This document shows positions 1 through 64,000 of a DNA stretch of 64,000 nucleotides, piece by piece. The stretch comes from Phaeosaccion multiseriatum (taxonomy: Eukaryota; Protista; Ochrophyta, other classes), in the NCBI GenBank assembly GCA_965112735.1, contig OZ218954.1, forward strand, positions 2,418,001-2,482,000. Reading direction: 5' to 3'. Position numbers and translations under genes: made by a program. The notes under the pieces were generated by a model, which saw only the letters and a list, made by a program, of their open reading frames with translations, searched no databases and had not been told where the DNA came from. Positions within the stretch are counted from its first letter, which is position 1. Each line of letters opens with the position of its first letter.

Positions 1-156
1 GAGCGTGGGTCCCGACCATTTACAAACACACCACGTGGAGATAAAGTCAACTTCTTTCCATTTTTGAGGCTTTGTACTTACCTCGCACCCAATCACCACT
101 CCCTCACACTCCTCATGATCCTCACGCACACCCTCGCACGAAACGTGGCCGAAAGT

Positions 157-402
157 TCGACCACTGACGTGCTATCGACCACAGTCTCGATAGCATGATA
201 GCAGATAGCACGCCCCCAACAACCCCCCCCCCCCCCCAAAGGCCGGCTGACGTTGGCGATAGCAGATAGCACGCCGGCTGACGACGTTGACGACAGCAGA
301 TAGCACGCCGGCTGACGTTGGCGATAGCAAATAGCTGACGTTGGCGATAGCAAATAGCACGCCGGCTGGCGCCGGCGATGCAGGTAGCACGTCAGGGGTC
401 GA
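157..402. mobile_element. MITE, TCGA-CC(N)CTGACGTGCTA TIR family
   Basis: Ends TCGACCACTGACGTGCTATC ... GGTAGCACGTCAGGGGTCGA are inverted repeats. The interior is made of GATAGCA/GCCGGCTGACG subrepeats. Related copies occur elsewhere in the window. Confidence 0.75.
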
Positions 403-420
403 GAAAAGGGAGAGAAAAAA

Positions 421-612
<192 letters not shown>

Positions 613-772
613 CCCGCCCACAAATACAAACTCATTTTTTTCGGACATTCGATAGGTATCTTTTTCTCATCTTCCCGACGACCCTCTTCTTCTGCCGATG
701 CCTGGTACGTCTATGGCCAAGGACGAGTGAAAGCCTGCCATCTCCTTGCCGTTGTTTGTTTACCCTGACGGT

Positions 773-3043
773 ATGAGCCCTTCCGTATCAGCAGCGATAT
801 ACGACACGCCCCAATGGGCCGACCTCCGCGGCCATGTGGCCGAGGTGAAAGGCACACACCTCAGAGACCTCATGGCCGACGGAGAGCGCTGTGCGGCCTT
901 GACGGCGAGGCACGGAGACATCCTGCTGGATTACTCCAGGCAGCGAGTCACTGGCGGGACTCTGGTGAGAAAATGAAGGACTGGGAGCGTACAAAACGAG
1001 GTGTGCTCACATGATCGTTGCGTGGTACAGGACAGACTGTTTAGCCTCGCGGAGGCCGCCGGACTGGAGAAGAAGCGTGCCGACATGTTCTCTGGGCAGA
1101 AGATCAACTCCACGGAGAACCGAGCAGTGTTTCACATGGCGCTGAGGGCTCCGAGGGAGGCCACCATGTGTATCGACGGCGAGAACGTCGTCCCTTCCGT
1201 GTACGAGGTGCGCTTGTTTGCTGCGCGCGAATGACGTTCAGTCAGAGGATGCAGCTTCGACTAAACGGTTCCTCTCCTTTCCGACGCCCCCCAGACCCTG
1301 GACAAGATAAGCGACTTCGCCTCTCGCATGAGAAATGGGGAATTCACGGGTGCGACGGGAAAGCCTCTCAAGAACGTCATCTCTGTCGGGATTGGGGGCT
1401 CCTACCTCGGCCCGGAGTTCGTCTATGAGGCGCTCAGGACGGATGAGGAGGTAAGGATCGTGGGAATTGTTTTTCTGAGAGAGGTCGCTTTGTCCTGAAA
1501 CAATTGTGTCTCCCTTTGAAGGCTGCGACTGCCGCCTCAGGCCGTCGCCTGCGATTTTTGGCCAACGTCGATCCCCTCGACGTGGCGAGGGCGACAGAGG
1601 GCCTGGATCCCGAAGAGACGCTGGTGGTGGTTGTGTCCAAGACGTTTACCACCGCGGAGACGATGCTGAATGCTCGTACCCTCAAGAACTGGCTGCAGAC
1701 GAAGCTGGAGGTATGTAAGAGCCCGGAGGGCCGGAGCGAAGGCGGAGTGAGTGAGTGAGTGGGATAGGAGAGCGAGGAAGTTTGTGTGTTTTTTGTCCCT
1801 TACCCCAACTTTGAACCATTGATCGTGCAGGGTATGGCTGCTCCCGAGACCATTTCCAGGCACCACATTGTGGCGGTATCGACCAGCATAGAAAAGTGCC
1901 AGGCCTTTGGGGTGGACGCAAGCAATATATTCGGGTTCTGGGACTGGGTGGGAGGGCGCTATTCCGTCTGCTCCGCCGTCGGTGTGTTCCCTCTGGCCCT
2001 CCATTTCGGATTCGACGTGCTGGCGTCCTTCCTGGCCGGGGCCAACGACATGGATGAGCACTTCAAGGAGGCCCCCATGCGGGAAAACCTTCCCGTGCTG
2101 TTGGGGCTTCTGGGAGTGTGGAACAGCACCTTCTTGGGGTACAAGTCTCGCGCCCTGCTGCCGTACTCGCAGGCTCTGCTGCGATTCGCTGCGCATATTC
2201 AGCAGGTTTGTTTACATGGGTTCTTGCACTCATGCTGCTCTGCTCCTGCCTCTACCTTTCTCGAAGCTCTCTGACACCCCACTGCTTGCCTCCACAGGTC
2301 GACATGGAAAGTAACGGAAAGCGTGTGGCCGTGGACGGCACTGAACTCCCCTTCGACGCTGGGGAAGTGGACTTTGGTGAACCCGGCACCAATGGGCAGC
2401 ACTCGTTCTATCAACTCCTGCACCAGGGCCAGACAGTGCCAGCCGACTTTTTGGGCTTTTGCCAATCTCCTGCTCCCATCTCCATGGAGGGAGAGGCTGT
2501 CAGCAATCACGACGAGCTCATGAGCAACTTTTTTGCGCAGCCTGACGCTCTGGCCTACGGGAAAACCACGACAGAGCTGGAAGCGGAAGGAGTGCCGGAG
2601 GCACTTCGCCCTCATAAGGTACTTTTATGGACTGGAAGTTCAAAGTGGTGTCTTTGAGCGCTCTCCGCTGACCAGGCGTTTGTCTGCCTGCTGAAAATGT
2701 CTCCTCCCTTTCGAAACCACAGGTCTTTTCCGGGAACAGGCCCTCCTCTTCAATCTTGTTCTCCAAATTGAACGCCTTCAGTGTCGGCCAGCTGCTTGCC
2801 CTCTACGAGCATCGAACGGCTGTCCAAGGTTTCGTGTGGGGTCTTAACAGCTTCGATCAGTGGGGAGTGGAGCTTGGCAAGGTGTTGGCGACAAAGGTTC
2901 GCTCTCAGCTGCAGTCCTCCAGAAAGGAAGGGGCAGAGGTTTCGGGATTCAACGCATCGACCTCTGCCATGCTCCAGCACTATTTGGCTGCTGTCACGCC
3001 CGCCAAAGCCGCGGCTGAGCCCTCTATGGCAGGTGCTGTCTAA
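773..3043 (+). CDS. GPI: Glucose-6-phosphate isomerase (cytosolic type), 7 exons
   Basis: Motifs [77 protein letters not shown] and [11 protein letters not shown] across GT-AG exons. Introns at about 965-1030, 1209-1294, 1451-1521, 1711-1830, 2206-2297 and 2619-2722. Confidence 0.96.
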
Positions 3044-3088
3044 CTGAGGTGTTCATAAGATCACTGGCTTAATTACAGTTTGCGTTTC

Positions 3089-4390
3089 TTAACCTGGTCT
3101 TGTGACGTCATCTAGCACGGAAGGAAATACGTCCAAGCCTGCTGCTTGTCTACTTGCGCCATTCGCTCCCGCTCCGCGCCCGCCCTTTGTCTGGGCTTCG
3201 AGGGCTCGTATTTTGGTCCGTGTATTCTCTAGCTTCTCCTGCAGTTGGGCCTTCGCGATTCCTAGTCTCTGGCCCTCTTCTTTGATATCATACATGCGTC
3301 GTTTGGTCTGGGTTGGTAAGGGGGTGTGGAGTGCATGGGGGTGGGGGACTTGGTGATGGACATGGTGCGTAAAACGGGGGCGAAGAATCGGTCCTACCTG
3401 CAGTTGTGTCTCTTCCGACGTGTTCTTCTCTTCGCCTGGCTGCACCAGGCTCTCGCTTCGGCGAACCCACATCTCCATGGTCAGGTTCAGAACGTCGAGT
3501 CGTTCGTTCACCTAGTTGGTGATCCCAATCCGCATCGTTTCGTCAAGGTCTGAACACGCGAGAGAGGTGCAGTCTAAAGCCCCCAACTTACCGCAGCAAT
3601 GTCCTCTTCGATAGCTCGCTGTGTCTCCTGTAGCACCCCGAGACGCTGCTGGAATGGAGCGTTCATCCTGCTGCTGTTGTTGTTGTTGTTGTTGTTGTTA
3701 TTGTTGTTACTGGTCTTGTTGCTGCTATTGTTGTTCATGTTGTTCCGAGCCCCCTTGTTACCGGCACTCCCGCGAGAATACTTCACAGGGTCCCTCCTTT
3801 GCCCCATAGACGCACCCATCTGTCTCTTGACAGTAGAAGGCTCGTACTGCTCCAGCAGGTCCTGAAAATTCACCGCCGGGACGAAGTCGTCGTCATCGTC
3901 ATCGAAGCCAGCGCCGTACCAAAATAGCGCGTTGTAGAAGCCAGTGAGCCACTCAACCAAGCTCCCATTCGAGGATTTCCTTTTCTTCCTTGGTCGTACT
4001 CTCCGACTCGCGACCATGTCGTCGAAGTCCACATCCCTCCCTCTGTATCTTGCTCTAGTTTGGTCTGATACAGGCCTTCGGCTGTTGTTGCTGCGGTTCC
4101 CTTCCGCACCACTATTTCCCATGTTGCTCCTGCCCCTCTGCCTCCTGCGCCCAGCCGCGTCGCTTCGGTCTTCTTGAGGCCCGGCCCGGCCATCCTGCTC
4201 CTGCGGCGGCGGCGGTGGCGACTGCTGAGGCTTGGAACTACTACTGCTGCTGCTGGCGGCAGAATTCCGCCATCTTATTCGTCCCGCCTCACTCTGAACA
4301 ATCTCCTCTCGTCGGCTGCCGCTCCTGCTTCTCCTGCTGCCGCTCCTCTCGGCGTGTAGCTTCCCTCTTCCCCTTGGTCCCTCACCCCCA

Positions 4391-4423
<33 letters not shown>

Positions 4424-4536
4424 CCGTGCCGTCGTGTGCTCACCTGCGATCCGTATACCAGCGGGGAGAAGGCTTCACATCTGCCCATTATGCCCACAAG
4501 TAAGATAGCCACCTGAGCATTGGTCGTCCGCCCCAT
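3089..4536 (-). CDS. Hypothetical protein, probable plastid-targeted (signal peptide then CEA-F-SP), low-complexity with C-terminal coiled coil
   Basis: ORF 3574-4536 plus downstream spliced ORF 3089-3511, with GT-AG sites. No recognisable family. Confidence 0.6.
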
Positions 4537-4757
4537 TTTATCAGCTCACAGAGACCTTATCAAGCCCAATCAAACACCGATACCGCCAGCAGCGTCTGCA
4601 CGGACTAGACCTTCCCCAACCGAAAAAGACACAGTCAGCCTATTGGGGAGAGATACTCGTGTAGATTGCTTGTAGGGTCGGGGGTGGAGAGGGCCGAAGA
4701 AGCTGAAACTGTGTTGGCCTTCCAGGTGGTGTTGTTGGAGGGGAAGGGAAAAAAAAT

Positions 4758-5181
4758 ATGCGTGCCTCGCACCTGTTGATTAAACACTCCGGATCCAGGA
4801 GATGTGCGTCCTGGAAGGACCCTGAGGGAGTCGAGATCAAGCAACGGTCCAAGGTGCGTACGATAGAAAACCTTTTATTCCCCCCTTCTCCCTTGGTCTC
4901 CAACTCTTGCTCTTGTACTCTTGTTGATGCTCCTTCAGGAGCAAGCAATCTCCATGCTGCAAGATCTGAAAGCGCAGATCGGCTCGCCAGAGGACTTTGC
5001 CAAGGTGGCACAGATTAACAGCGACTGCAGCTCGGCGAACGCGGGGGGCGACTTGGGAGAGTTTGGACAGGGACAGATGCAAAAACCTTTTGAAGACGCG
5101 ACGCTCGCGCTGGCTGTGGGGGAAATATCTGGCGTTGTAGACACGGAGTCAGGAGTGCACATCATCCTGAGGACAGGCTGA
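4758..5181 (+). CDS. PIN1: Pin1-type parvulin peptidyl-prolyl isomerase without WW domain
   Basis: RASHLLIKHSGSRRCASWKDPEG ... SDCSSANAGGDLGEFGQGQMQKPFEDATLALAVGEISGVVDTESGVHIILRTG. One intron at 4854-4938. Confidence 0.9.
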
Positions 5182-5469
5182 TTTCAATTCAAACCACAAT
5201 GATATACAATCTCTATTTTTGGGACTGCTGCGCAAGGCAGTATCGCGTTAGGGGAGCTAGTACCGTTCTTCTGGGGTCGCTTCCTCTGCATGTCCATAGT
5301 TGACCTCCGAGGAGAGAGGCCCTCGTTTGCTTGAGGTCGTCTTCCCCCTTCCGCATTGTGTGAAATGAAATGAAACCCTTGTGTTCCTTCACCGGTGGTT
5401 CATTGTGCCTGGCAAGACGCGCGGCAAGTAAGATTCGAGTGTAGTTCGCATCCGCCCCGTCTCCAGTCG

Positions 5470-6550
<1,081 letters not shown>

Positions 6551-7040
6551 GGTCAATTATTTTTGCATCAGTGTTGTAAACAGTTCCAGTTTCAGTTTGG
6601 GGGAGGGGATCGATATTGGATTCGATATCAACATTGACGGGGCCGAGATGGGAGAAAGGTAACAAATATGTAGAACCGCTCCTTCGAATAGACACAAAAG
6701 GAAGGTTTAGGTTTGGTTAAGAGAAAAAAAGGAGAGGAGATGGCCCCGCCACCCTCCCTAGCCCTGCCACACATTCTCAGCAACCACACACACGTTCTTC
6801 CCTCTCCGCGCCCCCCCCCCTCTGGCCGTCATCAACCCCGCAGAGGTTGTGGCCCCTCTCGCGGGCTCTCGTGGTGTACGGCCGCCACAAGTCCCCTGCT
6901 CCGCTGTCCTCTCCTTACAAATCGTACGTGGGAAGGCAGGGAATTATCTGGTGAAGGGGGAGAGGATAGCAGCATGTGATGCGGTGCAGTCCCCCAGTTC
7001 TAGTGATTCTCGTGATAGACAGTGAGTGCTTCGGGGTCCC

Positions 7041-8267
7041 TCAGAGAAGGTCCTCTGCGGCAAGGCCAAGGCCCAAAAGGTTCCTGGGTACTCCTTGCCT
7101 TTCGCGCACCTCGCGGATGAGAGTGGAGGGATTCGAAGCCGTGCACAGACTGCGACCGAATACCACGGCGTCATATCCCACGTCCGCAAGCTCCTTGCAT
7201 TGAGACGCGCTCTCCAACCCGCCCCCGGCAAGAGTGACAACCTCGTTCGGGATGAGTCTCCTCAGACTTTTAGCTTGTTTCTCATGCAGCTGGCCCGTAA
7301 TCCTGTCCCAATTATTCACCATGATGCACTGGCAGCCATATTCAAGGACCTTCTCGCACTCCGTGGGAGTGTGCACCTGCTTGAAAATAGGAGCAACACG
7401 TGAGGCAGCAGAGACGAGCAGAAGATAGGCACACTTAGTCGGGGCTCTTCTTAAACACCCGGTATGGACATCAGCCCCGAACGCGTACACAGACACACAC
7501 ACACACACAAGCCACTTGACCAGATGACTTGCCTCGACGATGGACTCGATCCCCACTGTGGTGCACACGCTCATGATGTCTTCCAAGAGGGGGCCCAGAA
7601 CACACGCCAGCAAGACTACTCCAGAGGCGCCGTGCTCTGCCGCAAGAGCTATCTGCATGGGGTGCAGAATGATATCCTTCATGACAACAGGTGGGGCGTC
7701 TGTGCGGCCGACTGCCTTGACCACGTCGTCGAGGTCCTCCATGCTCCCTCCGTAGCTCGAAAAGTCAGTGTTGACAAAGAGTGCGTCCGCTCCTGCCCGG
7801 ACCAAAGACTTGCCTACCCTACCCGGGTCCTGAAAAGAAACGACTTCCCTGGGAAGCTGCTTAGCTGTAGGAGAGCGCCGCTTGATGTCCGCCACCACCG
7901 CCAGCTGGTGCGCGTCTGCCAAGTCCGTACTGCGCCGCAGAGCTCGCCGCAAGCGGTAGGAGCTCTCCTCCGCCACATACTCGAGCCTCATCTTCACATC
8001 CATATTGTCGACATCATCGAGGGTGCTGCTGAGGCGGTCAACTTCCTGCTGCTTGCGGTACACGGTGGCCATGAGGTCGTTCCACTGCTGCGCTTTCAAT
8101 CTCGCTTGCCCTTCTCCACCGCAAGGCCTCACGCGCTTCTTCCCCGGCGAGCCTCCGCATCTTTGCTTCGCACCTCCCCGCAGTAAAGAGGACTGCTTCA
8201 CTGAGGGGGGGGGTGGAACAAAGCACAAAGTCGGGCAGAAAAGAGCCGCGAAAAGAAGACAACGCAT
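7041..8267 (-). CDS. Indole-3-glycerol phosphate synthase-like TIM-barrel protein, plastid-targeted, divergent active site
   Basis: VVADIKRRSP, YGGSMEDL, PVVMKDIILHPMQIALAAEHGASGVVL, IVE-VHT, VNN and GYDAVVFG. Signal peptide then LC-F-VP. In-frame GC-AG intron at 7377-7532. Confidence 0.85.
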   Translation of the reverse strand: MRCLLFAALFCPTLCFVPPPPSVKQSSLLRGGAKQRCGGSPGKKRVRPCGGEGQARLKAQQWNDLMATVYRKQQEVDRLSSTLDDVDNMDVKMRLEYVAEESSYRLRRALRRSTDLADAHQLAVVADIKRRSPTAKQLPREVVSFQDPGRVGKSLVRAGADALFVNTDFSSYGGSMEDLDDVVKAVGRTDAPPVVMKDIILHPMQIALAAEHGASGVVLLACVLGPLLEDIMSVCTTVGIESIVEASHLVKWLVCVCVSVYAFGADVHTGCLRRAPTKCAYLLLVSAASRVAPIFKQVHTPTECEKVLEYGCQCIMVNNWDRITGQLHEKQAKSLRRLIPNEVVTLAGGGLESASQCKELADVGYDAVVFGRSLCTASNPSTLIREVRERQGVPRNLLGLGLAAEDLL

Positions 8268-8408
8268 CCGGGAGGAAGTGGAAAGGGAGGGAAAGAAAGG
8301 GGGGCAAAGTCTCTTCGCTTGTTGTAATCCACTAGCCAGTCGCCAGTTGTGGTAGCTTCGATATTCCTTCTTTTTGTGTTTATTTTATTTTTTATTATAT
8401 TATTTACA

Positions 8409-8785
8409 TCACGCTGGCCCCATGAACAATGAAGTGAGCATTGATGCCTCCTCAGACCCAAAGTCGCTAAAATCGCCCATGCCTTCTAGTGGAGTACTTC
8501 CAGCAGGAGGAGGAAACTGTGATTGGCAAGGCACAGACTGGCTCATGTCCGCGCCTGACAAACGTTGCTGCTGCTGCTGCTGGTGCTGCTGGTGCTGGTA
8601 CTGCTGTTGCTGCCGACCCGCGCCCAAGCTGCTTACCGTGTCGAACACCGTGGTCAGATCACCAAAGTTCTCACCCCCGTAGTAACCGACACACAGCCTC
8701 TTTGTGCCGCCTTCTCCACGGCTGCTGCAAGTGCCACCACCCCCGCCACGAGTCGCTGCTGCTGCTCCTGCTGCAGCTGGTGGTG

Positions 8786-8818
<33 letters not shown>

Positions 8819-10922
8819 GTGGTGGTGGTGGTGGTCCCGAGAGGGGATTTGTGAAAGCTCCAGAAGCCAGACTGAGATGCGACGACTTGCCTCCGCTCCC
8901 CTGTAATGCTGCTGATGGTATACGCACCTCTTGCTCATCGTCGCTGTCCAGCGACAGATCTATCGGCTCCATAGAAGACGCTGCTCTTTTCTCTGGAAAA
9001 GTGGGCTTTCCCACAGGTTGCTTCTTCTCTCCCAAAGCTGAAACCTCGTCAACAGAGACCGCGGTCCCTGCAGCCCCCGTCGCCTCTCTTTGGATCTTGG
9101 ATGGTCCCTTTTTTGAAGACGCCTCTGTCAGTGCTCGCCAAGTCCCATCACTTCTTATTTCGATCTCCTCTACCTCCTTCAGCGCATCCTCCCCCAGACT
9201 CTGGTAGTAGGTAGCAGGAGCAGTAGGGACGTGTGTGTATGTGGATCAGGGGGGAAAGCGCAAGAAACTCGTCCAGATCTTTTCAAACACTTACCGAGAT
9301 CGCGTCGAAGAGAAACGTGTCCACGGTCACATCGGAAGGGTCGATTGGCATGTTGCACACTCCGCACTTCCAGGCGGCTCCGCTACACTTGCGGTTGAAG
9401 CTCAGAAACGTCTCCAGGTCAAAGCATTGTAAATGAGAGCACTTCAGCCCTCTACTCGGAACGCGAATGGGCACGAGTCCGAGTGAACACCGCAGAGACA
9501 AGCGTGTTGATGTTGCGACAAGCTCTTCGCCCTCGCCTTCATCATCATCGATGACACAGTTCTTGTGGAGAGGTTCCAGGAGGTGAAAAGAGGGAGGGAC
9601 AAATTACAAGAGCAGCCACGAACGAATTGGGGGTTCATCTATACGAACCTTGAAAGAGTTGCAGACGCGGGCCAGAGCCTCCTCTCTGCTGAGTCTTGGT
9701 CTAGCCAGAACGTCCTGCACAACCTGCTCCACCCCCACGATTCGCACCAGCTGCACAACAAAGGCGTAACTGTCCTCGTCCATGCAGTGCACCTGCAGCT
9801 TGTTTACACCCTCACGACAAAGCTGAAACACGTCCACGGGGTCGCAGCTGCCCTTCAGCTTGCGCTCCGTGCCCTGGAAAAACACCTTTCTCTGAGAGCA
9901 TGTGTGTGGGATGGGCAAGGAGTGGTTGGGGGCTTGAGTGCGTGCACCCCTACCACGAGAAGTCCAAGACTCTTCCCTCACCTGCTTGAGCTGCCCCCTC
10001 GAGTCGTTGACATGCAAGACAGTTTCCAGCGGCCACAGGTGCCAGTCTTGCGTCGTATCTGGCCTCTGCTTTTGAGCGGAAGAGCTGCGCAACTTGAACG
10101 CCCTCACTTGGGCGCAGATGGTATGCGGCTTCTCCCCCAACGGATCATCCGCCTGGCGCGAAAGAGCGATATCGTTGCAATCCTCCGCGGAGAGGGCAAA
10201 CTTGATGAGGCCCGCCTGCTTACCCATGCCACAGGGTCGAAGCCGAAAAGGTCCGCATAGTGTCTTGAGCACCCGCAGAAAGGGATTCTTCCGTGAACGC
10301 TCCAAGACGGAGCTGTCTGATTCTTCTAAAGTGCACAGCGAAAGATGAGCACTGTGAGCTGTGCCGGCATTTCCAGCTGCAGAAGGAAGAGCGTGCTGCG
10401 GACGGCCGTAGCAATTGGCAGGACCACCCTGGAGCACGTAGGCGTACGCCTTCCTGATGCTCTCAAGCGCTAGGGCCAGCCTCCTTTCGTTCACCGCAGT
10501 CTGTTGACCCAATGATAATTGACTGCAGCGAGGAAACGGATTGAGAGGGGCAGCGGCGGGGGGTTTGGGGGAAGAACGCAAGCGACTCACCTGACTAAGC
10601 TCGTAATATGTACACAAATGCGGTCCTGAAGCTCGTTCTTCCGCCCGGTGCGACTCAGTCCATTCTCAATCGAGACTCTTTCCAGTTCGCCCTTCCGCAG
10701 CTTCTTGAGCTGGCCTAATCGTAGACGATGTTGCTGAATTAACCCTTCAGTATGGCCTCCGAGTGCTCCTCCTCCTCCTCCTCCTCCTCCTCCTCCTCCT
10801 CCTAGTCCTCCCAGTCCTCTTGGCATCGCGGCTGCCCCCCCTGCTGCTGCCCCCCCCGCTGCTGCTCCTCCTACTACGGATTGTCCACTCCATCCAAAGG
10901 GCTGCCCCCCCCAGCCGTCCAT
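8409..10922 (-). CDS. Siz/PIAS-type SUMO E3 ligase (SAP, PINIT-like region, SP-RING, SIM)
   Basis: SAP LKKLRKGELERVSIENGLSRTGRKNELQDRI. SP-RING SLRCSLGLVPIRVPSRGLKCSHLQCFDLETFL...WKCGVC. SIM IDLSLDSDDE. Multi-exon. Confidence 0.88.
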
Positions 10923-11203
10923 AACGCGTACTCAACAACGCAAAGAAGCCGACGAATTCTGTCGGACCCGTCCTCCACCAGCAAGCAGGACCGGGGCAGA
11001 CAAGCGGAGACGAGACGGCATCAGCGAATCCCGTCCAGCGTGTGACCGGTGGAGAAACGCGGACGCTTTATTGCTTTTTTTGGCGACTCTCCTCTGCTAC
11101 GAGAGTGTCGGAGAGAGAGGGGGGGAATTGGGTATTCAGCACCACCCACCCAACTTTTCGTCTCACATCCACGCCGCCTCTTCGGGAGAGGGAGGCTTAA
11201 AGA

Positions 11204-12292
11204 ATGAAGAGGGGCGTTGCACTCGCAGCCTTGCAAAGCGTTGGTGTTGCCATGTTCACTACTGCTGCGGTGATGGGGTGTGGAAGGGTGGGGCAGTCAT
11301 GGATGGTGAACAGCGCGCGCGCAGCCAGGAGCACCAGCAAGGCCTTGTACAAGCGTCCACTTGGAGCCTTCTTGGGGCCGCCAGCATCTCTTCGCTTTAA
11401 TGCAGGGATTACCAGGTACGCTGTGTACTTCGTGGTGTTTTTCACTTCAAAACTCAAGGTTTGGGGCCTTTAATTGCTGTTCCGACAGACCGATGAGCGC
11501 CCCAGCAGCAGAGGCCGAAAAAGCGGGCGTTGTCGACGAGGAGATCGACCCAGGCGTCGTTCCGGGCACCGACTTGCGTGTGGTCAAGTACCCGCATCCT
11601 GCTCTGCGGGCCAAGAATGAGGAAGTAGTAGAGTTTGATGCGGAGGTGCAGAAGCTGGCGAAAGACATGTTCAAGGTGCGTGATGTGGGGCAGGCAGGAG
11701 CGGCAGGAGGGGACATCATACATCTTTCGCCTTGGCTTCACGTCTTCCCAATGCGCACCCTGTAGGTCATGTACGCCGCTCAAGGGGTCGGACTAGCTGC
11801 GCCTCAAGTAGGCAAGAATGTCCGCTTGATGGTGTTTAATCCTGACGGCGATCGGGCACGCTGGCTCAGCGAAACAACGCTGGTTAACCCTGTAATTGTG
11901 GCCAAGAGTAAAGGAACTGACGTGGATAGCGAAGCTTGTCTCTCCTTCCCCGGGATGACTGGTGATGTGGAGAGAAGTCTGTGGATTAAGGTGGAAGCGT
12001 TCAACTCGAAAGGCAAGAAGATTAAAAAGAAGTACGAAGGCTGGGAAGCCCGCGTTTTCCAGGTGAGCATTTTTAAGAAGAAGGGGAGGTTTAATTGGCT
12101 CTCCTATTGCGTGTTGCACCTGCACTAACGCGTGGAAGGCCCCCCCTCTCTCGTGTTGCCCCACCCCAGCACGAGTACGACCACCTCGATGGCGTGGTGT
12201 ACATCGACCACCTCTCCGCGGAGCACCGTGGGGTTGCGCAACCCGTGCTGGATGAACTGATCAGTGCACACGGCGAAGGCGCTGCTCTTTGA
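11204..12292 (+). CDS. Peptide deformylase (organellar, PDF1B-like)
   Basis: GVGLAAPQVG, EACLS and QHEYDHLDG motifs, with an N-terminal targeting extension. 4 exons; start position less certain. Confidence 0.92.
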
Positions 12293-13084
12293 TTGATCTC
12301 GAGGCTTTTCCGAAGCCAGCAAGGGTGTAGACGGCCCGCATGTGTTTCGAGGTACATGTACTTTATCCGGGCTGGCTCGCAGTTATCCCACGACGAGGGG
12401 AACCAAAGGCACGCAACCCCTCGTCTGTCCGTGAAAGGAGACCGATGAGCAGATGCATGCAGTACGGGCAACGGCTTTGTGACCCTGCCGTTTCGAAACA
12501 CGGTTAAGTCACAGACAGTATGGCTCGAGCGATGGGTTACCACATCTGGCGGTGATTTGGCAGAGGTTGGCCGAGACTCATTGGTGGGGGGTACTTTTTC
12601 GGTGATGTTTGCCTGATGGAGAGGGGCAATTGCTCGGTTCGGACTCAGTTCGCCTTGAGGTGCGTTGTCTTTTGGCCTCCTCCAAAGGAAGTGGCTGGTC
12701 TGTCAGAAGCCACACCCACCTCCACCCTCCTGTCGGACTCTCACGTTAAGAGTGTGGAGGTCATAGTCTGGCCAGCAGAAGAGCTTGGAGGAAGAGTGGA
12801 ATGGGGCAGGGTGGCCCAAAGGTCTTTGATGGTCAGACGAGCCGTGCACTTCACTTTGGACGAGCCCATCCAAGCCGCCACGCGGACGCAAGTGGCCTAT
12901 GGCCCTCTTCCACGTCAATGTAGAAACGAACGCACTAGAAACACGGAGCCGAATATAGCAAAGTCAGAGAGGGTCAGATAATACGTAAACGTATGCATTC
13001 CTTCAGCTCCACTGAGAATGAGAATGTATGTGGCCTTAGCGATGAGAGCCTCACCGTCTTCCGAGACGAAGCAGCCTGCGTTGT

Positions 13085-13260
13085 TTCGACCAGCGTACTG
13101 GCGGCCGGTCGGTAAGCAGGTAGCACGCCAGCTCACCGGCGGCAGAACGTAGCAGCTGCGGTAGAGCGTAGCAAGTAGCTCATGGCGGCGGTGGCAGGTG
13201 ATGGTTGGCCGGCCGGCCGGTCGGCCGGTATGCGATTCCATCCGCATTTCCGAGTCGAGA
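13085..13260. mobile_element. Degenerate/internal copy of the TCGA-CC MITE family
   Basis: TACTGGCGGCCGG...GCAGGTAGCAC...GGCGGTGGCAG...TGATGGTTGGCCGGCCGG matches the interiors of 34170-34479 and 36048-36289. Bounded by TCGA at both ends. Confidence 0.6.
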
Positions 13261-13310
13261 CTCTTCCTCCCTTTTCTCTTTTTCTTTTCTCGTACCTTAG
13301 TTTGCGCGCT

Positions 13311-13967
13311 ATGAGCGAGGAAAGGGCCAAGCGGTTGAGGGATTTGAAGCAGAGGGCGGAGTCTGCAAAGAGTGCCAGCAGCAGCGGCAGCGAAGCGGCA
13401 AGCACGACCCTCAAGTTCAGGAATTACAGGCCAGGCGAGGAGGTTCAGAAGCAGGGGGACGTTGAGGTCCTTCCCACTGTGCGACCGGCCGCCCACCTCG
13501 CTGGTGCGTACCATCGGATGGATATACCGTGATTTGAATACACGTGGGCCTCAATGAGTTTCGGCTGTGTTGCTGCTTGTATCGACATTTGTAGATGAGG
13601 GGGCAGGCCTTGGCGATGGAGAGTCGGGCGGCCACGTAGAGGCAGCAGGTGATGGGACGAGCATCCTTCGACGGGAGCTGGATAGAGTAAAGGTAAGGCC
13701 TCCGTCCCTCTGTCCTACTAACTGACTGCCAATTAACACGCGGGGCGGGGTGGATGTGCGGTCGTGGCTCGAATGGCGCAGGCAAATACGGACAGTTCAG
13801 TGCTGAATATTGCTCCGAACAAGGCCAACTGGGATCTGCAGCGAAACGTGGAGGGTAAGCTTAACAAACTGAACCGGCGAACACAGCGCGCGTTGGTGGA
13901 GATTCTACGGGAAAAGCTGAAGAGAGAGGCAGAAGAAGCAAGCTCAGATGAGGAGGAGGATGAGTAG
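13311..13967 (+). CDS. CCDC12: Cwf18/CCDC12 spliceosome-associated protein
   Basis: ERAKRLRDLK, LKFRNYRP and LNIAPNKANWDLQRNVEGKLNKLNRRTQRALVEILREKL. 3 exons. Confidence 0.9.
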
Positions 13968-14545
13968 CTCTCTTTGGCCTCCAGTTGATATCCACAAGAG
14001 CAGGTTGCGCCACCTCAGAACGGTCTTGGACAGCCAATGATTGTGGACCTTGCTTGCGACCGGAAAGTGCCAGAGTGAGGAGGGTGTGACTTCGATATCG
14101 GAGACATGGCAACGTGGACCGTTAAGTAGCAGGAGCTACCGACCGAATCTGAGCACCCTGCAGGCTGGCAAGTGTTGACGGCTTGCGCTGCCCTGAGGTC
14201 TTTGTGGCGTGCTTCAACTGCTGACGGCATTGACGCGTAGAAGTGGCGGCAGCGGGCATATGGACGCGCCACACGGACAAACATAAGGGATAAGGACTGA
14301 CACACTGCGCTCCAGAGGATCCGAGCCCCATACCATTCCTACTTGATCCAGAAGTACTGCACAGCGAAGAGATGTCAGACCCTTTGAAGGCAGCAGCTAG
14401 CTTTGACCGCCGCTGGGCCCTTCAACCCTCGCCAAGAGGAGGTGCAACACAGCAGTTAGGCTAATCCGTCATTGGCTTTTACCCAACGGCCTGGGAGAGA
14501 ATAGCTGGATCGGAAGTGCGCCAGGTTGAATATGTATTCAATTCT

Positions 14546-17500
14546 TCATCTGTCTGCTACTTGCTTTGTGCCATCTTGTAAGAAACGTTGTGGGTTTGCG
14601 AAAGGCGAAAACGTCCCTGACCCGTCAAGCCCGCCGCCTGCGGACTCCTCTACAGAGTGCTCAGCAACTCTTGTGTCTTTAGTCCCCTTGCAAACGCGAG
14701 CGGTGCGGACAAAAAAGATGCAGAACGCAGTGATGCAGAGACTCAAAACAATGGTACACGCCCCGACCGCTACCCATGCGAGGAGGGGCAAGCTCGTACC
14801 AAAGAGCTGTTCAACCCCCGCTGTGACAGGGTCGTCGATCCTCGTACCATTCGTACCTGCGTTTACATCTGCAATTGGCATTGCTTCAACCGACACATTG
14901 AAGGAGCACTCCACAGCCCAGCACTCCGATCGAGTAGTGTCCGGGGACAGAAACTCTTCATCGATACACTCTCCATTGGCTCCGTCGAACACAAGGACGG
15001 TGACCACGTCCTCCACGCTGGGGTTTTGACTCTGAGACCGGAGCGAAGAGGAGGACGATACACAGCAAGGTTACTTGCTGTTCCCCGCCCACATGATACT
15101 TCTTTGCTCTTCACCTGATATCGCAGACTGTTCAGAGCAACCAGGGCATCCTCCGGGACTGCGACGAACGTCATATCCTGGTCATTCGTCCCGCTGCCCT
15201 CGCACGCCCAGGAGGATTGTCGGAAGCAAAAGTCGTTGCTGTTGAAATCCAGACTCTCCACTCCATGGATAAGCCTTGTGAAACAAACAGGGAAACTCAA
15301 ATAAGTCGCGTACGGGATGCTACTAGTGAGGCTACTACGCAATGGTCCTACTGACCAATGGGTACTCACGTGAGGAGTCCATAGTGAGAGGAGATGCGAA
15401 AGCGGGAAACGTCCACGCCTCGATCCTGGTCCACCAGCTCGAAGCCTTGGATTGCAACCTCGTCCAGGGAGCCAGCACTTGACACACTTGTCGTCCCACT
15501 GCTGCCCAAGGGAGACACTGTAAATGGACCTGTGGGGCAGGCCAAGTGAACAGCATCGTTCACGTTTCCCACTTCCAGGCCTTGCGTTACTTCCACGCTC
15601 CGGTAAGCGGCATTGCCCGCGACAGCAGCGAAGAAGCTAAAGCTGTCGTCGGTGGCATTGGCAAGCTGACTGCCGTCCCAAGCAACGTTGGGCACGGAAA
15701 AGAAGTCTGCGGCCACGACGAACGACAGGGACCAGAGAGCATTAGACAAGTCGAGTTGGACTTGCTTTGAGAGTTGCTTCTTCCTACCTTGGGAAGGCTC
15801 GTAGATCACTTGAACCGCGCTGGCATAGGGGCTCTCTGCATTCTCAAGCAATGCATCGCCGACGGCAAGTGCCCTTTGGGTGGAAGGGTCGCGCAGAGTG
15901 CCACAGCTAGGAGTAGAAGAGATGACAAACTGAATGTCGAGGGCCTCATCGCTCAGGTCTACTGCATAGAGATTCACCAGGCTGGCCTGGTCCTCCGAAA
16001 CCTTCCACGACGTGTCACCGGGGATGTCGCTCGCAATAGTCGCTACCACGCTGCTGTACGCTGTAATGTCAATCACGCCCAAGAGCGACTCCGCCCCGCT
16101 GACGTCCAGGGCGGTGAAGGCTAGACTGTCCGTGTCCAGCAGACTGGTTATCGTGGCAAGGTGAGGGGACAGATTGAACGAGTTTCGAGGAAAAGGGGGA
16201 GGGGTTGGAGACGCTCAAGGAAGAAAGAAACATCGCCCCCCCCCAAAAGACCAAAGAATACTCACCCTTGTTCACTGGTGCTGGAAGCTCCTGCGGTATA
16301 CACATACGCGGCCTCAAGGGTCCACAGAAGGTCTCCTGCCTCCAACACGTCAGACGAAACGCTCCCATCTTCGTGCACCTGGTAAAGCTCGCCTCGGGAG
16401 GGAGGCGTCACTAGGCGGACCGAGCTAACGTAGTCACCCTCGTCAATGTCATACCCCGTGAAGGAAATGATGCTGGCACGGTTCCCAAAGACCGTGGCGT
16501 TCGAGTTGATCGCCGTGGGAGGGTCGTTCTTTGCAAGAACGTGAATCGCGACGGTGTTGTTGGATGTGCTCCGCAATCCAGTCACTCCATCTACCGCAAA
16601 ACAACGAAAGCTGAATGCGGAAGCGCAAGAGGGTTTGGTTAGTCCTTTTGGAATAGATTAGTATTCCCCACACGGTCTCACCTCGCATAGGCTTGAGTCT
16701 CCCCGCTGCTTTCGTCCTTCTCGGGCCGGTACATGAGGGAGAACGTGTTGGTGGAGCTGTTTCCCACCTCCGCCTGGAGCTTGTGGGGTACAGAAGAGAT
16801 GCTGTAGCCACTACTGTCCAGCAATTGGCCTCTCGTTGGGAGCGAGGCCACCCATAGCTCCGGCGCAGCTGCGTTAGCAGTATAGCCTGGAAAGGCGGGG
16901 TCTTCGTCTGCGTCCACTACGGAGACACTGAAGTTGGATAGATCACCAAAGGGCACAGGCTGCAGGTAAAAGCTCGGTGTGCTGTAATGATCTCCGCTCT
17001 CTCCATCTTCGTTCAGTACAACGGAAGCATCCAGCGGCACAGGCCGGCTGTTGGGCAGACCTGCTGCGTAATTCTGCTCAACCTCACCGGCAAGTAGAGG
17101 TCTAGCATATACAGCAGCCATGAAGACTGTGCCTGGCAGGGCCCTCGAGGAGACCTGGGGGTCGTCAGAATCGCTGCTGCTCCTGCCTCGACTCATGATG
17201 TTCAGGACGTAATCGTCCCTCCAAAACCCCTCTTGACCAAAGTCAGGCACACGCCATAGCGTCCTCACCAGCTCCAGGCCATTGACGTACGCCGTCACAG
17301 CGAGCATCCCTAACTCGACTGGTGCGAGCCTCTGAACAACCCAGAGAAGATGGACATACTGGCCGCTGACGAGGTTGTAGTCCGCCACCTGTACGTCCTG
17401 GCAGTCGCCCCCTACAGAACTTGTTCGCAATCCGTAGGTACCATTGCGCACATACATTTCAAAATCTAGTTCCTGCGATGCGCACTCCTCTGGAGAAGAA

Positions 17501-17910
17501 GACGTGAGGCTTGTTCGATTGCTGCTTGCCATCAAGGTGTAGGCGCCAGCCTTGTCCAGCACCGTATCGTCATGGTGGAGCCACATCTCCAGGGAAAACC
17601 CCTCCGAATCGGATGTCTGCAGCAGCTCATAAAAGGCTGCTGCATCACCTTGGGACTGAAGTCGAAAAGACCCAGCGGGGTTTGCCTGAGACAACACCCC
17701 CAAGCTATTGACGCACTCGACCCCATCTCCGTACACCGCGAGGCTGCCGAACGACCCAGGTGTTCCACTGCTTTGAAGCAAGTTGGCCTCGCATTCCACC
17801 CGTGGCATCTCATAGTGTACGTGAGGTGAGCTTACCCGGCCAGGAGAGTTGTAGGCGGACACTATTGCCCACGTCCCCGCAGAGAAAACACAGGACAGGA
17901 CCTTCATCAT
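14546..17910 (-). CDS. Type I membrane protein A: signal peptide, LamG/concanavalin-A-like domain, cadherin/Ig-like repeats, TM, short tail
   Basis: MMKVLSCVFSAGTWAIVSA signal. LamG_3-like FSLEMWL...HLLWV...AYVNG...AVYARPLLAGEVEQNYAAG. Cadherin-like DADED, NDPPTA and NVNDA motifs. TM LAWVAVGACTIVLSLCITAFCIFFV. Paralog of 29988-33881. Confidence 0.8.
14887..17065 (-). repeat. Left arm of 2179-bp inverted repeat (pairs with 31311-33489)
   Basis: Paired coordinates sum to 48376 throughout (e.g. ORF ends 16678/31698 and 15366/33010), so there are no indels. Only scattered substitutions, introns included. Confidence 0.97.
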
Positions 17911-18156
17911 GGAAAGGGGCTCTGCACAACTGTGAAACCCCAAGAAAGCGTCTTCTCCTCTTACGGTTGGGATTGCCCCCACCGCTGTCACAATTACAGC
18001 GCATCGCGTCTCGTTTTTTGGGCATCGGTCTTAATCAGGGATCAATCAAAATGAGGAAGGAGGAATGTCAAGTTCCGGCCACCAAGCGGAAATTTTCCCA
18101 TTTCAAAAATCCTTTCCCAGCTGTTGTTGCTGTCCAATTTGGAGCGAGCACTTCAG

Positions 18157-19743
18157 ATGAGCGATCCTCGAATCAAGCAAGGACGGGCGCTGCTTGATGC
18201 CAAGCGCTATGATGATGCCATAACGTGAGTATCGGCAAGCAACTAGAGACGCATCACCGAAGGATAGAAAAAGAAATAGGCCCCTCACCCCGACGGGCCT
18301 CGTCCTTGCTGTACGGCCAGGTATTTTGGTGAGCTCCTGCAGCTATCGTCGGGATCGTCTGGGGACGACCTTAGTATGCATCTAGGTCCCCTTTACTACG
18401 AGTACGGGAATGCTCTGCTAAGAAAAGCCGAAGACGGGACCAACATATTTGGGGAGACTGTCCAGCAGGCAGAGCAGGACAAGGTGGGTGCCGTGCCTTG
18501 AAGATGTTACAAGGATCTTGCGGAGGTGCTGAATCACCTCCGCCTTCTCTACCTTTGGCTTTTTGGCGTTGTTTTGGAGCACAGCTTGAGAAGAGCACTC
18601 AGGCTGCTGACGCTGGGGGAGCGGGAGAGGGTAGCTCATCCGCGACCCCCTCAGCCTCGTCTCCTATGGCGGTGGCTTCATCGCCTGCTGCACCTTCTTC
18701 AAGCGAAGCTGACTCATCCGAGGAGACTCCCGCAAATGGAGCCCTGCCCGAAAACGCAGAGGAAGGAGACGAAGACGGAGTCCGAGCTGCAATGGTTAAA
18801 AGCATGGTGGCACAGGTGAGCCCTTCCCCCGCGTCGGTCGTCTTTTTTAACGGGTTGCTCAAGCTACATTGAATGCTATCAACTCTCACGCAGCGGGAAC
18901 AGGACGAGGACGATATGGAGTGCGCATGGGAGAATTTAGAGGCTGCGAGGCTGGTGTACAGCAAGGGGGACAAGTCCTCCGCCAACTTGACTGCGTTGGG
19001 ACGTGTGCTGCTTCGCTTAGGAGACTTGAGCATGCTCAATGGGCAGTTTACACAAGCAGTGCAGGATTTTTCAGGCTGTCTTACGGGAGAAGAGGAGGGC
19101 CCGCGACCTCCGAACGGCGAACGAGGAATGGCAGAGGCTCATTACGAACTCGCATTGGCACACATCTACGCCTCTTCCACGGAGGGAATGGGTGCGGACG
19201 AAAAGAGGCAGCATACGGCTGACGCGCTGGCGAACTACGAGAAGTCCGCCGCCTTTTTCGGCAAAGTGATTGAAGCGCTACAGAAGGTGAGTAGCCGGAG
19301 CATGTCATTCTCTGATCACAGAACTTTCTTGGTCTCACCGACCCCGCCCACCTGCTGCGATTCCCCCCACGCCTCAGGCGAAGGCTGTTGAAGGAGACGC
19401 TGGAAATGAGCAGGTGAACGGGAAGGGTAAGGCGCAACCGAACAGCGCGTCGACGGCGGGTGTCAAGGAGGTGAACGAATTGGAAGAGTTGATTGATATC
19501 CGCGACACCATCATGGAGACCATTGCGACTGCAAAGAGCGGCGCAGAACAGGAAGCGTTGCAGTCTTTGAAAGAGCCCCAGACCGTAATCGGCTTTGGCG
19601 GCCCGACCGTTCCTGCAGCGGAGAAGGGGAAAGCACAAGAAGCAAGCTCCAAGGGAACCCTCCTGGTGGCTAAGAAGAAGAAGAGGTCGCCGGAGAGCAA
19701 CACAGAGCAGGGAAAGAAAGCGAAGACAGACCCAACGGGATGA
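18157..19743 (+). CDS. NASP/Sim3/Hif1-like SHNi-TPR histone chaperone
   Basis: LGPLYYEYGNALLRKAE, acidic insert, DDMECAWENLEAARLVY, RLGDLSMLNGQFTQAVQDF and AEAHYELALA, with a C-terminal basic NLS. Confidence 0.88.
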
Positions 19744-19896
19744 TCCATAGGACCTTTTTTTACAAATAAAAAGAAGCAATTTTTCTTTGCGGAGGTGGTG
19801 CATGTCTTTTTCCCGTCATTCATTTTACATGCACGCCAGCTCTCGACAACAAAGACTCGACGCAAGGCGGTGTGTTTTCCCCTCCCAAACACTCCT

Positions 19897-21165
19897 TCAA
19901 TCACCAGAGCTTTCCAAGAACTCGAGGTATTTGCCCAGTTGTATGCGGTAGGTGGTCATGTCGGATTGCGTGGTCCACTCATCAATGTCCTCTCGCATCT
20001 GCTTTTGTCCGCACTTCTCGGCGTAGATTAGACTTGCTACCCCACAGTCAAAGCCTGTCGTCTGCTGCTGCCTGGTGATTGCACTGTAGCTCCTTTGCAC
20101 CCACTTTGTATACAGTCCTGGAAGGGGCCATATTGTGTCCAACCAATGAAAGACCTCCTTGGGTATATAACGGAAGCTCACACCTTCCGAGGCATGGCGG
20201 GAACTACTCGTGCGCTTCGCCGGTTTGCCCATCGGCTCGAAAAGCTGCAACTCGGGAACAGGGTGATGCTGTACGCGAAGCAGGTTCCAGTGCCGATTCC
20301 TAATGTTGGCCAGGAAAATCACGGGCTTTCGAGCCCCGTAATCCAGCTGCCGCCCGATAATGTCTGTCGCAACCTCCATATCGGCCTTTGTCATGCTGCG
20401 CAGGCGAAACGCAGCAAACTCGATGGGCATGAAGTGCACGTCCGGATAGGCCATGGCAAACTTGCTCAGAACAATGTCTATGAAAGAGCTGGTGAGCCAG
20501 GTTTCGTCCGATACTTCGTCTCCCAACATTGCCCCCCGCAGCAGACCGTGCAAGGCAGAAATTCCCGCTCCAGCAGGACCAGTGTCCGCGTTCGGGACCA
20601 GAAAATCCTCCAAACAAGACTTGAATCCTGGCAAAGGCTCGGCCCACCGATATGGCATCATTGTGCGCGCAATTTGCAATCGAAGGGTGCGCCTCCCGCT
20701 CTGGTCTCGTGGAACATCTAATGCCTGGCCATCCTCCGCACTTGCGGAAGGCTCGTCCGTCGCATCCAGTAATGGCGCGCCCATACCACTACCACCACTG
20801 CCACAACTATCACTGATGCTCCTTTTGCACCTCCCCGCCTTGGCTTCCGAGCAGGCACCGTCACTCTCATCCTCCCAGTCTTCGCTGAGGCAGCTCCACT
20901 CCACCCCGCTCGACACGTCCTCAGGGCTCTCACTACTGGTGCTGGTGCTCGTGCTGTGAGTGCTGCTCCTACTGCTGCTGCTGTTACCGATCGAGGACCG
21001 ATGAGGGCTTTCGTCCTGACTGTCATCTGCTCCAGCCGCAGCCGCCGCCGCCGCTGCTGCTGCCGCAATGTCAAGAACGCTGCTTCGGGCACGTTTCTTC
21101 CCTTTCCATGCAGTAACAAGAGGAGCTGGGTGCAATCTCTCCACCTTTGTCCTTTGCCGGGCCAT
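19897..21165 (-). CDS. Ulp1/SENP-like (clan CE, C48) cysteine protease, intronless
   Basis: WLTSSFID, NRHWNLL, LFEPMG and QQQTTGFDCGV motifs. Confidence 0.8.
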   Translation of the reverse strand: MARQRTKVERLHPAPLVTAWKGKKRARSSVLDIAAAAAAAAAAAGADDSQDESPHRSSIGNSSSSRSSTHSTSTSTSSESPEDVSSGVEWSCLSEDWEDESDGACSEAKAGRCKRSISDSCGSGGSGMGAPLLDATDEPSASAEDGQALDVPRDQSGRRTLRLQIARTMMPYRWAEPLPGFKSCLEDFLVPNADTGPAGAGISALHGLLRGAMLGDEVSDETWLTSSFIDIVLSKFAMAYPDVHFMPIEFAAFRLRSMTKADMEVATDIIGRQLDYGARKPVIFLANIRNRHWNLLRVQHHPVPELQLFEPMGKPAKRTSSSRHASEGVSFRYIPKEVFHWLDTIWPLPGLYTKWVQRSYSAITRQQQTTGFDCGVASLIYAEKCGQKQMREDIDEWTTQSDMTTYRIQLGKYLEFLESSGD

Positions 21166-21280
21166 TGTTGCTCTCTTGTGGAGAGGGGGGGGAGGGGAGG
21201 GAGTTTTGAGTTTTGTGTAAAAGTTTCAGTTTAGCAACTTTGAACAGGGTACTTCGCTTGCAGCGGGTTCGCCTTCTTCC

Positions 21281-22468
21281 ATGGCGGGGGGGAGTACGAA
21301 GAGCGGGCCGGACCAAGTGCTTCCCTATCTCTACATTGGCAACAAGGCCAACGCCAAGAACATCGGAGTACTGCAGAGCCTTGGCATCAAACGGATCTTA
21401 AATGTGACTCCACAGGCACGCCAAAGTCTTGATTGTGTTTGTAGGCGCTGAGGGAGACTGGAACTCACGGCATCTCCTTTTCTGTGTTCGATTGTTGCTG
21501 TGAAGCAGAGAGCAACGGACCCAGTCGCAGGGTGCCCCAATTTTCACGAGAAGACTGGCTTGTTTGTTTACAAGAGAATACCCATTTTTGACAATCGGTG
21601 AGTTGGGGGGGGAGGCTGGCAGAAGGGGGCGGGTTCTTGGTGAAGCCACCATCTTAAAAGGAGAAAGGCAGACTGCTGACTACTACAATCGTGTTTGGTT
21701 GGTGCAGGGGTGAAGACATTCTGTCTCACATGGACGAGGCCATCGCATTCATCGAACAGGTGGGTGGGCGTACCGATGGGGTCGTGGGGGAAGGGGAGTA
21801 TGTGTGTAGCTCATACAGGGGGTATGGGAATGCCTTGTCTCATTCTTCTGCCTTGCTTGGTGTATGATCAGGGCAAGCATTATGGGTCGGTGCTCGTGCA
21901 TTGCAACAAGGGCGTCAGTCGCAGTTCGAGCATCGTGATGGGATACTTGATGAACAAGAGGGACATGAGTTTTAAGGAGGCTTTCGACTGTCTTCGCATG
22001 ACAAGACCGGTCGTGAATCCGCATGAAGGATTCATCTCACAGCTGAAGAAGTACGATGTGCAACTTGCCGCGGAGAGGAAAGGTAGCGACGGAGAGTCCA
22101 GCAAAACAGCGTCGATAGGGCCATCTTTGATGGACGGACAGGGGCAAGCTACTCCTAGTGATAGAGATGATGATGAGGGAGGAGCTGCAGCACAGGTGGG
22201 ACCTTGCATAGGACCCTCTCCGATAGTAGAACCTTGCCTTGGGCAAGACGACAAAGATGGAGCTGGAGTGTCGAGATTGGAAACGGCACCGCAGCCGGAA
22301 GAACTGCAAAATGAGCAAACCCCAAAGGGCCCGGCAATAGGACCAGCCAGGGCTGGACATTCCGCAAAGAGGAAGGCGGTGGAGGAGGCAGAGGGGGGTG
22401 CGAGACGGAAGGGGCCGACCTTGGGGCCAGCTGCACCTCCCCCTGGCGGAAATGGCCCACAACTGTGA
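21281..22468 (+). CDS. Dual-specificity protein phosphatase
   Basis: QVLPYLYIGNK, GIKRILNVT and VLVHCNKGVSRSSSIVMGYLM (HCxxGxSR). Probable GC-AG first intron at 21416-21508. Confidence 0.9.
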
Positions 22469-22675
22469 CGAGAAGGATCCTGCTCGAAATAGAGAGACTC
22501 TCTGGCTTGATATATATAATAAAATGAATTTACAGTATGTACATACACTGCGCTGCATATAGTGTTGCCTACTGCAGCCCACCGCCCTTGCCCTGTTTCC
22601 TCTGTAACAACGACCAAACGTAGAGATACACCTTGTCTCTCACTTCTCTCGTGCCGTAAATGGGATTGTGCACGT

Positions 22676-23226
22676 TATTTCCCGAAGTGGTGTTCGGTGA
22701 GACGTGCGTCGTTTCTGCAGCCTTGGGAAGAGGTCCTGCTGCTCCGGCTTGGTCGTCTTCAGTCAAAAGCTTTTCGATCCCGCCCATGGCACCCCTGCGT
22801 ACCAATCGGTGATGAAAGCACGGCAAAGTGAGAACCAAACTTGAGCGAGCTTACCTTGCTTGTCCGACCTACCTCAGCAACTCGGTCTCTTCGGTCGTGA
22901 GCGGTCCGTCCATTCGGCGCTTCTTCAGCATCTTGTCCAGAAGTTGCAAGCTCTGCTCTTTCTCGGCCGTGAGCGCTCCACCGCCGCCCAAACCTTGCCC
23001 ACAACCCAGCCCAGACATCTCGGAATTGGCCATCCGACAGTCGATTATACGCGCCCATTCGAGCATTTCCTTGTACGTGGGGACCGCTGTGACGGTGTAT
23101 AAGGCCCGAAGCTCCGCCCCATCCTCTCCTCCTCCTACCTTCTGCTGCTGAGGTGCTACTGTTGCTGCTACTGAAGCCCCCCTTCGCCGCGGCAGCAGCC
23201 CCCCCCCGACAAAGCCACCCACAGCT

Positions 23227-23264
<38 letters not shown>

Positions 23265-23324
23265 GGGCAGCACAGCCGCCCCCATGGCACCCGTTTTGTA
23301 GCTCTTTATGGACACTGCTGCCAT
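22676..23324 (-). CDS. Hypothetical protein, signal peptide then GG-F (possible plastid targeting); 3' end uncertain
   Basis: Poly-Leu signal peptide, about 150-aa exon ending at an AG|GTAGGT donor near 22872. Confidence 0.45.
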
Positions 23325-23548
23325 CTGTGTGTACCGTAGCGGTGAACCAATGCTCCAACGTGGATTGGGCGTTTCAATTTCTTCTATCTCTTTTCCCCCT
23401 CTCCTCTCCTTCAAGCAGCTAAATTCTATTCTAATATAGACTGTCATTAAAACTGAGCTCATTTGTCTTCTATAACGATGTAAAGGGTGGACGCCCATCC
23501 GCGTCTTGTCGCTCTCCACTTGACGTATAGGGGAGAGTTGACCTTGAC

Positions 23549-25737
23549 CTACAAGGTTCGTACAACAAGCCCCGAACTCAACTTGGGTTCAAACCAAGTT
23601 GCTTTGGGGCTCATCAGCTCTTCGGCGTCTGCGATGGCCATGACCTCCTCTATCGATACGGGGTACATGGCGAAGGCCACCGCCCACTGCGCAGGCTCGC
23701 TGGCATCCACGGACACCAGAGACTGCAGCTCCTTGGATCCGCGTATCCCGCCCACTGGTGGAAGATATTGTTGAAAGGAAAAAAGAGTGTGTAAGAGGAG
23801 GACAGGAACAGAGGGCACGAAGCAGGTGTAGGGTAACAACGAGGGCGCAGTACTCACCATATTTTATGCGTTCATCTGTCCGGGGATTCCCAACATTCAA
23901 AATGGGATGCAGTAGCTTGTCGTACAGGACCTGCACATCCAGGCTGTTCACAGGATGGTAGGGACCGACATGTTCCGGCCGCAATGTGAGGCGGTACCAC
24001 TTTCCCCGTAGACACATTCCCATCTGTCCTTTCCGGGGGGGCTCCGGCTGGTCGTGCTCCTCAAGTTCCTCGCACTCAAAAACAAGGCGGACGCGTTCTA
24101 AAAACAGCTCCTCTGGTAAGTTGTTGAGGTCCCGCACGACGCGATTGTACTCCATGATTTTCAATTGCGAGGAGGGAAAGAGTACTGCCAAGAAGAAGTT
24201 GAAAGGTTCCTCCCCTGTCACCACGTCCCCCCTGGCAATGGCTTCCTTGATTTTCATTTCACCAACTCGAAAGGCAGACGCGCTGCGGTGATGACCGTCG
24301 GCAATGTAAGAGCAAGGCACAGCTTCAAAGGCTTTGCAGAGTTCGCTTACGGCGTGGGGCTCCAGCACAGGCCACACAAAGTGCTTGATGCCATCATCGG
24401 CAGTCAGGGAGGTGGACGGTGGCTGGCTGTGGGGAGAGGAGCGAGGAGCGGAGCGAAACAGGCCAAAGTCAATGACATGGAAACGCGGTGCCCACCAAGG
24501 TCCAATCCAAGGTCGAATCACAGAGAAGCACCAGCCACCAAACATCCACAGGGTGCGACTATGGGTCGTATTCTAACGCTGCTTCCTCCCTCACCTAGTG
24601 ATGGACGAGATGATGGAGTCGACTGTCGCAGCATCTCTGTATGTGAGAAACACAGGGCCGGCGTTTGCATTCTGCACGTACGTCAGCCGCGTCCGATCAT
24701 TCTCTTTCTTCACTTGCGTTTTTTCATGGCGTTTAATAATACCCATGGCATAGTCCTCCACAGGTACACCTGCGACCAGGGGCCAAACGTAAAAAGGATG
24801 GTGAGAATACCAAAAAAAAAAGGGAGAAAAGGATTGAGCTGACCTGCGCAAACGCCGTACTGTATGTGGTCCCCCATTTGCTGCGCGTACACATATATAC
24901 CCGGTGTGTCGTCGTAGACGAGCCACCTGTTTTTGGTGGGGAGAGGTGACTTCGTCAAGAGGCCCAAAAATCAAGCATTGTCAAAAACGTCAGCCTTGCG
25001 CTCTCCCTCCCTCCCGAACTCACTGCTTTTGGATAAACTCCTGGAGGTTCAACTTTCCCATTTCGTATACACGCTCATCGTACTGTGAAATATCGACCGG
25101 CAAATCTATTTCAGGCTTGATAACCTAGAGAGGAGGGGGGGGGGTGAGGGGAGAGACAGGGAGAGAAGAGGGAGGGAGAGGGATAGAAAGACACACATAT
25201 GAGAGCGGACGGACGAGGACAAGGGTGGAGAGGGAGGAGACCGATGGGTGGAGCGGAGTGGCAGGGTAGGGACCAAGAGTGGACAGAATCGGCCCATGAA
25301 GGTAGCAAACAAGACGAAGGGGAGAAGAGGAGAGGAGAGGAGCGAAGGAGGAGGAGGAGGAGGAGGAGGAGAATAGCATTGGAGGAGGAGGAGGAGGAGG
25401 AGGAGGAGGAGGAGGAGGACGAGGACGAGGAGCATCAGTAGGAGGAGGAGGAAGAGGAAGAGGAGAAACAGCAGCAGCAGGAGGAGGGGGGAGGGAGGAG
25501 GAGGAGGAGGGAGGGAGGGGAGGAGATCATGAGATCATGACACAGGAAGGGCACACTTCTCCGCCGCAGATAATACGGGCCTGCTGCTCTACTCACCCTG
25601 AGGAAGGTCTTCTCCCCTCTCTCCTGGTAAATGTCTCTAGCCTCCTTTGAGTCCAGCACATCATAGGGAGGAGAGGCAACAGCCTCCGCGAGTCCAGGCC
25701 CTGGACGCAAAGCTCGGAACGGCTTTAACCTCACCAT
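23549..25737 (-). CDS. DUF1015 family protein (bacterial-type, ParB/Srx-like ADGHHR motif), multi-exon
   Basis: PFRALRP...ASPPYDV, IKRHEKT...KENDR, NAGPVFLTY, YIADGHHRSASA, YNRVVRDLN, SLDVQVL, PRTDERI..VGGIRG and MSPKATWFEPKLSSGL. Confidence 0.88.
25130..25525. repeat. Purine-rich (GGA)n low-complexity tract inside DUF1015 intron 1 (25125-25596)
   Basis: Direct inspection. Confidence 0.85.
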
Positions 25738-26022
25738 GCCCGGCCTTGGGCACACCAATCAGGCCCTGCTACTCCTGCTACTCCTGCTACTCCTGCTGCT
25801 GCTGTGCTGGTGCTGCCTGAAGTAGCTTATACTATCTAAGAGAAAAAAAAATGGTATGGGTGGGACAGCCCCCCGGGAAAGGCGTATGCCTCCACTTTGT
25901 GTATTACAACGCGGGAGACACCGACAAAAGAGACCCAGGTTTGCACACAGCTGTAGAGAGATTGCAGAGAGCCTGCAGCAGCAGCGCCGCAGTAACAGCA
26001 GGCGCCGCGACTCTTGCCGACT

Positions 26023-29000
26023 ATGGCAAGCTTCAAGTATGCTCCCGTGTCCACGGTACGAGAAATAAGCAAAAGCAAAAATCCTTTTCGTTGTTCCTTC
26101 CCTCACCCGCCCTGTTGCGCCACACACTCTCTCCCCCCATGATCAGGAGGAAGGGGCAGCAGGCAAACCCTCGTCCTCTGGGTCTGCTTCCAATGGACCA
26201 GGGGCCGGCTACGATGAAGACAGCGACACGATCATGACGAAACGAATGCCTTACTGTCTTGGCATGTTGGTGTTGTTGGCCATCATTTACGTGCTCAGCC
26301 GGACGGAGAGTAGTGAAGCGTGTCCACCCTGCGCCCCGCAGTCATCCTCTCCTTTGCGCGAAGCATGCCCACCTGCGACAGCGTGCCCGTCAGTCCAGCC
26401 CCCTCCAGCGGCCGCAGCAGCAGCAGCCCCGCCGAGCGAGTTTGATATCGGGGCGTATCGGCGCGAGCGCCTTGCCCAGACGCCTCCTCACATCATCGAA
26501 TGTGCAAAGGCTGAAGAGGGCGCTTCGCAGGACGCCTGCCATCTGCCACGAAGTACGCGCTATGCTGCTGTGGGGCAGAAGGGGGCTACGCTGTGGATGA
26601 CGGGTCTGTCGGGATCAGGAAAGAGCACCATTGCCATGGCCTTGGAGGAAGAGTTGGTCAGGCAGGGCAAGCACGTGTACCGTCTGGATGGCGATAACAT
26701 CCGCACTGGGCTAAATAGGGACCTCGGCTTTTCAGCAGACGATCGTGACGAGTCTGTGCGCCGAGTGGGGGAGCTTGCCTGTCTTTTCTCTGACTCTGGT
26801 GTCATTACTCTCGTGAGCTTGGTGAGCCCTTACCGCGAGGCAAGAGACGCGGTGCGGAAGCGACATGAGGAGCAGGGTATTCCCTTCTTTGAGACGTTTA
26901 TGGATGTGCCTCTTGAGACGGTGCAGTCTCGCGATCCGAAGGGGCTTTACGCCAAGGTGGAGGCGGGGGAGTTGAAGGGATTCACAGGTGTCGATGCGCC
27001 CTACGAAGCTCCCCTGAATGCAGAGATTGTGCTGCCCAACCGTGACATGACAATTGAGCAGTGTGTCGCCTCTTTATTGCGGACTCTGGAGGCGAATGGC
27101 ATTCTTTCTGGCGGTGACAGAGACTCGACGAAGCTGCCCATGCCGGATGGGGATGAGATTGTTGATCTCCACGTTGCTCCAGGAGACAAGGTGGGGAGGA
27201 TTGCAGAAGCGGCTACGCTGCCCAAGGTTCTGCTCAGCGACATTGACCTCAACTGGCTGCAGACCGTGGGAGAGGGATGGGCGAGCCCGCTCAAGGGATT
27301 CATGCGAGAAGGTGTCCTGCTGCAGACTCTCCATTTCAACTCGTACCTCGTGGACCCGCACAATGTGACGGCCAACTATGGCTTCAACGAGAAGACGACA
27401 GACTTTACGAAGATGCCAGTGACTCGGCCCCCTTCCAGGGTGTCCATGTCAGTGCCCATTGTGTTGCCCTGCACCGACTTCACCAAGGCCTCCATCGAGG
27501 GGAGCGGAAAGGAGGCCGTGGCTTTAGTCAACAAGGGGGGAGATACCGTGGCAATCTTGCGAAACCCCGAGGTTTACGCAAATCGAAAGGAGGAAATTGT
27601 GACGCGGCTGTTTGGTGTGATTGATCCTGGTCACCCTTACATTGCGCACATTTACAGCGGTGGAGACTGGCTTATTGGAGGGGAGGTGGAGCTTCTAGAC
27701 AGAATACGGTACAACGATGGGCTTGATCAGTGGCGACTTACGGCGAGGGAGGTCAGAGAGGAATTTGCCAAGAAGGGAGCTGATGTGGTGTATGCCTTTC
27801 AAACCAGAAACCCCACGCACGCTGGACACGCCTACCTCATGCGCACGGCGGGGGAGATGCTGAAGGACCAGGGCTACAAGCGCCCCGTCCTTTGGCTGTC
27901 ACCGCTCGGGGGCTGGACTAAAGAGGATGACGTGCCGCTGGATGTTCGAGTCAAGCAGCACGAAGCCGTCCTCCAGGAAGGCATGCTCGATCCGTCGTCC
28001 ACTGTCATGGCCATTTGGCCTAGTCCAATGATTTACGGGGGGCCGACAGAAGTGCAGTTTCACGCCAAGTCTCGCCGCAGTGGTGGGGCTAGTTTCTTTG
28101 TCGTGGGACGTGATCCAGCCGGTATGAAGGGAAGCGGCCTGGCCGAGGCGCATCCAGATGACGATCTCTACGACCCTCAACACGGGCGCTTCGTCTTGGC
28201 AATGTCCCCTGGTGTGGGTGACATGAAGATGCTCGACTTTCAGCAGGTGTACTACGACACGACGACCCACACCATGACGGCCAAGGACCCTTCCCGCCCC
28301 GACGATTTCATTTCCATTTCTGGCAGCAAAATGCGAGCCCTCGCCGCCCAAGGGGCACGTCCTTGCCCTTCTGAGATTCCGCTGGACCTTTTGGCTGCCA
28401 ACTGCATTCCTCCTGGCTTCATGGTGGACTCCGGGTGGGACATTGTTTGCGACTATTACCAGAACATTGACACCAAGACTTGGGTGCCGTACAGCCAGAC
28501 GGTGAAGGACCCCATTGTTGCATCGTATGCGAGCGTGAACCCGGGCACGGCCTTCGGCACGAGCGAGTTTGCCCTCCTTCTCAAGGACCCCACTTCTGGT
28601 TCAACCATCAGCCCGTGGCACGACATTCCTCTGCAGTCGTCAAGCGAGCAGGGCATGTACAACTTTGTGGTGGAGATTCCAATGTACCAGACTGCCAAGA
28701 TGGAAGTGGCAAAAGACATTGCGGGTAATCCCATTATGCAAGACGAGAGCAATGGAAAGCCCCGGTACTACCACTACGGCGTGCCCTTCTTCAATTACGG
28801 CCTTCTTCCGCAGACCTGGGAGGACCCCAATGTGAAGGACAGCGCAGGGCACGGAGGTGACAACGATCCCATCGACGTGATTGAGATTGGAGTTGACCCT
28901 CTACCCATGGGCACTGTCACCCCCGTCAAGGTGCTGGGGTCTCTCGAGCTCATTGACGAGGGAGAGACGGACTTCAAAATCATTGCCATCCGAACTTCGG

Positions 29001-29266
29001 ACCCCCTGGCCGCCAAGCTTCGAAACATGCAGGACGTGGAGCAGCACAAGCCGGGCACACTGGCCAGCATTGTTGATTGGCTCAAGAACTACAAGACAGC
29101 TGAGGGGAAAGGCGTCAACATATTGGCATCTGAAACCCCTTCTTCAAGCGAGGAGGCGGAGCAAGTCATTGGGCAGACGCACGAGCGTTGGCAGCAGCTC
29201 ACCGCCGGACAAGCCACGCATGATTCCTCGTTCTGGTTGGGGGCCAACGCCGACCACCCCTGGTGA
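26023..29266 (+). CDS. APS kinase - ATP sulfurylase - inorganic pyrophosphatase triple fusion (PAPS synthase) with N-terminal membrane anchor
   Basis: APSK GLSGSGKST and LDGDNIR. ATPS QTRNPTHAGH and VGRDPAG. PPase SPWHDIPL, NYGLLPQTWEDP, GDNDPIDV and DEGETDFK. Inferred exon 1 26023-26055 (MASFKYAPVST) and intron 26056-26146 are in frame with ORF 26234-29266. Confidence 0.95.
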
Positions 29267-29635
29267 AGAAGTGAAGCATGGCCCCTTTCTTGGAGAGGGG
29301 GTTCGCAGAGCATGGTGCATGCCACTTCCAGGCCTCCCCCCGTGAGGTTGTGATGCTGCCAGGCAGGGCAGCAGGGCGCAGGGCATGTGGAACAACAGTT
29401 GACCACACGAACCCTCCACCTGCACCACCACCACAGCCCAGCCGCCGCCGCCGCCGCTACTGCTGATGGAGAGTTGCGGCGGGTGAGCGAATCGCAATTT
29501 GAGAAGGGGTAGTGGTATGACTCGGTGAATCCGGCATTCTTGAATACAGAAGCGAAACAGCTTTAGTCATCATCTCTCACATACTCCAGAAGCATCACCT
29601 GCTAGTGTCCGCTTCTCCTCTAGTCTTCGTCTCGC

Positions 29636-29810
29636 TCGGCCCCTGACACGCCACTGAGCTCGCGCGCTATCCCTGGCGTCAGTCGGCGTGGGTGATGACA
29701 AGCATATGGGCAGGGCAGGGCAGAACCGGCGCTTGTCGGCAGGCTTTTAGGTTTGTTTTGGCTCGATAGCATAGCTACTGAGCAACATGCAACAGCGTGT
29801 CAGGGGTCGA
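29636..29810. mobile_element. MITE, variant TIR TCG(G/A)CCCCTGACACGC
   Basis: TCGGCCCCTGACACGC ... GCGTGTCAGGGGTCGA inverted ends. Interior is related (inverted) to 33945-34173. Confidence 0.7.
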
Positions 29811-29987
29811 TCTTGCCGCTCTCTCTTCCCTCTCCTCCCCTACCCACCCCCCCCCCTCCCTCTTCCCGCCAAGATTCAGTTTAAGTTTGTTCGCCCCCAA
29901 CTGAGGGCAACATAACCTCCAAAAAAACATTCCAAATGAAAACCCCCTCTCCTACTCCTATAATGTCACAACGAGAGAGCGCGAGGG

Positions 29988-32900
29988 ATGGAGCGATGGA
30001 CTCTATCCTTGTGTGCTGTCGTGTTCGCCACGCGACTAGGGTATGTGGCCCCGGCGACCAACACTCCTCCCACAGCACTTAACTCCAGCACCACGGTCTT
30101 CGCCGGAGAAAGCACTAATATAGTGTCATTTACGGGGGTCGATGTGGACGAGGGTGACTACATCAGCTCGGTTCGACTGGTCAAAGCCCCAACAAAAGGG
30201 TTTCTTTTCCAGGTAGATCCAGACGGAAGCATTACAGCTGATACCATAGCAGACGGAGATCTTCTCCGTACGCTGTACGCATCATATGTGGCTTGGAGTG
30301 GGCAATTGAACGCTTTGGAAGAAAGGTGCGTAGCACTAGAAGGGAAGGGGGGGTGTAGTAGACTCATCTTAAAGTCTGACTCCTCTTGCTTCTTGGTTGG
30401 TGTCCTGTGTGTCCAGTGTCATTGATACAGACCTTTTGGTCTTTCGCGCCCTGGATGTGAGCGGAGCGGAGTCGGCGGCGGGGTTTATTGAACTTGATAT
30501 CCTGGGTCCCAACGCATTCCCCCAGAGGGTTGCAGAACCCGCGTTCTTCTTTGAATTTCCAGAAAGTGAGTGCGGGGTGGGCAAGCTCCACAACAGTGGG
30601 CTGGGCTGGTTCGGAGATCTCACTGTAAATGCTGAGGGAGTAAGCTGTCCTGACAGCCTCGGGGTCGTTTCAACCGGCAACCCGCAAAATGCGACGCGGC
30701 TTTCTTCGACCCTTTCTGCAACAGACATGAATGAGCGAGTGCGAGAGAGTGACTTTGAGGGCTTCAGTTTGGAATTTTGGCTGCAGCACAATGACCTGGA
30801 AGAGGATTCGACACACGACTACAGCCTGATGAGTGTGAGCAATCCAAACATCGCCTCAGAGAAGTGGCGGGACTGCGCAGAAAATTCGAATTTCGAGCTT
30901 CGACGGAGGGAGAATCGCTATTACTTCATGCTACGGGGTGGGGACAAGACATGCGAGGCCCAAGAGTTCTCGTTTGATATCCTTGAAGGTGTTCCTTACC
31001 ATGTCGTGATCATTGTTGACATTTCAGAATTTTTTTGGGGCTTTAGAATGTTGAGCCTCATCCTCTACGTCAATGGCGTGAAGGAGGAGCAAAGGTGGAT
31101 TGCATCCATTAGCAAGTCCGATACTGTAGATGCGTGGGCAGACCGGTGGCGTGACGACTACGTCCTGAACATCATGAGTCGCGGCGGTAGCGATGGGGAG
31201 TACTTTTACAACATCCTCGAGAGAGAGGTCGTGCCGTGGTCGGGAGTGCTGTTTTTGGCTGCCATGTACGCCAGACCGCTATCATTTCCGGAGGTCAGCC
31301 AGAACCTGGTAGCAGGTCTGCCCAACAGCCGGCCTGTGCCGCTGGATGCTTCCGTTGTACTGAACGAAGATGGAGAGAGCGGAGATCATTACAGCACACC
31401 GAGCTTTTACCTGCAGCCTGTGCCCTTTGGTGATCTATCCAACTTCAGTGTCTCAGTAGTGGACGCAGACGAAGACCCCGCCTTTCCGGGCTATACTGCT
31501 AACGCAGCTGCGCCGGAGCTATGGGTGGCCTCGCTCCCAACGAGAGGCCAATTGCTGGACAGCAGTGGCTACAGCATCTCTTCTGCACCCCACAAGCTCC
31601 AGGCGGAGGTGGGAAACAGCTCCACCAACACGTTCTCCCTCATGTACCGGCCCGAGAAGGACGAAAGCAGCGGGGAGACTCAAGCCTATGCGAGGTGAGA
31701 CCGTGTGGGGAATACTAATCTATTCCAAAAGGACTAACCAAACCCTCTTGCGCTTCCGCATTCAGCTTTCGTTGTTTTGCGGTAGATGGAGTGACTGGAT
31801 TGCGGAGCACATCCAACAACACCGTCGTGATTCACGTTCTTGCAAAGAACGACCCTCCCACGGCGATCAACTCGAACGCCACGGTCTTTGGGAACCGTGC
31901 CAGCATCATTTCCTTCACGGGGTATGACATTGACGAGGGTGACTACGTTAGCTCGGTCCGCCTAGTGACGCCTCCCTCCCGAGGCGAGCTTTACCAGGTG
32001 CACGAAGATGGGAGCGTTTCGTCTGACGTGTTGGAGGCAGGAAACCTTCTGTGGACCCTTGAGGCCGCGTATGTGTATACCGCAGGAGCTTCCAGCACCA
32101 GTGAACAAGGGTGAGTATTCTTTGGTCTTTTGGGGGGGGGCGATGTTTCTTTCTTCCTTGAGCGTCTCCAACCCCTCCCCCTTTTCCTCGAAACTCGTTC
32201 AATCTGTCCCCTCACCTTGCCACGATAACCAGTCTGCTGGACACGGACAGTCTAGCCTTCACCGCCCTGGACGTCAGCGGGGCGGAGTCGCTCTTGGGCG
32301 TGATTGACATTACAGCGTACAGCAGCGTGGTAGCGACTATTGCGAGCGACATCCCCGGTGACACGTCGTGGAAGGTTTCGGAGGACCAGGCCAGCCTGGT
32401 GAATCTCTATGCAGTAGACCTGAGCGATGAGGCCCTCGACATTCAGTTTGTCATCTCTTCTACTCCTAGCTGTGGCACTCTGCGCGACCCTTCCACCCAA
32501 AGGGCACTTGCCGTCGGCGATGCATTGCTTGAGAATGCAGAGAGCCCCTATGCCAGCGCGGTTCAAGTGATCTACGAGCCTTCCCAAGGTAGGAAGAAGC
32601 AACTCTCAAAGCAAGTCCAACTCGACTTGTCTAATGCTCTCTGGTCCCTGTCGTTCGTCGTGGCCGCAGACTTCTTTTCCGTGCCCAACGTTGCTTGGGA
32701 CGGCAGTCAGCTTGCCAATGCCACCGACGACAGCTTCAGCTTCTTCGCTGCTGTCGCGGGCAATGCCGCTTACCGGAGCGTAGAAGTAACGCAAGGCCTG
32801 GAAGTGGGAAACGTGAACGATGCTGTTCACTTGGCCTGCCCCACAGGTCCGTTTACAGTATCTCCCTTGGGCAGCAGTGGGACGACAAGTGTGTCAAGTG

Positions 32901-33881
32901 CTGGCTCCCTGGATGAGGTTGCAATCCAAGGCTTCGAGCTGGTGGACCAGGATCGAGGCGTGGACGTTTCCCGCTTTCGCATCTCCTCTCACTATGGACT
33001 GCTCACGTGAGTACCCATTGGTCAGTAGGACCATTGCGTAGTAGCCTCACTAGTAGCATCCCGTACGCGACTAATTTGAGTGTCCCTGTTTGTTCCACAA
33101 GGCTTTTCCGTGGAGTGGAGAGTCTGGATTTCAACAGCAACGACTTTTGCTTCCGACAATCCTCCTGGGCGTGCGAGGGCAGCGGGACGAATGACCAGGA
33201 TATGACGTTCGTCGCAGTCCCGGAGGATGCCCTGGTTGCTCTGAACAGTCTGCGATATCAGGTGAAGAGCAAAGAAGTATCATGTGGGCGGGGAACAGCA
33301 AGTAACCTTGCTGTGTATCGTCCTCCTCTTCGCTCCGGTCTCAGAGTCAAAACCCCAGCGTTGAGGACGTGGTCACCGTCCTTGTGTTCGACGGAGCCAA
33401 TGGAGAGTGTATCGATGAAGAGTTTCTGTCCCCGGACACTACTCGATCGGAGTGCTGGGCTGTGGAGTGCTCCTTCAACGTGTCGGTTGGAGGTCATGTC
33501 GTCGACCAAGCGCCACGGGACACAGAGAGTGAAGGGGAGACAAGGACCTTTTTCGGTGTCGATTTACCGCTGGAAGCTTGGTTGGCTGTCGCTACCGGGG
33601 CAGCAGTGTGTTCTCTCTGCGTTGTGGTACGGTCCTTGATCCTTCTACGCAATATGTGTTGCCCCCGTGACGGGGGAGAAGATGAAGAAGATGAACAATA
33701 TTTCGCTCCAAAGAAGAGAAAGAGAAAGAGAAAGAGACGAGGAAGAGAAGGCCGTGTCAGTGAAACGTGGTATGAGGACCTTGAGCGTTCGGATCGGGGA
33801 CTCCTCGAGAGAGATCAACGGCGTAAGAGACATCAACGCCGTCAACGCCGGCAGAATACACGCGAATGCTATAGGGCGTAG
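29988..33881 (+). CDS. Type I membrane protein B: signal peptide, extra cadherin-like repeat, LamG-like domain, cadherin/Ig-like repeats, TM, basic tail
   Basis: MERWTLSLCAVVFATRLGYVAPA signal. NTPPTA repeat. FSLEFWL...HVVII...LYVNG...AMYARPLSFPEVSQNLVAG. Core shared with gene A. TM AWLAVATGAAVCSLCVVV. Tail PKKRKRKRKRR. Confidence 0.8.
31311..33489 (+). repeat. Right arm of 2179-bp inverted repeat (pairs with 14887-17065)
   Basis: Reverse-complement identity from AGCAGGTCTGCCCAAC to GTGTCGGTTG. Confidence 0.97.
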
Positions 33882-33944
33882 GCTCGGCTCTGATGGATGA
33901 CTTTAACACCACGAATACATGGCCCTTTGTAGATAAGCTTTTGA

Positions 33945-34173
33945 AAGCGGGATATTGCCCGATAGCTACGGCAATGGACCGGTCGCCCCCACTTGCTGAT
34001 AGCGCGCCGGCCCTGCCTTAGCTTCGATGCCCATATGCCTGTCACCAGCCACCCTGCCCTGCCAAGGGGGGGGGGGGGTAAATAGCTGGTAGCGGGCCGG
34101 CAGACACTGGCAATAGTTGATAGCTTGCCGGCTGACGCCGGCGATGGCGATAGCTCAATAGCGTCAGGGTCGA
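33945..34173. mobile_element. Truncated MITE ending in GCGTCAGGGTCGA
   Basis: Right TIR plus GATAGC/GCCGGCTGACGCCGGCG subrepeats. Left boundary approximate. Confidence 0.6.
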
Positions 34174-34479
34174 CCTCTGACGTGCTATCGAGCGATTCTC
34201 GGTAGCATGCTACCGGGCCCTCCAGACCCGGTAGCACGATACTGGCGGCCGGCCGGTAGCAGGTAGCACACCAGCTTACGTCGGCGGTAGCAGGTAGCAG
34301 GTAGCAGCTAGGTCACGCCGGCGGTGGCAGCTGATGATTTGCCGGCCGGTCGGCCGGTAGCAGGTCAAGGCCGGCTGACGCCGGCGGTGGCAGGAAGCAC
34401 GCCAGCTGGCGCCGGGGGAAGCAGGTAGCACGTTGGCTGACGCCGGCGGTAGCAGGTAGCAGGTAGTACGTCAGGGGGG
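34170..34479. mobile_element. MITE of the TCGA-CC family, sharing a TCGA with the preceding element
   Basis: TCGACCTCTGACGTGCTATC ... GTAGTACGTCAGGGG. Inverted homolog of 36048-36289. Confidence 0.75.
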
Positions 34480-34522
34480 ATATTTATTGACTTCATAGTA
34501 ATCACCCAAGAAAGGGCGGGGG

Positions 34523-34552
34523 GTGTGCGTGTATGTGCGTGTGTGTGGGTGT

Positions 34553-34587
<35 letters not shown>
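34523..34587. repeat. Imperfect (GT)n microsatellite
   Basis: Direct inspection. Confidence 0.85.
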
Positions 34588-34590
<3 letters not shown>

Positions 34591-35002
34591 TTTTTCCGCG
34601 TGTGCATGTGTCTCTGTGTCTTGGGGGCCCTCGAGGGGCCGGTTACTCCCCCTCTTGGTCGGGTAGGGGAGGTGCAGTGCAGTGCAGTGCATCGTGGTTG
34701 ATATATAACACCCTTAAGTGCCATCTATGATTGGGGAAAAGGATCGTGGTTGAGCCGACCACCAGGGTTTTGTGAAAGAGTTGGTGCTTCAACCTGTGAT
34801 TTTTTCCGTTTCACCAAAAAATTTAACCTTGTGAAATATCTTGAACGTGTTCGAGCTCTACGTGCTTGGAGGGTCCTTACAGCCTCGACTGTGAACTCTA
34901 ATAGGAGAAGGCCTTAAGCTTTTTGCGCCCCGGGGGGAGAGGAGGGAAGCATTTGTGGTAGGGGAGGTTCGGTTCGCACCCACGTTGGCGGACCTTTCCC
35001 TC

Positions 35003-35858
35003 ATGGCAACGTTAAACGCTCTAACGAGGTAATGTAGATATCATTCAAGGTCTCCATGCTGCAGCTGATCACCCCTCCCCCTCCACTACCCGTACTTATA
35101 CCTGGTGATGCGCACTGAAGGAATCTCGTCCGCGATGCGCGCACCCGGCCTGCCGGACAAACGTCTGACAAAAGACAGGCTGAGGACGGACAAACAACCG
35201 AGCATGCGTCGCATTTTTACATCATGATAACAGGTCAATTGGAGTGTGGAGAGTTTGCAGGTCGAGACAATCTCTACTGTCGCTACACGTTCAGTTTTGG
35301 CAACGATTGGCAAATTGCTCATGGTCTTGACGCAGGTAAATCGACACCCTGTTTAGCTGTTCCCGCCGCACCTATCTTACCTCAGCTAACGGCAACATCC
35401 CATGATCAGGTCTGAGCCAAATTGCTCGGAAAGTGAATGGCTACGATCAACGGGTGGTGTGGAACTTCCCCATTGATCTAACATTCAAGACTACCAACGC
35501 TTTTGGCTGGCCTCGCATAGCGATCAGCGTCTTCTGTGTGGATGCCGTGGGAAGAGATACAATCGTTGGGTATGGCTCTGTTCTGATTCCAACGGTATCT
35601 GGGGTGTACGAGCGCACGGTACATATGTATGCCCCTCAGACTTCATCGGTCCTCCAACGGATCCGGTCGTGGATTGCCGGTGCTTATCCGGAATTTTTTG
35701 ACTCCAAGTTTGTAGCACGCAGTGAGGGGCGTGAAGTGACCAGAGTGAGGCGCACGGGAACAGTACGGGTGACACTCAGCGTGACTGGTCGAGACATTGT
35801 AGCTTTTGGATACAATCGCACTCAACCGAGCTCGCTTTCGAGGATAGGGGATTCTTGA
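35003..35858 (+). CDS. B9D1: B9 domain-containing protein 1 (ciliary transition zone, MKS module)
   Basis: FYIMITGQLE, NLYCRYTFSFGNDW, GLSQIA, VWNFPIDLTFKTTNAFGWPRI, GRDTIVGYG and PEFFDSKFVARSEGREVTRV. Introns at about 35029-35120 and 35336-35409. Confidence 0.92.
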
Positions 35859-36047
35859 TCCGTGGCGTTTCCTGTCACTCAATTGTGCGTGGCGTTTGTT
35901 TCTATTGGGCCAGGAGGATGGCTAGCTAGTGGCCTTCCACATGTGTGCGTGTTTCCTCTAGGGAAAAAGAGCCTAAAGAGCTAAGGAAGGTCTCGGGGTG
36001 TAAAGACGGACAATTGGTATTCGCCCTTGCTCGTAGGGGTTATAGAA

Positions 36048-36289
36048 TCGACCCCTGACGTGCTACCTGCTACCGCCAGTGCCAGCCGGTATGCCATCTG
36101 CTACCGCCGGCGTCAGCCGGCCTTGACCTGCTACCGGCCGACCGGCCGGCTGGCCAACCATCAGCTGCCACCGCCGGCGTGAGCAAGCTGCTACCTGCTA
36201 CCGCCCGCGTCAGCTGGTGTGGTACCTACTACCGGCCGGCCGCCAGTATCGTGCTACCGAGAATCGCTCGGTAGCACGTCAGGGTTCGA
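36048..36289. mobile_element. MITE of the TCGA-CC family, full length
   Basis: TCGACCCCTGACGTGCTACC ... GGTAGCACGTCAGGGTTCGA. Confidence 0.8.
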
Positions 36290-36607
36290 ACAGAAGGCTT
36301 TAAGGGGGAAATGACTCCACTAATCTAATCCACCACTACTTGGGACGCGATAAGGGGAACACCCCGTTCGACTTAGTACTGGAGATGGGGGGGGGGGAGG
36401 AGGGTGTACATGGGTAACAAGCCAGATCCCCAACACCCTTACGCATTTGTCTACATAAGCATATATCCAGGGGAATGTGGGCCCTATTTTGAACTGCTCT
36501 GGGGTCCCGCCTCCGCCCTCAAGGTCATGGCTACTGCTTCCGCTACAGGGAATGCAGGGCCGAAATGGCCGGAGAAGTTGATCACCAAGAGGGTTATGCT
36601 CTTTCTC

Positions 36608-39600
36608 GAGGGAGGGAGGGAGGGAGGGAGGGAGGGAGGGAGGGAGGGAGGGAGGGAGGGAGGGAGGGAGGGAGGGAGGGAGGGAGGGAGGGAGGGAGGG
36701 AGGGCGGGAGGGAGGGAGGGAGGGAGGGAGGGAGGGAGGGAGGGAGGGAGGGAGGGAGGGAGGGAGGGAGGGAGGGAGGGAGGGAGGGAGGGAGGGAGGG
36801 AGGGAGGGAGGGAGGGAGGGAGAGAGGAAGGCAGGGAAGGAGGGAGGGAGGCAGGGAGGGGGGGATGGAGGGAGGGACGGAGGGAGGGAGAAGCAAAGAA
36901 GGGGAGGGAGGGAGGGAGGGAGGGAGGGAGGGAGGGAGGGAGGGAGGGAGGGAGGGAGGGAGGGAGGGAGGGAGGGAGGGAGGGAGGGAGGGAGGGAGGG
37001 AGGGAGGGAGGGAGGGAGGGAGGGAGGGAGGGAGGGAGGGAGGGAGGGAGGGAGGGAAGGAGGGAGGGAGGGAGGGAGAGAGAGCGGGAGGGTGGGAGGA
37101 AGGGAGAGATGAAGGGAGGGAAGGAAGGTGGGTCGGAGGGAGGGAGGGAGGGAGGGAGGGAGGGAGGGAGGGAGGGAGGGAGGGAGGGAGGGAGGGAGGG
37201 AGGGAGGGAGGGAGGGAGGGAGGGAGGGAGGGAGGGAGGGAGGGAGGGAGGGAGGGAGGGAGGGAGGGAGGGAGGGGCGGAGGGGGCGAGAGAGGGAGGG
37301 AGGGTGGAAGGGAGGGAGGGAGGGATGGAGGGAGGGAGGGAGGGAGGGAGGGAGGGAGGGAGGGAGGGAGGGGGGGAGGTGGGGAGGGAGGGAGGGAGAG
37401 ATGGAGGGAGGGAGGGAGGGAGGGAGGGAGGGAGGGGGGGATGGAGGGAGGGAGGAAGAGAGGGAGGGAGGGAGGGAGGGAGGGAGGGAGGGAGGGAGGG
37501 AAGGAGGGAGGGAGGGAGGAAGGGTGGGAGAGAGGGAGGGGAGAGGGAGGGAAGGGAGACAGAGAGGGAGGGAGGGAGGCAAGGGGGGAGAGAGGAAGGG
37601 AGGGGAGAGAGAGAGGGAGGGAGGGAGGAAGGGAGGGGAGGGAGAAGAGAGGAAGGCAGGGAGGGAGGGAGGGAGGGAGGGAGGGGGGGATGGAGGGAGG
37701 GAGGAAGAGAGGGAGGGAGGGAGGGAGGGAGGGAGGGAGGGAGGGAGGGAAGGAGGGAGGGAGGGAGGAAGGGTGGGAGAGAGGGAGGGGAGAGGGAGGG
37801 AAGGGAGACAGAGAGGGAGGGAGGGAGGCAAGGGGGGAGAGAGGAAGGGAGGGGAGAGAGAGAGGGAGGGAGGGAGGAAGGGAGGGGAGGGAGAAGAGAG
37901 GAAGGCAGGGAAGGAGGGAGGGAGGCAGGGAGGGGGGGATGGAGGGAGGGACGGAGGGAGGGAGGGAGGGAGGGAGGGAGGGAGGGAGGGAGGGAGGGAG
38001 GGAGGGAGGGAGGGAGGGAGGGAGGGAGGGAGGGAGGGAGGGAGGGAGGGAGGGAGGGAGGGAGGGAGGGAGGGAGGGAGGGAGGGAGGGAGGGAGGGAG
38101 GGAGGGAGGGAGGGAGGGAGGGAGAGAGAGAGGGAGGGAGGGAGGGAGGGAGAGAGGAAGGGAGGGAAGGAAGGTGGGTCGGAGGGAGGGAGGGAGGGAG
38201 GGAGGGAGGGAGGGAGGGAGGGAGGGAGGGAGGGAGGGAGGGAGGGAGGGAGGGAGGGAGGGAGGGAGGGAGGGAGGGAGGGAGGGAGGGAGGGAGGGAG
38301 GGAGGGAGGGAGGGAGGGAGGGAGGGAGGGAGGGAGGGAGGGAGGGAGGGAGGGAGGGAGGGAGGGAGGGAGGGAGGGAGGGAGGGAGGGAGGGAGGGAG
38401 GGAGGGAGGGAGGGAGGGAGGGAGGGAGGGAGGGAGGGAGGGAGGGAGGGAGGGAGGGAGGGAGGGAGGGAGGGAGGGAGGGAGGGAGGGAGGGAGGGAG
38501 GGAGGGAGGGAGGGAGGGAGGGAGGGAGGGAGGGAGGGAGGGAGGGAGGGAGGGAGGGAGGGAGGGAGGGAGGGAGGGAGGGAGGGAGGGAGGGAGGGAG
38601 GGAGGGAGGGAGGGAGGGAGGGAGGGAGGGAGGGAGGGAGGGAGGGAGGGAGGGAGGGAGGGAGGGAGGGAGGGAGGGAGGGAGGGAGGGAGGGAGGGAG
38701 GGAGGGAGGGAGGGAGGGAGGGAAGGGAGGGAGGGAGGGAGGGAGGGAGGGAGAGGGAGGGAGAGAGGGAGGGAAGGGAGGGAGAGAGGGAGGGAGGGAG
38801 GAAGGGAGGGAGGGAGGAAGGGAGGGAGGGAGAGAGAGGGGGAGGGAGGGAGGGAGGGAGGGAGAGAGGGAGAAAGGGAGGGAGAGAGGGAGAGAGGGAG
38901 GGAGGGAGGGAGGGAGGGAGGGAGGGAGGGAGGGAGGGAGGGAGGGAGGGAGGGAGGGAGGGAGGGAGGGAGGGAGGGAGGGAGGGAGGGAGGGAGGGAG
39001 GGAGGGAGGGAGGGAGGGAGGGAGGGAGGGAGGGAGGGAGGGAGGGAGGGAGGGAGGGAGGGAGGGAGGGAGGGAGGGAGGGAGGGAGGGAGGGAGGGAG
39101 GGAGGGAGGGAGGGAGGGAGGGAGGGAGGGAGGGAGGGAGGGAGGGAGGGAGGGAGGGAGGGAGGGAGGGGAGGGAGGGAGGGAGGGAGGGAGGGAGGGA
39201 GGGAGGGAGGGAGGGAGGGAGGGAGGGAGGGAGGGAGGGAGGGAGGGAGGGAGGGAGGGAGGGAGGGAGGGAGGGAGGGAGGGAGGGAGGGAGGGAGGGA
39301 GGGAGGGAGGGAGGGAGGGAGGGAGGGAGGGAGGGAGGGAGGGAGGGAGGGAGGGAGGGAGGGAGGGAGGGAGGGAGGGAGGGAGGGAGGGAGGGAGGGA
39401 GGGAGGGAGGGAGGGAGGGAGGGAGGGAGGGAGGGAGGGAGGGAGGGAGGGAGGGAGGGAGGGAGGGAGGGAGGGAGGGAGGGAGGGAGGGAGGGAGGGA
39501 GGGAGGGAGGGAGGGAGGGAGGGAGGGAGGGAGGGAGGGAGGGAGGGAGGGAGGGAGGGAGGGAGGGAGGGAGGGAGGGAGGGAGGGAGGGAGGGAGGGA

Positions 39601-41334
39601 GGGAGGGAGGGAGGGAGGGAGGGAGGGAGGGAGGGAGGGAGGGAGGGAGGGAGGGAGGGAGGGAGGGAGGGAGGGAGGGAGGGAGGGAGGGAGGGAGGGA
39701 GGGAGGGAGGGAGGGAGGGAGGGAGGGAGGGAGGGAGGGAGGGAGGGAGGGAGGGAGGGAGGGAGGGAGGGAGGGAGGGAGGGAGGGAAGGGAGGGAGAG
39801 AGGGAGGGAGAGAGGGAGGGAAGGGAGGGAGGGAGGGAGGGAGGGAGGGAGGGAGGGAGGAGAGGAAGGGAGGGAGAGAGAGGGAGGGAGGGAGGGAGGG
39901 AGGGAGGGAGGGAGGGAGGGAGGGAGGGAGGGAGGGAGGGAGGGAGGGAGGGAGGGAGGGAGGGAGGGAGGGAGGGAGGGAGGGAGGGAGGGAGGGAGGG
40001 AGGGAGGGAGGGAGGGAGGGAGGGAGGGAGGGAGGGAGGGAGGGAGGGAGGGAGGGAGGGAGGGAGGGAGGGAGGGAGGGAGGGAGGGAGGGAGGGAGGG
40101 AGGGAGGGAGGGAGGGAGGGAGGGAGGGAGGGAGGGAGGGAGGGAGGGAGGGAGGGAGGGAGGGAGGGAGGGAGGGAGGGAGGGAGGGAGGGAGGGAGGG
40201 AGGGAGGGAGGGAGGGAGGGAGGGAGGGAGGGAGGGAGGGAGGGAGGGAGGGAGGGAGGGAGGGAGGGAGGGAGGGAGGGAGGGAGGGAGGGAGGGAGGG
40301 AGGGAGGGAGGGAGGGAGGGAGGGAGGGAGGGAGGGAGGGAGGGAGGGAGGGAGGGAGGGAGGGAGGGAGGGAGGGAGGGAGGGAGGGAGGGAGGGAGGG
40401 AGGGAGGGAGGGAGGGAGGGAGGGAGGGAGGGAGGGAGGGAGGGAGGGAGGGAGGGAGGGAGGGAGGGAGGGAGGGAGGGAGGGAGGGAGGGAGGGAGGG
40501 AGGGAGGGAGGGAGGGAGGGAGGGAGGGAGGGAGGGAGGGAGGGAGGGAGGGAGGGAGGGAGGGAGGGAGGGAGGGAGGGAGGGAGGGAGGGAGGGAGGG
40601 AGGGAGGGAGGGAGGGAGGGAGGGAGGGAGGGAGGGAGGGAGGGAGGGAGGGAGGGAGGGAGGGAGGGAGGGAGGGAGGGAGGGAGGGAGGGAGGGAGGG
40701 AGGGAGGGAGGGAGGGAGGGAGGGAGGGAGGGAGGGAGGGAGGGAGGGAGGGAGGGAGGGAGGGAGGGAGGGAGGGAGGGAGGGAGGGAGGGAGGGAGGG
40801 AGGGAGGGAGGGAGGGAGGGAGGGAGGGAGGGAGGGAGGGAGGGAGGGAGGGAGGGAGGGAGGGAGGGAGGGAGGGAGGGAGGGAGGGAGGGAGGGAGGG
40901 AGGGAGGGAGGGAGGGAGGGAGGGAGGGAGGGAGGGAGGGAGGGAGGGAGGGAGGGAGGGAGGGAGGGAGGGAGGGAGGGAGGGAGGGAGGGAGGGAGGG
41001 AGGGAGGGAGGGAGGGAGGGAGGGAGGGAGGGAGGGAGGGAGGGAGGGAGGGAGGGAGGGAGGGAGGGAGGGAGGGAGGGAGGGAGGGAGGGAGGGAGGG
41101 AGGGAGGGAGGGAGGGAGGGAGGGAGGGAGGGAGGGAGGGAGGGAGGGAAGGGCGGGAGGGAGGGAAGGGCGGGAGGGAGGGTTTTAGGGACGGAGGGTT
41201 TTAGGGACGGAGGGAGGGAGAGAGGGAGGGAGAGAGGGGGGGAGGGAGGGAGGGAGGGAGGGAGGGAGGGAGGGAGGGAGGGAGGGAGGGAGGGAGGGAG
41301 GGAGGGAGGGAGGGAGGGAGGGAAGAAGGGAAGG
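36608..41334. repeat. (GGGA)n tetranucleotide array, about 4.7 kb
   Basis: Mostly perfect GGGA repeats with degenerate blocks and an internal duplication of about 249 bp (37441 vs 37690). Confidence 0.98.
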
Positions 41335-41915
41335 AGTGTTAGCCTCTGGGCCAAGGGCAGTGACGACCCTCGCCGGAAAAGCTCTCAGTATCTTTCTAGC
41401 TGGCTATCGCTCACTCGAAGATCTCTGATATATGCGTACGGACTGACCAATGGAGTGGTACCTTTTTCTTACATTGCTATTGTCCAATACTACCCACCTC
41501 GATGATGTTCTTGTCCTTACGCGTACCCCAATGTCCTTTATGCCTTTGTCCTTATCTCCTTTTTTGCTTACTACACGGCCTTGTCACTGACCCGATAACC
41601 TCCCTCCGGAACTCCGGAATCTAGACCAAAATAGACCTTCTCGATGCCAAATGTCGATGTCCTGCCCATACCCGAAGTCAATGAAAGTCCCCCCCGGGAG
41701 GCCCCAAATTCAAAGAACAAAAACCGATCACTTTGCCGTTGTATCATTGGCGTGTGTCAGAAGAAGAAAGAATGAAAGAAGGTATGAAGGCCGCCGCGGA
41801 CAGAGCCCGGCTGGGGAAGGCTGGGGGAGGGCAGACGCACATGAGGGAAGAAAGCAGGAAGGGAGAGTAGGGAGCAGGGAGAGACTGACACCGAAAGATA
41901 CCGGGGGGGATGGGG

Positions 41916-42470
41916 TGATGTACGCTCTCCTGCCCCCACCCCTGCCTCCGCGGGCCTGGAGCTGCTTCCCGTGCTTACACATGTAACACTGTATCCTATG
42001 GTGTTGTGCTTGCCCTTGCTCTGTGTTGTGCACGTTTCAGAGACGGTCGAGGAGCCAAGGTAGTCCAACGGCCGGCCAACGGCAAACGGCAGGTGTGTAC
42101 GGGCCAAGTGCCGCCTTTCCGCTCTTCTCCCACTTTCCCCCTCCTCTCGTCTCTTTCCCGCTCCCCTCTTTTTTCCTCTCCTCTTCTTTCTTGTTTCCGC
42201 CCCCCTGTAGCTACTCAATGAGATGGAGATGGAGATGGAAGGGTCGTGATGTGTGAGCTCTTCTCCTGCCCCTCCCCCGCACCTCCGCGGGCCCGAAGCT
42301 ACTACCCGTGCTTACCCATGTACTCATGTATGCTATGGTGCTGCGCTTGCCCCTTCTCTGCCTTGTGCATGTTTCAGTGACGGTCGAGAAGCCAAGGTAG
42401 TCCAACCGCACTCCAACGGCAAAGGGCAGGTGTGTACCGACCAGAGTGCCGCCTTTCCGCTCTTCTCCCA
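41916..42470 (+). repeat. Diverged direct duplication (about 220-bp units at 41916 and 42248) of an intron plus 52-nt exon-like unit
   Basis: TTTCAG|(A/T)GACGGTCGAG(G/A)AGCCAAGGTAGTCCAA...GGCAG|GTGTGTAC present twice. Confidence 0.75.
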
Positions 42471-42825
42471 GCCTCCTCCTTCCTCTCGTCTCCTTCCCGC
42501 TCCCCTCGTCCTCTTCAGACTACACCTCTTCCTCTCCTCCTCTTCCTCTCCCCCCTCCCGCCCTTCCTCCCTCTCTCCCTTCCCCCCTCCCGCCATTCCT
42601 TCCTCCCTTCCTCCCTCCCTCTCGTCCTCCCTTCCTTCCCCCCTCCCTCCTCTTCCTCCCTACCCTCTGGTCCTGAAACCCTTCTTTGAACCTCTGAGAA
42701 CGTGAGCATGTGTGCCTCCCTTGCTCTGACTGTCCCCTTGCTTGGACATTGACTCTCGTCCTTCTATAATTCCTATTCTGTCGGTGCTGCTTGCACTTGC
42801 TGCCTTGACGTTTTGCTTGTGTCCA

Positions 42826-44196
42826 GCGCCATGTCACGCGAAGCCGCCTCTGACCATGCCACAGGTAGCACCATCACCGAGGCCGCCTTCTCCGATGCTT
42901 CCCCTTCGGCCGTCGCAGAGGCTACGCAGACACACGTCCACGTTGATGAGGGAATCCTGAGTGGGGTTCTGGCAGGTACAGTACCCATCCCGACGCGGGT
43001 TTGGAGGGTATGAACGCTGCCATTCACAGCGCTGCTCACACCGCGGCGGCGACTGCAGTTACAGCCGCCGTGTCTACTATGGGTCGTCAGCCAGAGGCGA
43101 AGTCGCTTCAACCACAAGCGCTTCTTCTAGGGAAACACGCGAATGGGCGGCAGTGGGGGAGGGGAGGGCGCCGTCGAGGAGGACGAACAGTCAAGCGACG
43201 GAAGCAGACACACAGAAGACTGAGCGGCTTTTCAAAGACCTGGTGGAAGTCATGAAGAAACATTACACCCAAAGTTGGGGGTGCACGGCACCCAAACGAA
43301 GCCCGCAAGAAACCAGACAGATGGAGGTAAGGTAGAGCACAGGAGGAGGCGGAGGGAAGGAACGTTACTGCTGCGCCCTTACGCACTTTACTTGCTATTT
43401 TTTCTTGCCGGGCAGGCGTCCTTGGCGATGAAAAAGAAATCGTGGTTAATTGCGGGCGAGGCTGTGCACAGTCAAATCCACGCCTCCTTGCCTTGCTTCA
43501 TGGCCTTCGTTGCTGATCGGCGAAAGGAGGGTTTGTGCTGCTGGTTGACCAGCGAAGTGGAGTGGAGTGGCTCTCGCCTTTTACATGGCGGAGTGCACAA
43601 GGATTGACCCAGGAGAACACACGGAGGTGGGCGTGACAAGCCAACAGACGGTAGGGGCAATCATAAGCAGGATCTGTCAAGTCCAGTGCGTCATCAATCC
43701 TGAGATACCGATGCCTTGACGCCTAGACGCCTGGGTGAACGGGAAGATCAACTCCGACCTGGTCGCGATGAAAAGGGGCCTCCAAAGGAATGGCAACTCC
43801 GCCGTGTACAATAACAGGTCAGTATGTATGACTTGGCGCCTCGTGTTTGGGGGGCGGGCGGGGGGGTGAAGTCTCCTCCACCTCGACTCTTATCATCTCC
43901 TCATGTCGCCTTGGACGTATCCTCGCCCTTCCCGTGCCACCCCTCTGCTCGTCCACTGCGTTGCAGGGAGGACCTCGCCAGGGGTGCAGCGTGTTCATCC
44001 ATCCAGCCCAGGCAGCTCGGAGGACGCGTGGCGCCTCGTCCAAGCGTTGACCAAACGCATGCTTGCAGCGAGCAAGGGGCTCGAGAATCAGCCAACGGAT
44101 TCATCTTTGAAGCACCTGGAAGCGCTCGTCGTCGTACTAGAGACGTACGCAACCGCAAGTCGAATGGAGCAGGTGCTCAACCGCTGCTTACGATAG
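42826..44196 (+). pseudogene. Probable degenerate multi-exon gene of unknown family
   Basis: Coding-like stretches bounded by splice-like sites but interrupted by stops and frame changes. No family recognised. Confidence 0.3.
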
Positions 44197-44770
44197 AGCT
44201 ACACGCGGAATGCATCCAAGGTACGTACATTAATTAAAATTACATTGCTGTTGATACCGTGTTGTCGAAGACTTATCCCCATGCTTCACTTCCTAATGGG
44301 AGACTTGGCTGGGACCATTCGCACAGAGCTTGCTTATTCACGCCCCCCCCCTTCCCAGTGTGGGCCTCAAGCGGAGGGGTTCCAGTAGAGGCGAATGGCC
44401 TCGTTCCCTTTCCTCGTTGACAACTACCAAGGAACCAAGCCCAGGTTGATCTTATTCCTCCTTTCGGGCTCTCAAATCATATGCATACACGCACACGCTC
44501 TCACTCGTATGACGCAGTATCGCATTCATCGAAAAGCAGCTGCCTTCTCGTTTCTGGCAACCCCCCCCCCCCCCTAGCCCCTGGATTGATTCTGGGGGGG
44601 CAGAGAGGCCCTGCCCGGGGCGGAAGAAAGAAGACAGGAGGGGCAAACTCTCTCCTCTACAAATCGTTCGATCAACCAACTCAACTCACCCTACAGCGCA
44701 CCTCTTTTATCCTCCAACAGGTTTAAAATGGATAGGCTGTGTCCCGAATGGCCTCTTGCTGACAAAGGCC

Positions 44771-45361
44771 TCAAGCTGCTTTCGAGAAAATTCGATAGGG
44801 AAGTCGCTGCTGTTCAGAAGCGCATTGGCTCTTCATAATAGCCACTGTGGCAACAGAAATGCCCATTGTAGCCTGCCATATGGCTTTTAGAATGCTCTCC
44901 CGCTCCTCTTCGCTCAAAGTCATTTCCTTCTCTCCAACGCGATTCTGGTCGTGGCTGCCGGAGCGTTCGTAACAGCCTTGTGTAGAATCGCTTGGTGTTG
45001 GCTTCCCTAAAATGGATTGGTCAGTCTTCAGGCGTTCCCGTTCTTCCTCCGCTTCTGCCAATGCTTTTAGAGCATGGCGGCGCTCCTCTGAAGAAAGAGA
45101 ATCGCTCGCGAGCCTCTCCTTCGCCACCTCCATAGTTTTCAGACATCTTTGCATTTGTCTGTAGGGCCAGCGAGAAATGCTGTGTCCTTTGAGGAGCCGC
45201 TTCACAATCGTTGTGCTGACACCAAGCTGCTGAGCGGCCTCTAGCTGTGAAAGATGGAAAAGGTTGACCAACATGTCTTTCGTTACGGTAGCTGAAACCC
45301 CCTTTGGCCCGTTGCCTGTGTACCGAGTGCATTTCTTGGCCCCCCTGTCCCTCTTTGCCAT
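44771..45361 (-). CDS. RWP-RK domain transcription factor, 196 aa, intronless
   Basis: VTKDMLVNLFHLSQLEAAQQLGVSTTIVKRLLKGHSISRWPYRQ followed by a coiled coil. Confidence 0.85.
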   Translation of the reverse strand: MAKRDRGAKKCTRYTGNGPKGVSATVTKDMLVNLFHLSQLEAAQQLGVSTTIVKRLLKGHSISRWPYRQMQRCLKTMEVAKERLASDSLSSEERRHALKALAEAEEERERLKTDQSILGKPTPSDSTQGCYERSGSHDQNRVGEKEMTLSEEERESILKAIWQATMGISVATVAIMKSQCASEQQRLPYRIFSKAA

Positions 45362-46658
45362 GTCGTTCCGCTCTCTCCTTTACTCTCAAGGCGAACTGCG
45401 GGGCTGCTTTGCTGCCTGATCGATGGAAAACCAAGTCCTCCTAGTCACTGCAGCCTATTCTCTTCTCCTCGCAGGCCAAGATAACAGACGAGAGGATAAC
45501 CAGGTAGGGCAACCAACGCGACTGAAGGGCTGCTCTGCTGCCTGGACGATGGAAAGCCAGGTCAATGGAGCCGAAAACTCAAGCCCAGATATCAGGCTCA
45601 TAACCGGCCCCACTTTGTAACGTCGGGGCCCCTCGGGGAGCCTCATGTGCAGTTTGAAAGTTTGAACCATTCCTACAGGGGGGGCGGCTTCACCGGCTGA
45701 AGGGCTTCTTCAGCCGGGGCTCTCGCACAGGCGCGTCTGTGCAGGAAATAATGTGCAGGAAATAAGGACAGGGCGGAGATGGGACGGGTTGTTCAAGCAC
45801 TGCAAGGGCACGTTGGAACGCAGCAAATGCTAAAAGTTATTTTTTTGTGACCCCCATACGTCCAGCTTCACTTGAGTAAGCGTCACGATCTTTCTCTTTG
45901 CATGTGCTCCCGTCCATGTGACTGCCCCTTGCTCCCAGGTAAGCCTATAATCCTGTCCCCACCCCTCCTCTCCAGCCTCCCCTATTTCCTCTTGCCATCC
46001 AAGTCTGGTCATCCTCTTTTTCTCGCCATCAGCAGACCGTGTTCTCAAGGTTCCTCGCGCCATTTCTTCCTCACCTGTGGGCTTGCTACAGCAGTGCTTA
46101 GGATGGCTGGGGAGTACATGGTGCTCACGCAGGCCCTATTCGTTCCAGGGCTACATGCAGGGTGAACGGGGGGGGGGGGAGTTCTGCCCTGGAAAGAAGC
46201 TTTCACTGCGAGCGAGGTGAAGGGACATGGGGTGATGGGAGAGGAGTGAAGAGGCAGCAGCAACAACAACAACAGCAGCAAGAAGACGCAGAAGCGGCAG
46301 AAGCAGAAGGGGGGGAGAAGGAGGAGGAGGAGGAGGAGAAGGAGGTAGCAACAACAGCGGACGAAGAAGAGGTGGGGACAACAGGTGAGGAACAAACACA
46401 AAGATGGGAGAGAGAGGGAAGCGCAGAGCAACAGTGAGAGGAAGGAGGGGAACCCAGGAAGACAGCAAACTGACAGAATAAGGATGGGATACAGCAGCGG
46501 CAGACTGGGTGGTTGAGGGAGCACACCTGGACTCACCAAGACGAGATCCATGCGAGAGGGGAGGAGATGTGTGGGCTGTAGGATACACTATTCCCCGGGG
46601 GGAAGGAAGGAGGCAAAACAAGCTGGAACTCAAAGTCAACCCCACATAACCCTGCCTG

Positions 46659-47779
46659 GGACCCCTGACTAGCGGCTTCTTCTAGGCGGATCGGCCGCTC
46701 GGCCTTCGGCCGATCTAGGCCTCCGGCCGCTCTATGCCGCTCACTTTTCAGTCCTAGGCGGCCTCTAGCCCGCCTCTGGGCGGCCTCTAGGCAGCCTCCC
46801 CGTGACCGCGGGCGCGTGCGTGGGGCCGCCCAGCCAGTGGCAGCAGCACAGTGTAGGCATGCACTCCTCGCAGGGCAGGCGAGACGGAAAGAAACAACAC
46901 GGACCTGTGCACGCTGCGTACATACTCCGGGCTGGACGGCTTCACAGCGCTGCAGGGCGACGACGACGACGGAGAGTTGCTTTCGTGTCGATTCAGTCGA
47001 TTCGGGGTGTGGTCTCTCGGCACTCAAGTCATCGGCCTGCTCCGAGCAGGTTAAGTAATCAGTAAGACATTGGAGAGGGATCTGCTCGAGCGGGTGAGCT
47101 ATTACCACTCGTAAGATGCGGAGGTGTAGAGGGGTGTTGTATGTCGATGCCATTTGTGATCTGTCCCCGGTGGGCACACGACTGACGCACGACAGGAGCT
47201 CGGGCTCCTCTCTCAGAGCCTGGTTGTGTAAGGATAGAGCGGCCAGCAGGCTTGCTCTCGGGTTAAGCTGTACTAATACACATACCAGTAGCTCACACTT
47301 GGCTAATTAGAGTACTTCAACCCGAGAGCAAGCTTGCCCCGCTCTATCCTTACACAACGGGCATTACACAACCAGGCTCTGAGAGAGGAGCCCGAGCTCC
47401 TGTCATGCGTCAGGAGCTCGTGTGCCCACCGGGGACAGATCACAAATGGCAAGAAGCAACAGGGGAGAGGGATCTCGTGATGTGGCGCTCAGAGCAGAGG
47501 TGGTGGGCCCCGGGTCGCTCTGTGGGGTGGAGGGAGGGCGAAGCAAGCTAGGCAGGGAGAGGCACAAGAGTGAAGGGACAGAGAAGATACACACATAGGC
47601 GTCTGTGATCTTTGACTTCAATACTCTATGAGCCATTTGGGCTGGCTCCGAGCCAGCCCAGGGCCAAATTCCCCCTTCGCGCCTAGGCCGAGCCTAGAAA
47701 TACGCCGAGGGCCTACGGCCCTCTCTAGGCCGACAATTTTCCAAAATAGGCCTAGGCTGCTAGGCGTGCCTGGGGCTGA
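46659..47779. mobile_element. Non-autonomous TIR element with CCTAGG-rich subterminal repeats (long version of 62344-62777)
   Basis: 46730-46905 matches 62375-62540 and 47700-47779 matches 62690-62777. Right end CGTGCCTGGGGCTGA. Left end approximate. Confidence 0.7.
47148..47451. repeat. About 300-bp imperfect palindrome (foldback)
   Basis: TGCCATTTGTGATCTGTCCCCGGTGGGCACACGA ... TCGTGTGCCCACCGGGGACAGATCACAAATGGCA. Arms of about 125-140 bp around a loop of about 40 nt. Confidence 0.92.
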
Positions 47780-47966
47780 CAAAAGCTTCCTTTCGACTCT
47801 CCCTCTAGCTGCCCTGCAGTACGGCTCCTTCTACCTCCGCCTACGTCTCGCTTGCGAGAGGGAGGACTTGTCGCCCCCACTAGCCACGTCTTGGCCTGAG
47901 ACGCGTCGAAGTCTTGGTCTTCGTCCTCCTCGCCTTCCTCGGAGGCGTCGTGGCAGTCGGCTATGG

Positions 47967-48068
47967 TCGACCTTTGACGTACTAACTGCTACAGCCGGCG
48001 TCAGACGGCGTACTACCTGCTGCTGAGGGCGTGCTTCCGAAAACACGTCGGTAGCACGTCAGGGTCGA
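47967..48068. mobile_element. Short (102-bp) MITE of the TCGA-CC family
   Basis: TCGACCTTTGACGTACTA ... GGTAGCACGTCAGGGTCGA. Confidence 0.75.
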
Positions 48069-48198
48069 CCATGGTCCCCACGAAGGCATGGTTTGCTCAA
48101 TGCCTGCCCGGGTGCCCCCACCCGCCACGGATAACTTGAGCTTGCCTGTCATAACTCCCTCCCCTCCCATGTCCTGTCGGGAGTGCCCCACCCCCCGT

Positions 48199-49417
48199 CT
48201 AATGCCTGACGCGGAGCACGGGGCCCGACAGTCTCGCGGTGCGAGGGGAGCGAGTGGGGGTGAGCACGCCTCGTGCCACGCCCTCCAGTAAGCCTCCCTG
48301 CGGTAACTGCGGGAAATAGTCGGTGAGAATGGTGCGCTGTCCGCAACTGCTTTGGCACTTGTCCTGGAGCTTCCGCATCTGCTCCGGAGACAGTCGCACA
48401 GACCCGATTGGGCCTGTTTGGGCAGCCGCTCGCTGCAGCGCCTCCTGCTCGCTCTCGTCGTCGCTCATGAGTAGATTCACTTCAAAGCTGCCACTCGCCG
48501 TCAATACACTGCTGCTACACACACTGCTCGAGCACACGGAGCAGATGCGCCGCACCAGGCCACTATCGCACGGTGCCGCGAAGAAGGCCGCCAGCTTGCA
48601 CACCACCCCCTTCAGGTCAGAGAGCATATCTTCGTAGTTGATGATACACACGCTGTCTGGCCCCTCTGTTTGTGCCATTTCCAGCCAGCCTGCCGTAAAG
48701 TCGAACCAGTCTCCGCCGGGCAGGTGTTTGCCCTCCAGAAACACTTAAAAAAATGGTTCCAGCTCCCCTGTCAGAGGGGGTGGTTGAGCCGAGTAAGAAG
48801 CGCGGAGGCGAGAGTGACGACACAAACACGCATTGAATGGGGTACACGGCGCTACTGGTCGACTGCTCGGCTTCCCCCGACCCCCCCACCTCCTTCCGCT
48901 CACGTACCTCGTACTGACAGACGGGGTCGTTTCTGTACAGATCAATCATGAGAGTGCCGGGGTCCCTGACAACCACGACGCTCTTGGTCTTGGCCTCGGA
49001 GAACAAGCAAGGGCAGAGGTAAGAGCTCAGATGCGATTTGAACACTCTCCTCCCGCACGCAGGCTTCCACGACTCCAAGGAATCTATTCCTGTCTGTTTT
49101 GTTCTGTGTGAGGCCGGCCGATCATCAACGTAACAAAGAGGCCGAGAAGTGAGGGCCATACAGTCGTTAGGATTGGCAGCCCACTCCAAGCTCGCACGAA
49201 TGTGGTTATGGCATTGTCGTCCGGAGACACAGCGCGAAAAGGTGCGGTCCTACCTGGCCACGTAGACTTCGAGCACAGGGAGAGACGCTCTCAGGCTAAG
49301 CCCGTTCCGCGAGAGGCGCAAGCTCCAGCTGCGACTGCTACTTGGAGGAGGAAATTTCTCTACCCCCCTTCGTTCTTCACTTCTCCCACAAGCGAATCTG
49401 ATGCACCCCCCTAGCAT
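48199..49417 (-). CDS. Sulfotransferase-like protein (Sulfotransfer_1 fold), apparently lacking the 5'-PSB loop; possibly a pseudogene
   Basis: RVFKSHL, VVVVRDP, FLEGKHLPGGDWFDFTAGW and INYEDMLSDLKGVVCKLAAFF. No PKSGTTW-like motif found. Ends uncertain. Confidence 0.65.
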
Positions 49418-50003
49418 CGTGTCGCTTTGCTGTGAGGGGGCGGATATGGGGGGGGGGCGGCTTCCGGATTTGTTGACTTATTTGAGGACCAAAACGCCTT
49501 CGCCCCTCTCGCAAAAGTAAAGGCCCCTCCTAAAACTACCATTCATCTTAGCTTTGCCTCAAGTGCTGGCCCCGGCGCCCTTCACTATCGTGACAGATTG
49601 AGGAGCATTACACCTAGTGCACAGATGGGCAGAGTATGCGAGGAGAAATCTTGCCGGAAGCAGGTAACTATGAGCACCCTGACACACCCAACCCAGATCG
49701 AATTCCATTCTCTCTCTCTCGCGCTCTCCATCCAGACTCCCCTAAACTCTCTGCACTCCTCTAATGCGTCCTATACTTTTCTCTCTCTCTGCAGGCAAGC
49801 TACGCGTGTCGAGGGCAGAAGGCGCGCTTCTGTGTTAATCACAAGAAGGAGGGTGAGGAAGAAGGAGGAGCGGCGAATGTTTCTTATGCACGCCGCGATT
49901 CAGTTCGTCGGTCGCCGCCCTAACTTCCCACCCCCATCCCTTCCTCCGTTGCTCTCCTCTCTCCCCTGTTCCACCTCTTTCTCTCTCTGAAGGTGAAGGA
50001 GTC

Positions 50004-50904
50004 ATGGTTAATGTTGTCTCCCGTCTATGCACAGCCATGATTGGTGGCAACCCTTGCTCTCTACGGGCTTCCTTCGGATACGAGAATCGTCCCCCGACGA
50101 AATGCTTCTCTCATAAAGAAGAGGCCATGGTGGATGTCTCTAGTAGGCGCTGCAAGCACCCCGGGGGGTGCAAAAGACAACCAAGCTTTGGCAATATCGG
50201 TGTCGGGCAAAGGCCGTCTTTTTGCGCCCTCCACAAGCTCGCTGGCATGGTAGACGTGAAGAACCGGTCCTGCGAGCAGCAAAGGTGGGTGTTAGAGGGG
50301 AGGAGGTGGTTGCTAAGGTGGGCATGTCCATCTAAAAAGGCCATCGCGATCGTTCTCTCTTTCTCTCAGTTGCTACCGCAAGCCGATTTACAACACCCCA
50401 GGCGAAAGGAGGGGCAGGTTTTGCAGTCACCACAAGGACAAAAACATGACTATTGTACGAAAGACACGTGCGGGAGAGGGAAAGCGCTCCAATAAGCCAG
50501 GGGTGAAGGATACGACTCGCCGGAGTGGCCTGAAAACACGGTGCTCCCTGAAATTGCCTAGCCCGATGGAAGATAGGAAGTGCCTTGGGAGGGGGAGCGT
50601 GCCATCTTCTCCGAACACTGTCCCCCCGTGCGTTGCATTGGAGCCACCGAGTCCGGTGGAAGATGTGAAGCCCCTCTGTGTGCACCCCGTAGCATCTTCG
50701 TCAAACAGTGCTCCATGCATCACAGCACGCGAGGAGTCCAACCGAAAGGAGGCAATGCCTTCTCGGAGAAACGCCCAAGCATGCGAAGTATTGCCTGAAT
50801 GCGTGGCAGCCCTCGAGCAACGAGGCTTTTCTTATATCTCTTTCTCGAAGGCAGCGGGGGGGCTTGGTCCCTGGGATCTCCTTCGCTTCCTGGATGACCG
50901 CTGA
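50004..50904 (+). CDS. EsV-1-7 cysteine-rich repeat protein (3 repeats plus disordered tail)
   Basis: C..ASFG....P.KCFSHKEEAMVDVSSRRC, GCKRQPSFG...PSFCALHKLAGMVDVKNRSC and CYRKPIYNTPGERRGRFCSHHKDKNM. Intron at 50285-50369. Confidence 0.85.
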
Positions 50905-51717
50905 TCCTGTATCATCATGGTGTGGTAGGTAGGTTCCCTCGGCTTGAAGTACCAGAAAACGAGCGGGTTCAGCCCCGAGATTGTGTGAGAAAGAAAAGTC
51001 AGAAGCAGCACCAGCAGCAAGAAAGCTTGAGAGGTACCCTCCATCGCCTAGAAACGATGTTCGTGCAGTGATGAGGAGTTTCTTTTAACGAAACTGCGCT
51101 TCCTAGAATACAAGTAGTAGTGGTACGGAAAGAGTATAGAAGAGTATATAAGGAAGAGTATTGAGCTCCACCTGAACACCCCCAATCCTCTGCCGGCCAC
51201 GTCAATGGCAACCCGAGCTCCGCCCGTGCGCATCAACTTTGGTCTTCTCGCCGTTGCGGCAAAGAAAAGGGTCGCGTTCCGGCACTCAACGCCGTGGATA
51301 CTGTCGGCCCTCAGCACCAGGCAACGTTGTCCCAAGCTCTCCCTTTCTCTTCCACGAAGGTCCCGCCTCTCAACACCAGCGACCCCTTTGGCCTAGACAA
51401 GAACCCCGTCCGGACCCTGGCCGGAGCCTCGCTTTCCTCGTTATCAGTATCTCCTCTCCTCCTTGGTAGTGTGCTCCACCTTTCCGTGGTCTGTCTCCTT
51501 CGCCTCAGTGGGTGGCAGCACACGCCAAGGACTCTCTTCTTCTGACAAATCTAAAAGACCAAGGGGCCTCCCATCGGGGTGGTACCATGTACCTACGCAG
51601 ACGCCTCACCCCTCTGGCTCCCAAGTATGCCACCTCTTCCTCGTCTCTTCTCCGCGAGAAACGAAGTTCTGTTCTGCTGCACGATAGAACAAGCCACCCC
51701 GTCAGTCAGAAAGTATG

Positions 51718-51945
51718 AGCATCTGCAATCCACGACCGGATCCGTTGGAGGATCGATGGCTTCTGAAGGGCATACAAATGCGCTGTTCGCTCGTAGCCTC
51801 CGGTAAGGAGCCAACCCAACGATTGTATCTCTGCCGACGGCATCCACACAGACCATGCTGATAGCTATCCAAGGCCAGCCAAAAGCGTTCGTTGATATGA
51901 AGGTCTCATCAAACGAAGCCACGCTCTGGTCAAGGCCTAAACCTG
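51718..51945 (-). pseudogene. B9D1 pseudogene fragment (copy of the last exon of 35003-35858)
   Basis: TNAFGWPWIAISMVCVDAVGRDTIVG and CCTCCAACGGATCCGGTCGTGGATTGC match about 35410-35685 with deletions. Confidence 0.85.
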
Positions 51946-52413
51946 TCAAGCAAGTTGAATGATAGGAAAAGAAAGCAACAATAAGATGCGGGGAGAGGAG
52001 CATGAGGGAGGTCGGGAACAGTCTACCAGCGTGATTACCTGCTGGACCTTGGCACGGCTCGGAATGCGTTCACGCTGGACCCAGAAGAACCCAGGCGCTG
52101 CATCCCGGCTTCAGTGCGTCTTCAGCCGGAGGTGCAGAACCTGTCGTCCAGTCCTCCTTCACCAGCGGGCGAGCCGTCACCTGTCCACAGTGAAAGACCC
52201 TTCTATTAAGCCCGCTCCAGTGGATGACCTGGTGGTGGATTATTGGATTATTGTACATTCACCTTAGAAACTGAGTTCGGAGGGTGTAGCGGTAGGGAAG
52301 GTAGTTATCCGCTCGTCGACAGTTGCAGCTGCCGTCGGATAGTCCCGCCCCCCGGGGGATTTCTCGTGGGTGGATCGGATTTCGGCTGCAGTATTGGGTG
52401 CTGGGCGGACATT

Positions 52414-53492
52414 ATGGGGCGGTACAGGTGAGGGTGGAGCTGCCGTCCGGCCGTCTCGAAGGGCTTGCTCGTGAAGGGAGGTTTCTTGATTGCACGGTGC
52501 TGCTGCAGTGATGTAATTGCTGCCGGCAGGACCCTAATTGCACGCCCTTCCCCCGGCCCTCCCCCTTCCCATGCTCTCATCTATGCTCTGGTGCTTTGTT
52601 GCTCCCAGCTGTAAAACGGAGGATTCCTCCAAGACTGCGAGGGCTCGTGGATCCCATCTGCGTGTGCACTACAAGCACATGCGCGAGGTGGCCCACACCA
52701 TCAAGGGAATGAGCGTGAAGGTGGCAAAGAAGTTCCTGGAGGACGTGCTGGCGAAGAAGCGTGCTGTGCCCTTCACCATGTTTACGGGCGGTGCGTTCGA
52801 TTGAGTGTGGGACGTTGTCTCCTTTTTTGGGTCTTGTTTTCTATGTTACCGTCGTCCTCTACTCTAACCCATACCTCCTGTTTGGGCTCAAAACTCACAG
52901 GTATTGGGCGCCACGCCCAAGGGAAGCTGATGAACGCCCCCGGCGACAAGTGCCGCTGGCCGCAGAAGGCCACTCGCATCATCCTCAACTTGTTGCTGAA
53001 TGCCGAGTCCAACGCCGAGGTGAGTTGAGGGTTGAGGGCTGAGTGATGGAAGAAAAAGGACCGAGCCCCCAGACATCGCTGAGGGAAGAGAGAGTGGGGT
53101 GGAATGCCAGGGAGATATCGCTCGACGTACCCCTGGTGCTTTGGTCGTGATGTTCTTGCGCTCTGTTCTGACTCCTTCTTCTTCCACCACCCCATTCCTC
53201 CCCCCCCTTGGCCCATGTATTGTCAACGCAGCTGAAAGGGTTGGATGCTGAGGAGCTAAAGATTGTCCACATTCAGGCCAACAGGGCTCCCAAGCAGCGC
53301 CGCCGTACTTACAGGGCTCACGGACGCATCAATGCGTACATGTCTAGCCCTGCACACATTGAGCTGGTGCTGGGTGAGGAGGAGGAGAAGGTGAAGAAGG
53401 GCGACGGCGAGGGGGAGGGGAAGACGATGAAGCTCTCCCGCAAGCAGCTGGCCCAGCGCAGGCTGAAGCAAGGAGGCGGACTGGAAGCGTAG
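52414..53492 (+). CDS. RPL17: 60S ribosomal protein L17 (uL22)
   Basis: [38 protein letters not shown] and [23 protein letters not shown]. 4 exons. Confidence 0.97.
53040..53175 (+). ncRNA. Candidate intronic C/D box snoRNA
   Basis: C-like GTGATGG (53043), D' CTGA (53079), internal CCAGGG/CCCTGG stem, C' GTGATGT (53147) and D CTGA (53168) in RPL17 intron 3. No rRNA target identified. Confidence 0.25.
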
Positions 53493-53925
53493 CGGCACCA
53501 GCAGTGATAAAAGCAGCTAACACCTTACCCAAAGTGAGCCCAACCTTCTGTGGAGGAATTCGCCCAGCTCAGGCGTTTTCCCCCTTTTTCTGTGTCGAGC
53601 TTCAGCAGCATCGTCAAATTTCTGTTGGAAACGTGGGACTTCCTTCCCTCTCGGCAAGATGTGTCTCTACACCCGCCACGCAGCATAACGACCTACCCCA
53701 CCCTCCACTCTTTCGGTCTGATTTTGGGCCGTCTCTTCTCCGTGTCCCGTCATTTTTGTTCTTCGCACACGGGGCCATTAGTATTCTTTTTCATTCTTCT
53801 CGCTGTGGGCCAGTCCACCCTACATTAAGAGTTGCCGTCGGGGTGGGTGAGATGTCACCAGTACCTAAAAACGAGCTTTGCCGAGAAGGTGTCGAGTACA
53901 GCTACTCCTACGCCCTACTTTTGCG

Positions 53926-55349
53926 CTATGCAGTACTTGAGGCGGGTGTGGCGCCGTGTTTCCGTTTAGCGCCGTTTACCGTATTGCGCAGCAGCATGGC
54001 AATTGTCATTGGCCCAACTCCACCTGGCACGGGCGTGATCTTGGACGCCACCTCCTTACACTGCTCGTACTCCACGTCTCCCACGAGGCGGTACCCGGCC
54101 TTCTTGCTCGTGTCATCCACAGAGTTGATGCCGACGTCGATAACCGCCGCCCCCTGAGGATACGAAAAACACGAACGATACACATGTTGGCTGGAGGTCG
54201 TACTCTGCGCTCGTAAACTGGCACGGAAAGGAAACTCACTTCTTTGAGCCACTCGGGCTTTACAAAGCCTGCTCTCCCCACTGCCGCCACCACAATATCC
54301 GCCTCCTTCACGACCTCGGCGGGGTTGCTGGTGCGGCTGTGGACAATTGTCACAGTGGCGTTTCTGTGCATGAGCAACATGGCCACAGGGATTCCCACAA
54401 TGTTGGACCTGCCAAGAACTACCGCGCGCTTGCCAGATATTTCGACGCCAGACCTGAAAAGAGCGTGACAATGTTGGTACAGTACAAAGCATAGCAGAGA
54501 GCCAAGACGGGCACCTCACCTATCCAAGAGCTCAATACAACCCTGCGGGGTGCATGCAATGTGAAACGGCACCTTGTCGAAGTTCCAATCCATCTTCGTG
54601 CCCCCGTGAGTCCGCCCCGTGCACAGGTTTGCAACGTTGGCAGGGTGGAGGCCGTCCACATCCTTGGTGCTATCAATCGCTTCGAGAACAGTTTGTTCGT
54701 CGATGTGGGCCGGCAGAGGCAGCTGGGGGCGGGAAGGCAGAGGAGATGGGCCGGGTTGGGTTCAGGGAGCAGCGCCAAAATGCGTGCGCGTGGCAAGGCA
54801 GCTGACAGCTGACAAGTTCCTAGTTCACACCTGGACAAGGATTCCGTGCACGTCTGACATTTGATTCAGCTCTGCGACCTTGGCCAGCAGCGTTTCTTGA
54901 GAAACATCTGACGGGAACTCAATCCCCAAAGATTTGACGCCCACCTGTGGACAAGCAGAGCAAGCAGAGCAAAGAGAACACGTAGTGTTATGCCACCAAG
55001 CTCCCCCGGTCCACATCCCACCCTTGCCAAAATCGCACCTCTTCACAAGCCTTCTTCTTCATGCGAACGTATGTTGCCGAGTCTCGCCGCTCGCCAACAA
55101 GAACCACAGCCAAGCCAGGGGTTATGCCACTCGACTGCTTGAAGCTCTCGACCTCCGTGGCGAGCTCCAGTCGGATGCTTGCCGCGATGGCCTTGCCTGT
55201 GAGCCGTGGTTGCCCAACAAGGAGCGCGATTCAGAAACAACAGCAGCAACAAAGCAACAAGCAGCGGCAGCGAAGGGGAGGGAAGACAATGCCTCACCAT
55301 CAATAACCTTCTCTGCCGCCCCAGCAGCTGCTGATGCGATGGTTGCCAT
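53926..55349 (-). CDS. folD: Methylenetetrahydrofolate dehydrogenase/cyclohydrolase (FolD type)
   Basis: [66 protein letters not shown] and [16 protein letters not shown]. Confidence 0.96.
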
Positions 55350-55680
55350 TTTAAATTACTAATGGTCAAGAGTGGGGCGCAGATGAGGGAAAAGGGTTGG
55401 CGGCGTCGTTCGTGTGGTGGTGCTTCAGCCCCCTCGGGTGTCGTCCACAGGACCCCTCTCCGTTCAAACCCTGACCAGGTGGTGCAGGATGAGCTCCTAT
55501 GCTGAGGTGAGTAGCTGTGCTTGACGGTGGCTGCTGCTCTTGCTTGTGGCCGTGTTTGTGCCGAATCTGCTGTTGTACTGCTGCTGGCGGCTTGCCCGCC
55601 CCCCTCCTCGTTACTCTGCTTGAGGTTTATCCCTCCTTGGTTCATTGTCCACTTCAGCCGGCAGAGGGAGGCACTATAAC

Positions 55681-58238
55681 ATGGCTGGAGGCTCAGCTTT
55701 ACTCACACCCGAAGACCGACTGCAGTGTCTGTTCGACGTGTTTTTTTTGACAGAGATACGCCGCGCCTGCGTCCTTCCCCCTTCCATCCTCCTTACTTCC
55801 CCTGTCCCTCTTGTTACCGACAGCGAAAGAATAATTTCAAAAAGAGCGTAAGCCAGGATGAAGCTCGTCGACGACGTGAGGACACAATGATCAAGATTCG
55901 GAAGGAGAAGAAGCAAGAGCGGCTAGCGCAGCGTCGTCGTCAGAATGATCCGGATGGCCAGGGGGGCGGCCTGCAGGACGGTACCGGGTCGGGAGCCGGG
56001 GGGGCTGGAGGCGCTCTTTTACAGGACAACAATACTGCGGTCAAACTGATGCAGCTTCCCGAGCTCGTCGCCGGAGTGCTCCAGTCCGATCCCAATGTGC
56101 AGCTAGAAATGACCTCGCAGTTCCGGAAATTGCTCAGCATTGAGAGAAATCCGCCAATTCAGCAGGTAGGAGGTCGTATCGCGGTGGTGAAATGCGGCGC
56201 CTGTGGTGGTACCTAGCGCTACGCTGAATGAACTCTCGCTCCATTCCTCCCTTCCCCCCCCCCCCTTCCTCCTCGCAGGTCATTCAAACTGGAGTCGTCC
56301 CCCGATTTGTGGAGTTCTTGCAGCGAGAGGACATGCCCGCGCTGCAATTTGAAGCAGCATGGGCCCTCACCAATATCGCGTCGGGGACGAGTGACCACAC
56401 GCGCACGGTGATTGACCACGGTGCTGTGGATGTCTTCGTGCGTCTGTTGCACAGCCCAAACGACGACGTGAGGGAGCAGGCGGTGTGGGCTCTGGGGAAC
56501 ATCGCAGGCGATTCTCCTGACTGTAGAAACCTTGTCTTGAAGAAAGGCGAGTGGCGGACACTTAGGAATCCTCTCTCTTGAGTTGCCATGCACGTGAGCT
56601 TACTGTGCGCCCCCGTTGTTTGCCTCTCTCATCCAGGTGGTATGCCCCCCCTCTTGGAGCAGCTGAATGACAGATCGAAGCTGTCCATGCTTCGCAACGC
56701 TACGTGGACCCTGAGCAACTTTTGTAGGGGCAAGCCCCAACCGCCTTTCGAGATGGTCAAGCTAGCTTTGCCTCGCCTAGCAAAGTTCATCTACAGCTCT
56801 GATGAGGAGGTGCTGACGGATGCCTGCTGGGCTCTGTCGTATTTGAGCGACGGCTCAAACGACAAGATTCGGGCCGTTATAGAAGAGGTTAGTTCGTACG
56901 TCTCATATTTGGGCCATTCGCGCAATGTCATGAACACAGGCCGCCGTCAGACACGATACACTAAAGGACTGATGGACAACCCCCCCAACATGTGTCTCTC
57001 AGGGTGCCTGTCAGCGGCTCGTGGAGCTCCTAGTACATCCTAGTGCGTCGGTTCAGACACCTGCCTTGCGGACAGTTGGTAATATTGTCACGGGGGATGA
57101 CATTCAAACGCAGGTGCGACGCTCCTCTCACAGTGCCCCCCTCATGTCCACCACACACCCTGGCTCTTGCCCACCGATGGAGCTGTTGTCACGTGTCTGC
57201 ATCTCTTGTGCAGGTGATACTGAACTGCAATGCTCTACCCATGCTGCGAGCGCTTTTGCAAAGTCCCAAGAAGGGAATCGTCAAGGAAGCGTGCTGGACG
57301 ATATCCAACATCACAGCGGGCAACAGGGAGCAAATCCAGGCGGTGAGTCGGCTAGACGCGTCCGAGATGGGAGACAGACAGGCCGACTCTCTCTTCCTGC
57401 AGCAGCAAGGAAGGCCACACTGGCTTCTCACAACACTCTTTGGGCTCCCCACTATTAACAGGTGATCAACAATGGAATCATTCCGCCTCTCGTCAAGCTC
57501 CTCGCAGAGGCAGAATTTGAGATCCAAAAAGAGGTACGAGACGAAAGAAGCTTGTGTTCTTCTCTCGCCCTCTCTCTTCTTTCTCTCTCTCTCGCTCACT
57601 GGAGTCTTGTCCAGAGGCTGTTTGTTGTCCATCTTTCCCCCATTGACGACTGATGGTGCGTGTCTGTGGCAACGCCTGGGGGACACAGGCGGCGTGGGCT
57701 ATCAGCAACGCCACGAGCGGGGGGGACGTGGCTCAGATACAGGAGCTGGTTCGTTGCGAATGTATTTCTCCGCTCTGCGACCTGCTGAAGGTCCAGGACG
57801 CCAAGATAATAACAGTGGCCCTGGAAGCGCTGGAGAACGTACTAAAGATGGGGGAGGGCACAAAGGGGGGGCAGCCGGATGGGAGCAATCGCATGGCTCA
57901 GTTCATCGAGGAGGCGGAGGGTCTGGACCGCCTCGAGGAGCTTCAGACACACATGAATGAGAACATTTACAAGAAGAGCCAGAAGATTCTCTTGACGGTG
58001 AGTCAATGACGCTCGTTCTTGCACCAATTCGTTCAGGCCCTAACTCCTTGACTGTTGGTGCCGGTTCGTCCAGTACTTTGGCGGGGAGGACGAAGAGGAG
58101 GAGGCCACCCCACAAATTGCAGACGGGCAGTACGTGTTCGGAAATACCGTGCCACTTCAAGACGGGTCATCACAGCAGCAGCCGCAGCAGGAGCAACAGC
58201 ACCAATTCAATTTCGCAGGGGGTGGCCCCATGGGATAG
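55681..58238 (+). CDS. Importin alpha (IBB plus ARM repeats)
   Basis: [78 protein letters not shown] and [17 protein letters not shown] intron at 56547-56636. Confidence 0.96.
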
Positions 58239-58979
58239 TCTGCTGGTACCGCAGTGCCACACCCCATGGGATAGTCTGCTGGTACTACCGCAATGCCACA
58301 AGTGCCACACACGTCGCGTCCCGCGTCTAGAAATGAGGATTTGGCGTGAGCCTGCCCATTTCCCTCCGGTATGTGTCGCTGCTTCATTTCTCTTCACTTT
58401 GGAGTTGGAATCTCACTTGACCTCTCTGGTGCTCGTTTTGTCATCATCTCCAGGCCACCGCTTCTGCATCGGGCAGCCCCAGGCCAGCCCCCCCCCCCCC
58501 CACATTCCCGCCCTCTCCCTCTCCCCCCCCCCTCCCCCCTCCCGCGGCCGCAGCGCCGCCGCAGCAGGACCGCCCCTGCACCCCAACTCTCTGGGCCCCT
58601 CGGGGACCCCTACCCTCTCCGAAGTTGTGGCGTGTGGCATCACCCGCAGAAGTGTGTTCTTCGGGATGGCTACTACAAGCAGGAGGACTGAGTGGGGGGG
58701 GGGGGGGGCGGGGGTAACTGAAGCAGCGACTCGTGAGGCAGCACGGAGCAGCTGCTGCCGAGCCTAATCCACCCTTTGTATAAAACAGTCCTCTCCAGGG
58801 ATTGAAATAATGTATTTCACAGTTTGTGGCCAAGAGACCGCAAGCAAGGGCGGAGGCAGCCCACCGCGCCATGAAAACGCTGCACGCCCTTCCATTTTTT
58901 ACTCTCCATCGTGCGCAGTACTCAAAAGAGCAGAAAGGCAAAGGCACGTATTTTCCAACATCAATGGCCCTGTCCACCT

Positions 58980-60522
58980 CTACCTTTCCCTCTCTCGCGG
59001 AAAGCTGCGGCTGCGGCTACGCGAATAGCGCCCCCCCCCACGTCCCCGAGGAGACGGGCTGCGGCGGCGAGGAGGTGGGCTCCTGCTCCGAGAGTAACGC
59101 CCGCCGCGGCGAGGTGGGGAAGCGCTGCGGTAGCGACCACGGGGCGGACTTCGAGACTCCTGGCGTGCGTAGCGGTCGCTCTCATCCATCTAAAAGTGTA
59201 GACACAAAAGAAATGGGGCAAGACAAGGAAGGCAGAGGCATGAGCTCGCAGTGCAGACAAGGCTGCTATTGAGCGTCTCTGCGCATGGCCAAACCTCACC
59301 ATCTCCACGCGGATTTTCCTCTCCATAAAGTCTGTGCCGTCGAGCTCTCTAACTGCATTCTCCATGTCGCCGCGGTTGGAGAACTCGGCCACGCTGAAAA
59401 GGAGGGCGTTGGGTGAAGCAACACGACATTAGCCGAAAGGGGGGGAGGGGGAGAGCGCAGACCCGCGCCTTCGCAGCAGACGTGGAGCGGTAGGTCGGGG
59501 AATGGCCCTCATGTCTTCGGAGGTCTCTGTCAATGGTGACCGCAACCACACCGACTGAGCGACGCCCCCCAGCCGAATTCTCGTGCAAAGCCTTCTCACT
59601 CCTCCTGGAGGCTGCCTCATACCCTCTCAAGCAGCGTGAATCTAGCCAGGTCAGCCACCTTCGTTCAGTTGTTGTGAAACAACCACCAGAGGACCCCCTC
59701 CTGCTAACCGCTGAGCAGATGAGGAGACCCTTGCCCCCTCAAAGCAGGTAGTGGAGAGGCGGGCGAGGACGACTGGCAGTTGGATACGCAGAGAGTCGCG
59801 AAAGAAGACCACATGCAGCAGGAGCCACCGGGGGAGCCGACCTCAGACCACACATGCTCATACATAAACGTACCCCTCGTCGCCGTAAACATCTGCGAAG
59901 ATCACGTCTCCGACCTTCCGCGCAAAGTCCTTGAGATCGGTCCATCTGGTTCCCTCCGGTAATCCCAGCATCTTGGGGAGAAAAGGCCATCGTCAGGGTT
60001 TGCTCTGCTCCGAGCGGGTGCACTTCTATTCCAGTTAACAAACGTACCTTCACCTTGAATCCTGTGCGAGGTGGGGCTCGGCGCCGATCGTCCCCACCGC
60101 GGTCTCCGTACCGCCCGCCCCCTCCCCTGCTGTCCCCACCGCGACGCTGATTAGACTGGATCAAGGCAGAGGGTACACACACAGAGAGAGAGAAAGAGAG
60201 AGAGAGAGAAAGAGAGAAAGAGAGGGAGAGACAGAGTTGAAGAAAGAGATGGCCTAATACACAAATCCTTTTCCACCCCCTTTTGCCGTACCAACTCTGT
60301 GCGGATCGTCTTGTCTCCCAGACGCCGGCCGTCTGTAGCACGGATGGCCTCGTCTGCATCACGCGGGTCTTCGTACCAGGCGAAGGCGAAGCCGGGGGGG
60401 TTACGCGCCACCCACAGCTTGCTCAGTCGACCGTGCCTCTCGAACTCGTCCTTCAAATCTCTCTCGTCCACGCCCTCCACGTTCCCGATCCAAATCTTTG
60501 TTCCTCTGGGATCACCCATCAT
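58980..60522 (-). CDS. SR splicing factor (RRM, Gly/Arg linker, pseudo-RRM, RS domain)
   Basis: LWVARNPPGFAF in RRM1, RWTDLKD (SWQDLKD-like) in RRM2, and an RSRSP tail. 5 exons. Confidence 0.92.
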
Positions 60523-60689
60523 ACACCCCGTCCTTCCCTATTTTGTATTATGTTCCTTTCTTCTCTTGTTCCCTGTTTGTATTGTCCCTGTTCCCTATTG
60601 TAACAACAATATCCAACCAGCAGCCTGTAGGGACCCCCCTGGAAACGGACTGATTTTCCTCTTTGTTTTCTCCACTCTCTCTCTTCCTC

Positions 60690-61244
60690 ATGAATTCAAT
60701 CCCGAAGACGACGCCACAGCTGTACAAGGATTGCCTCCGGCTCATTAATCATGTTGCGGGAAAGGTGCGTGACGGACGGGAAAGAGCTTAGCTTTCTGGG
60801 CCTCGCAAAGCCCTGGCTCTTTTTCATTGGGCCCTCTTTTGTGTCGGGTAGGGGAGTAACCACAGCTATCAAACTGCTCCGACGGAACTCTTCACACACT
60901 CTAAGCAAGTTTCACCCCCTCCTTTCTTCTTGTAGGGAGCTAAGGCAGAGAACATGAAGAAGCTTGTGCGCAACGAGTTTGTCAAGAACAAGTTTGTGAA
61001 AGACGCAGCGCAAGTGGAGCTTCTTCGATCCAAGTAAGAAGTATTGAGCAGTGAGGTGGCTGCTCGGCTTCTGCTTCTTCTCACCCACCCCACCCACTCC
61101 TTGAATCAACCTCGCAGTGCCGTCAGGGGTCTCTCAAATTACTTCCTGCAAACCTCAGGACTCGGGGACGCTAGAGTGAAGCGGAGAATGGAGCAGCAAA
61201 GGGCAGACGTGGTTGAGGAATTGAAGAAAGGGCAAAAGACATGA
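60690..61244 (+). CDS. Small LYR-motif (Complex1_LYR-like) mitochondrial protein
   Basis: QLYKDCLRLINHVAGK...LVRNEFVKNK...AVRGLSNY. 3 exons. Confidence 0.75.
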
Positions 61245-62343
61245 TTGCGAAGGGGCTTACGGGTCGAGTTACTTCTCAATCAAGTATTCTGGATGGGAAG
61301 CAAGTGAGGTGCACCCGTAAAACCAAGTCGACTTGAGCAGGAAGGAGAGAAAGAAGGAAGCACCCAATTACCCTCAGAATCTGCATTACGAGGTAGCAGG
61401 ACGAGACAGCAGCCCCAGACGATGGCTTCGCCGGAGTGAAGGATGATTTGTGGTTCAGCGACAAGGAGCTCGACTTAACGAGCTGTTCTTCCTTCGAAAA
61501 AGGCGTTCAGCAAACCGACGTTGAGGAGAGCCACGCACGTTAAGGAAGCCCCTCCTGGCTCTTGACTACTGGCCGAAGGCCAGCCCTGGCGTTGGGCTTT
61601 TGGGGGTCTTTGCTTGATTGCCTTCTAGCTTCCGGCTCTTTTTTGCTAGCACGATAGCGTTCTGGGGCCTGTGGGCGAGGCCAGCACCTCGCTTCTGGCT
61701 CGGCCGCAGGCCAGCCCTGGCTTTTGGCCTCTGGGAGGGCCCAAAAGTCCTGTCTGGGGCCGACCGCCGGGCAGGAGCCACCGCGGTAGCAGCCGCTCAG
61801 CTGGAGTCGGCCGCAATCAATGGCCTCTCCCCCAATCCCCAGAAAGTACTTGGAAGTGAAGGTGTCTGGTACTCGGGGGCGAAGCTAGAGTTAATTATTA
61901 CCTCACTCTTAGTCACCTAAGAAGAGGAGGGGTATTAGGGGCCCTTTACCCCCCCTACTTGCCCGAGGAGGAGGAGCACTGGTCCGGCGCCGTGGTTGAG
62001 CCGTCCCAGGAAGGCGCGCTCTCGCTCCGAGAGCCACATCTGGTGGCTGTAGTTGATGAGCGACGGAGAAGGAGAGCATCCTTAATCTATGGTTGTCTAA
62101 AAGTAACGTCTCACCGCCCCGGGGAACTTAGCCACCGAGGTCGTATCCCTCCGACTCGTCAGTCCTCCCCATCGGAACAAAGTTGATACCAGCCAGGATC
62201 CTGTGTCGAATCGATCGTTCGTGTCGGGCCCGCTGGAGCGCCACGGCTCACACGGCCAATTGTGGGCCCCAAATACAAATTCGACCCCTGACACGCTATC
62301 GCCCACTTTGGAGCCGGCTGGCCCAGGAATGACGCAAACAGCC

Positions 62344-62777
62344 CTTCGGCCCCATGCACGCCTAGCCGTTTTGCTCTAGGCCGCTCACTTTTCAGTCCTA
62401 GGCGGCCTATATAGCCGCCTCTAGGCAGCCTCCCAGTGACCGTGGGCGCGTGCGTGGTGCCGCCCAGCCAGTGGGTAGCAGCACACCTGTAGGCCTGCAC
62501 TCCTCGTAGGGCCAGCGAGGCGGAAGAGACAACACGAACCAAGTCTACTCCTCACTTCCAATCCCATGCAATGAAACTGACTACTCTTTGCACTCTGGGC
62601 ACTCCCACCGTCCGCCTAGTTGGCTGGGGTCTGCCCTAGGCCGCGCGGGCCTCCGGCCCGCCTAGGCCGCCTAGGCGGCGGCATATAAATAGGCCGAGAG
62701 CCTACGGCCCTCGCTAGGCCGGGCAATTTTCCCAAATAGGCCTAGGCCGCTGTGCGCGCGCGTGCATGGGGCCGAAG
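62344..62777. mobile_element. MITE with perfect 17-bp TIR CTTCGGCCCCATGCACG and CCTAGG-rich subtermini
   Basis: 62344-62360 is the reverse complement of 62761-62777. Homolog at 46659-47779. An orphan TCGACCCCTGACACGC end lies at 62281. Confidence 0.8.
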
Positions 62778-62888
62778 CTCTCGCATAACCTTCGAAGTTG
62801 GTGATACGGTGGTCGATTTTTTTTTCCCTTTTGTCTCTCTTCCTCCCCTCTCTCATTTCTCCTCATCTCTCTGAACCAGGACCCTAAT

Positions 62889-63946
62889 ATGAAGAAGGAG
62901 AAGGAAACCCATGCCCTGCTTGAAGGGCTCGTGCGGGATAGGCGCCTAGAAGCCGCTCTGCAGTTGTGCGAAGAAGAGGAAATTCGTTCGGAAGGAGGGG
63001 AGACGGAAGTGTTTTTCAGCATGCAGGTGCGCGGCACAGTAGGGGCTTGGCTATGGATGTTGCTTTCAGCAAGCAGCATGGAAGGGCGGAGTGTGTTGAG
63101 GGTGCCCTTGGCTTTGTGCAGGGGCCGAGGACGGCTATGTGCTTACCTTTTTCGCAACTCGTGTCCCGTCTCCCCCCAGATGTGCCTCTACCTAATCACC
63201 GAGGACTTGGACAATGCCAGATTCTTGTGGAAGCGTATACCCCCTTTGTTTAAAAGCGAAGAGGGGGATGCCTTTGCTCTGTGGGAGGTGGGGAAAGCGC
63301 TGTGGCGGAGGTAAGTAAAGTACATCAATTTGGGGGGGGGGGGCGAAAAGGGATAGAGACTCATGTTTAGTCCACCACGTCTCCTCTCTTTGGGGCTAGG
63401 TCTGCACCTGATGCGTACGCATGCTTGAGGCGGCGACCCCAGTGGTCTCCTGGCGTCGATTCCCTCGTCGCTGTCCTCGCGGAGAGGCTGACCGAGCGCC
63501 AGGTTCGTTGTCGTCCAGTCTTTTCTTTGTGTCTAGTCACATCCTAAACTCGAGCTCCTCCACGACTGCAGCGCTCCTTAATGGCGAAGGCCTACACGGC
63601 GGTCCCACTTGACGCAGCTGCGGCCAGGCTTGGCATGACAACTGCCCAGGCCAAAGCGTACTTGGAGACACACGTGAGTAGTTTTGTAGTAAGTGGTGGT
63701 GGGTTCCCATGTTGGTAATGGTCCGTCTGTGTTTTTTTACTGTCTCTTTTGTACGTGTAGGGGTGGACACTTGCAGCCGAGGACGGTGCTGCAGCTTTGG
63801 CGTGCCCGCCGTCTCTGAGCGGGAGTGGCGGCCTTGTTGGACCGGACGAAAGGCGCCTTCAAGCGCTGCCATTGGGTGACGAGCAGCTCATTAAGATGTC
63901 GGAGTACATCACTTTCCTGGAGGGATCCAGGCAAGGTGTGCGATAA
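62889..63946 (+). CDS. CSN8: COP9 signalosome subunit 8
   Basis: LYLITEDLDNARFLWKRIP, LWEVGKALWRR and EQLIKMSEYITFLE. Multi-exon. Confidence 0.88.
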
Positions 63947-64000
63947 GGACACTGTATTAATGGAGAACAAAAGCGTGGAGGAAAGAGAGCGATTGTCGAC

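Follow-up and report, generated by a model that had tools for sequence, protein, structure and literature searches.

Two divergently transcribed surface-protein genes, A and B, of a stramenopile alga carry the arms of a 2.2-kb inverted repeat in the window (the whole 64-kb stretch of DNA analysed here). We consider it likely that these inverted twin genes are old paralogues whose central tract has been homogenised by interlocus gene conversion, that no programmed switch operates at the locus, and that inversion of the spacer between the arms is at most a rare by-product. The initial annotation had proposed an invertible head-swapping cassette acting as a combinatorial switch; we found no positive evidence for such a device, and the divergence of the arms, the lack of a recombinase among the spacer ORFs tested and the parental linkage of heads and tails in relatives count against it. 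Its fallback reading, domain-restricted gene conversion with heads and tails diverging freely, is well supported and is strengthened by comparative data.

Layout of the locus and its two genes

A repeat finder identified an inverted repeat with arms at 14884-17085 and 31291-33492, each 2202 nt long, 99% complementary and 14205 nt apart; a position in gene A converts to its counterpart in gene B as 48376 minus the position in A. Base-by-base comparison of the arms gave 29 mismatches without gaps, ten of them at the outermost bases, and the near-perfect gap-free core described at the outset, with about 20 substitutions by eye, proved real: 14887-17065 and 31311-33489, 2179 nt, differ by 19 counted substitutions. 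No second self-match of comparable size occurs elsewhere in the 64-kb window. As first described, gene A lies on the minus strand and gene B on the plus strand, pointing apart, with both 5' ends within the spacer, and arm identity stops sharply at domain borders: the inner border coincides with the end of the ConA/LamG-like domain (A aa ~275-284) and the outer border lies ~40 aa before the transmembrane (TM) helix. No short-site structure was seen at the arm borders; homologous gene sequence, with its introns, makes up the whole 2.2 kb of each arm. The features are as follows.

14549..17910, minus strand: coding region of gene A, 970 aa (open frame, RNA contigs)
17910-16682, 16610-16266, 16143-15788, 15706-15369, 15273-15115, 15031-14549, minus strand: exons of gene A
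14549..14883, minus strand: tail A, unique; juxtamembrane stalk, TM helix, cytoplasmic tail
14884..17085, minus strand: arm A, central ectodomain of gene A, aa ~276-858 (repeat search, spliced RNA contigs, open frame)
15032-15114, 15274-15368, 15707-15787, 16144-16265, 16611-16681, minus strand: five introns of arm A (spliced RNA contigs of run X5)
17086..17910, minus strand: head A, unique; signal peptide and ConA/LamG-like domain
17911..29987, no strand: spacer interior between the two start codons
~18480-19750, plus strand: SHNi-TPR/NASP-like gene (Pfam scan; introns at 18481-18891 from run contigs)
19897-21165, minus strand: Ulp1-like C48 peptidase, 422-aa ORF (resemblance)
21695-22468, plus strand: dual-specificity phosphatase, DSPc (Pfam scan)
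23589-25758, minus strand: DUF1015 gene (Pfam scan)
26234-29266, plus strand: APS kinase/ATP sulfurylase/pyrophosphatase fusion, 1010-aa sulfate-activation ORF (Pfam scan)
29988..33881, plus strand: coding region of gene B, 1116 aa (open frame)
29988-30325, 30417-31694, 31766-32110, 32233-32588, 32670-33007, 33103-33261, 33345-33881, plus strand: exons of gene B
29988..31290, plus strand: head B, unique; signal peptide, extra cadherin-like module, LamG-like domain
31291..33492, plus strand: arm B, central ectodomain of gene B (repeat search, gene model)
33493..33881, plus strand: tail B, unique; stalk, TM helix, CC motif, Lys/Arg-rich cytoplasmic tail

Both reading frames are open, and RNA-derived contigs of run X5 confirmed five GT-AG introns within the arm; the first intron of gene B was placed by homology. 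Transcription extends into both heads, as seen in an X5 contig covering 17036-18040 for head A and an X5 junction contig leading from the arm into head B at a depth of 12.2. Gene A encodes, in order, a signal peptide, a ConA/LamG-like head, the shared core with a Cadherin_4 domain, a TM helix and a cytoplasmic tail of the 60-aa class. In gene B the signal peptide is followed by an extra N-terminal cadherin-like module, a LamG-like head, the shared core, a TM helix and a Lys/Arg-rich tail; the extra module (aa 23-139) is a copy of a core module, 54% identical and with a matching intron position.

The core domain scored 27.7 bits against Cadherin_4 (PF17803; cut-off 25.1) in exon 31719-32111, and the extra module of B reached a sub-threshold 20.5 bits. 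Pfam scans for Laminin_G_3 gave a sub-threshold hit in gene B (E = 9e-4, 19.9 bits against a gathering score of 27.6) and no match in gene A; eustigmatophyte homologues carry precomputed PF13385 matches. A structural model of head A (pLDDT 82.5, pTM 0.82) has a ConA-like jelly-roll fold and aligns in a Foldseek search of the PDB with jelly-roll domains of the ConA-like lectin type (E about 1e-8, probability 1.00, 10-19% identity), which places the heads with ConA-like lectin/LamG domain proteins. The best Foldseek matches were receptor-binding or lectin subdomains of assorted bacterial proteins; at 10-19% identity we read these matches as evidence for a ConA-like fold only, with no functional assignment.

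Of six passenger genes counted by the initial annotation, five could be identified and the sixth is an ORF without assignment. Its statement that no recombinase is visible agrees with our Pfam scans of the large spacer ORFs, which found no recombinase or nuclease among the ORFs tested.

Near-identical repeats often cause misassembly, and the short-read contigs here end precisely where the arms do, as they might if a repeat had been collapsed or mis-joined or one gene had been assembled twice. Against this, all four arm/flank junctions were found as separate contigs in three DNA runs of one sample, arm depth in these runs was 1.4-2.0 times flank depth, and both allele sets of the 19 arm differences occur in independent contigs. 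The RNA contigs that run into both heads, and the same architecture in independent assemblies of other algae, point the same way. The chance that the repeat is an assembly artefact is negligible, and assembly collapse was rejected on the four junctions, the two allele sets and the arm depth.

Probable gene conversion between A and B

The contrast between the core and its surroundings is steep. A and B differ at 2.3% of fourfold-degenerate sites in the core; in the heads the figure is 66%, in the tails 71%. Protein identities are 99%, 40% and 23%, in that order. The value for the heads indicates saturation, and A and B are old paralogues. Within the arms, which have diverged by 0.9% with differences spread along their whole length, introns (3 substitutions in 452 nt, 0.66%) are as identical as exons (16 in 1727 nt, 0.93%), and the identity is therefore due to recombination rather than to selection on the protein. 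The exon changes comprise 11 synonymous and 5 non-synonymous substitutions, which implies purifying selection on both copies since conversion.

A recent partial duplication was considered and rejected, because diverged homologous sequence runs in frame past both borders, and one 35-nt block of it, lying immediately within the spacer, still matches at 91%; alignable paralogous sequence of this kind marks the borders as the ends of a conversion tract and not of a duplication. The arm differences themselves form a mosaic, with a clean stretch of 693 bp (p = 0.012) and five differences within 38 bp (p = 0.004). In its silent-site and intron contrast and its homology past the borders, the window pair bears the marks of gene conversion. 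Incongruence between tract and flank trees was found in the eustigmatophyte pair described below, and the window pair is judged by divergence contrast alone.

We propose that the two genes are old paralogues with divergent transcription, encoding type I membrane proteins of an ochrophyte-specific family, built from a signal peptide, a ConA/LamG-like head, a cadherin-like/Ig-like core, a TM helix and a short tail. Interlocus gene conversion, by non-crossover homologous recombination between the inverted copies, would have overwritten the middle 2.2 kb of the genes, intron and exon sequence alike. Conversion was probably recurrent, and the last event over the whole tract would not have been recent. 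We infer both the mechanism, conversion without crossover, and the cause of the fixed borders: divergence may keep the copies from pairing beyond the tract, or selection may remove heads or tails that have been converted. The outcome would be that the ligand-binding head and the TM/cytoplasmic tail keep a separate identity in each gene and the core evolves in concert. A fixed inner border in independent lineages could, however, reflect selection beyond the limits of homology, which counts against a view based on conversion only.

An exhaustive HMMER search recovered 132 representatives of the family, with members in Phaeothamnion, Ascophyllum and Tribonema, the last being the nearest relative of the window's organism in our trees. 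Eustigmatophytes, including Nannochloropsis oceanica, have a syntenic head-to-head pair of the same family with a ~1.33-kb inverted repeat, the borders of which match those in the window. Its arms are 100% identical in the genome designated L002, and identity is lower in N. oceanica (91.6%), L003 (82%) and a fourth species (79%). On one alignment of three pairs (window, L002 and L003), the inner border falls at a matching protein position, A aa 259-284. In the eustigmatophyte trees the heads split into separate L (100/100) and R (97/99) clades, as do the post-core regions (100/100); the cores group by genome, with L002_L equal to L002_R and Noc_L joining Noc_R at 91/96. The AKR, RRM/PWI, abhydrolase and GlnS genes that neighbour the eustigmatophyte locus have no counterpart in the window (0 found), and, given this and the head tree, the two loci cannot be shown to derive from one ancestral pair.

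Human Y palindromes are large inverted duplicates that undergo arm-to-arm gene conversion. A further arm-to-arm case is that of the X-linked FLNA-EMD inverted repeats (Caceres et al., cited in PMC9731477). As in both, the inverted duplicates of our locus evolve in concert, the tract borders are sharp and the flanks diverge. These systems mostly homogenise whole genes, whereas here the tract is the middle of a gene, a limit that recurs in two algal lineages.

Proposed inversion of the spacer

The initial annotation was right about the geometry: one crossover between the arms would yield in-frame head-A/tail-B and head-B/tail-A genes. A more far-reaching reading would have the identical core kept as a recombination substrate, with crossovers flipping the 14-kb spacer at a meaningful rate to give functional receptors of both chimeric kinds. 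We judge this very improbable; if true, it would constitute a eukaryotic, recombinase-free switch re-pairing recognition and signalling ends, with the same device latent in the eustigmatophyte pair, where the arms are 100% identical in one species.

Phase-variable hsdS loci, Rci shufflons and the Hin/Gin/Cin systems combine short specific sites, an adjacent dedicated recombinase and high-frequency switching. The resemblance to hsdS and shufflons, invoked by the initial annotation, lies in inverted repeats within coding sequence, so placed that inversion re-pairs variable ends with a constant part. In contrast to hsdS, shufflons and Hin/Gin, the arms here are 2.2 kb of ordinary homology; we found neither short crossover sites nor, in the spacer ORFs tested, a dedicated recombinase.

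Other parallels come from yeasts. At the MAT locus of Ogataea polymorpha a 19-kb region lies between inverted repeats and needs no site-specific recombinase (PMC5720833, PMC4238957), and the mating-type flip/flops of Ogataea and Komagataella invert a segment of similar size by homologous recombination. The 2202-nt arms likewise are long, near-identical inverted repeats around a unique segment. The yeast systems differ in that nitrogen starvation induces inversion via Efg1-Rme1-Ste12 (PMC4238957, PMC5720833), that genes are moved into centromeric silencing and that both isomers are readily seen; none of these properties has been demonstrated at our locus.

That the spacer is flipped by a programmed, regulated mechanism, at a frequency useful for re-pairing recognition heads with signalling tails, is extremely improbable. 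With 2.2-kb inverted arms enclosing 14 kb, the locus does match O. polymorpha MAT in its dimensions (PMC5720833, PMC4238957), the arm borders lie at domain edges, and A and B are both expressed. Yet frequent exchange with conversion tracts would erase arm differences, and the 19 differing sites spread along the arms, with 2.3% difference at fourfold sites, argue against an active switch; the L002 arms, by comparison, are 100% identical. The scans of spacer ORFs gave no recombinase or nuclease, no regulatory feature was identified, and no head-tail chimera was found among the five eustigmatophyte taxa. A second sample of the window's species carries identical arm-A alleles at all exonic diagnostic sites that its spliced contig covers. 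The run data of the window's organism are Logan contigs from eight runs, none of which bridges an arm and in which bubble-popping produces mosaic allele paths, and the orientation of the spacer in this species is known from one assembly. An exact look-up of the 1010-aa sulfate-activation ORF, meant to reveal further assemblies of the species, gave no match.

It is also conceivable that inversion is unprogrammed, with occasional crossovers between the arms (NAHR) that flip the 14-kb spacer over population or evolutionary time and create head-tail chimeras. Both orientations would then be present among strains with no regulation involved, much as in a flip/flop region of yeast chromosome XIV or the mammalian FLNA-EMD region. 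The geometry permits this, with chimeras in frame, and recombination intermediates must have formed in the homogenised arms; as conversion and crossover share such intermediates, a history of conversion implies some crossovers. On chromosome XIV of S. cerevisiae, where paralogous sporulation genes form 4.2-kb inverted repeats on either side of a 24-kb flip/flop region (Salzberg et al. 2022, PMC9731477), homogenised inverted repeats are tied to recurrent inversion; the same paper quotes a figure of ~4% for conversions that are resolved as crossovers. That region is a published precedent for paralogous genes homogenised as inverted repeats, and our locus is like it in having long repeats around a unique multi-gene segment, homogenised within species by gene conversion, with borders conserved across species and, as far as the spacer ORFs tested show, no dedicated recombinase. 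In yeast, however, whole genes lie inside the repeats and a flip alters no protein, whereas the arms here are intragenic and a flip would swap tails; and both yeast orientations are documented within and between species, whereas here one orientation was found in every genome examined.

Head-tail linkage and flank arrangement are parental, in one orientation, in 5/5 eustigmatophyte taxa, an outcome with a probability of about 1/16 under free flipping, which is suggestive but not decisive. A single family gene is present in L004; compared with the L/R clade, its RRM/PWI neighbour has the opposite orientation with respect to the abhydrolase flank. This arrangement resembled the trace of a historical spacer inversion and offers a weak hint of one, but AU tests assigned neither the head nor the post-core region of L004 to the L or the R type (p between 0.29 and 0.53), and we keep it as a lead. 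In view of the parental arrangement in the five taxa we judge recurrent inversion polymorphism unlikely, and we prefer conversion with inversion as, at most, a rare by-product.

Implications for the protein family

We regard the locus as a clean, new instance of a process already known: intron-validated concerted evolution confined to one part of a gene, in an uncharacterised algal surface-protein family that keeps its ectodomain cores identical as heads and tails diverge. Because N. oceanica is amenable to genetics and many of its strains have been sequenced, flipping of intragenic inverted repeats is directly testable there; if inversion occurs, it would be the first eukaryotic case of homologous-recombination-driven inversion recombining protein domains. 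The head-to-head layout and the inner border are shared by two ochrophyte lineages, that of the window's organism and that of Nannochloropsis and its relatives, and this recurrence suggests constraint. Selection on binding specificity might impose a hard limit at the end of the LamG domain. Alternatively, A and B might use the core to bind a common partner, or might pair with each other.

The inverted repeat and the two genes it joins

A repeat finder returned one dominant inverted repeat in the window, with 2202-nt arms that are 99% complementary and separated by 14205 nt. Base-by-base comparison of the arms gave 29 mismatches, 10 of them at the outermost bases, and delimited a gap-free core with 19 substitutions, in agreement with the repeat coordinates and substitution counts of the initial annotation. 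When the window was compared with itself by BLAST, no second self-match comparable to this repeat was found elsewhere in it.

14884-17085: arm A, with the core at 14887-17065
31291-33492: arm B, with the core at 31311-33489
17910 to 14549, minus strand: gene A, an open 970-aa frame with RNA-supported introns
29988 to 33881, plus strand: gene B, an open 1116-aa frame with introns homologous to those of A and one inferred (30326-30416)

Four of eight public sequencing runs (all contigs) were placed on window positions 13400-19300. In the three DNA runs, from one sample, the tail A-arm, tail B-arm, arm-head A and arm-head B junctions are carried by separate contigs, both allele sets are present at diagnostic sites, and arm depth is 1.4-2.0x that of the flank, which together exclude an assembly collapse of the arms. 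None of the contigs from the four runs spans a whole arm, and the orientation of the spacer between the arms is therefore not readable from them. In X1, one of the DNA runs, a 768-nt contig joining arm and tail B (window ~33449-34217) has a depth of 48.7, compared with 142 for tail A and 121 for head B; in X3, from the same sample, the tails are equal in depth (50 and 49.6). Library bias or structural heterogeneity at tail B could account for the low value.

Although labelled 'DNA?', run X5, which derives from another sample of this species, is evidently cDNA: five GT-AG introns within the arm (15032-15114, 15274-15368, 15707-15787, 16144-16265 and 16611-16681) are spliced out of its contigs, as are introns in neighbouring genes. 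These contigs reach into both heads, A at depth 38.9 and B at depth 12.2, so both genes are expressed. The two proteins share a layout of signal peptide, head, core, TM helix and cytoplasmic tail. AlphaFold predicts head A to be a ConA-like/LamG jelly roll (pLDDT 82.5, pTM 0.82), and Pfam Laminin_G_3 gives a sub-threshold match only, in B. The core holds a Cadherin_4 domain scoring above the Pfam cut-off, of which B alone carries an additional N-terminal cadherin-like version, 54% identical and with the same intron position. In place of the initial term, surface-receptor genes, we describe both products as surface proteins with a lectin-like head and drop the word receptor.

Several other features occupy the window.

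36608-41336: uninterrupted (GAGG)n microsatellite of 4.7 kb (about 1180 copies, 93% matches), 3 kb downstream of gene B; its GC skew is close to 1, an extreme strand asymmetry, and its G-rich strand could form G-quadruplexes
243-402, 13096-13230, 34229-34433, 36058-36259: a short element, rich in GGTAGCAGGTAGC words and repeated at these four positions, with one copy downstream of A and one downstream of B; a B9-C2 ciliary-protein exon (35433-35858) lies between two inverted copies that are 85% identical
26234-29266: intron-less 1010-aa ORF with a hydrophobic N-terminus, a fusion of APS kinase, PUA/ATP sulfurylase and inorganic pyrophosphatase, which is a stramenopile-type sulfate-activation enzyme
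19897-21165, minus strand, in the spacer: intron-less 422-aa ORF with an Ala/Ser-rich low-complexity N-terminus and no Pfam match, grouped with Ulp1/C48 peptidases by protein-language-model features (score 0.93)

Probable gene conversion of the core

Divergence between A and B by region (protein identity; fourfold-degenerate sites differing)
Core: 99%; 2.3%
LamG heads: 40%; 66% (saturated)
Tails: 23%; 71%

Within the core, 16 of 1727 exonic nucleotides differ (11 synonymous changes, 5 non-synonymous) and 3 of 452 intronic ones, so that introns match exons in identity and selective conservation is ruled out as its source. Past both borders A and B still align in frame at the low identity of old paralogues, and the rise to about 100% identity takes only a few bases. 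Recent duplication of the arms is ruled out by this diverged homology on either side. Judged by sequence comparison, the core bears the mark expected where interlocus gene conversion has acted on old inverted paralogues. The 19 differences are unevenly spaced, with one 693-bp stretch free of them (p = 0.012) and five clustered in 38 bp (p = 0.004), a distribution that fits several overlapping conversion tracts differing in age.

The family and its eustigmatophyte pair

An exhaustive HMMER search with A exon 1 yielded homologues in 132 cluster representatives (best identity 38%), and the named members, from Phaeothamnion, Ascophyllum and Tribonema, identify an ochrophyte family. The genomic context of some hits revealed a syntenic locus with a head-to-head pair of family genes, L and R, assigned to eustigmatophytes because the glutamine synthetases of one locus (L003) and of Nannochloropsis oceanica share 91% identity; the complete N. 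oceanica locus is L020. The order is aldo-keto reductase, L (minus), an RRM/PWI gene, R (plus), abhydrolase and glutamine synthetase. An inverted repeat of about 1.33 kb is common to L and R; its borders are the same in every species, whereas its identity is species-dependent.

Inverted repeat of the L/R pair (length; identity)
L002: 1306 nt; 100%
N. oceanica: 1338 nt; 91.6%
L003: 1341 nt; 82%
L008, a fourth species: 1345 nt; 79%

The L002 arms (L002:5110-6415 and L002:10779-12084) lie 4.3 kb apart in a eustigmatophyte-like, high-GC (65%) genome, and this locus is the best candidate for arm-to-arm recombination active today. Contigs of Nannochloropsis-like genomes (short-read assemblies and even some from NCBI) terminate at the outer border of the family's repeat (L016 at 14388, L017 and L018 at 6040-6041) or inside it (L012 at both ends, L013 at its left end). 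The repeat thus breaks assemblies, which could hide orientation variants.

In the head tree, L and R form separate clades (100/100 and 97/99), and the post-core region splits likewise; in the core tree L002 L and R are identical and N. oceanica L and R are sisters (91/96). At the level of sequence, these trees confirm concerted evolution limited to the core. The inner border coincides at A aa 259-284, the end of the LamG domain, in 3/3 pairs placed on one alignment (window, L002, L003), whereas the outer one is not common (window A aa ~857, eustigmatophytes ~673-697). Domain-restricted gene conversion, the minimal reading initially offered for A and B, is supported by the contrast in divergence among core, heads and tails and extends to a second algal lineage. 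Since the heads of A and B are sisters (96/94), joined next by Tribonema, and the neighbour genes of the eustigmatophyte locus are absent from the window, A and B either arose by an independent duplication or form a pair in which the last homogenisation of the heads lies far back in time.

Inversion of the spacer

The initial annotation saw in this locus a candidate invertible head-swapping cassette, and the geometry it described is correct: with a single crossover between the arms, 17086-31290 would be inverted, joining head A to tail B and head B to tail A in frame and leaving the passenger genes intact. The switch itself is unsupported, and diverged arms, parental linkage in relatives, and the lack of a recombinase among the large spacer ORFs weigh against it. 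Divergence, 0.9% overall and 2.3% at fourfold sites, runs along the entire arm. Microalgal mutation rates are typically 10^-10 to 10^-9 per site per generation, so millions of generations have passed since exchange last covered the differing sites. Had crossovers been frequent, the conversion tracts that accompany them would have held the two arms at full identity, which is the state of those in L002. X5 has the arm-A alleles of the window at every exonic diagnostic site within its spliced contig, and four non-diagnostic differences in the 5.9 kb compared. We consider an active head-swapping switch highly improbable.

An unprogrammed inversion polymorphism of the spacer is unlikely, if less remote. 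Only one orientation of the window locus has been seen, and in five eustigmatophyte taxa every full-length gene or protein is parental, with L head and L tail by the reductase and R head and R tail by the abhydrolase. Under free flipping this linkage has a chance of ~1/16, which is suggestive of a fixed arrangement but not decisive. The locus of a metagenomic relative (L004:1987-10392) contains only one family gene, which adjoins the RRM/PWI gene head-to-head and the abhydrolase tail-to-tail. Set against the Nannochloropsis layout, the RRM/PWI gene there has the opposite orientation with respect to the abhydrolase flank. AU tests of L versus R type gave p between 0.29 and 0.53, and the arrangement could be a pre-duplication state or a trace of an old spacer inversion.

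Of the two tested features of bacterial invertase systems, a dedicated recombinase is absent among the large spacer ORFs of the A/B locus, and short specific sites are absent at its arm borders. The Ogataea mating-type flip/flop is a regulated eukaryotic inversion of a similar-sized segment by homologous recombination between inverted repeats (PMC4238957, PMC5720833); the A/B data show none of the traits that define it, namely induction, two isomers and a position effect. Among precedents, A/B most resembles the 24-kb flip/flop region of S. cerevisiae chromosome XIV, where 4.2-kb inverted repeats of paralogous genes are continually homogenised by conversion, with borders conserved across the genus, and where re-inversion recurs in evolutionary time while orientation is stable on laboratory timescales (PMC9731477). 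That region, unlike A/B, is known in both orientations. Because some conversions resolve as crossovers (about 4%, a figure quoted in PMC9731477), inversion of the A/B spacer over evolutionary time is plausible, and as the A/B arms, unlike those of chromosome XIV, are intragenic, a flip would alter two proteins.

What the first reader, a model, noticed from the sequence alone, without database searches (positions are those of the whole stretch)
26023..26560. PAPS synthase triple fusion with type II membrane topology: possible PAPS synthesis inside the Golgi lumen
Seen: a short upstream exon (ATG 26023, MASFKYAPVST, donor ACG|GTACGA, acceptor ATCAG at 26146, in frame) adds a hydrophilic N-tail of about 45 aa containing YAPV. 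It is followed by KR, a hydrophobic segment (YCLGMLVLLAIIYVLS) and a Cys/Pro-rich stem (CPPCAP...CPPATACP...PPP), then APSK-ATPS-PPase. Established: the triple fusion occurs in stramenopiles and haptophytes. PAPS synthases are normally soluble and PAPS is imported into the Golgi by transporters. A tail-TM-stem layout is typical of Golgi glycosyl- and sulfotransferases, and YxxPhi is an adaptor sorting motif. Inference: the whole sulfate-activation line, including PPi removal, may face the secretory lumen and feed sulfated-polysaccharide synthesis directly.
Basis: partly seen in the sequence, partly recalled or inferred. Interest (0 to 1): 0.75.

Follow-up and report, generated by a model that had tools for sequence, protein, structure and literature searches.

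The report
Membrane-anchored, probably lumen-facing PAPS synthase
This alga's enzyme for making PAPS, the universal sulfate donor, carries a conserved sorting tail and membrane anchor, and sequence statistics across about 150 relatives suggest it works inside the secretory pathway rather than in the cytosol, as has been assumed.

Summary
One gene (26023-29266, +) encodes an APS kinase / ATP sulfurylase / pyrophosphatase fusion. An 11-codon first exon and a 91-nt intron precede it. No RNA reads could be had. The exon is supported by a conserved N-terminal motif and by an intron at the same codon in Ectocarpus and in a diatom.

The tail-anchor-stem layout is not peculiar to this genome. It is present in essentially all complete orthologues examined: ochrophytes, oomycetes, a diplonemid and chlorarachniophytes. 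It is absent from animal-type PAPS synthases. The papers I could search call the enzyme cytosolic, or plastidial on the basis of truncated gene models.

Several signals favour catalytic domains that face the lumen:
- an invariant YxxPhi motif plus acidic cluster in the tail;
- a clear positive-inside bias in oomycetes;
- a 5-10-fold shortage of N-glycosylation sequons only C-terminal of the anchor in ochrophytes, with controls near 1;
- one conserved sequon in an exposed inserted loop;
- an invariant Cys-bounded loop found only in anchored forms.

Against this, net flank charge in diatoms points the other way, and there is no experimental evidence. Golgi residence is inference. I call it a new variant of a known enzyme family. 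It is of high interest and directly testable.

The parts
26023..26055 (+). Coding exon 1, 11 codons (MASFKYAPVST). It carries the invariant N-terminal Y-x-x-Phi motif (Y6-A-P-V9).
   Evidence: The motif is conserved in 80 ochrophyte and 24 oomycete orthologues. An 11-codon first exon is also annotated in Ectocarpus and Mayamaea.
26056..26146 (+). Predicted phase-0 intron of 91 nt: GTACGA...pyrimidine tract...CAG. An acceptor at 26149 is also possible.
   Evidence: The sequence has in-frame stops if left unspliced. The intron position is conserved in a brown alga and a diatom. No RNA evidence could be obtained.
26147..26245 (+). Rest of the hydrophilic N-tail (33 aa). It holds an acidic cluster YDEDSDT and then a dibasic KR next to the anchor.
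   Evidence: Orthologues have the same acidic cluster followed by K/R-K/R. The region is disordered in the AlphaFold2 model.
26246..26299 (+). Signal-anchor transmembrane segment, 18 aa, conserved in sequence (C-x-G-x-x-V-L-x-A-I-V-Y-V-L-[SA]-R in ochrophytes).
   Evidence: Kyte-Doolittle score 2.35. Column conservation is 90-100%. It is predicted as a helix with pLDDT 72-82.
26300..26440 (+). Stem of 47 aa, rich in Cys, Pro, Ser and Ala, with CPPCAP and CPPATACP. It varies in length and sequence among orthologues.
   Evidence: pLDDT is below 50. In ochrophyte stems the sequon O/E is 0.32, against 0.92 for the reversed triplet.
26441..26578 (+). Conserved extension before the APS kinase domain (FDIGAYR...PPHIIEC...CHLPR), with the ochrophyte-invariant pair C90/C102 (ORF numbering; nt 26501-26539).
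   Evidence: the Cys columns are 100% conserved in ochrophytes.
26579..27034 (+). APS kinase domain. The P-loop GLSGSGKST and the DGDN motif are intact.
   Evidence: Pfam PF01583, E = 2.4e-63. Motifs checked.
27143..27700 (+). PUA-like domain of ATP sulfurylase. It contains a ~30-aa insertion relative to human PAPSS1 (27350-27439), which holds the only sequon of the protein (N377-V-T, nt 27362-27370).
   Evidence: Pfam PF14306. The insertion is unaligned to 1X6V. The sequon is conserved in 97% of ochrophytes and 24/24 oomycetes and is absent from metazoan-type proteins. The loop has pLDDT 53-62.
27728..28366 (+). ATP sulfurylase catalytic domain. The QTRNPTHAGH and GRDPAG motifs are intact.
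   Evidence: Pfam PF01747, E = 5.4e-54. Motifs checked.
28364..28405 (+). Cys-bounded loop insertion (C711...C724, CPSEIPLDLLAANC).
   Evidence: Both Cys are invariant in 114/114 ochrophyte, 12/12 oomycete and 8/8 other anchored proteins. The whole loop is missing in human PAPSS1 and in two metazoan-type proteins, P0141 and P0345.
28664..29194 (+). Family I inorganic pyrophosphatase domain. The DNDPIDV and EIPMY motifs are intact.
   Evidence: Pfam PF00719, E = 2.2e-37. Motifs checked.
29264..29266 (+). Stop codon. There is no KDEL-like C-terminus (the protein ends ...ANADHPW).
   Evidence: A metatranscriptome contig identical to 29227-29409 spans the stop codon and the sequence just downstream.

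Best explanation
The gene encodes a single-pass membrane protein of the secretory pathway.

[quoted passage not shown] All catalytic motifs are intact.

Inferred, in order of confidence:
1. The hydrophobic segment is an uncleaved signal anchor.
2. It inserts N-in/C-out (type II). The tail then stays in the cytosol, where its invariant Y-x-x-Phi motif, acidic cluster and membrane-proximal dibasic pair act as sorting signals. The stem and all three enzymes face the lumen.
3. The steady-state compartment is post-ER, most likely Golgi/TGN.
4. There the enzyme makes PAPS from lumenal ATP and sulfate, next to the sulfotransferases that use it. The fused pyrophosphatase pulls the unfavourable sulfurylase step in a compartment that presumably lacks a soluble pyrophosphatase.
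5. The stem cysteines (CPxCP) and the Cys-bounded loops form disulfides that stabilise the dimer.

The same design is shared by ochrophytes, oomycetes, a diplonemid and chlorarachniophytes.
For: **The layout is conserved.**
- 105 of the 120 best homologues plus the window protein have the ochrophyte-type anchor. 65 in the first count, and 80 once later fetches were added, have both the N-motif and the anchor. The tail median is 37-38 aa and the TM is 16-18 aa.
- Oomycetes (24 sequences), Diplonema papillatum, Amorphochlora, Partenskyella, pelagophytes and a dictyochophyte have a tail plus TM too.
- Metazoan-type PAPSS has none.

**The tail carries sorting-type signals.** Tyr and the Phi residue at +3 are present in 100% of the sequences examined (they anchor the motif search), and the acidic residues 6-7 positions after the Tyr are strongly conserved. 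K/R-K/R sits next to the TM.

**Positive-inside rule.**
- Oomycetes have a median of 4 K+R on the N-flank and 1 on the C-flank, net C-N charge -3.
- Ochrophytes have K+R 3 versus 1.

**Sequons (NxS/T) in ochrophytes.**
- O/E is 1.31 in the tail, 0.32 in the stem, 0.16 before the APS kinase domain and 0.36 in the catalytic part. About four fifths of the catalytic-part sequons are one conserved site. The reversed triplet stays at 0.92-1.10 everywhere.
- Sporadic sequons number 33 in 20 alignment columns, against 194 in 62 for the reversed triplet.
- The shortage holds in non-redundant sets: 11 versus 43 columns, p = 1.4e-5, and 3 versus 19, p = 8.6e-4.
- It holds in every domain bin once the one conserved sequon is set aside.
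- Oomycete orthologues show no such bias (19 versus 17 columns), but their stems carry sequons (18 observed, 9.9 expected).

**Features found only in anchored forms.**
- The one conserved sequon sits in a low-confidence loop inserted relative to human PAPSS1.
- The invariant Cys-x(11-17)-Cys loop is present only in anchored forms.

**It is not a plastid presequence.** The anchor starts at residue 45 and has no aromatic residue after it. The IGPS gene in the same window shows a textbook presequence, MRCLLFAALFCPTLC|FVPP.

**Possible demand for sulfation.** First-reader notes on this genome, not checked here, list many glycosyltransferase-sulfotransferase fusion genes.
Against: - Net charge difference (C minus N, 15-aa flanks) is +1 at the median in ochrophytes and +2 to +8 in many diatoms, because of the acidic cluster. 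Taken alone, by the classical charge-difference rule, this predicts N-out/C-in.
- No experiment on topology, localisation or glycosylation was found.
- The P. tricornutum N-glycoproteome lists the orthologue only at a non-sequon Asn, in a dataset that also lists mitochondrial non-sequon sites. That gives no support.
- The intron is not confirmed by RNA.
- Sequon shortage is confined to plastid-bearing lineages. A cause linked to complex plastids cannot be excluded.
- I could not obtain a control family: the IGPS search gave only 8 hits.
- Partly conserved unpaired cysteines (C183, C413 and C739 in ORF numbering) are unusual for an oxidising lumen unless they are buried.
- A lumenal pathway needs ATP import, sulfate import and phosphate export. 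None of these was examined.
- One unnamed lineage (P0334/P0346) has the anchor but no Pfam-detectable pyrophosphatase.
Confidence: 0.55

Rival explanations
1. Cytosol-facing tether. The segment inserts N-out/C-in (type III). The short tail is then lumenal, and the three enzymes sit on the cytosolic face of an ER, Golgi or other membrane, for example beside a PAPS or sulfate transporter, making PAPS locally in the cytosol.
For: - Net flank charge in ochrophytes is neutral to N-negative and strongly so in diatoms.
- The tail is short, acidic and disordered, so it could be translocated.
- The literature assumes a cytosolic enzyme.
- The highly conserved TM could be a docking helix for a transporter.
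- ATP and sulfate supply would then be no problem.
Against: - It does not explain the 5-10-fold sequon shortage restricted to the C-terminal side.
- It does not explain the conserved sequon or the Cys-bounded loops specific to anchored forms.
- It does not explain an invariant YxxPhi plus acidic cluster at the very N-terminus, which would then be lumenal.
- Oomycete orthologues have 4 K/R before and about 1 after the TM.
Confidence: 0.17
2. Cleavable or bipartite targeting signal. The hydrophobic segment acts as a signal peptide and the stem as a transit-peptide-like region. In ochrophytes the enzyme then passes through the ER lumen to the periplastidial compartment or plastid, or is released as a soluble lumenal or secreted enzyme.
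For: - Patron et al. 2008 read the T. pseudonana model this way.
- Sequon shortage is seen only in plastid-bearing lineages, and transit through the ER would expose the protein to the glycosylation machinery.
- Small residues follow the TM (A-R-A|G in chrysophytes).
- Diatom stems are Ser/Thr/Ala-rich.
Against: - The hydrophobic segment lies 29-89 residues from the N-terminus, behind a conserved tail that would be discarded.
- No aromatic residue or Leu follows it, unlike the true presequence of IGPS in this window.
- Stems contain acidic residues, CPxCP motifs or coiled coils.
- The same layout exists in oomycetes and Diplonema, which have no plastid.
Confidence: 0.1
3. Lumen-facing, but resident in the ER or chloroplast-ER rather than the Golgi. 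In ochrophytes it would supply PAPS or APS to the space around the plastid rather than to Golgi sulfotransferases.
For: - The very short TM (16-18 aa) fits early compartments.
- A diatom transporter study notes that no plastid APS kinase is known and that PAPS must be imported across the chloroplast ER.
- Sequon shortage is confined to plastid-bearing groups.
Against: - There is no di-arginine signal at the N-terminus and no KDEL-type signal at the C-terminus.
- YxxPhi plus an acidic cluster is a post-Golgi/TGN type of signal.
- The layout is conserved in plastid-less oomycetes.
- The genome is noted to be rich in secretory sulfotransferase fusions (not checked here).
Confidence: 0.1

Closest known systems
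Stramenopile/haptophyte APS kinase-ATP sulfurylase-pyrophosphatase triple fusion (Patron et al. 2008, PMC2275785; Bradley et al. 2009, as cited in PMC4220642)
   Same: It has the same three enzymes in the same order. It is 64-72% identical to named members from Ectocarpus and Nannochloropsis.
   Different: The papers I could search describe the family as cytosolic, or as plastid-targeted in T. pseudonana. They do not mention a conserved tail, an anchor or a first mini-exon. Here the anchor proves to be a family-wide feature.
Human bifunctional PAPS synthase PAPSS1 (PDB 1X6V)
   Same: The APS kinase and ATP sulfurylase parts align over their whole length, E = 3e-165.
   Different: The human enzyme is soluble. 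It has no tail or TM, no pyrophosphatase, no sequon-bearing insertion (ORF 373-402) and no Cys-bounded loop (ORF 711-724).
Type II Golgi enzymes of sulfation: carbohydrate and tyrosylprotein sulfotransferases, and the Golgi PAP phosphatase BPNT2/gPAPP (PMC8551643, listed)
   Same: The overall anatomy is shared: a short N-terminal tail, one signal-anchor helix, a flexible stem and a large catalytic part.
   Different: Those enzymes use PAPS or clear away PAP. In animals PAPS itself is made in the cytosol and imported by SLC35B2/B3. A PAPS-making enzyme with this anatomy did not turn up in the searched literature. Its topology is not experimentally known.
Entamoeba mitosomal sulfate activation (PMC4621310, PMC9796589; listed)
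   Same: It is a precedent for moving ATP sulfurylase, APS kinase and an inorganic pyrophosphatase together into a closed compartment, so that the compartment carries its own pyrophosphatase (recalled from the field; only titles and abstract openings were read here).
   Different: There the three are separate soluble proteins in a mitochondrion-related organelle. They are not one anchored polypeptide in the secretory pathway.
TGN-type cytosolic sorting tails: furin (PMC2120164) and the type II asialoglycoprotein receptor H1 with a Tyr near the N-terminus (PMC2199941); both listed
   Same: A tyrosine-based Y-x-x-Phi motif is combined with an acidic cluster in a short cytosolic tail, near the N-terminus in a type II protein (recalled from the field; the papers were only listed, not read).
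   Different: The resemblance is one of motif only. No adaptor binding or trafficking was tested for this protein or in these organisms.

Membership tests
APSK-ATPS-PPase triple-fusion PAPS synthase | APS_kinase, PUA_2, ATP-sulfurylase and Pyrophosphatase domains in this order on one polypeptide | tested here: met
   Pfam E-values are 2.4e-63, 1e-31, 5.4e-54 and 2.2e-37.
APSK-ATPS-PPase triple-fusion PAPS synthase | Catalytic motifs of all three enzymes are intact | tested here: met
   GLSGSGKST, DGDN, QTRNPTHAGH, GRDPAG, DNDPIDV and EIPMY are all present.
APSK-ATPS-PPase triple-fusion PAPS synthase | Full-length similarity to named members | tested here: met
   Identity over 97-100% of the length is 70% to Ectocarpus and 63-64% to Nannochloropsis (one entry is named 'aps kinase atp sulfurlyase pyrophosphatase fusion protein').
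APSK-ATPS-PPase triple-fusion PAPS synthase | PAPS synthesis and PPi hydrolysis activity | not testable with these tools
   This needs an enzyme assay.
Type II (signal-anchor) secretory-pathway enzyme | One hydrophobic helix near, but not at, the N-terminus, and no other TM | tested here: met
   The 18-aa segment starts at residue 45. It is a helix in the AlphaFold2 model.
Type II (signal-anchor) secretory-pathway enzyme | Flank charges place the N-terminus in the cytosol | tested here: inconclusive
   In ochrophytes K+R is 3 versus 1, but the net C-N charge is +1. In oomycete orthologues K+R is 4 versus 1 and the net is -3.
Type II (signal-anchor) secretory-pathway enzyme | Flexible stem between the anchor and the catalytic part | tested here: met
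   pLDDT is below 50 over model residues 54-96. The distance from TM to P-loop ranges from 68 to 179 aa and the sequence varies.
Type II (signal-anchor) secretory-pathway enzyme | Catalytic part is exposed to the lumen | tested here: inconclusive
   The evidence is indirect only: a sequon shortage on the C-terminal side, a conserved sequon, and Cys-bounded loops. There is no experimental evidence, and the glycoproteome entry is uninformative.
Type II (signal-anchor) secretory-pathway enzyme | Golgi residence | not testable with these tools
   This needs microscopy or fractionation.
Ochrophyte bipartite plastid presequence (ASAFAP type) | Signal peptide at the extreme N-terminus | tested here: not met
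   The hydrophobic segment begins after a conserved tail of 44 aa here and 29-89 aa in orthologues.
Ochrophyte bipartite plastid presequence (ASAFAP type) | Aromatic residue or Leu directly after the signal-peptide cleavage site | tested here: not met
   The sequence here is ...YVLS|RTE, and 98% of orthologues have Arg after [SA]. IGPS in this window has ...TLC|FVPP.
Metazoan-type bifunctional PAPS synthase (PAPSS1/2) | Soluble two-domain protein without an anchor or a pyrophosphatase | tested here: not met
   An anchor and a PPase domain are both present. The human enzyme lacks both, and lacks two insertions as well.

The most novel reading that the evidence does not exclude
In a large slice of eukaryotic diversity (diatoms, brown algae and other ochrophytes, oomycetes, diplonemids and chlorarachniophytes), PAPS is made inside the secretory lumen. 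The enzyme is a self-contained, membrane-anchored APS kinase-ATP sulfurylase-pyrophosphatase. Golgi sulfation there would run on imported ATP and sulfate rather than on imported PAPS. The pyrophosphatase fusion would exist because the lumen has no pyrophosphatase of its own.
Probability: 0.45. Interest if true: 0.9.

Novelty: new variant of a known kind. Interest (0 to 1): 0.78.

Why it matters
Textbook sulfation biology places PAPS synthesis in the cytosol (or plastid) and brings PAPS into the Golgi through SLC35B-type transporters.

If this family faces the lumen, several things follow:
- The organisms that make much of the ocean's sulfated polysaccharide (diatoms, brown algae), and important plant and animal pathogens (oomycetes), organise the pathway differently.
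- The long-puzzling pyrophosphatase fusion gets a rationale.
- Lumenal ATP, sulfate and phosphate transport become necessary parts of sulfation.
- The unresolved 'cytosol or plastid' question for the diatom enzyme gets a third answer.

The work also gives a practical warning. The first coding exon is only 11 codons, and many gene models in the databases appear to miss it. This makes the anchor look like an N-terminal signal peptide.

The hypothesis can be tested at once in transformable species such as Phaeodactylum, Nannochloropsis and Phytophthora.

Tried and rejected
- **RNA evidence for the intron.** It also returned one metatranscriptome with an exact 211-nt contig whose 183 laid bases lie at 29227-29409, so nothing bears on 26056-26146.
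- **Positive-inside rule on ochrophytes alone.** This was ambiguous: K+R favours N-in and net charge favours N-out. It became informative only when oomycetes were added.
- **Control family for the sequon statistics.** The plastid-targeted IGPS of this window gave only 8 homologues, too few for statistics. All three word-index searches are now used.
- **Experimental glycosylation.**
  - The P. tricornutum N-glycoproteome supplement lists the orthologue (B7FXQ3) at N721 in ...DTN-SDG.... This is not a sequon, and the table also holds non-sequon sites in mitochondrial proteins. I rejected it as evidence.
  - The stored file was cut, so absence of the conserved site means nothing.
- **Other literature look-ups.** The ASAFind 2.0 supplements do not hold the P. 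tricornutum gene id. A literature search by gene id gave only noise.
- **Literature searches for a membrane-bound or lumenal PAPS synthase** found none. The searched library lacks most subscription journals, so absence is not proof. Bradley et al. 2009 could not be read.
- **Strict co-occurrence of anchor and pyrophosphatase.** This is nearly true but not strictly so. P0334/P0346 are anchored without a Pfam PPase hit. P0137 and P0150 are truncated models.
- **Disulfide geometry.** The structure tool returns no coordinates, so Cys-Cys distances could not be measured.
Full report
**What is in the window.**
- The + strand holds a 1010-aa ORF (26234-29266). Pfam splits it into APS kinase (aa 116-267), the PUA-like domain (304-489), the ATP sulfurylase catalytic domain (499-711) and a family I inorganic pyrophosphatase (811-987). 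The catalytic motifs of all three enzymes are intact.
- The ORF frame stays open upstream of its first ATG back to about 26066 and holds no start codon there.
- An ATG at 26023 opens an 11-codon exon (MASFKYAPVST). A GT follows at 26056. A pyrimidine tract and CAG end at 26146, and the next base continues the ORF frame.
- The spliced product has a 44-aa hydrophilic tail (6 acidic and 4 basic residues, ending in KR). An 18-aa hydrophobic segment follows, then a 47-aa stem with CPPCAP and CPPATACP, a conserved 46-aa extension, and the three enzymes.

**Is exon 1 real?**
- Read-level evidence could not be had. The single run search found only genomic contigs of the source organism, colinear across 25600-29409 without joints. 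It also found a metatranscriptome with one exact contig over 29227-29409.
- Comparative evidence is strong.
  - The strict motif [YWF]-x-Y-[AS]-P-[LVI] occurs twice in the six-frame translation of the whole window. One occurrence is here, directly behind an ATG.
  - Eighty ochrophyte orthologues with complete N-termini begin with [Y/W/F]-x-Y-[A/S]-P-[L/V]-x-x-[D/E]-[D/E], and Tyr is residue 6 in 72 of them.
  - The annotated Ectocarpus gene has a first coding exon of exactly 11 codons (MAVYKYAPVAQ, then gtatgg and a 3.5-kb intron).
  - The diatom Mayamaea has the same arrangement (MAKYAYAPLSV, then gtgagt and a 148-nt intron). Nannochloropsis lacks this intron.
Only the choice between acceptors 26146 and 26149 stays open.
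- Many database models start at the Met just before the hydrophobic segment (for example P0003, P0100, P0105, P0110). That appears to be the result of missing this mini-exon, and it makes the anchor look like an N-terminal signal peptide.

**The layout belongs to the family, not to this gene.**
- Of the 120 best homologues plus the window protein, 105 carry the same hydrophobic segment. Its sequence is conserved: Cys 91%, Gly 94%, then V-L-x-A-I-V-Y-V-L-[SA]-R at 81-100%. Most of the rest are visibly truncated models.
- In 65 full-length sequences the tail is 29-89 aa (median 37) and the TM is 16-18 aa. The distance from TM to P-loop is 68-179 aa and the sequence there varies.
- A search of 1.8 billion cluster representatives, followed by name look-ups, showed a tail plus TM in further groups:
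  - oomycetes (Lagenidium, Pythium, Peronospora, Plasmopara, Bremia, Aphanomyces, Saprolegnia, Achlya, Thraustotheca);
  - Diplonema papillatum;
  - the chlorarachniophytes Amorphochlora and Partenskyella;
  - pelagophytes and a dictyochophyte.
- Oomycetes keep the same N-terminal signature (Y-A-S-V-x-Q-D-D, Tyr 100%) although their TM sequence differs.
- Animal-type two-domain PAPS synthases have neither tail nor TM.

**What the literature says.**
- Patron et al. 2008 listed the Phytophthora enzyme as cytosolic. [quoted passage not shown]
- Prioretti et al. 2014 call the diatom/haptophyte fusion cytosolic and state that the T. pseudonana localisation is unresolved.
- Eight further full-text searches found no report of a membrane-anchored or lumenal PAPS synthase. 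The searched library is incomplete.

**Which way does it face? Charges.**
- In ochrophytes the 15-aa flanks hold a median of 3 K/R before the TM and 1 after it.
- The conserved acidic cluster makes the net C-minus-N difference +1 at the median, and up to +8 in diatoms. By the charge-difference rule this would favour N-out.
- In oomycetes the flanks are 4 versus 1 and the net is -3, a clear N-in signal.
- Charges alone do not settle the question.

**Which way does it face? Glycosylation sequons.** I compared N-x-S/T counts with composition-preserving shuffles and with control triplets.
- In 80 full-length ochrophyte proteins:
  - the tail has 31 sequons against 23.7 expected (O/E 1.31);
  - the stem has 12 against 37.5 (0.32);
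  - the pre-kinase extension has 1 against 6.4 (0.16);
  - the catalytic part has 99 against 274 (0.36), and about four fifths of those 99 are one conserved site;
  - the reversed triplet S/T-x-N stays at 0.92-1.10 in all four regions.
- On the alignment, sporadic sequons number 33 in 20 columns. The controls give 194 in 62 columns (reversed), 192 in 55 (N-x-D/E) and 162 in 62 (N-x-A/G).
- The shortage holds in every domain bin once the one conserved sequon is set aside.
- It holds after thinning to under 80% identity (11 versus 43 columns, p = 1.4e-5) and to under 70% identity (3 versus 19, p = 8.6e-4).
- It holds in pelagophytes and dictyochophytes, which have 0-1 sequons.
- Oomycete orthologues show no such bias (19 versus 17 columns). 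Their stems carry sequons (18 observed, 9.9 expected) and their tails almost none.
- I know of no reason for a cytosolic protein to avoid N-x-S/T. An asymmetry that flips at the TM is what one expects if everything behind the TM meets the oligosaccharyltransferase.
- Caveats:
  - The shortage is confined to plastid-bearing lineages.
  - I could not get a control family.

**Which way does it face? Features found only in anchored forms.**
- The single conserved sequon (N-[LIV]-T; N377 of the ORF) is present in 97% of ochrophytes and 24/24 oomycetes and is absent elsewhere.
- It lies in a ~30-aa insertion relative to human PAPSS1. AlphaFold2 models this insertion as a low-confidence loop, pLDDT 53-62.
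- Near the end of the sulfurylase domain all anchored proteins have a loop bounded by two invariant cysteines (C711 and C724 here). This includes 114 ochrophyte, 12 oomycete and 8 other proteins, Diplonema among them. Human PAPSS1 and two metazoan-type proteins (P0141, P0345) lack the whole loop.
- Ochrophytes add an invariant C-x11-C pair before the kinase domain.
- Stems often hold CPxCP motifs, mucin-like Ser/Thr/Pro runs or, in pelagophytes, coiled coils.
- These features fit disulfide-stabilised, dimeric lumenal stalks. They are not proof.

**What it is not.**
- It is not a plastid presequence. The hydrophobic segment sits behind a conserved tail and is followed by [SA]-R, not by an aromatic residue. 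The layout also exists in plastid-less groups.
- The IGPS gene of this same window (7044-8267, minus strand) shows what a real ochrophyte presequence looks like: MRCLLFAALFCPTLC|FVPP.

**Model.**
- The AlphaFold2 run on a 53-sequence alignment gave mean pLDDT 81 and pTM 0.71. The tail is disordered, a 27-residue helix covers the anchor, the stem is disordered, and the enzyme domains are confident.
- My best reading, at about 55% confidence, is a type II signal-anchored protein.
  - Its cytosolic tail sorts it to a post-ER compartment through the tyrosine motif, the acidic cluster and the dibasic pair.
  - Its lumenal part makes PAPS on site, with the fused pyrophosphatase pulling the sulfurylase step.
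- The main rival (about 17%) is a cytosol-facing tether.
- Smaller rivals are a cleaved or bipartite signal, and an ER/chloroplast-ER rather than Golgi residence.
- First-reader notes on this genome list many glycosyltransferase-sulfotransferase fusion genes. I did not check them. If correct, they imply a heavy demand for lumenal PAPS.

**Verdict.**
- The gene is an ordinary member of the known triple-fusion family.
- The conserved tail-anchor-stem module, the overlooked mini-exon and the sequence evidence for lumenal exposure are, as far as I could search, undescribed. They are directly testable.

Noticed in passing
window 36608-41336: A 4.7-kb tetranucleotide microsatellite of about 1180 copies (TRF consensus unit GAGG; it reads as GGGA repeats). 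It makes the + strand almost pure purine, with GC skew and AT skew both near 1. It also produces spurious ORFs of more than 1500 aa in several frames.
   Followed up: partly
window 25435-25758 (-) and 23592-24545 (-): A DUF1015-family gene lies head to head with the PAPS synthase gene. Its apparent start, near 25758, is only about 265 bp from the PAPS synthase ATG at 26023, so the two genes probably share a divergent promoter region.
   Followed up: partly
window 7044-8267 (-): An indole-3-glycerol-phosphate synthase gene has a textbook ochrophyte bipartite plastid presequence (MRCLLFAALFCPTLC|FVPP) and what looks like an in-frame retained intron. Its closest homologues are brown algal, at only 42-44% identity, and only 8 homologues were found in all.
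   Followed up: partly
P0128 (Amorphochlora amoebiformis) and P0129: These anchored relatives have a degenerate APS kinase P-loop (VTARDVQKAH in place of GLSGSGKST). P0128 also gives only weak Pfam hits for the kinase and the pyrophosphatase. They may be regulatory or pseudo-enzyme domains, as in fungal ATP sulfurylase.
   Followed up: partly
P0334 / P0346 (unnamed lineage): This is an anchored APS kinase-ATP sulfurylase with a Cys-rich and coiled-coil stem. It has no Pfam-detectable pyrophosphatase, although P0346 has about 290 further residues after the sulfurylase domain.
   Followed up: no
L001 (Ectocarpus) 3034-6519 versus window 26056-26146: The conserved first intron is 3.5 kb in Ectocarpus, 148 nt in the diatom Mayamaea and 91 nt here. 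Nannochloropsis has lost it and has a different intron inside the TM-coding region.
   Followed up: partly
window 25100-25530: A low-complexity GA/CT-rich stretch gives poly-Glu, poly-Leu and poly-Pro pseudo-ORFs on both strands upstream of the gene pair.
   Followed up: no
window 29227-29409: A metatranscriptome run (coded X1) holds a contig identical to the end of this gene's coding sequence and the sequence just downstream. The organism, or a near-identical strain, therefore occurs in that environmental sample.
   Followed up: no
PMC8678454, supplementary table: The published P. tricornutum 'N-glycoproteome' lists many Asn sites that are not in N-x-S/T sequons, some of them in mitochondrial enzymes. 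Part of the table probably reflects chemical deamidation rather than glycosylation.
   Followed up: partly
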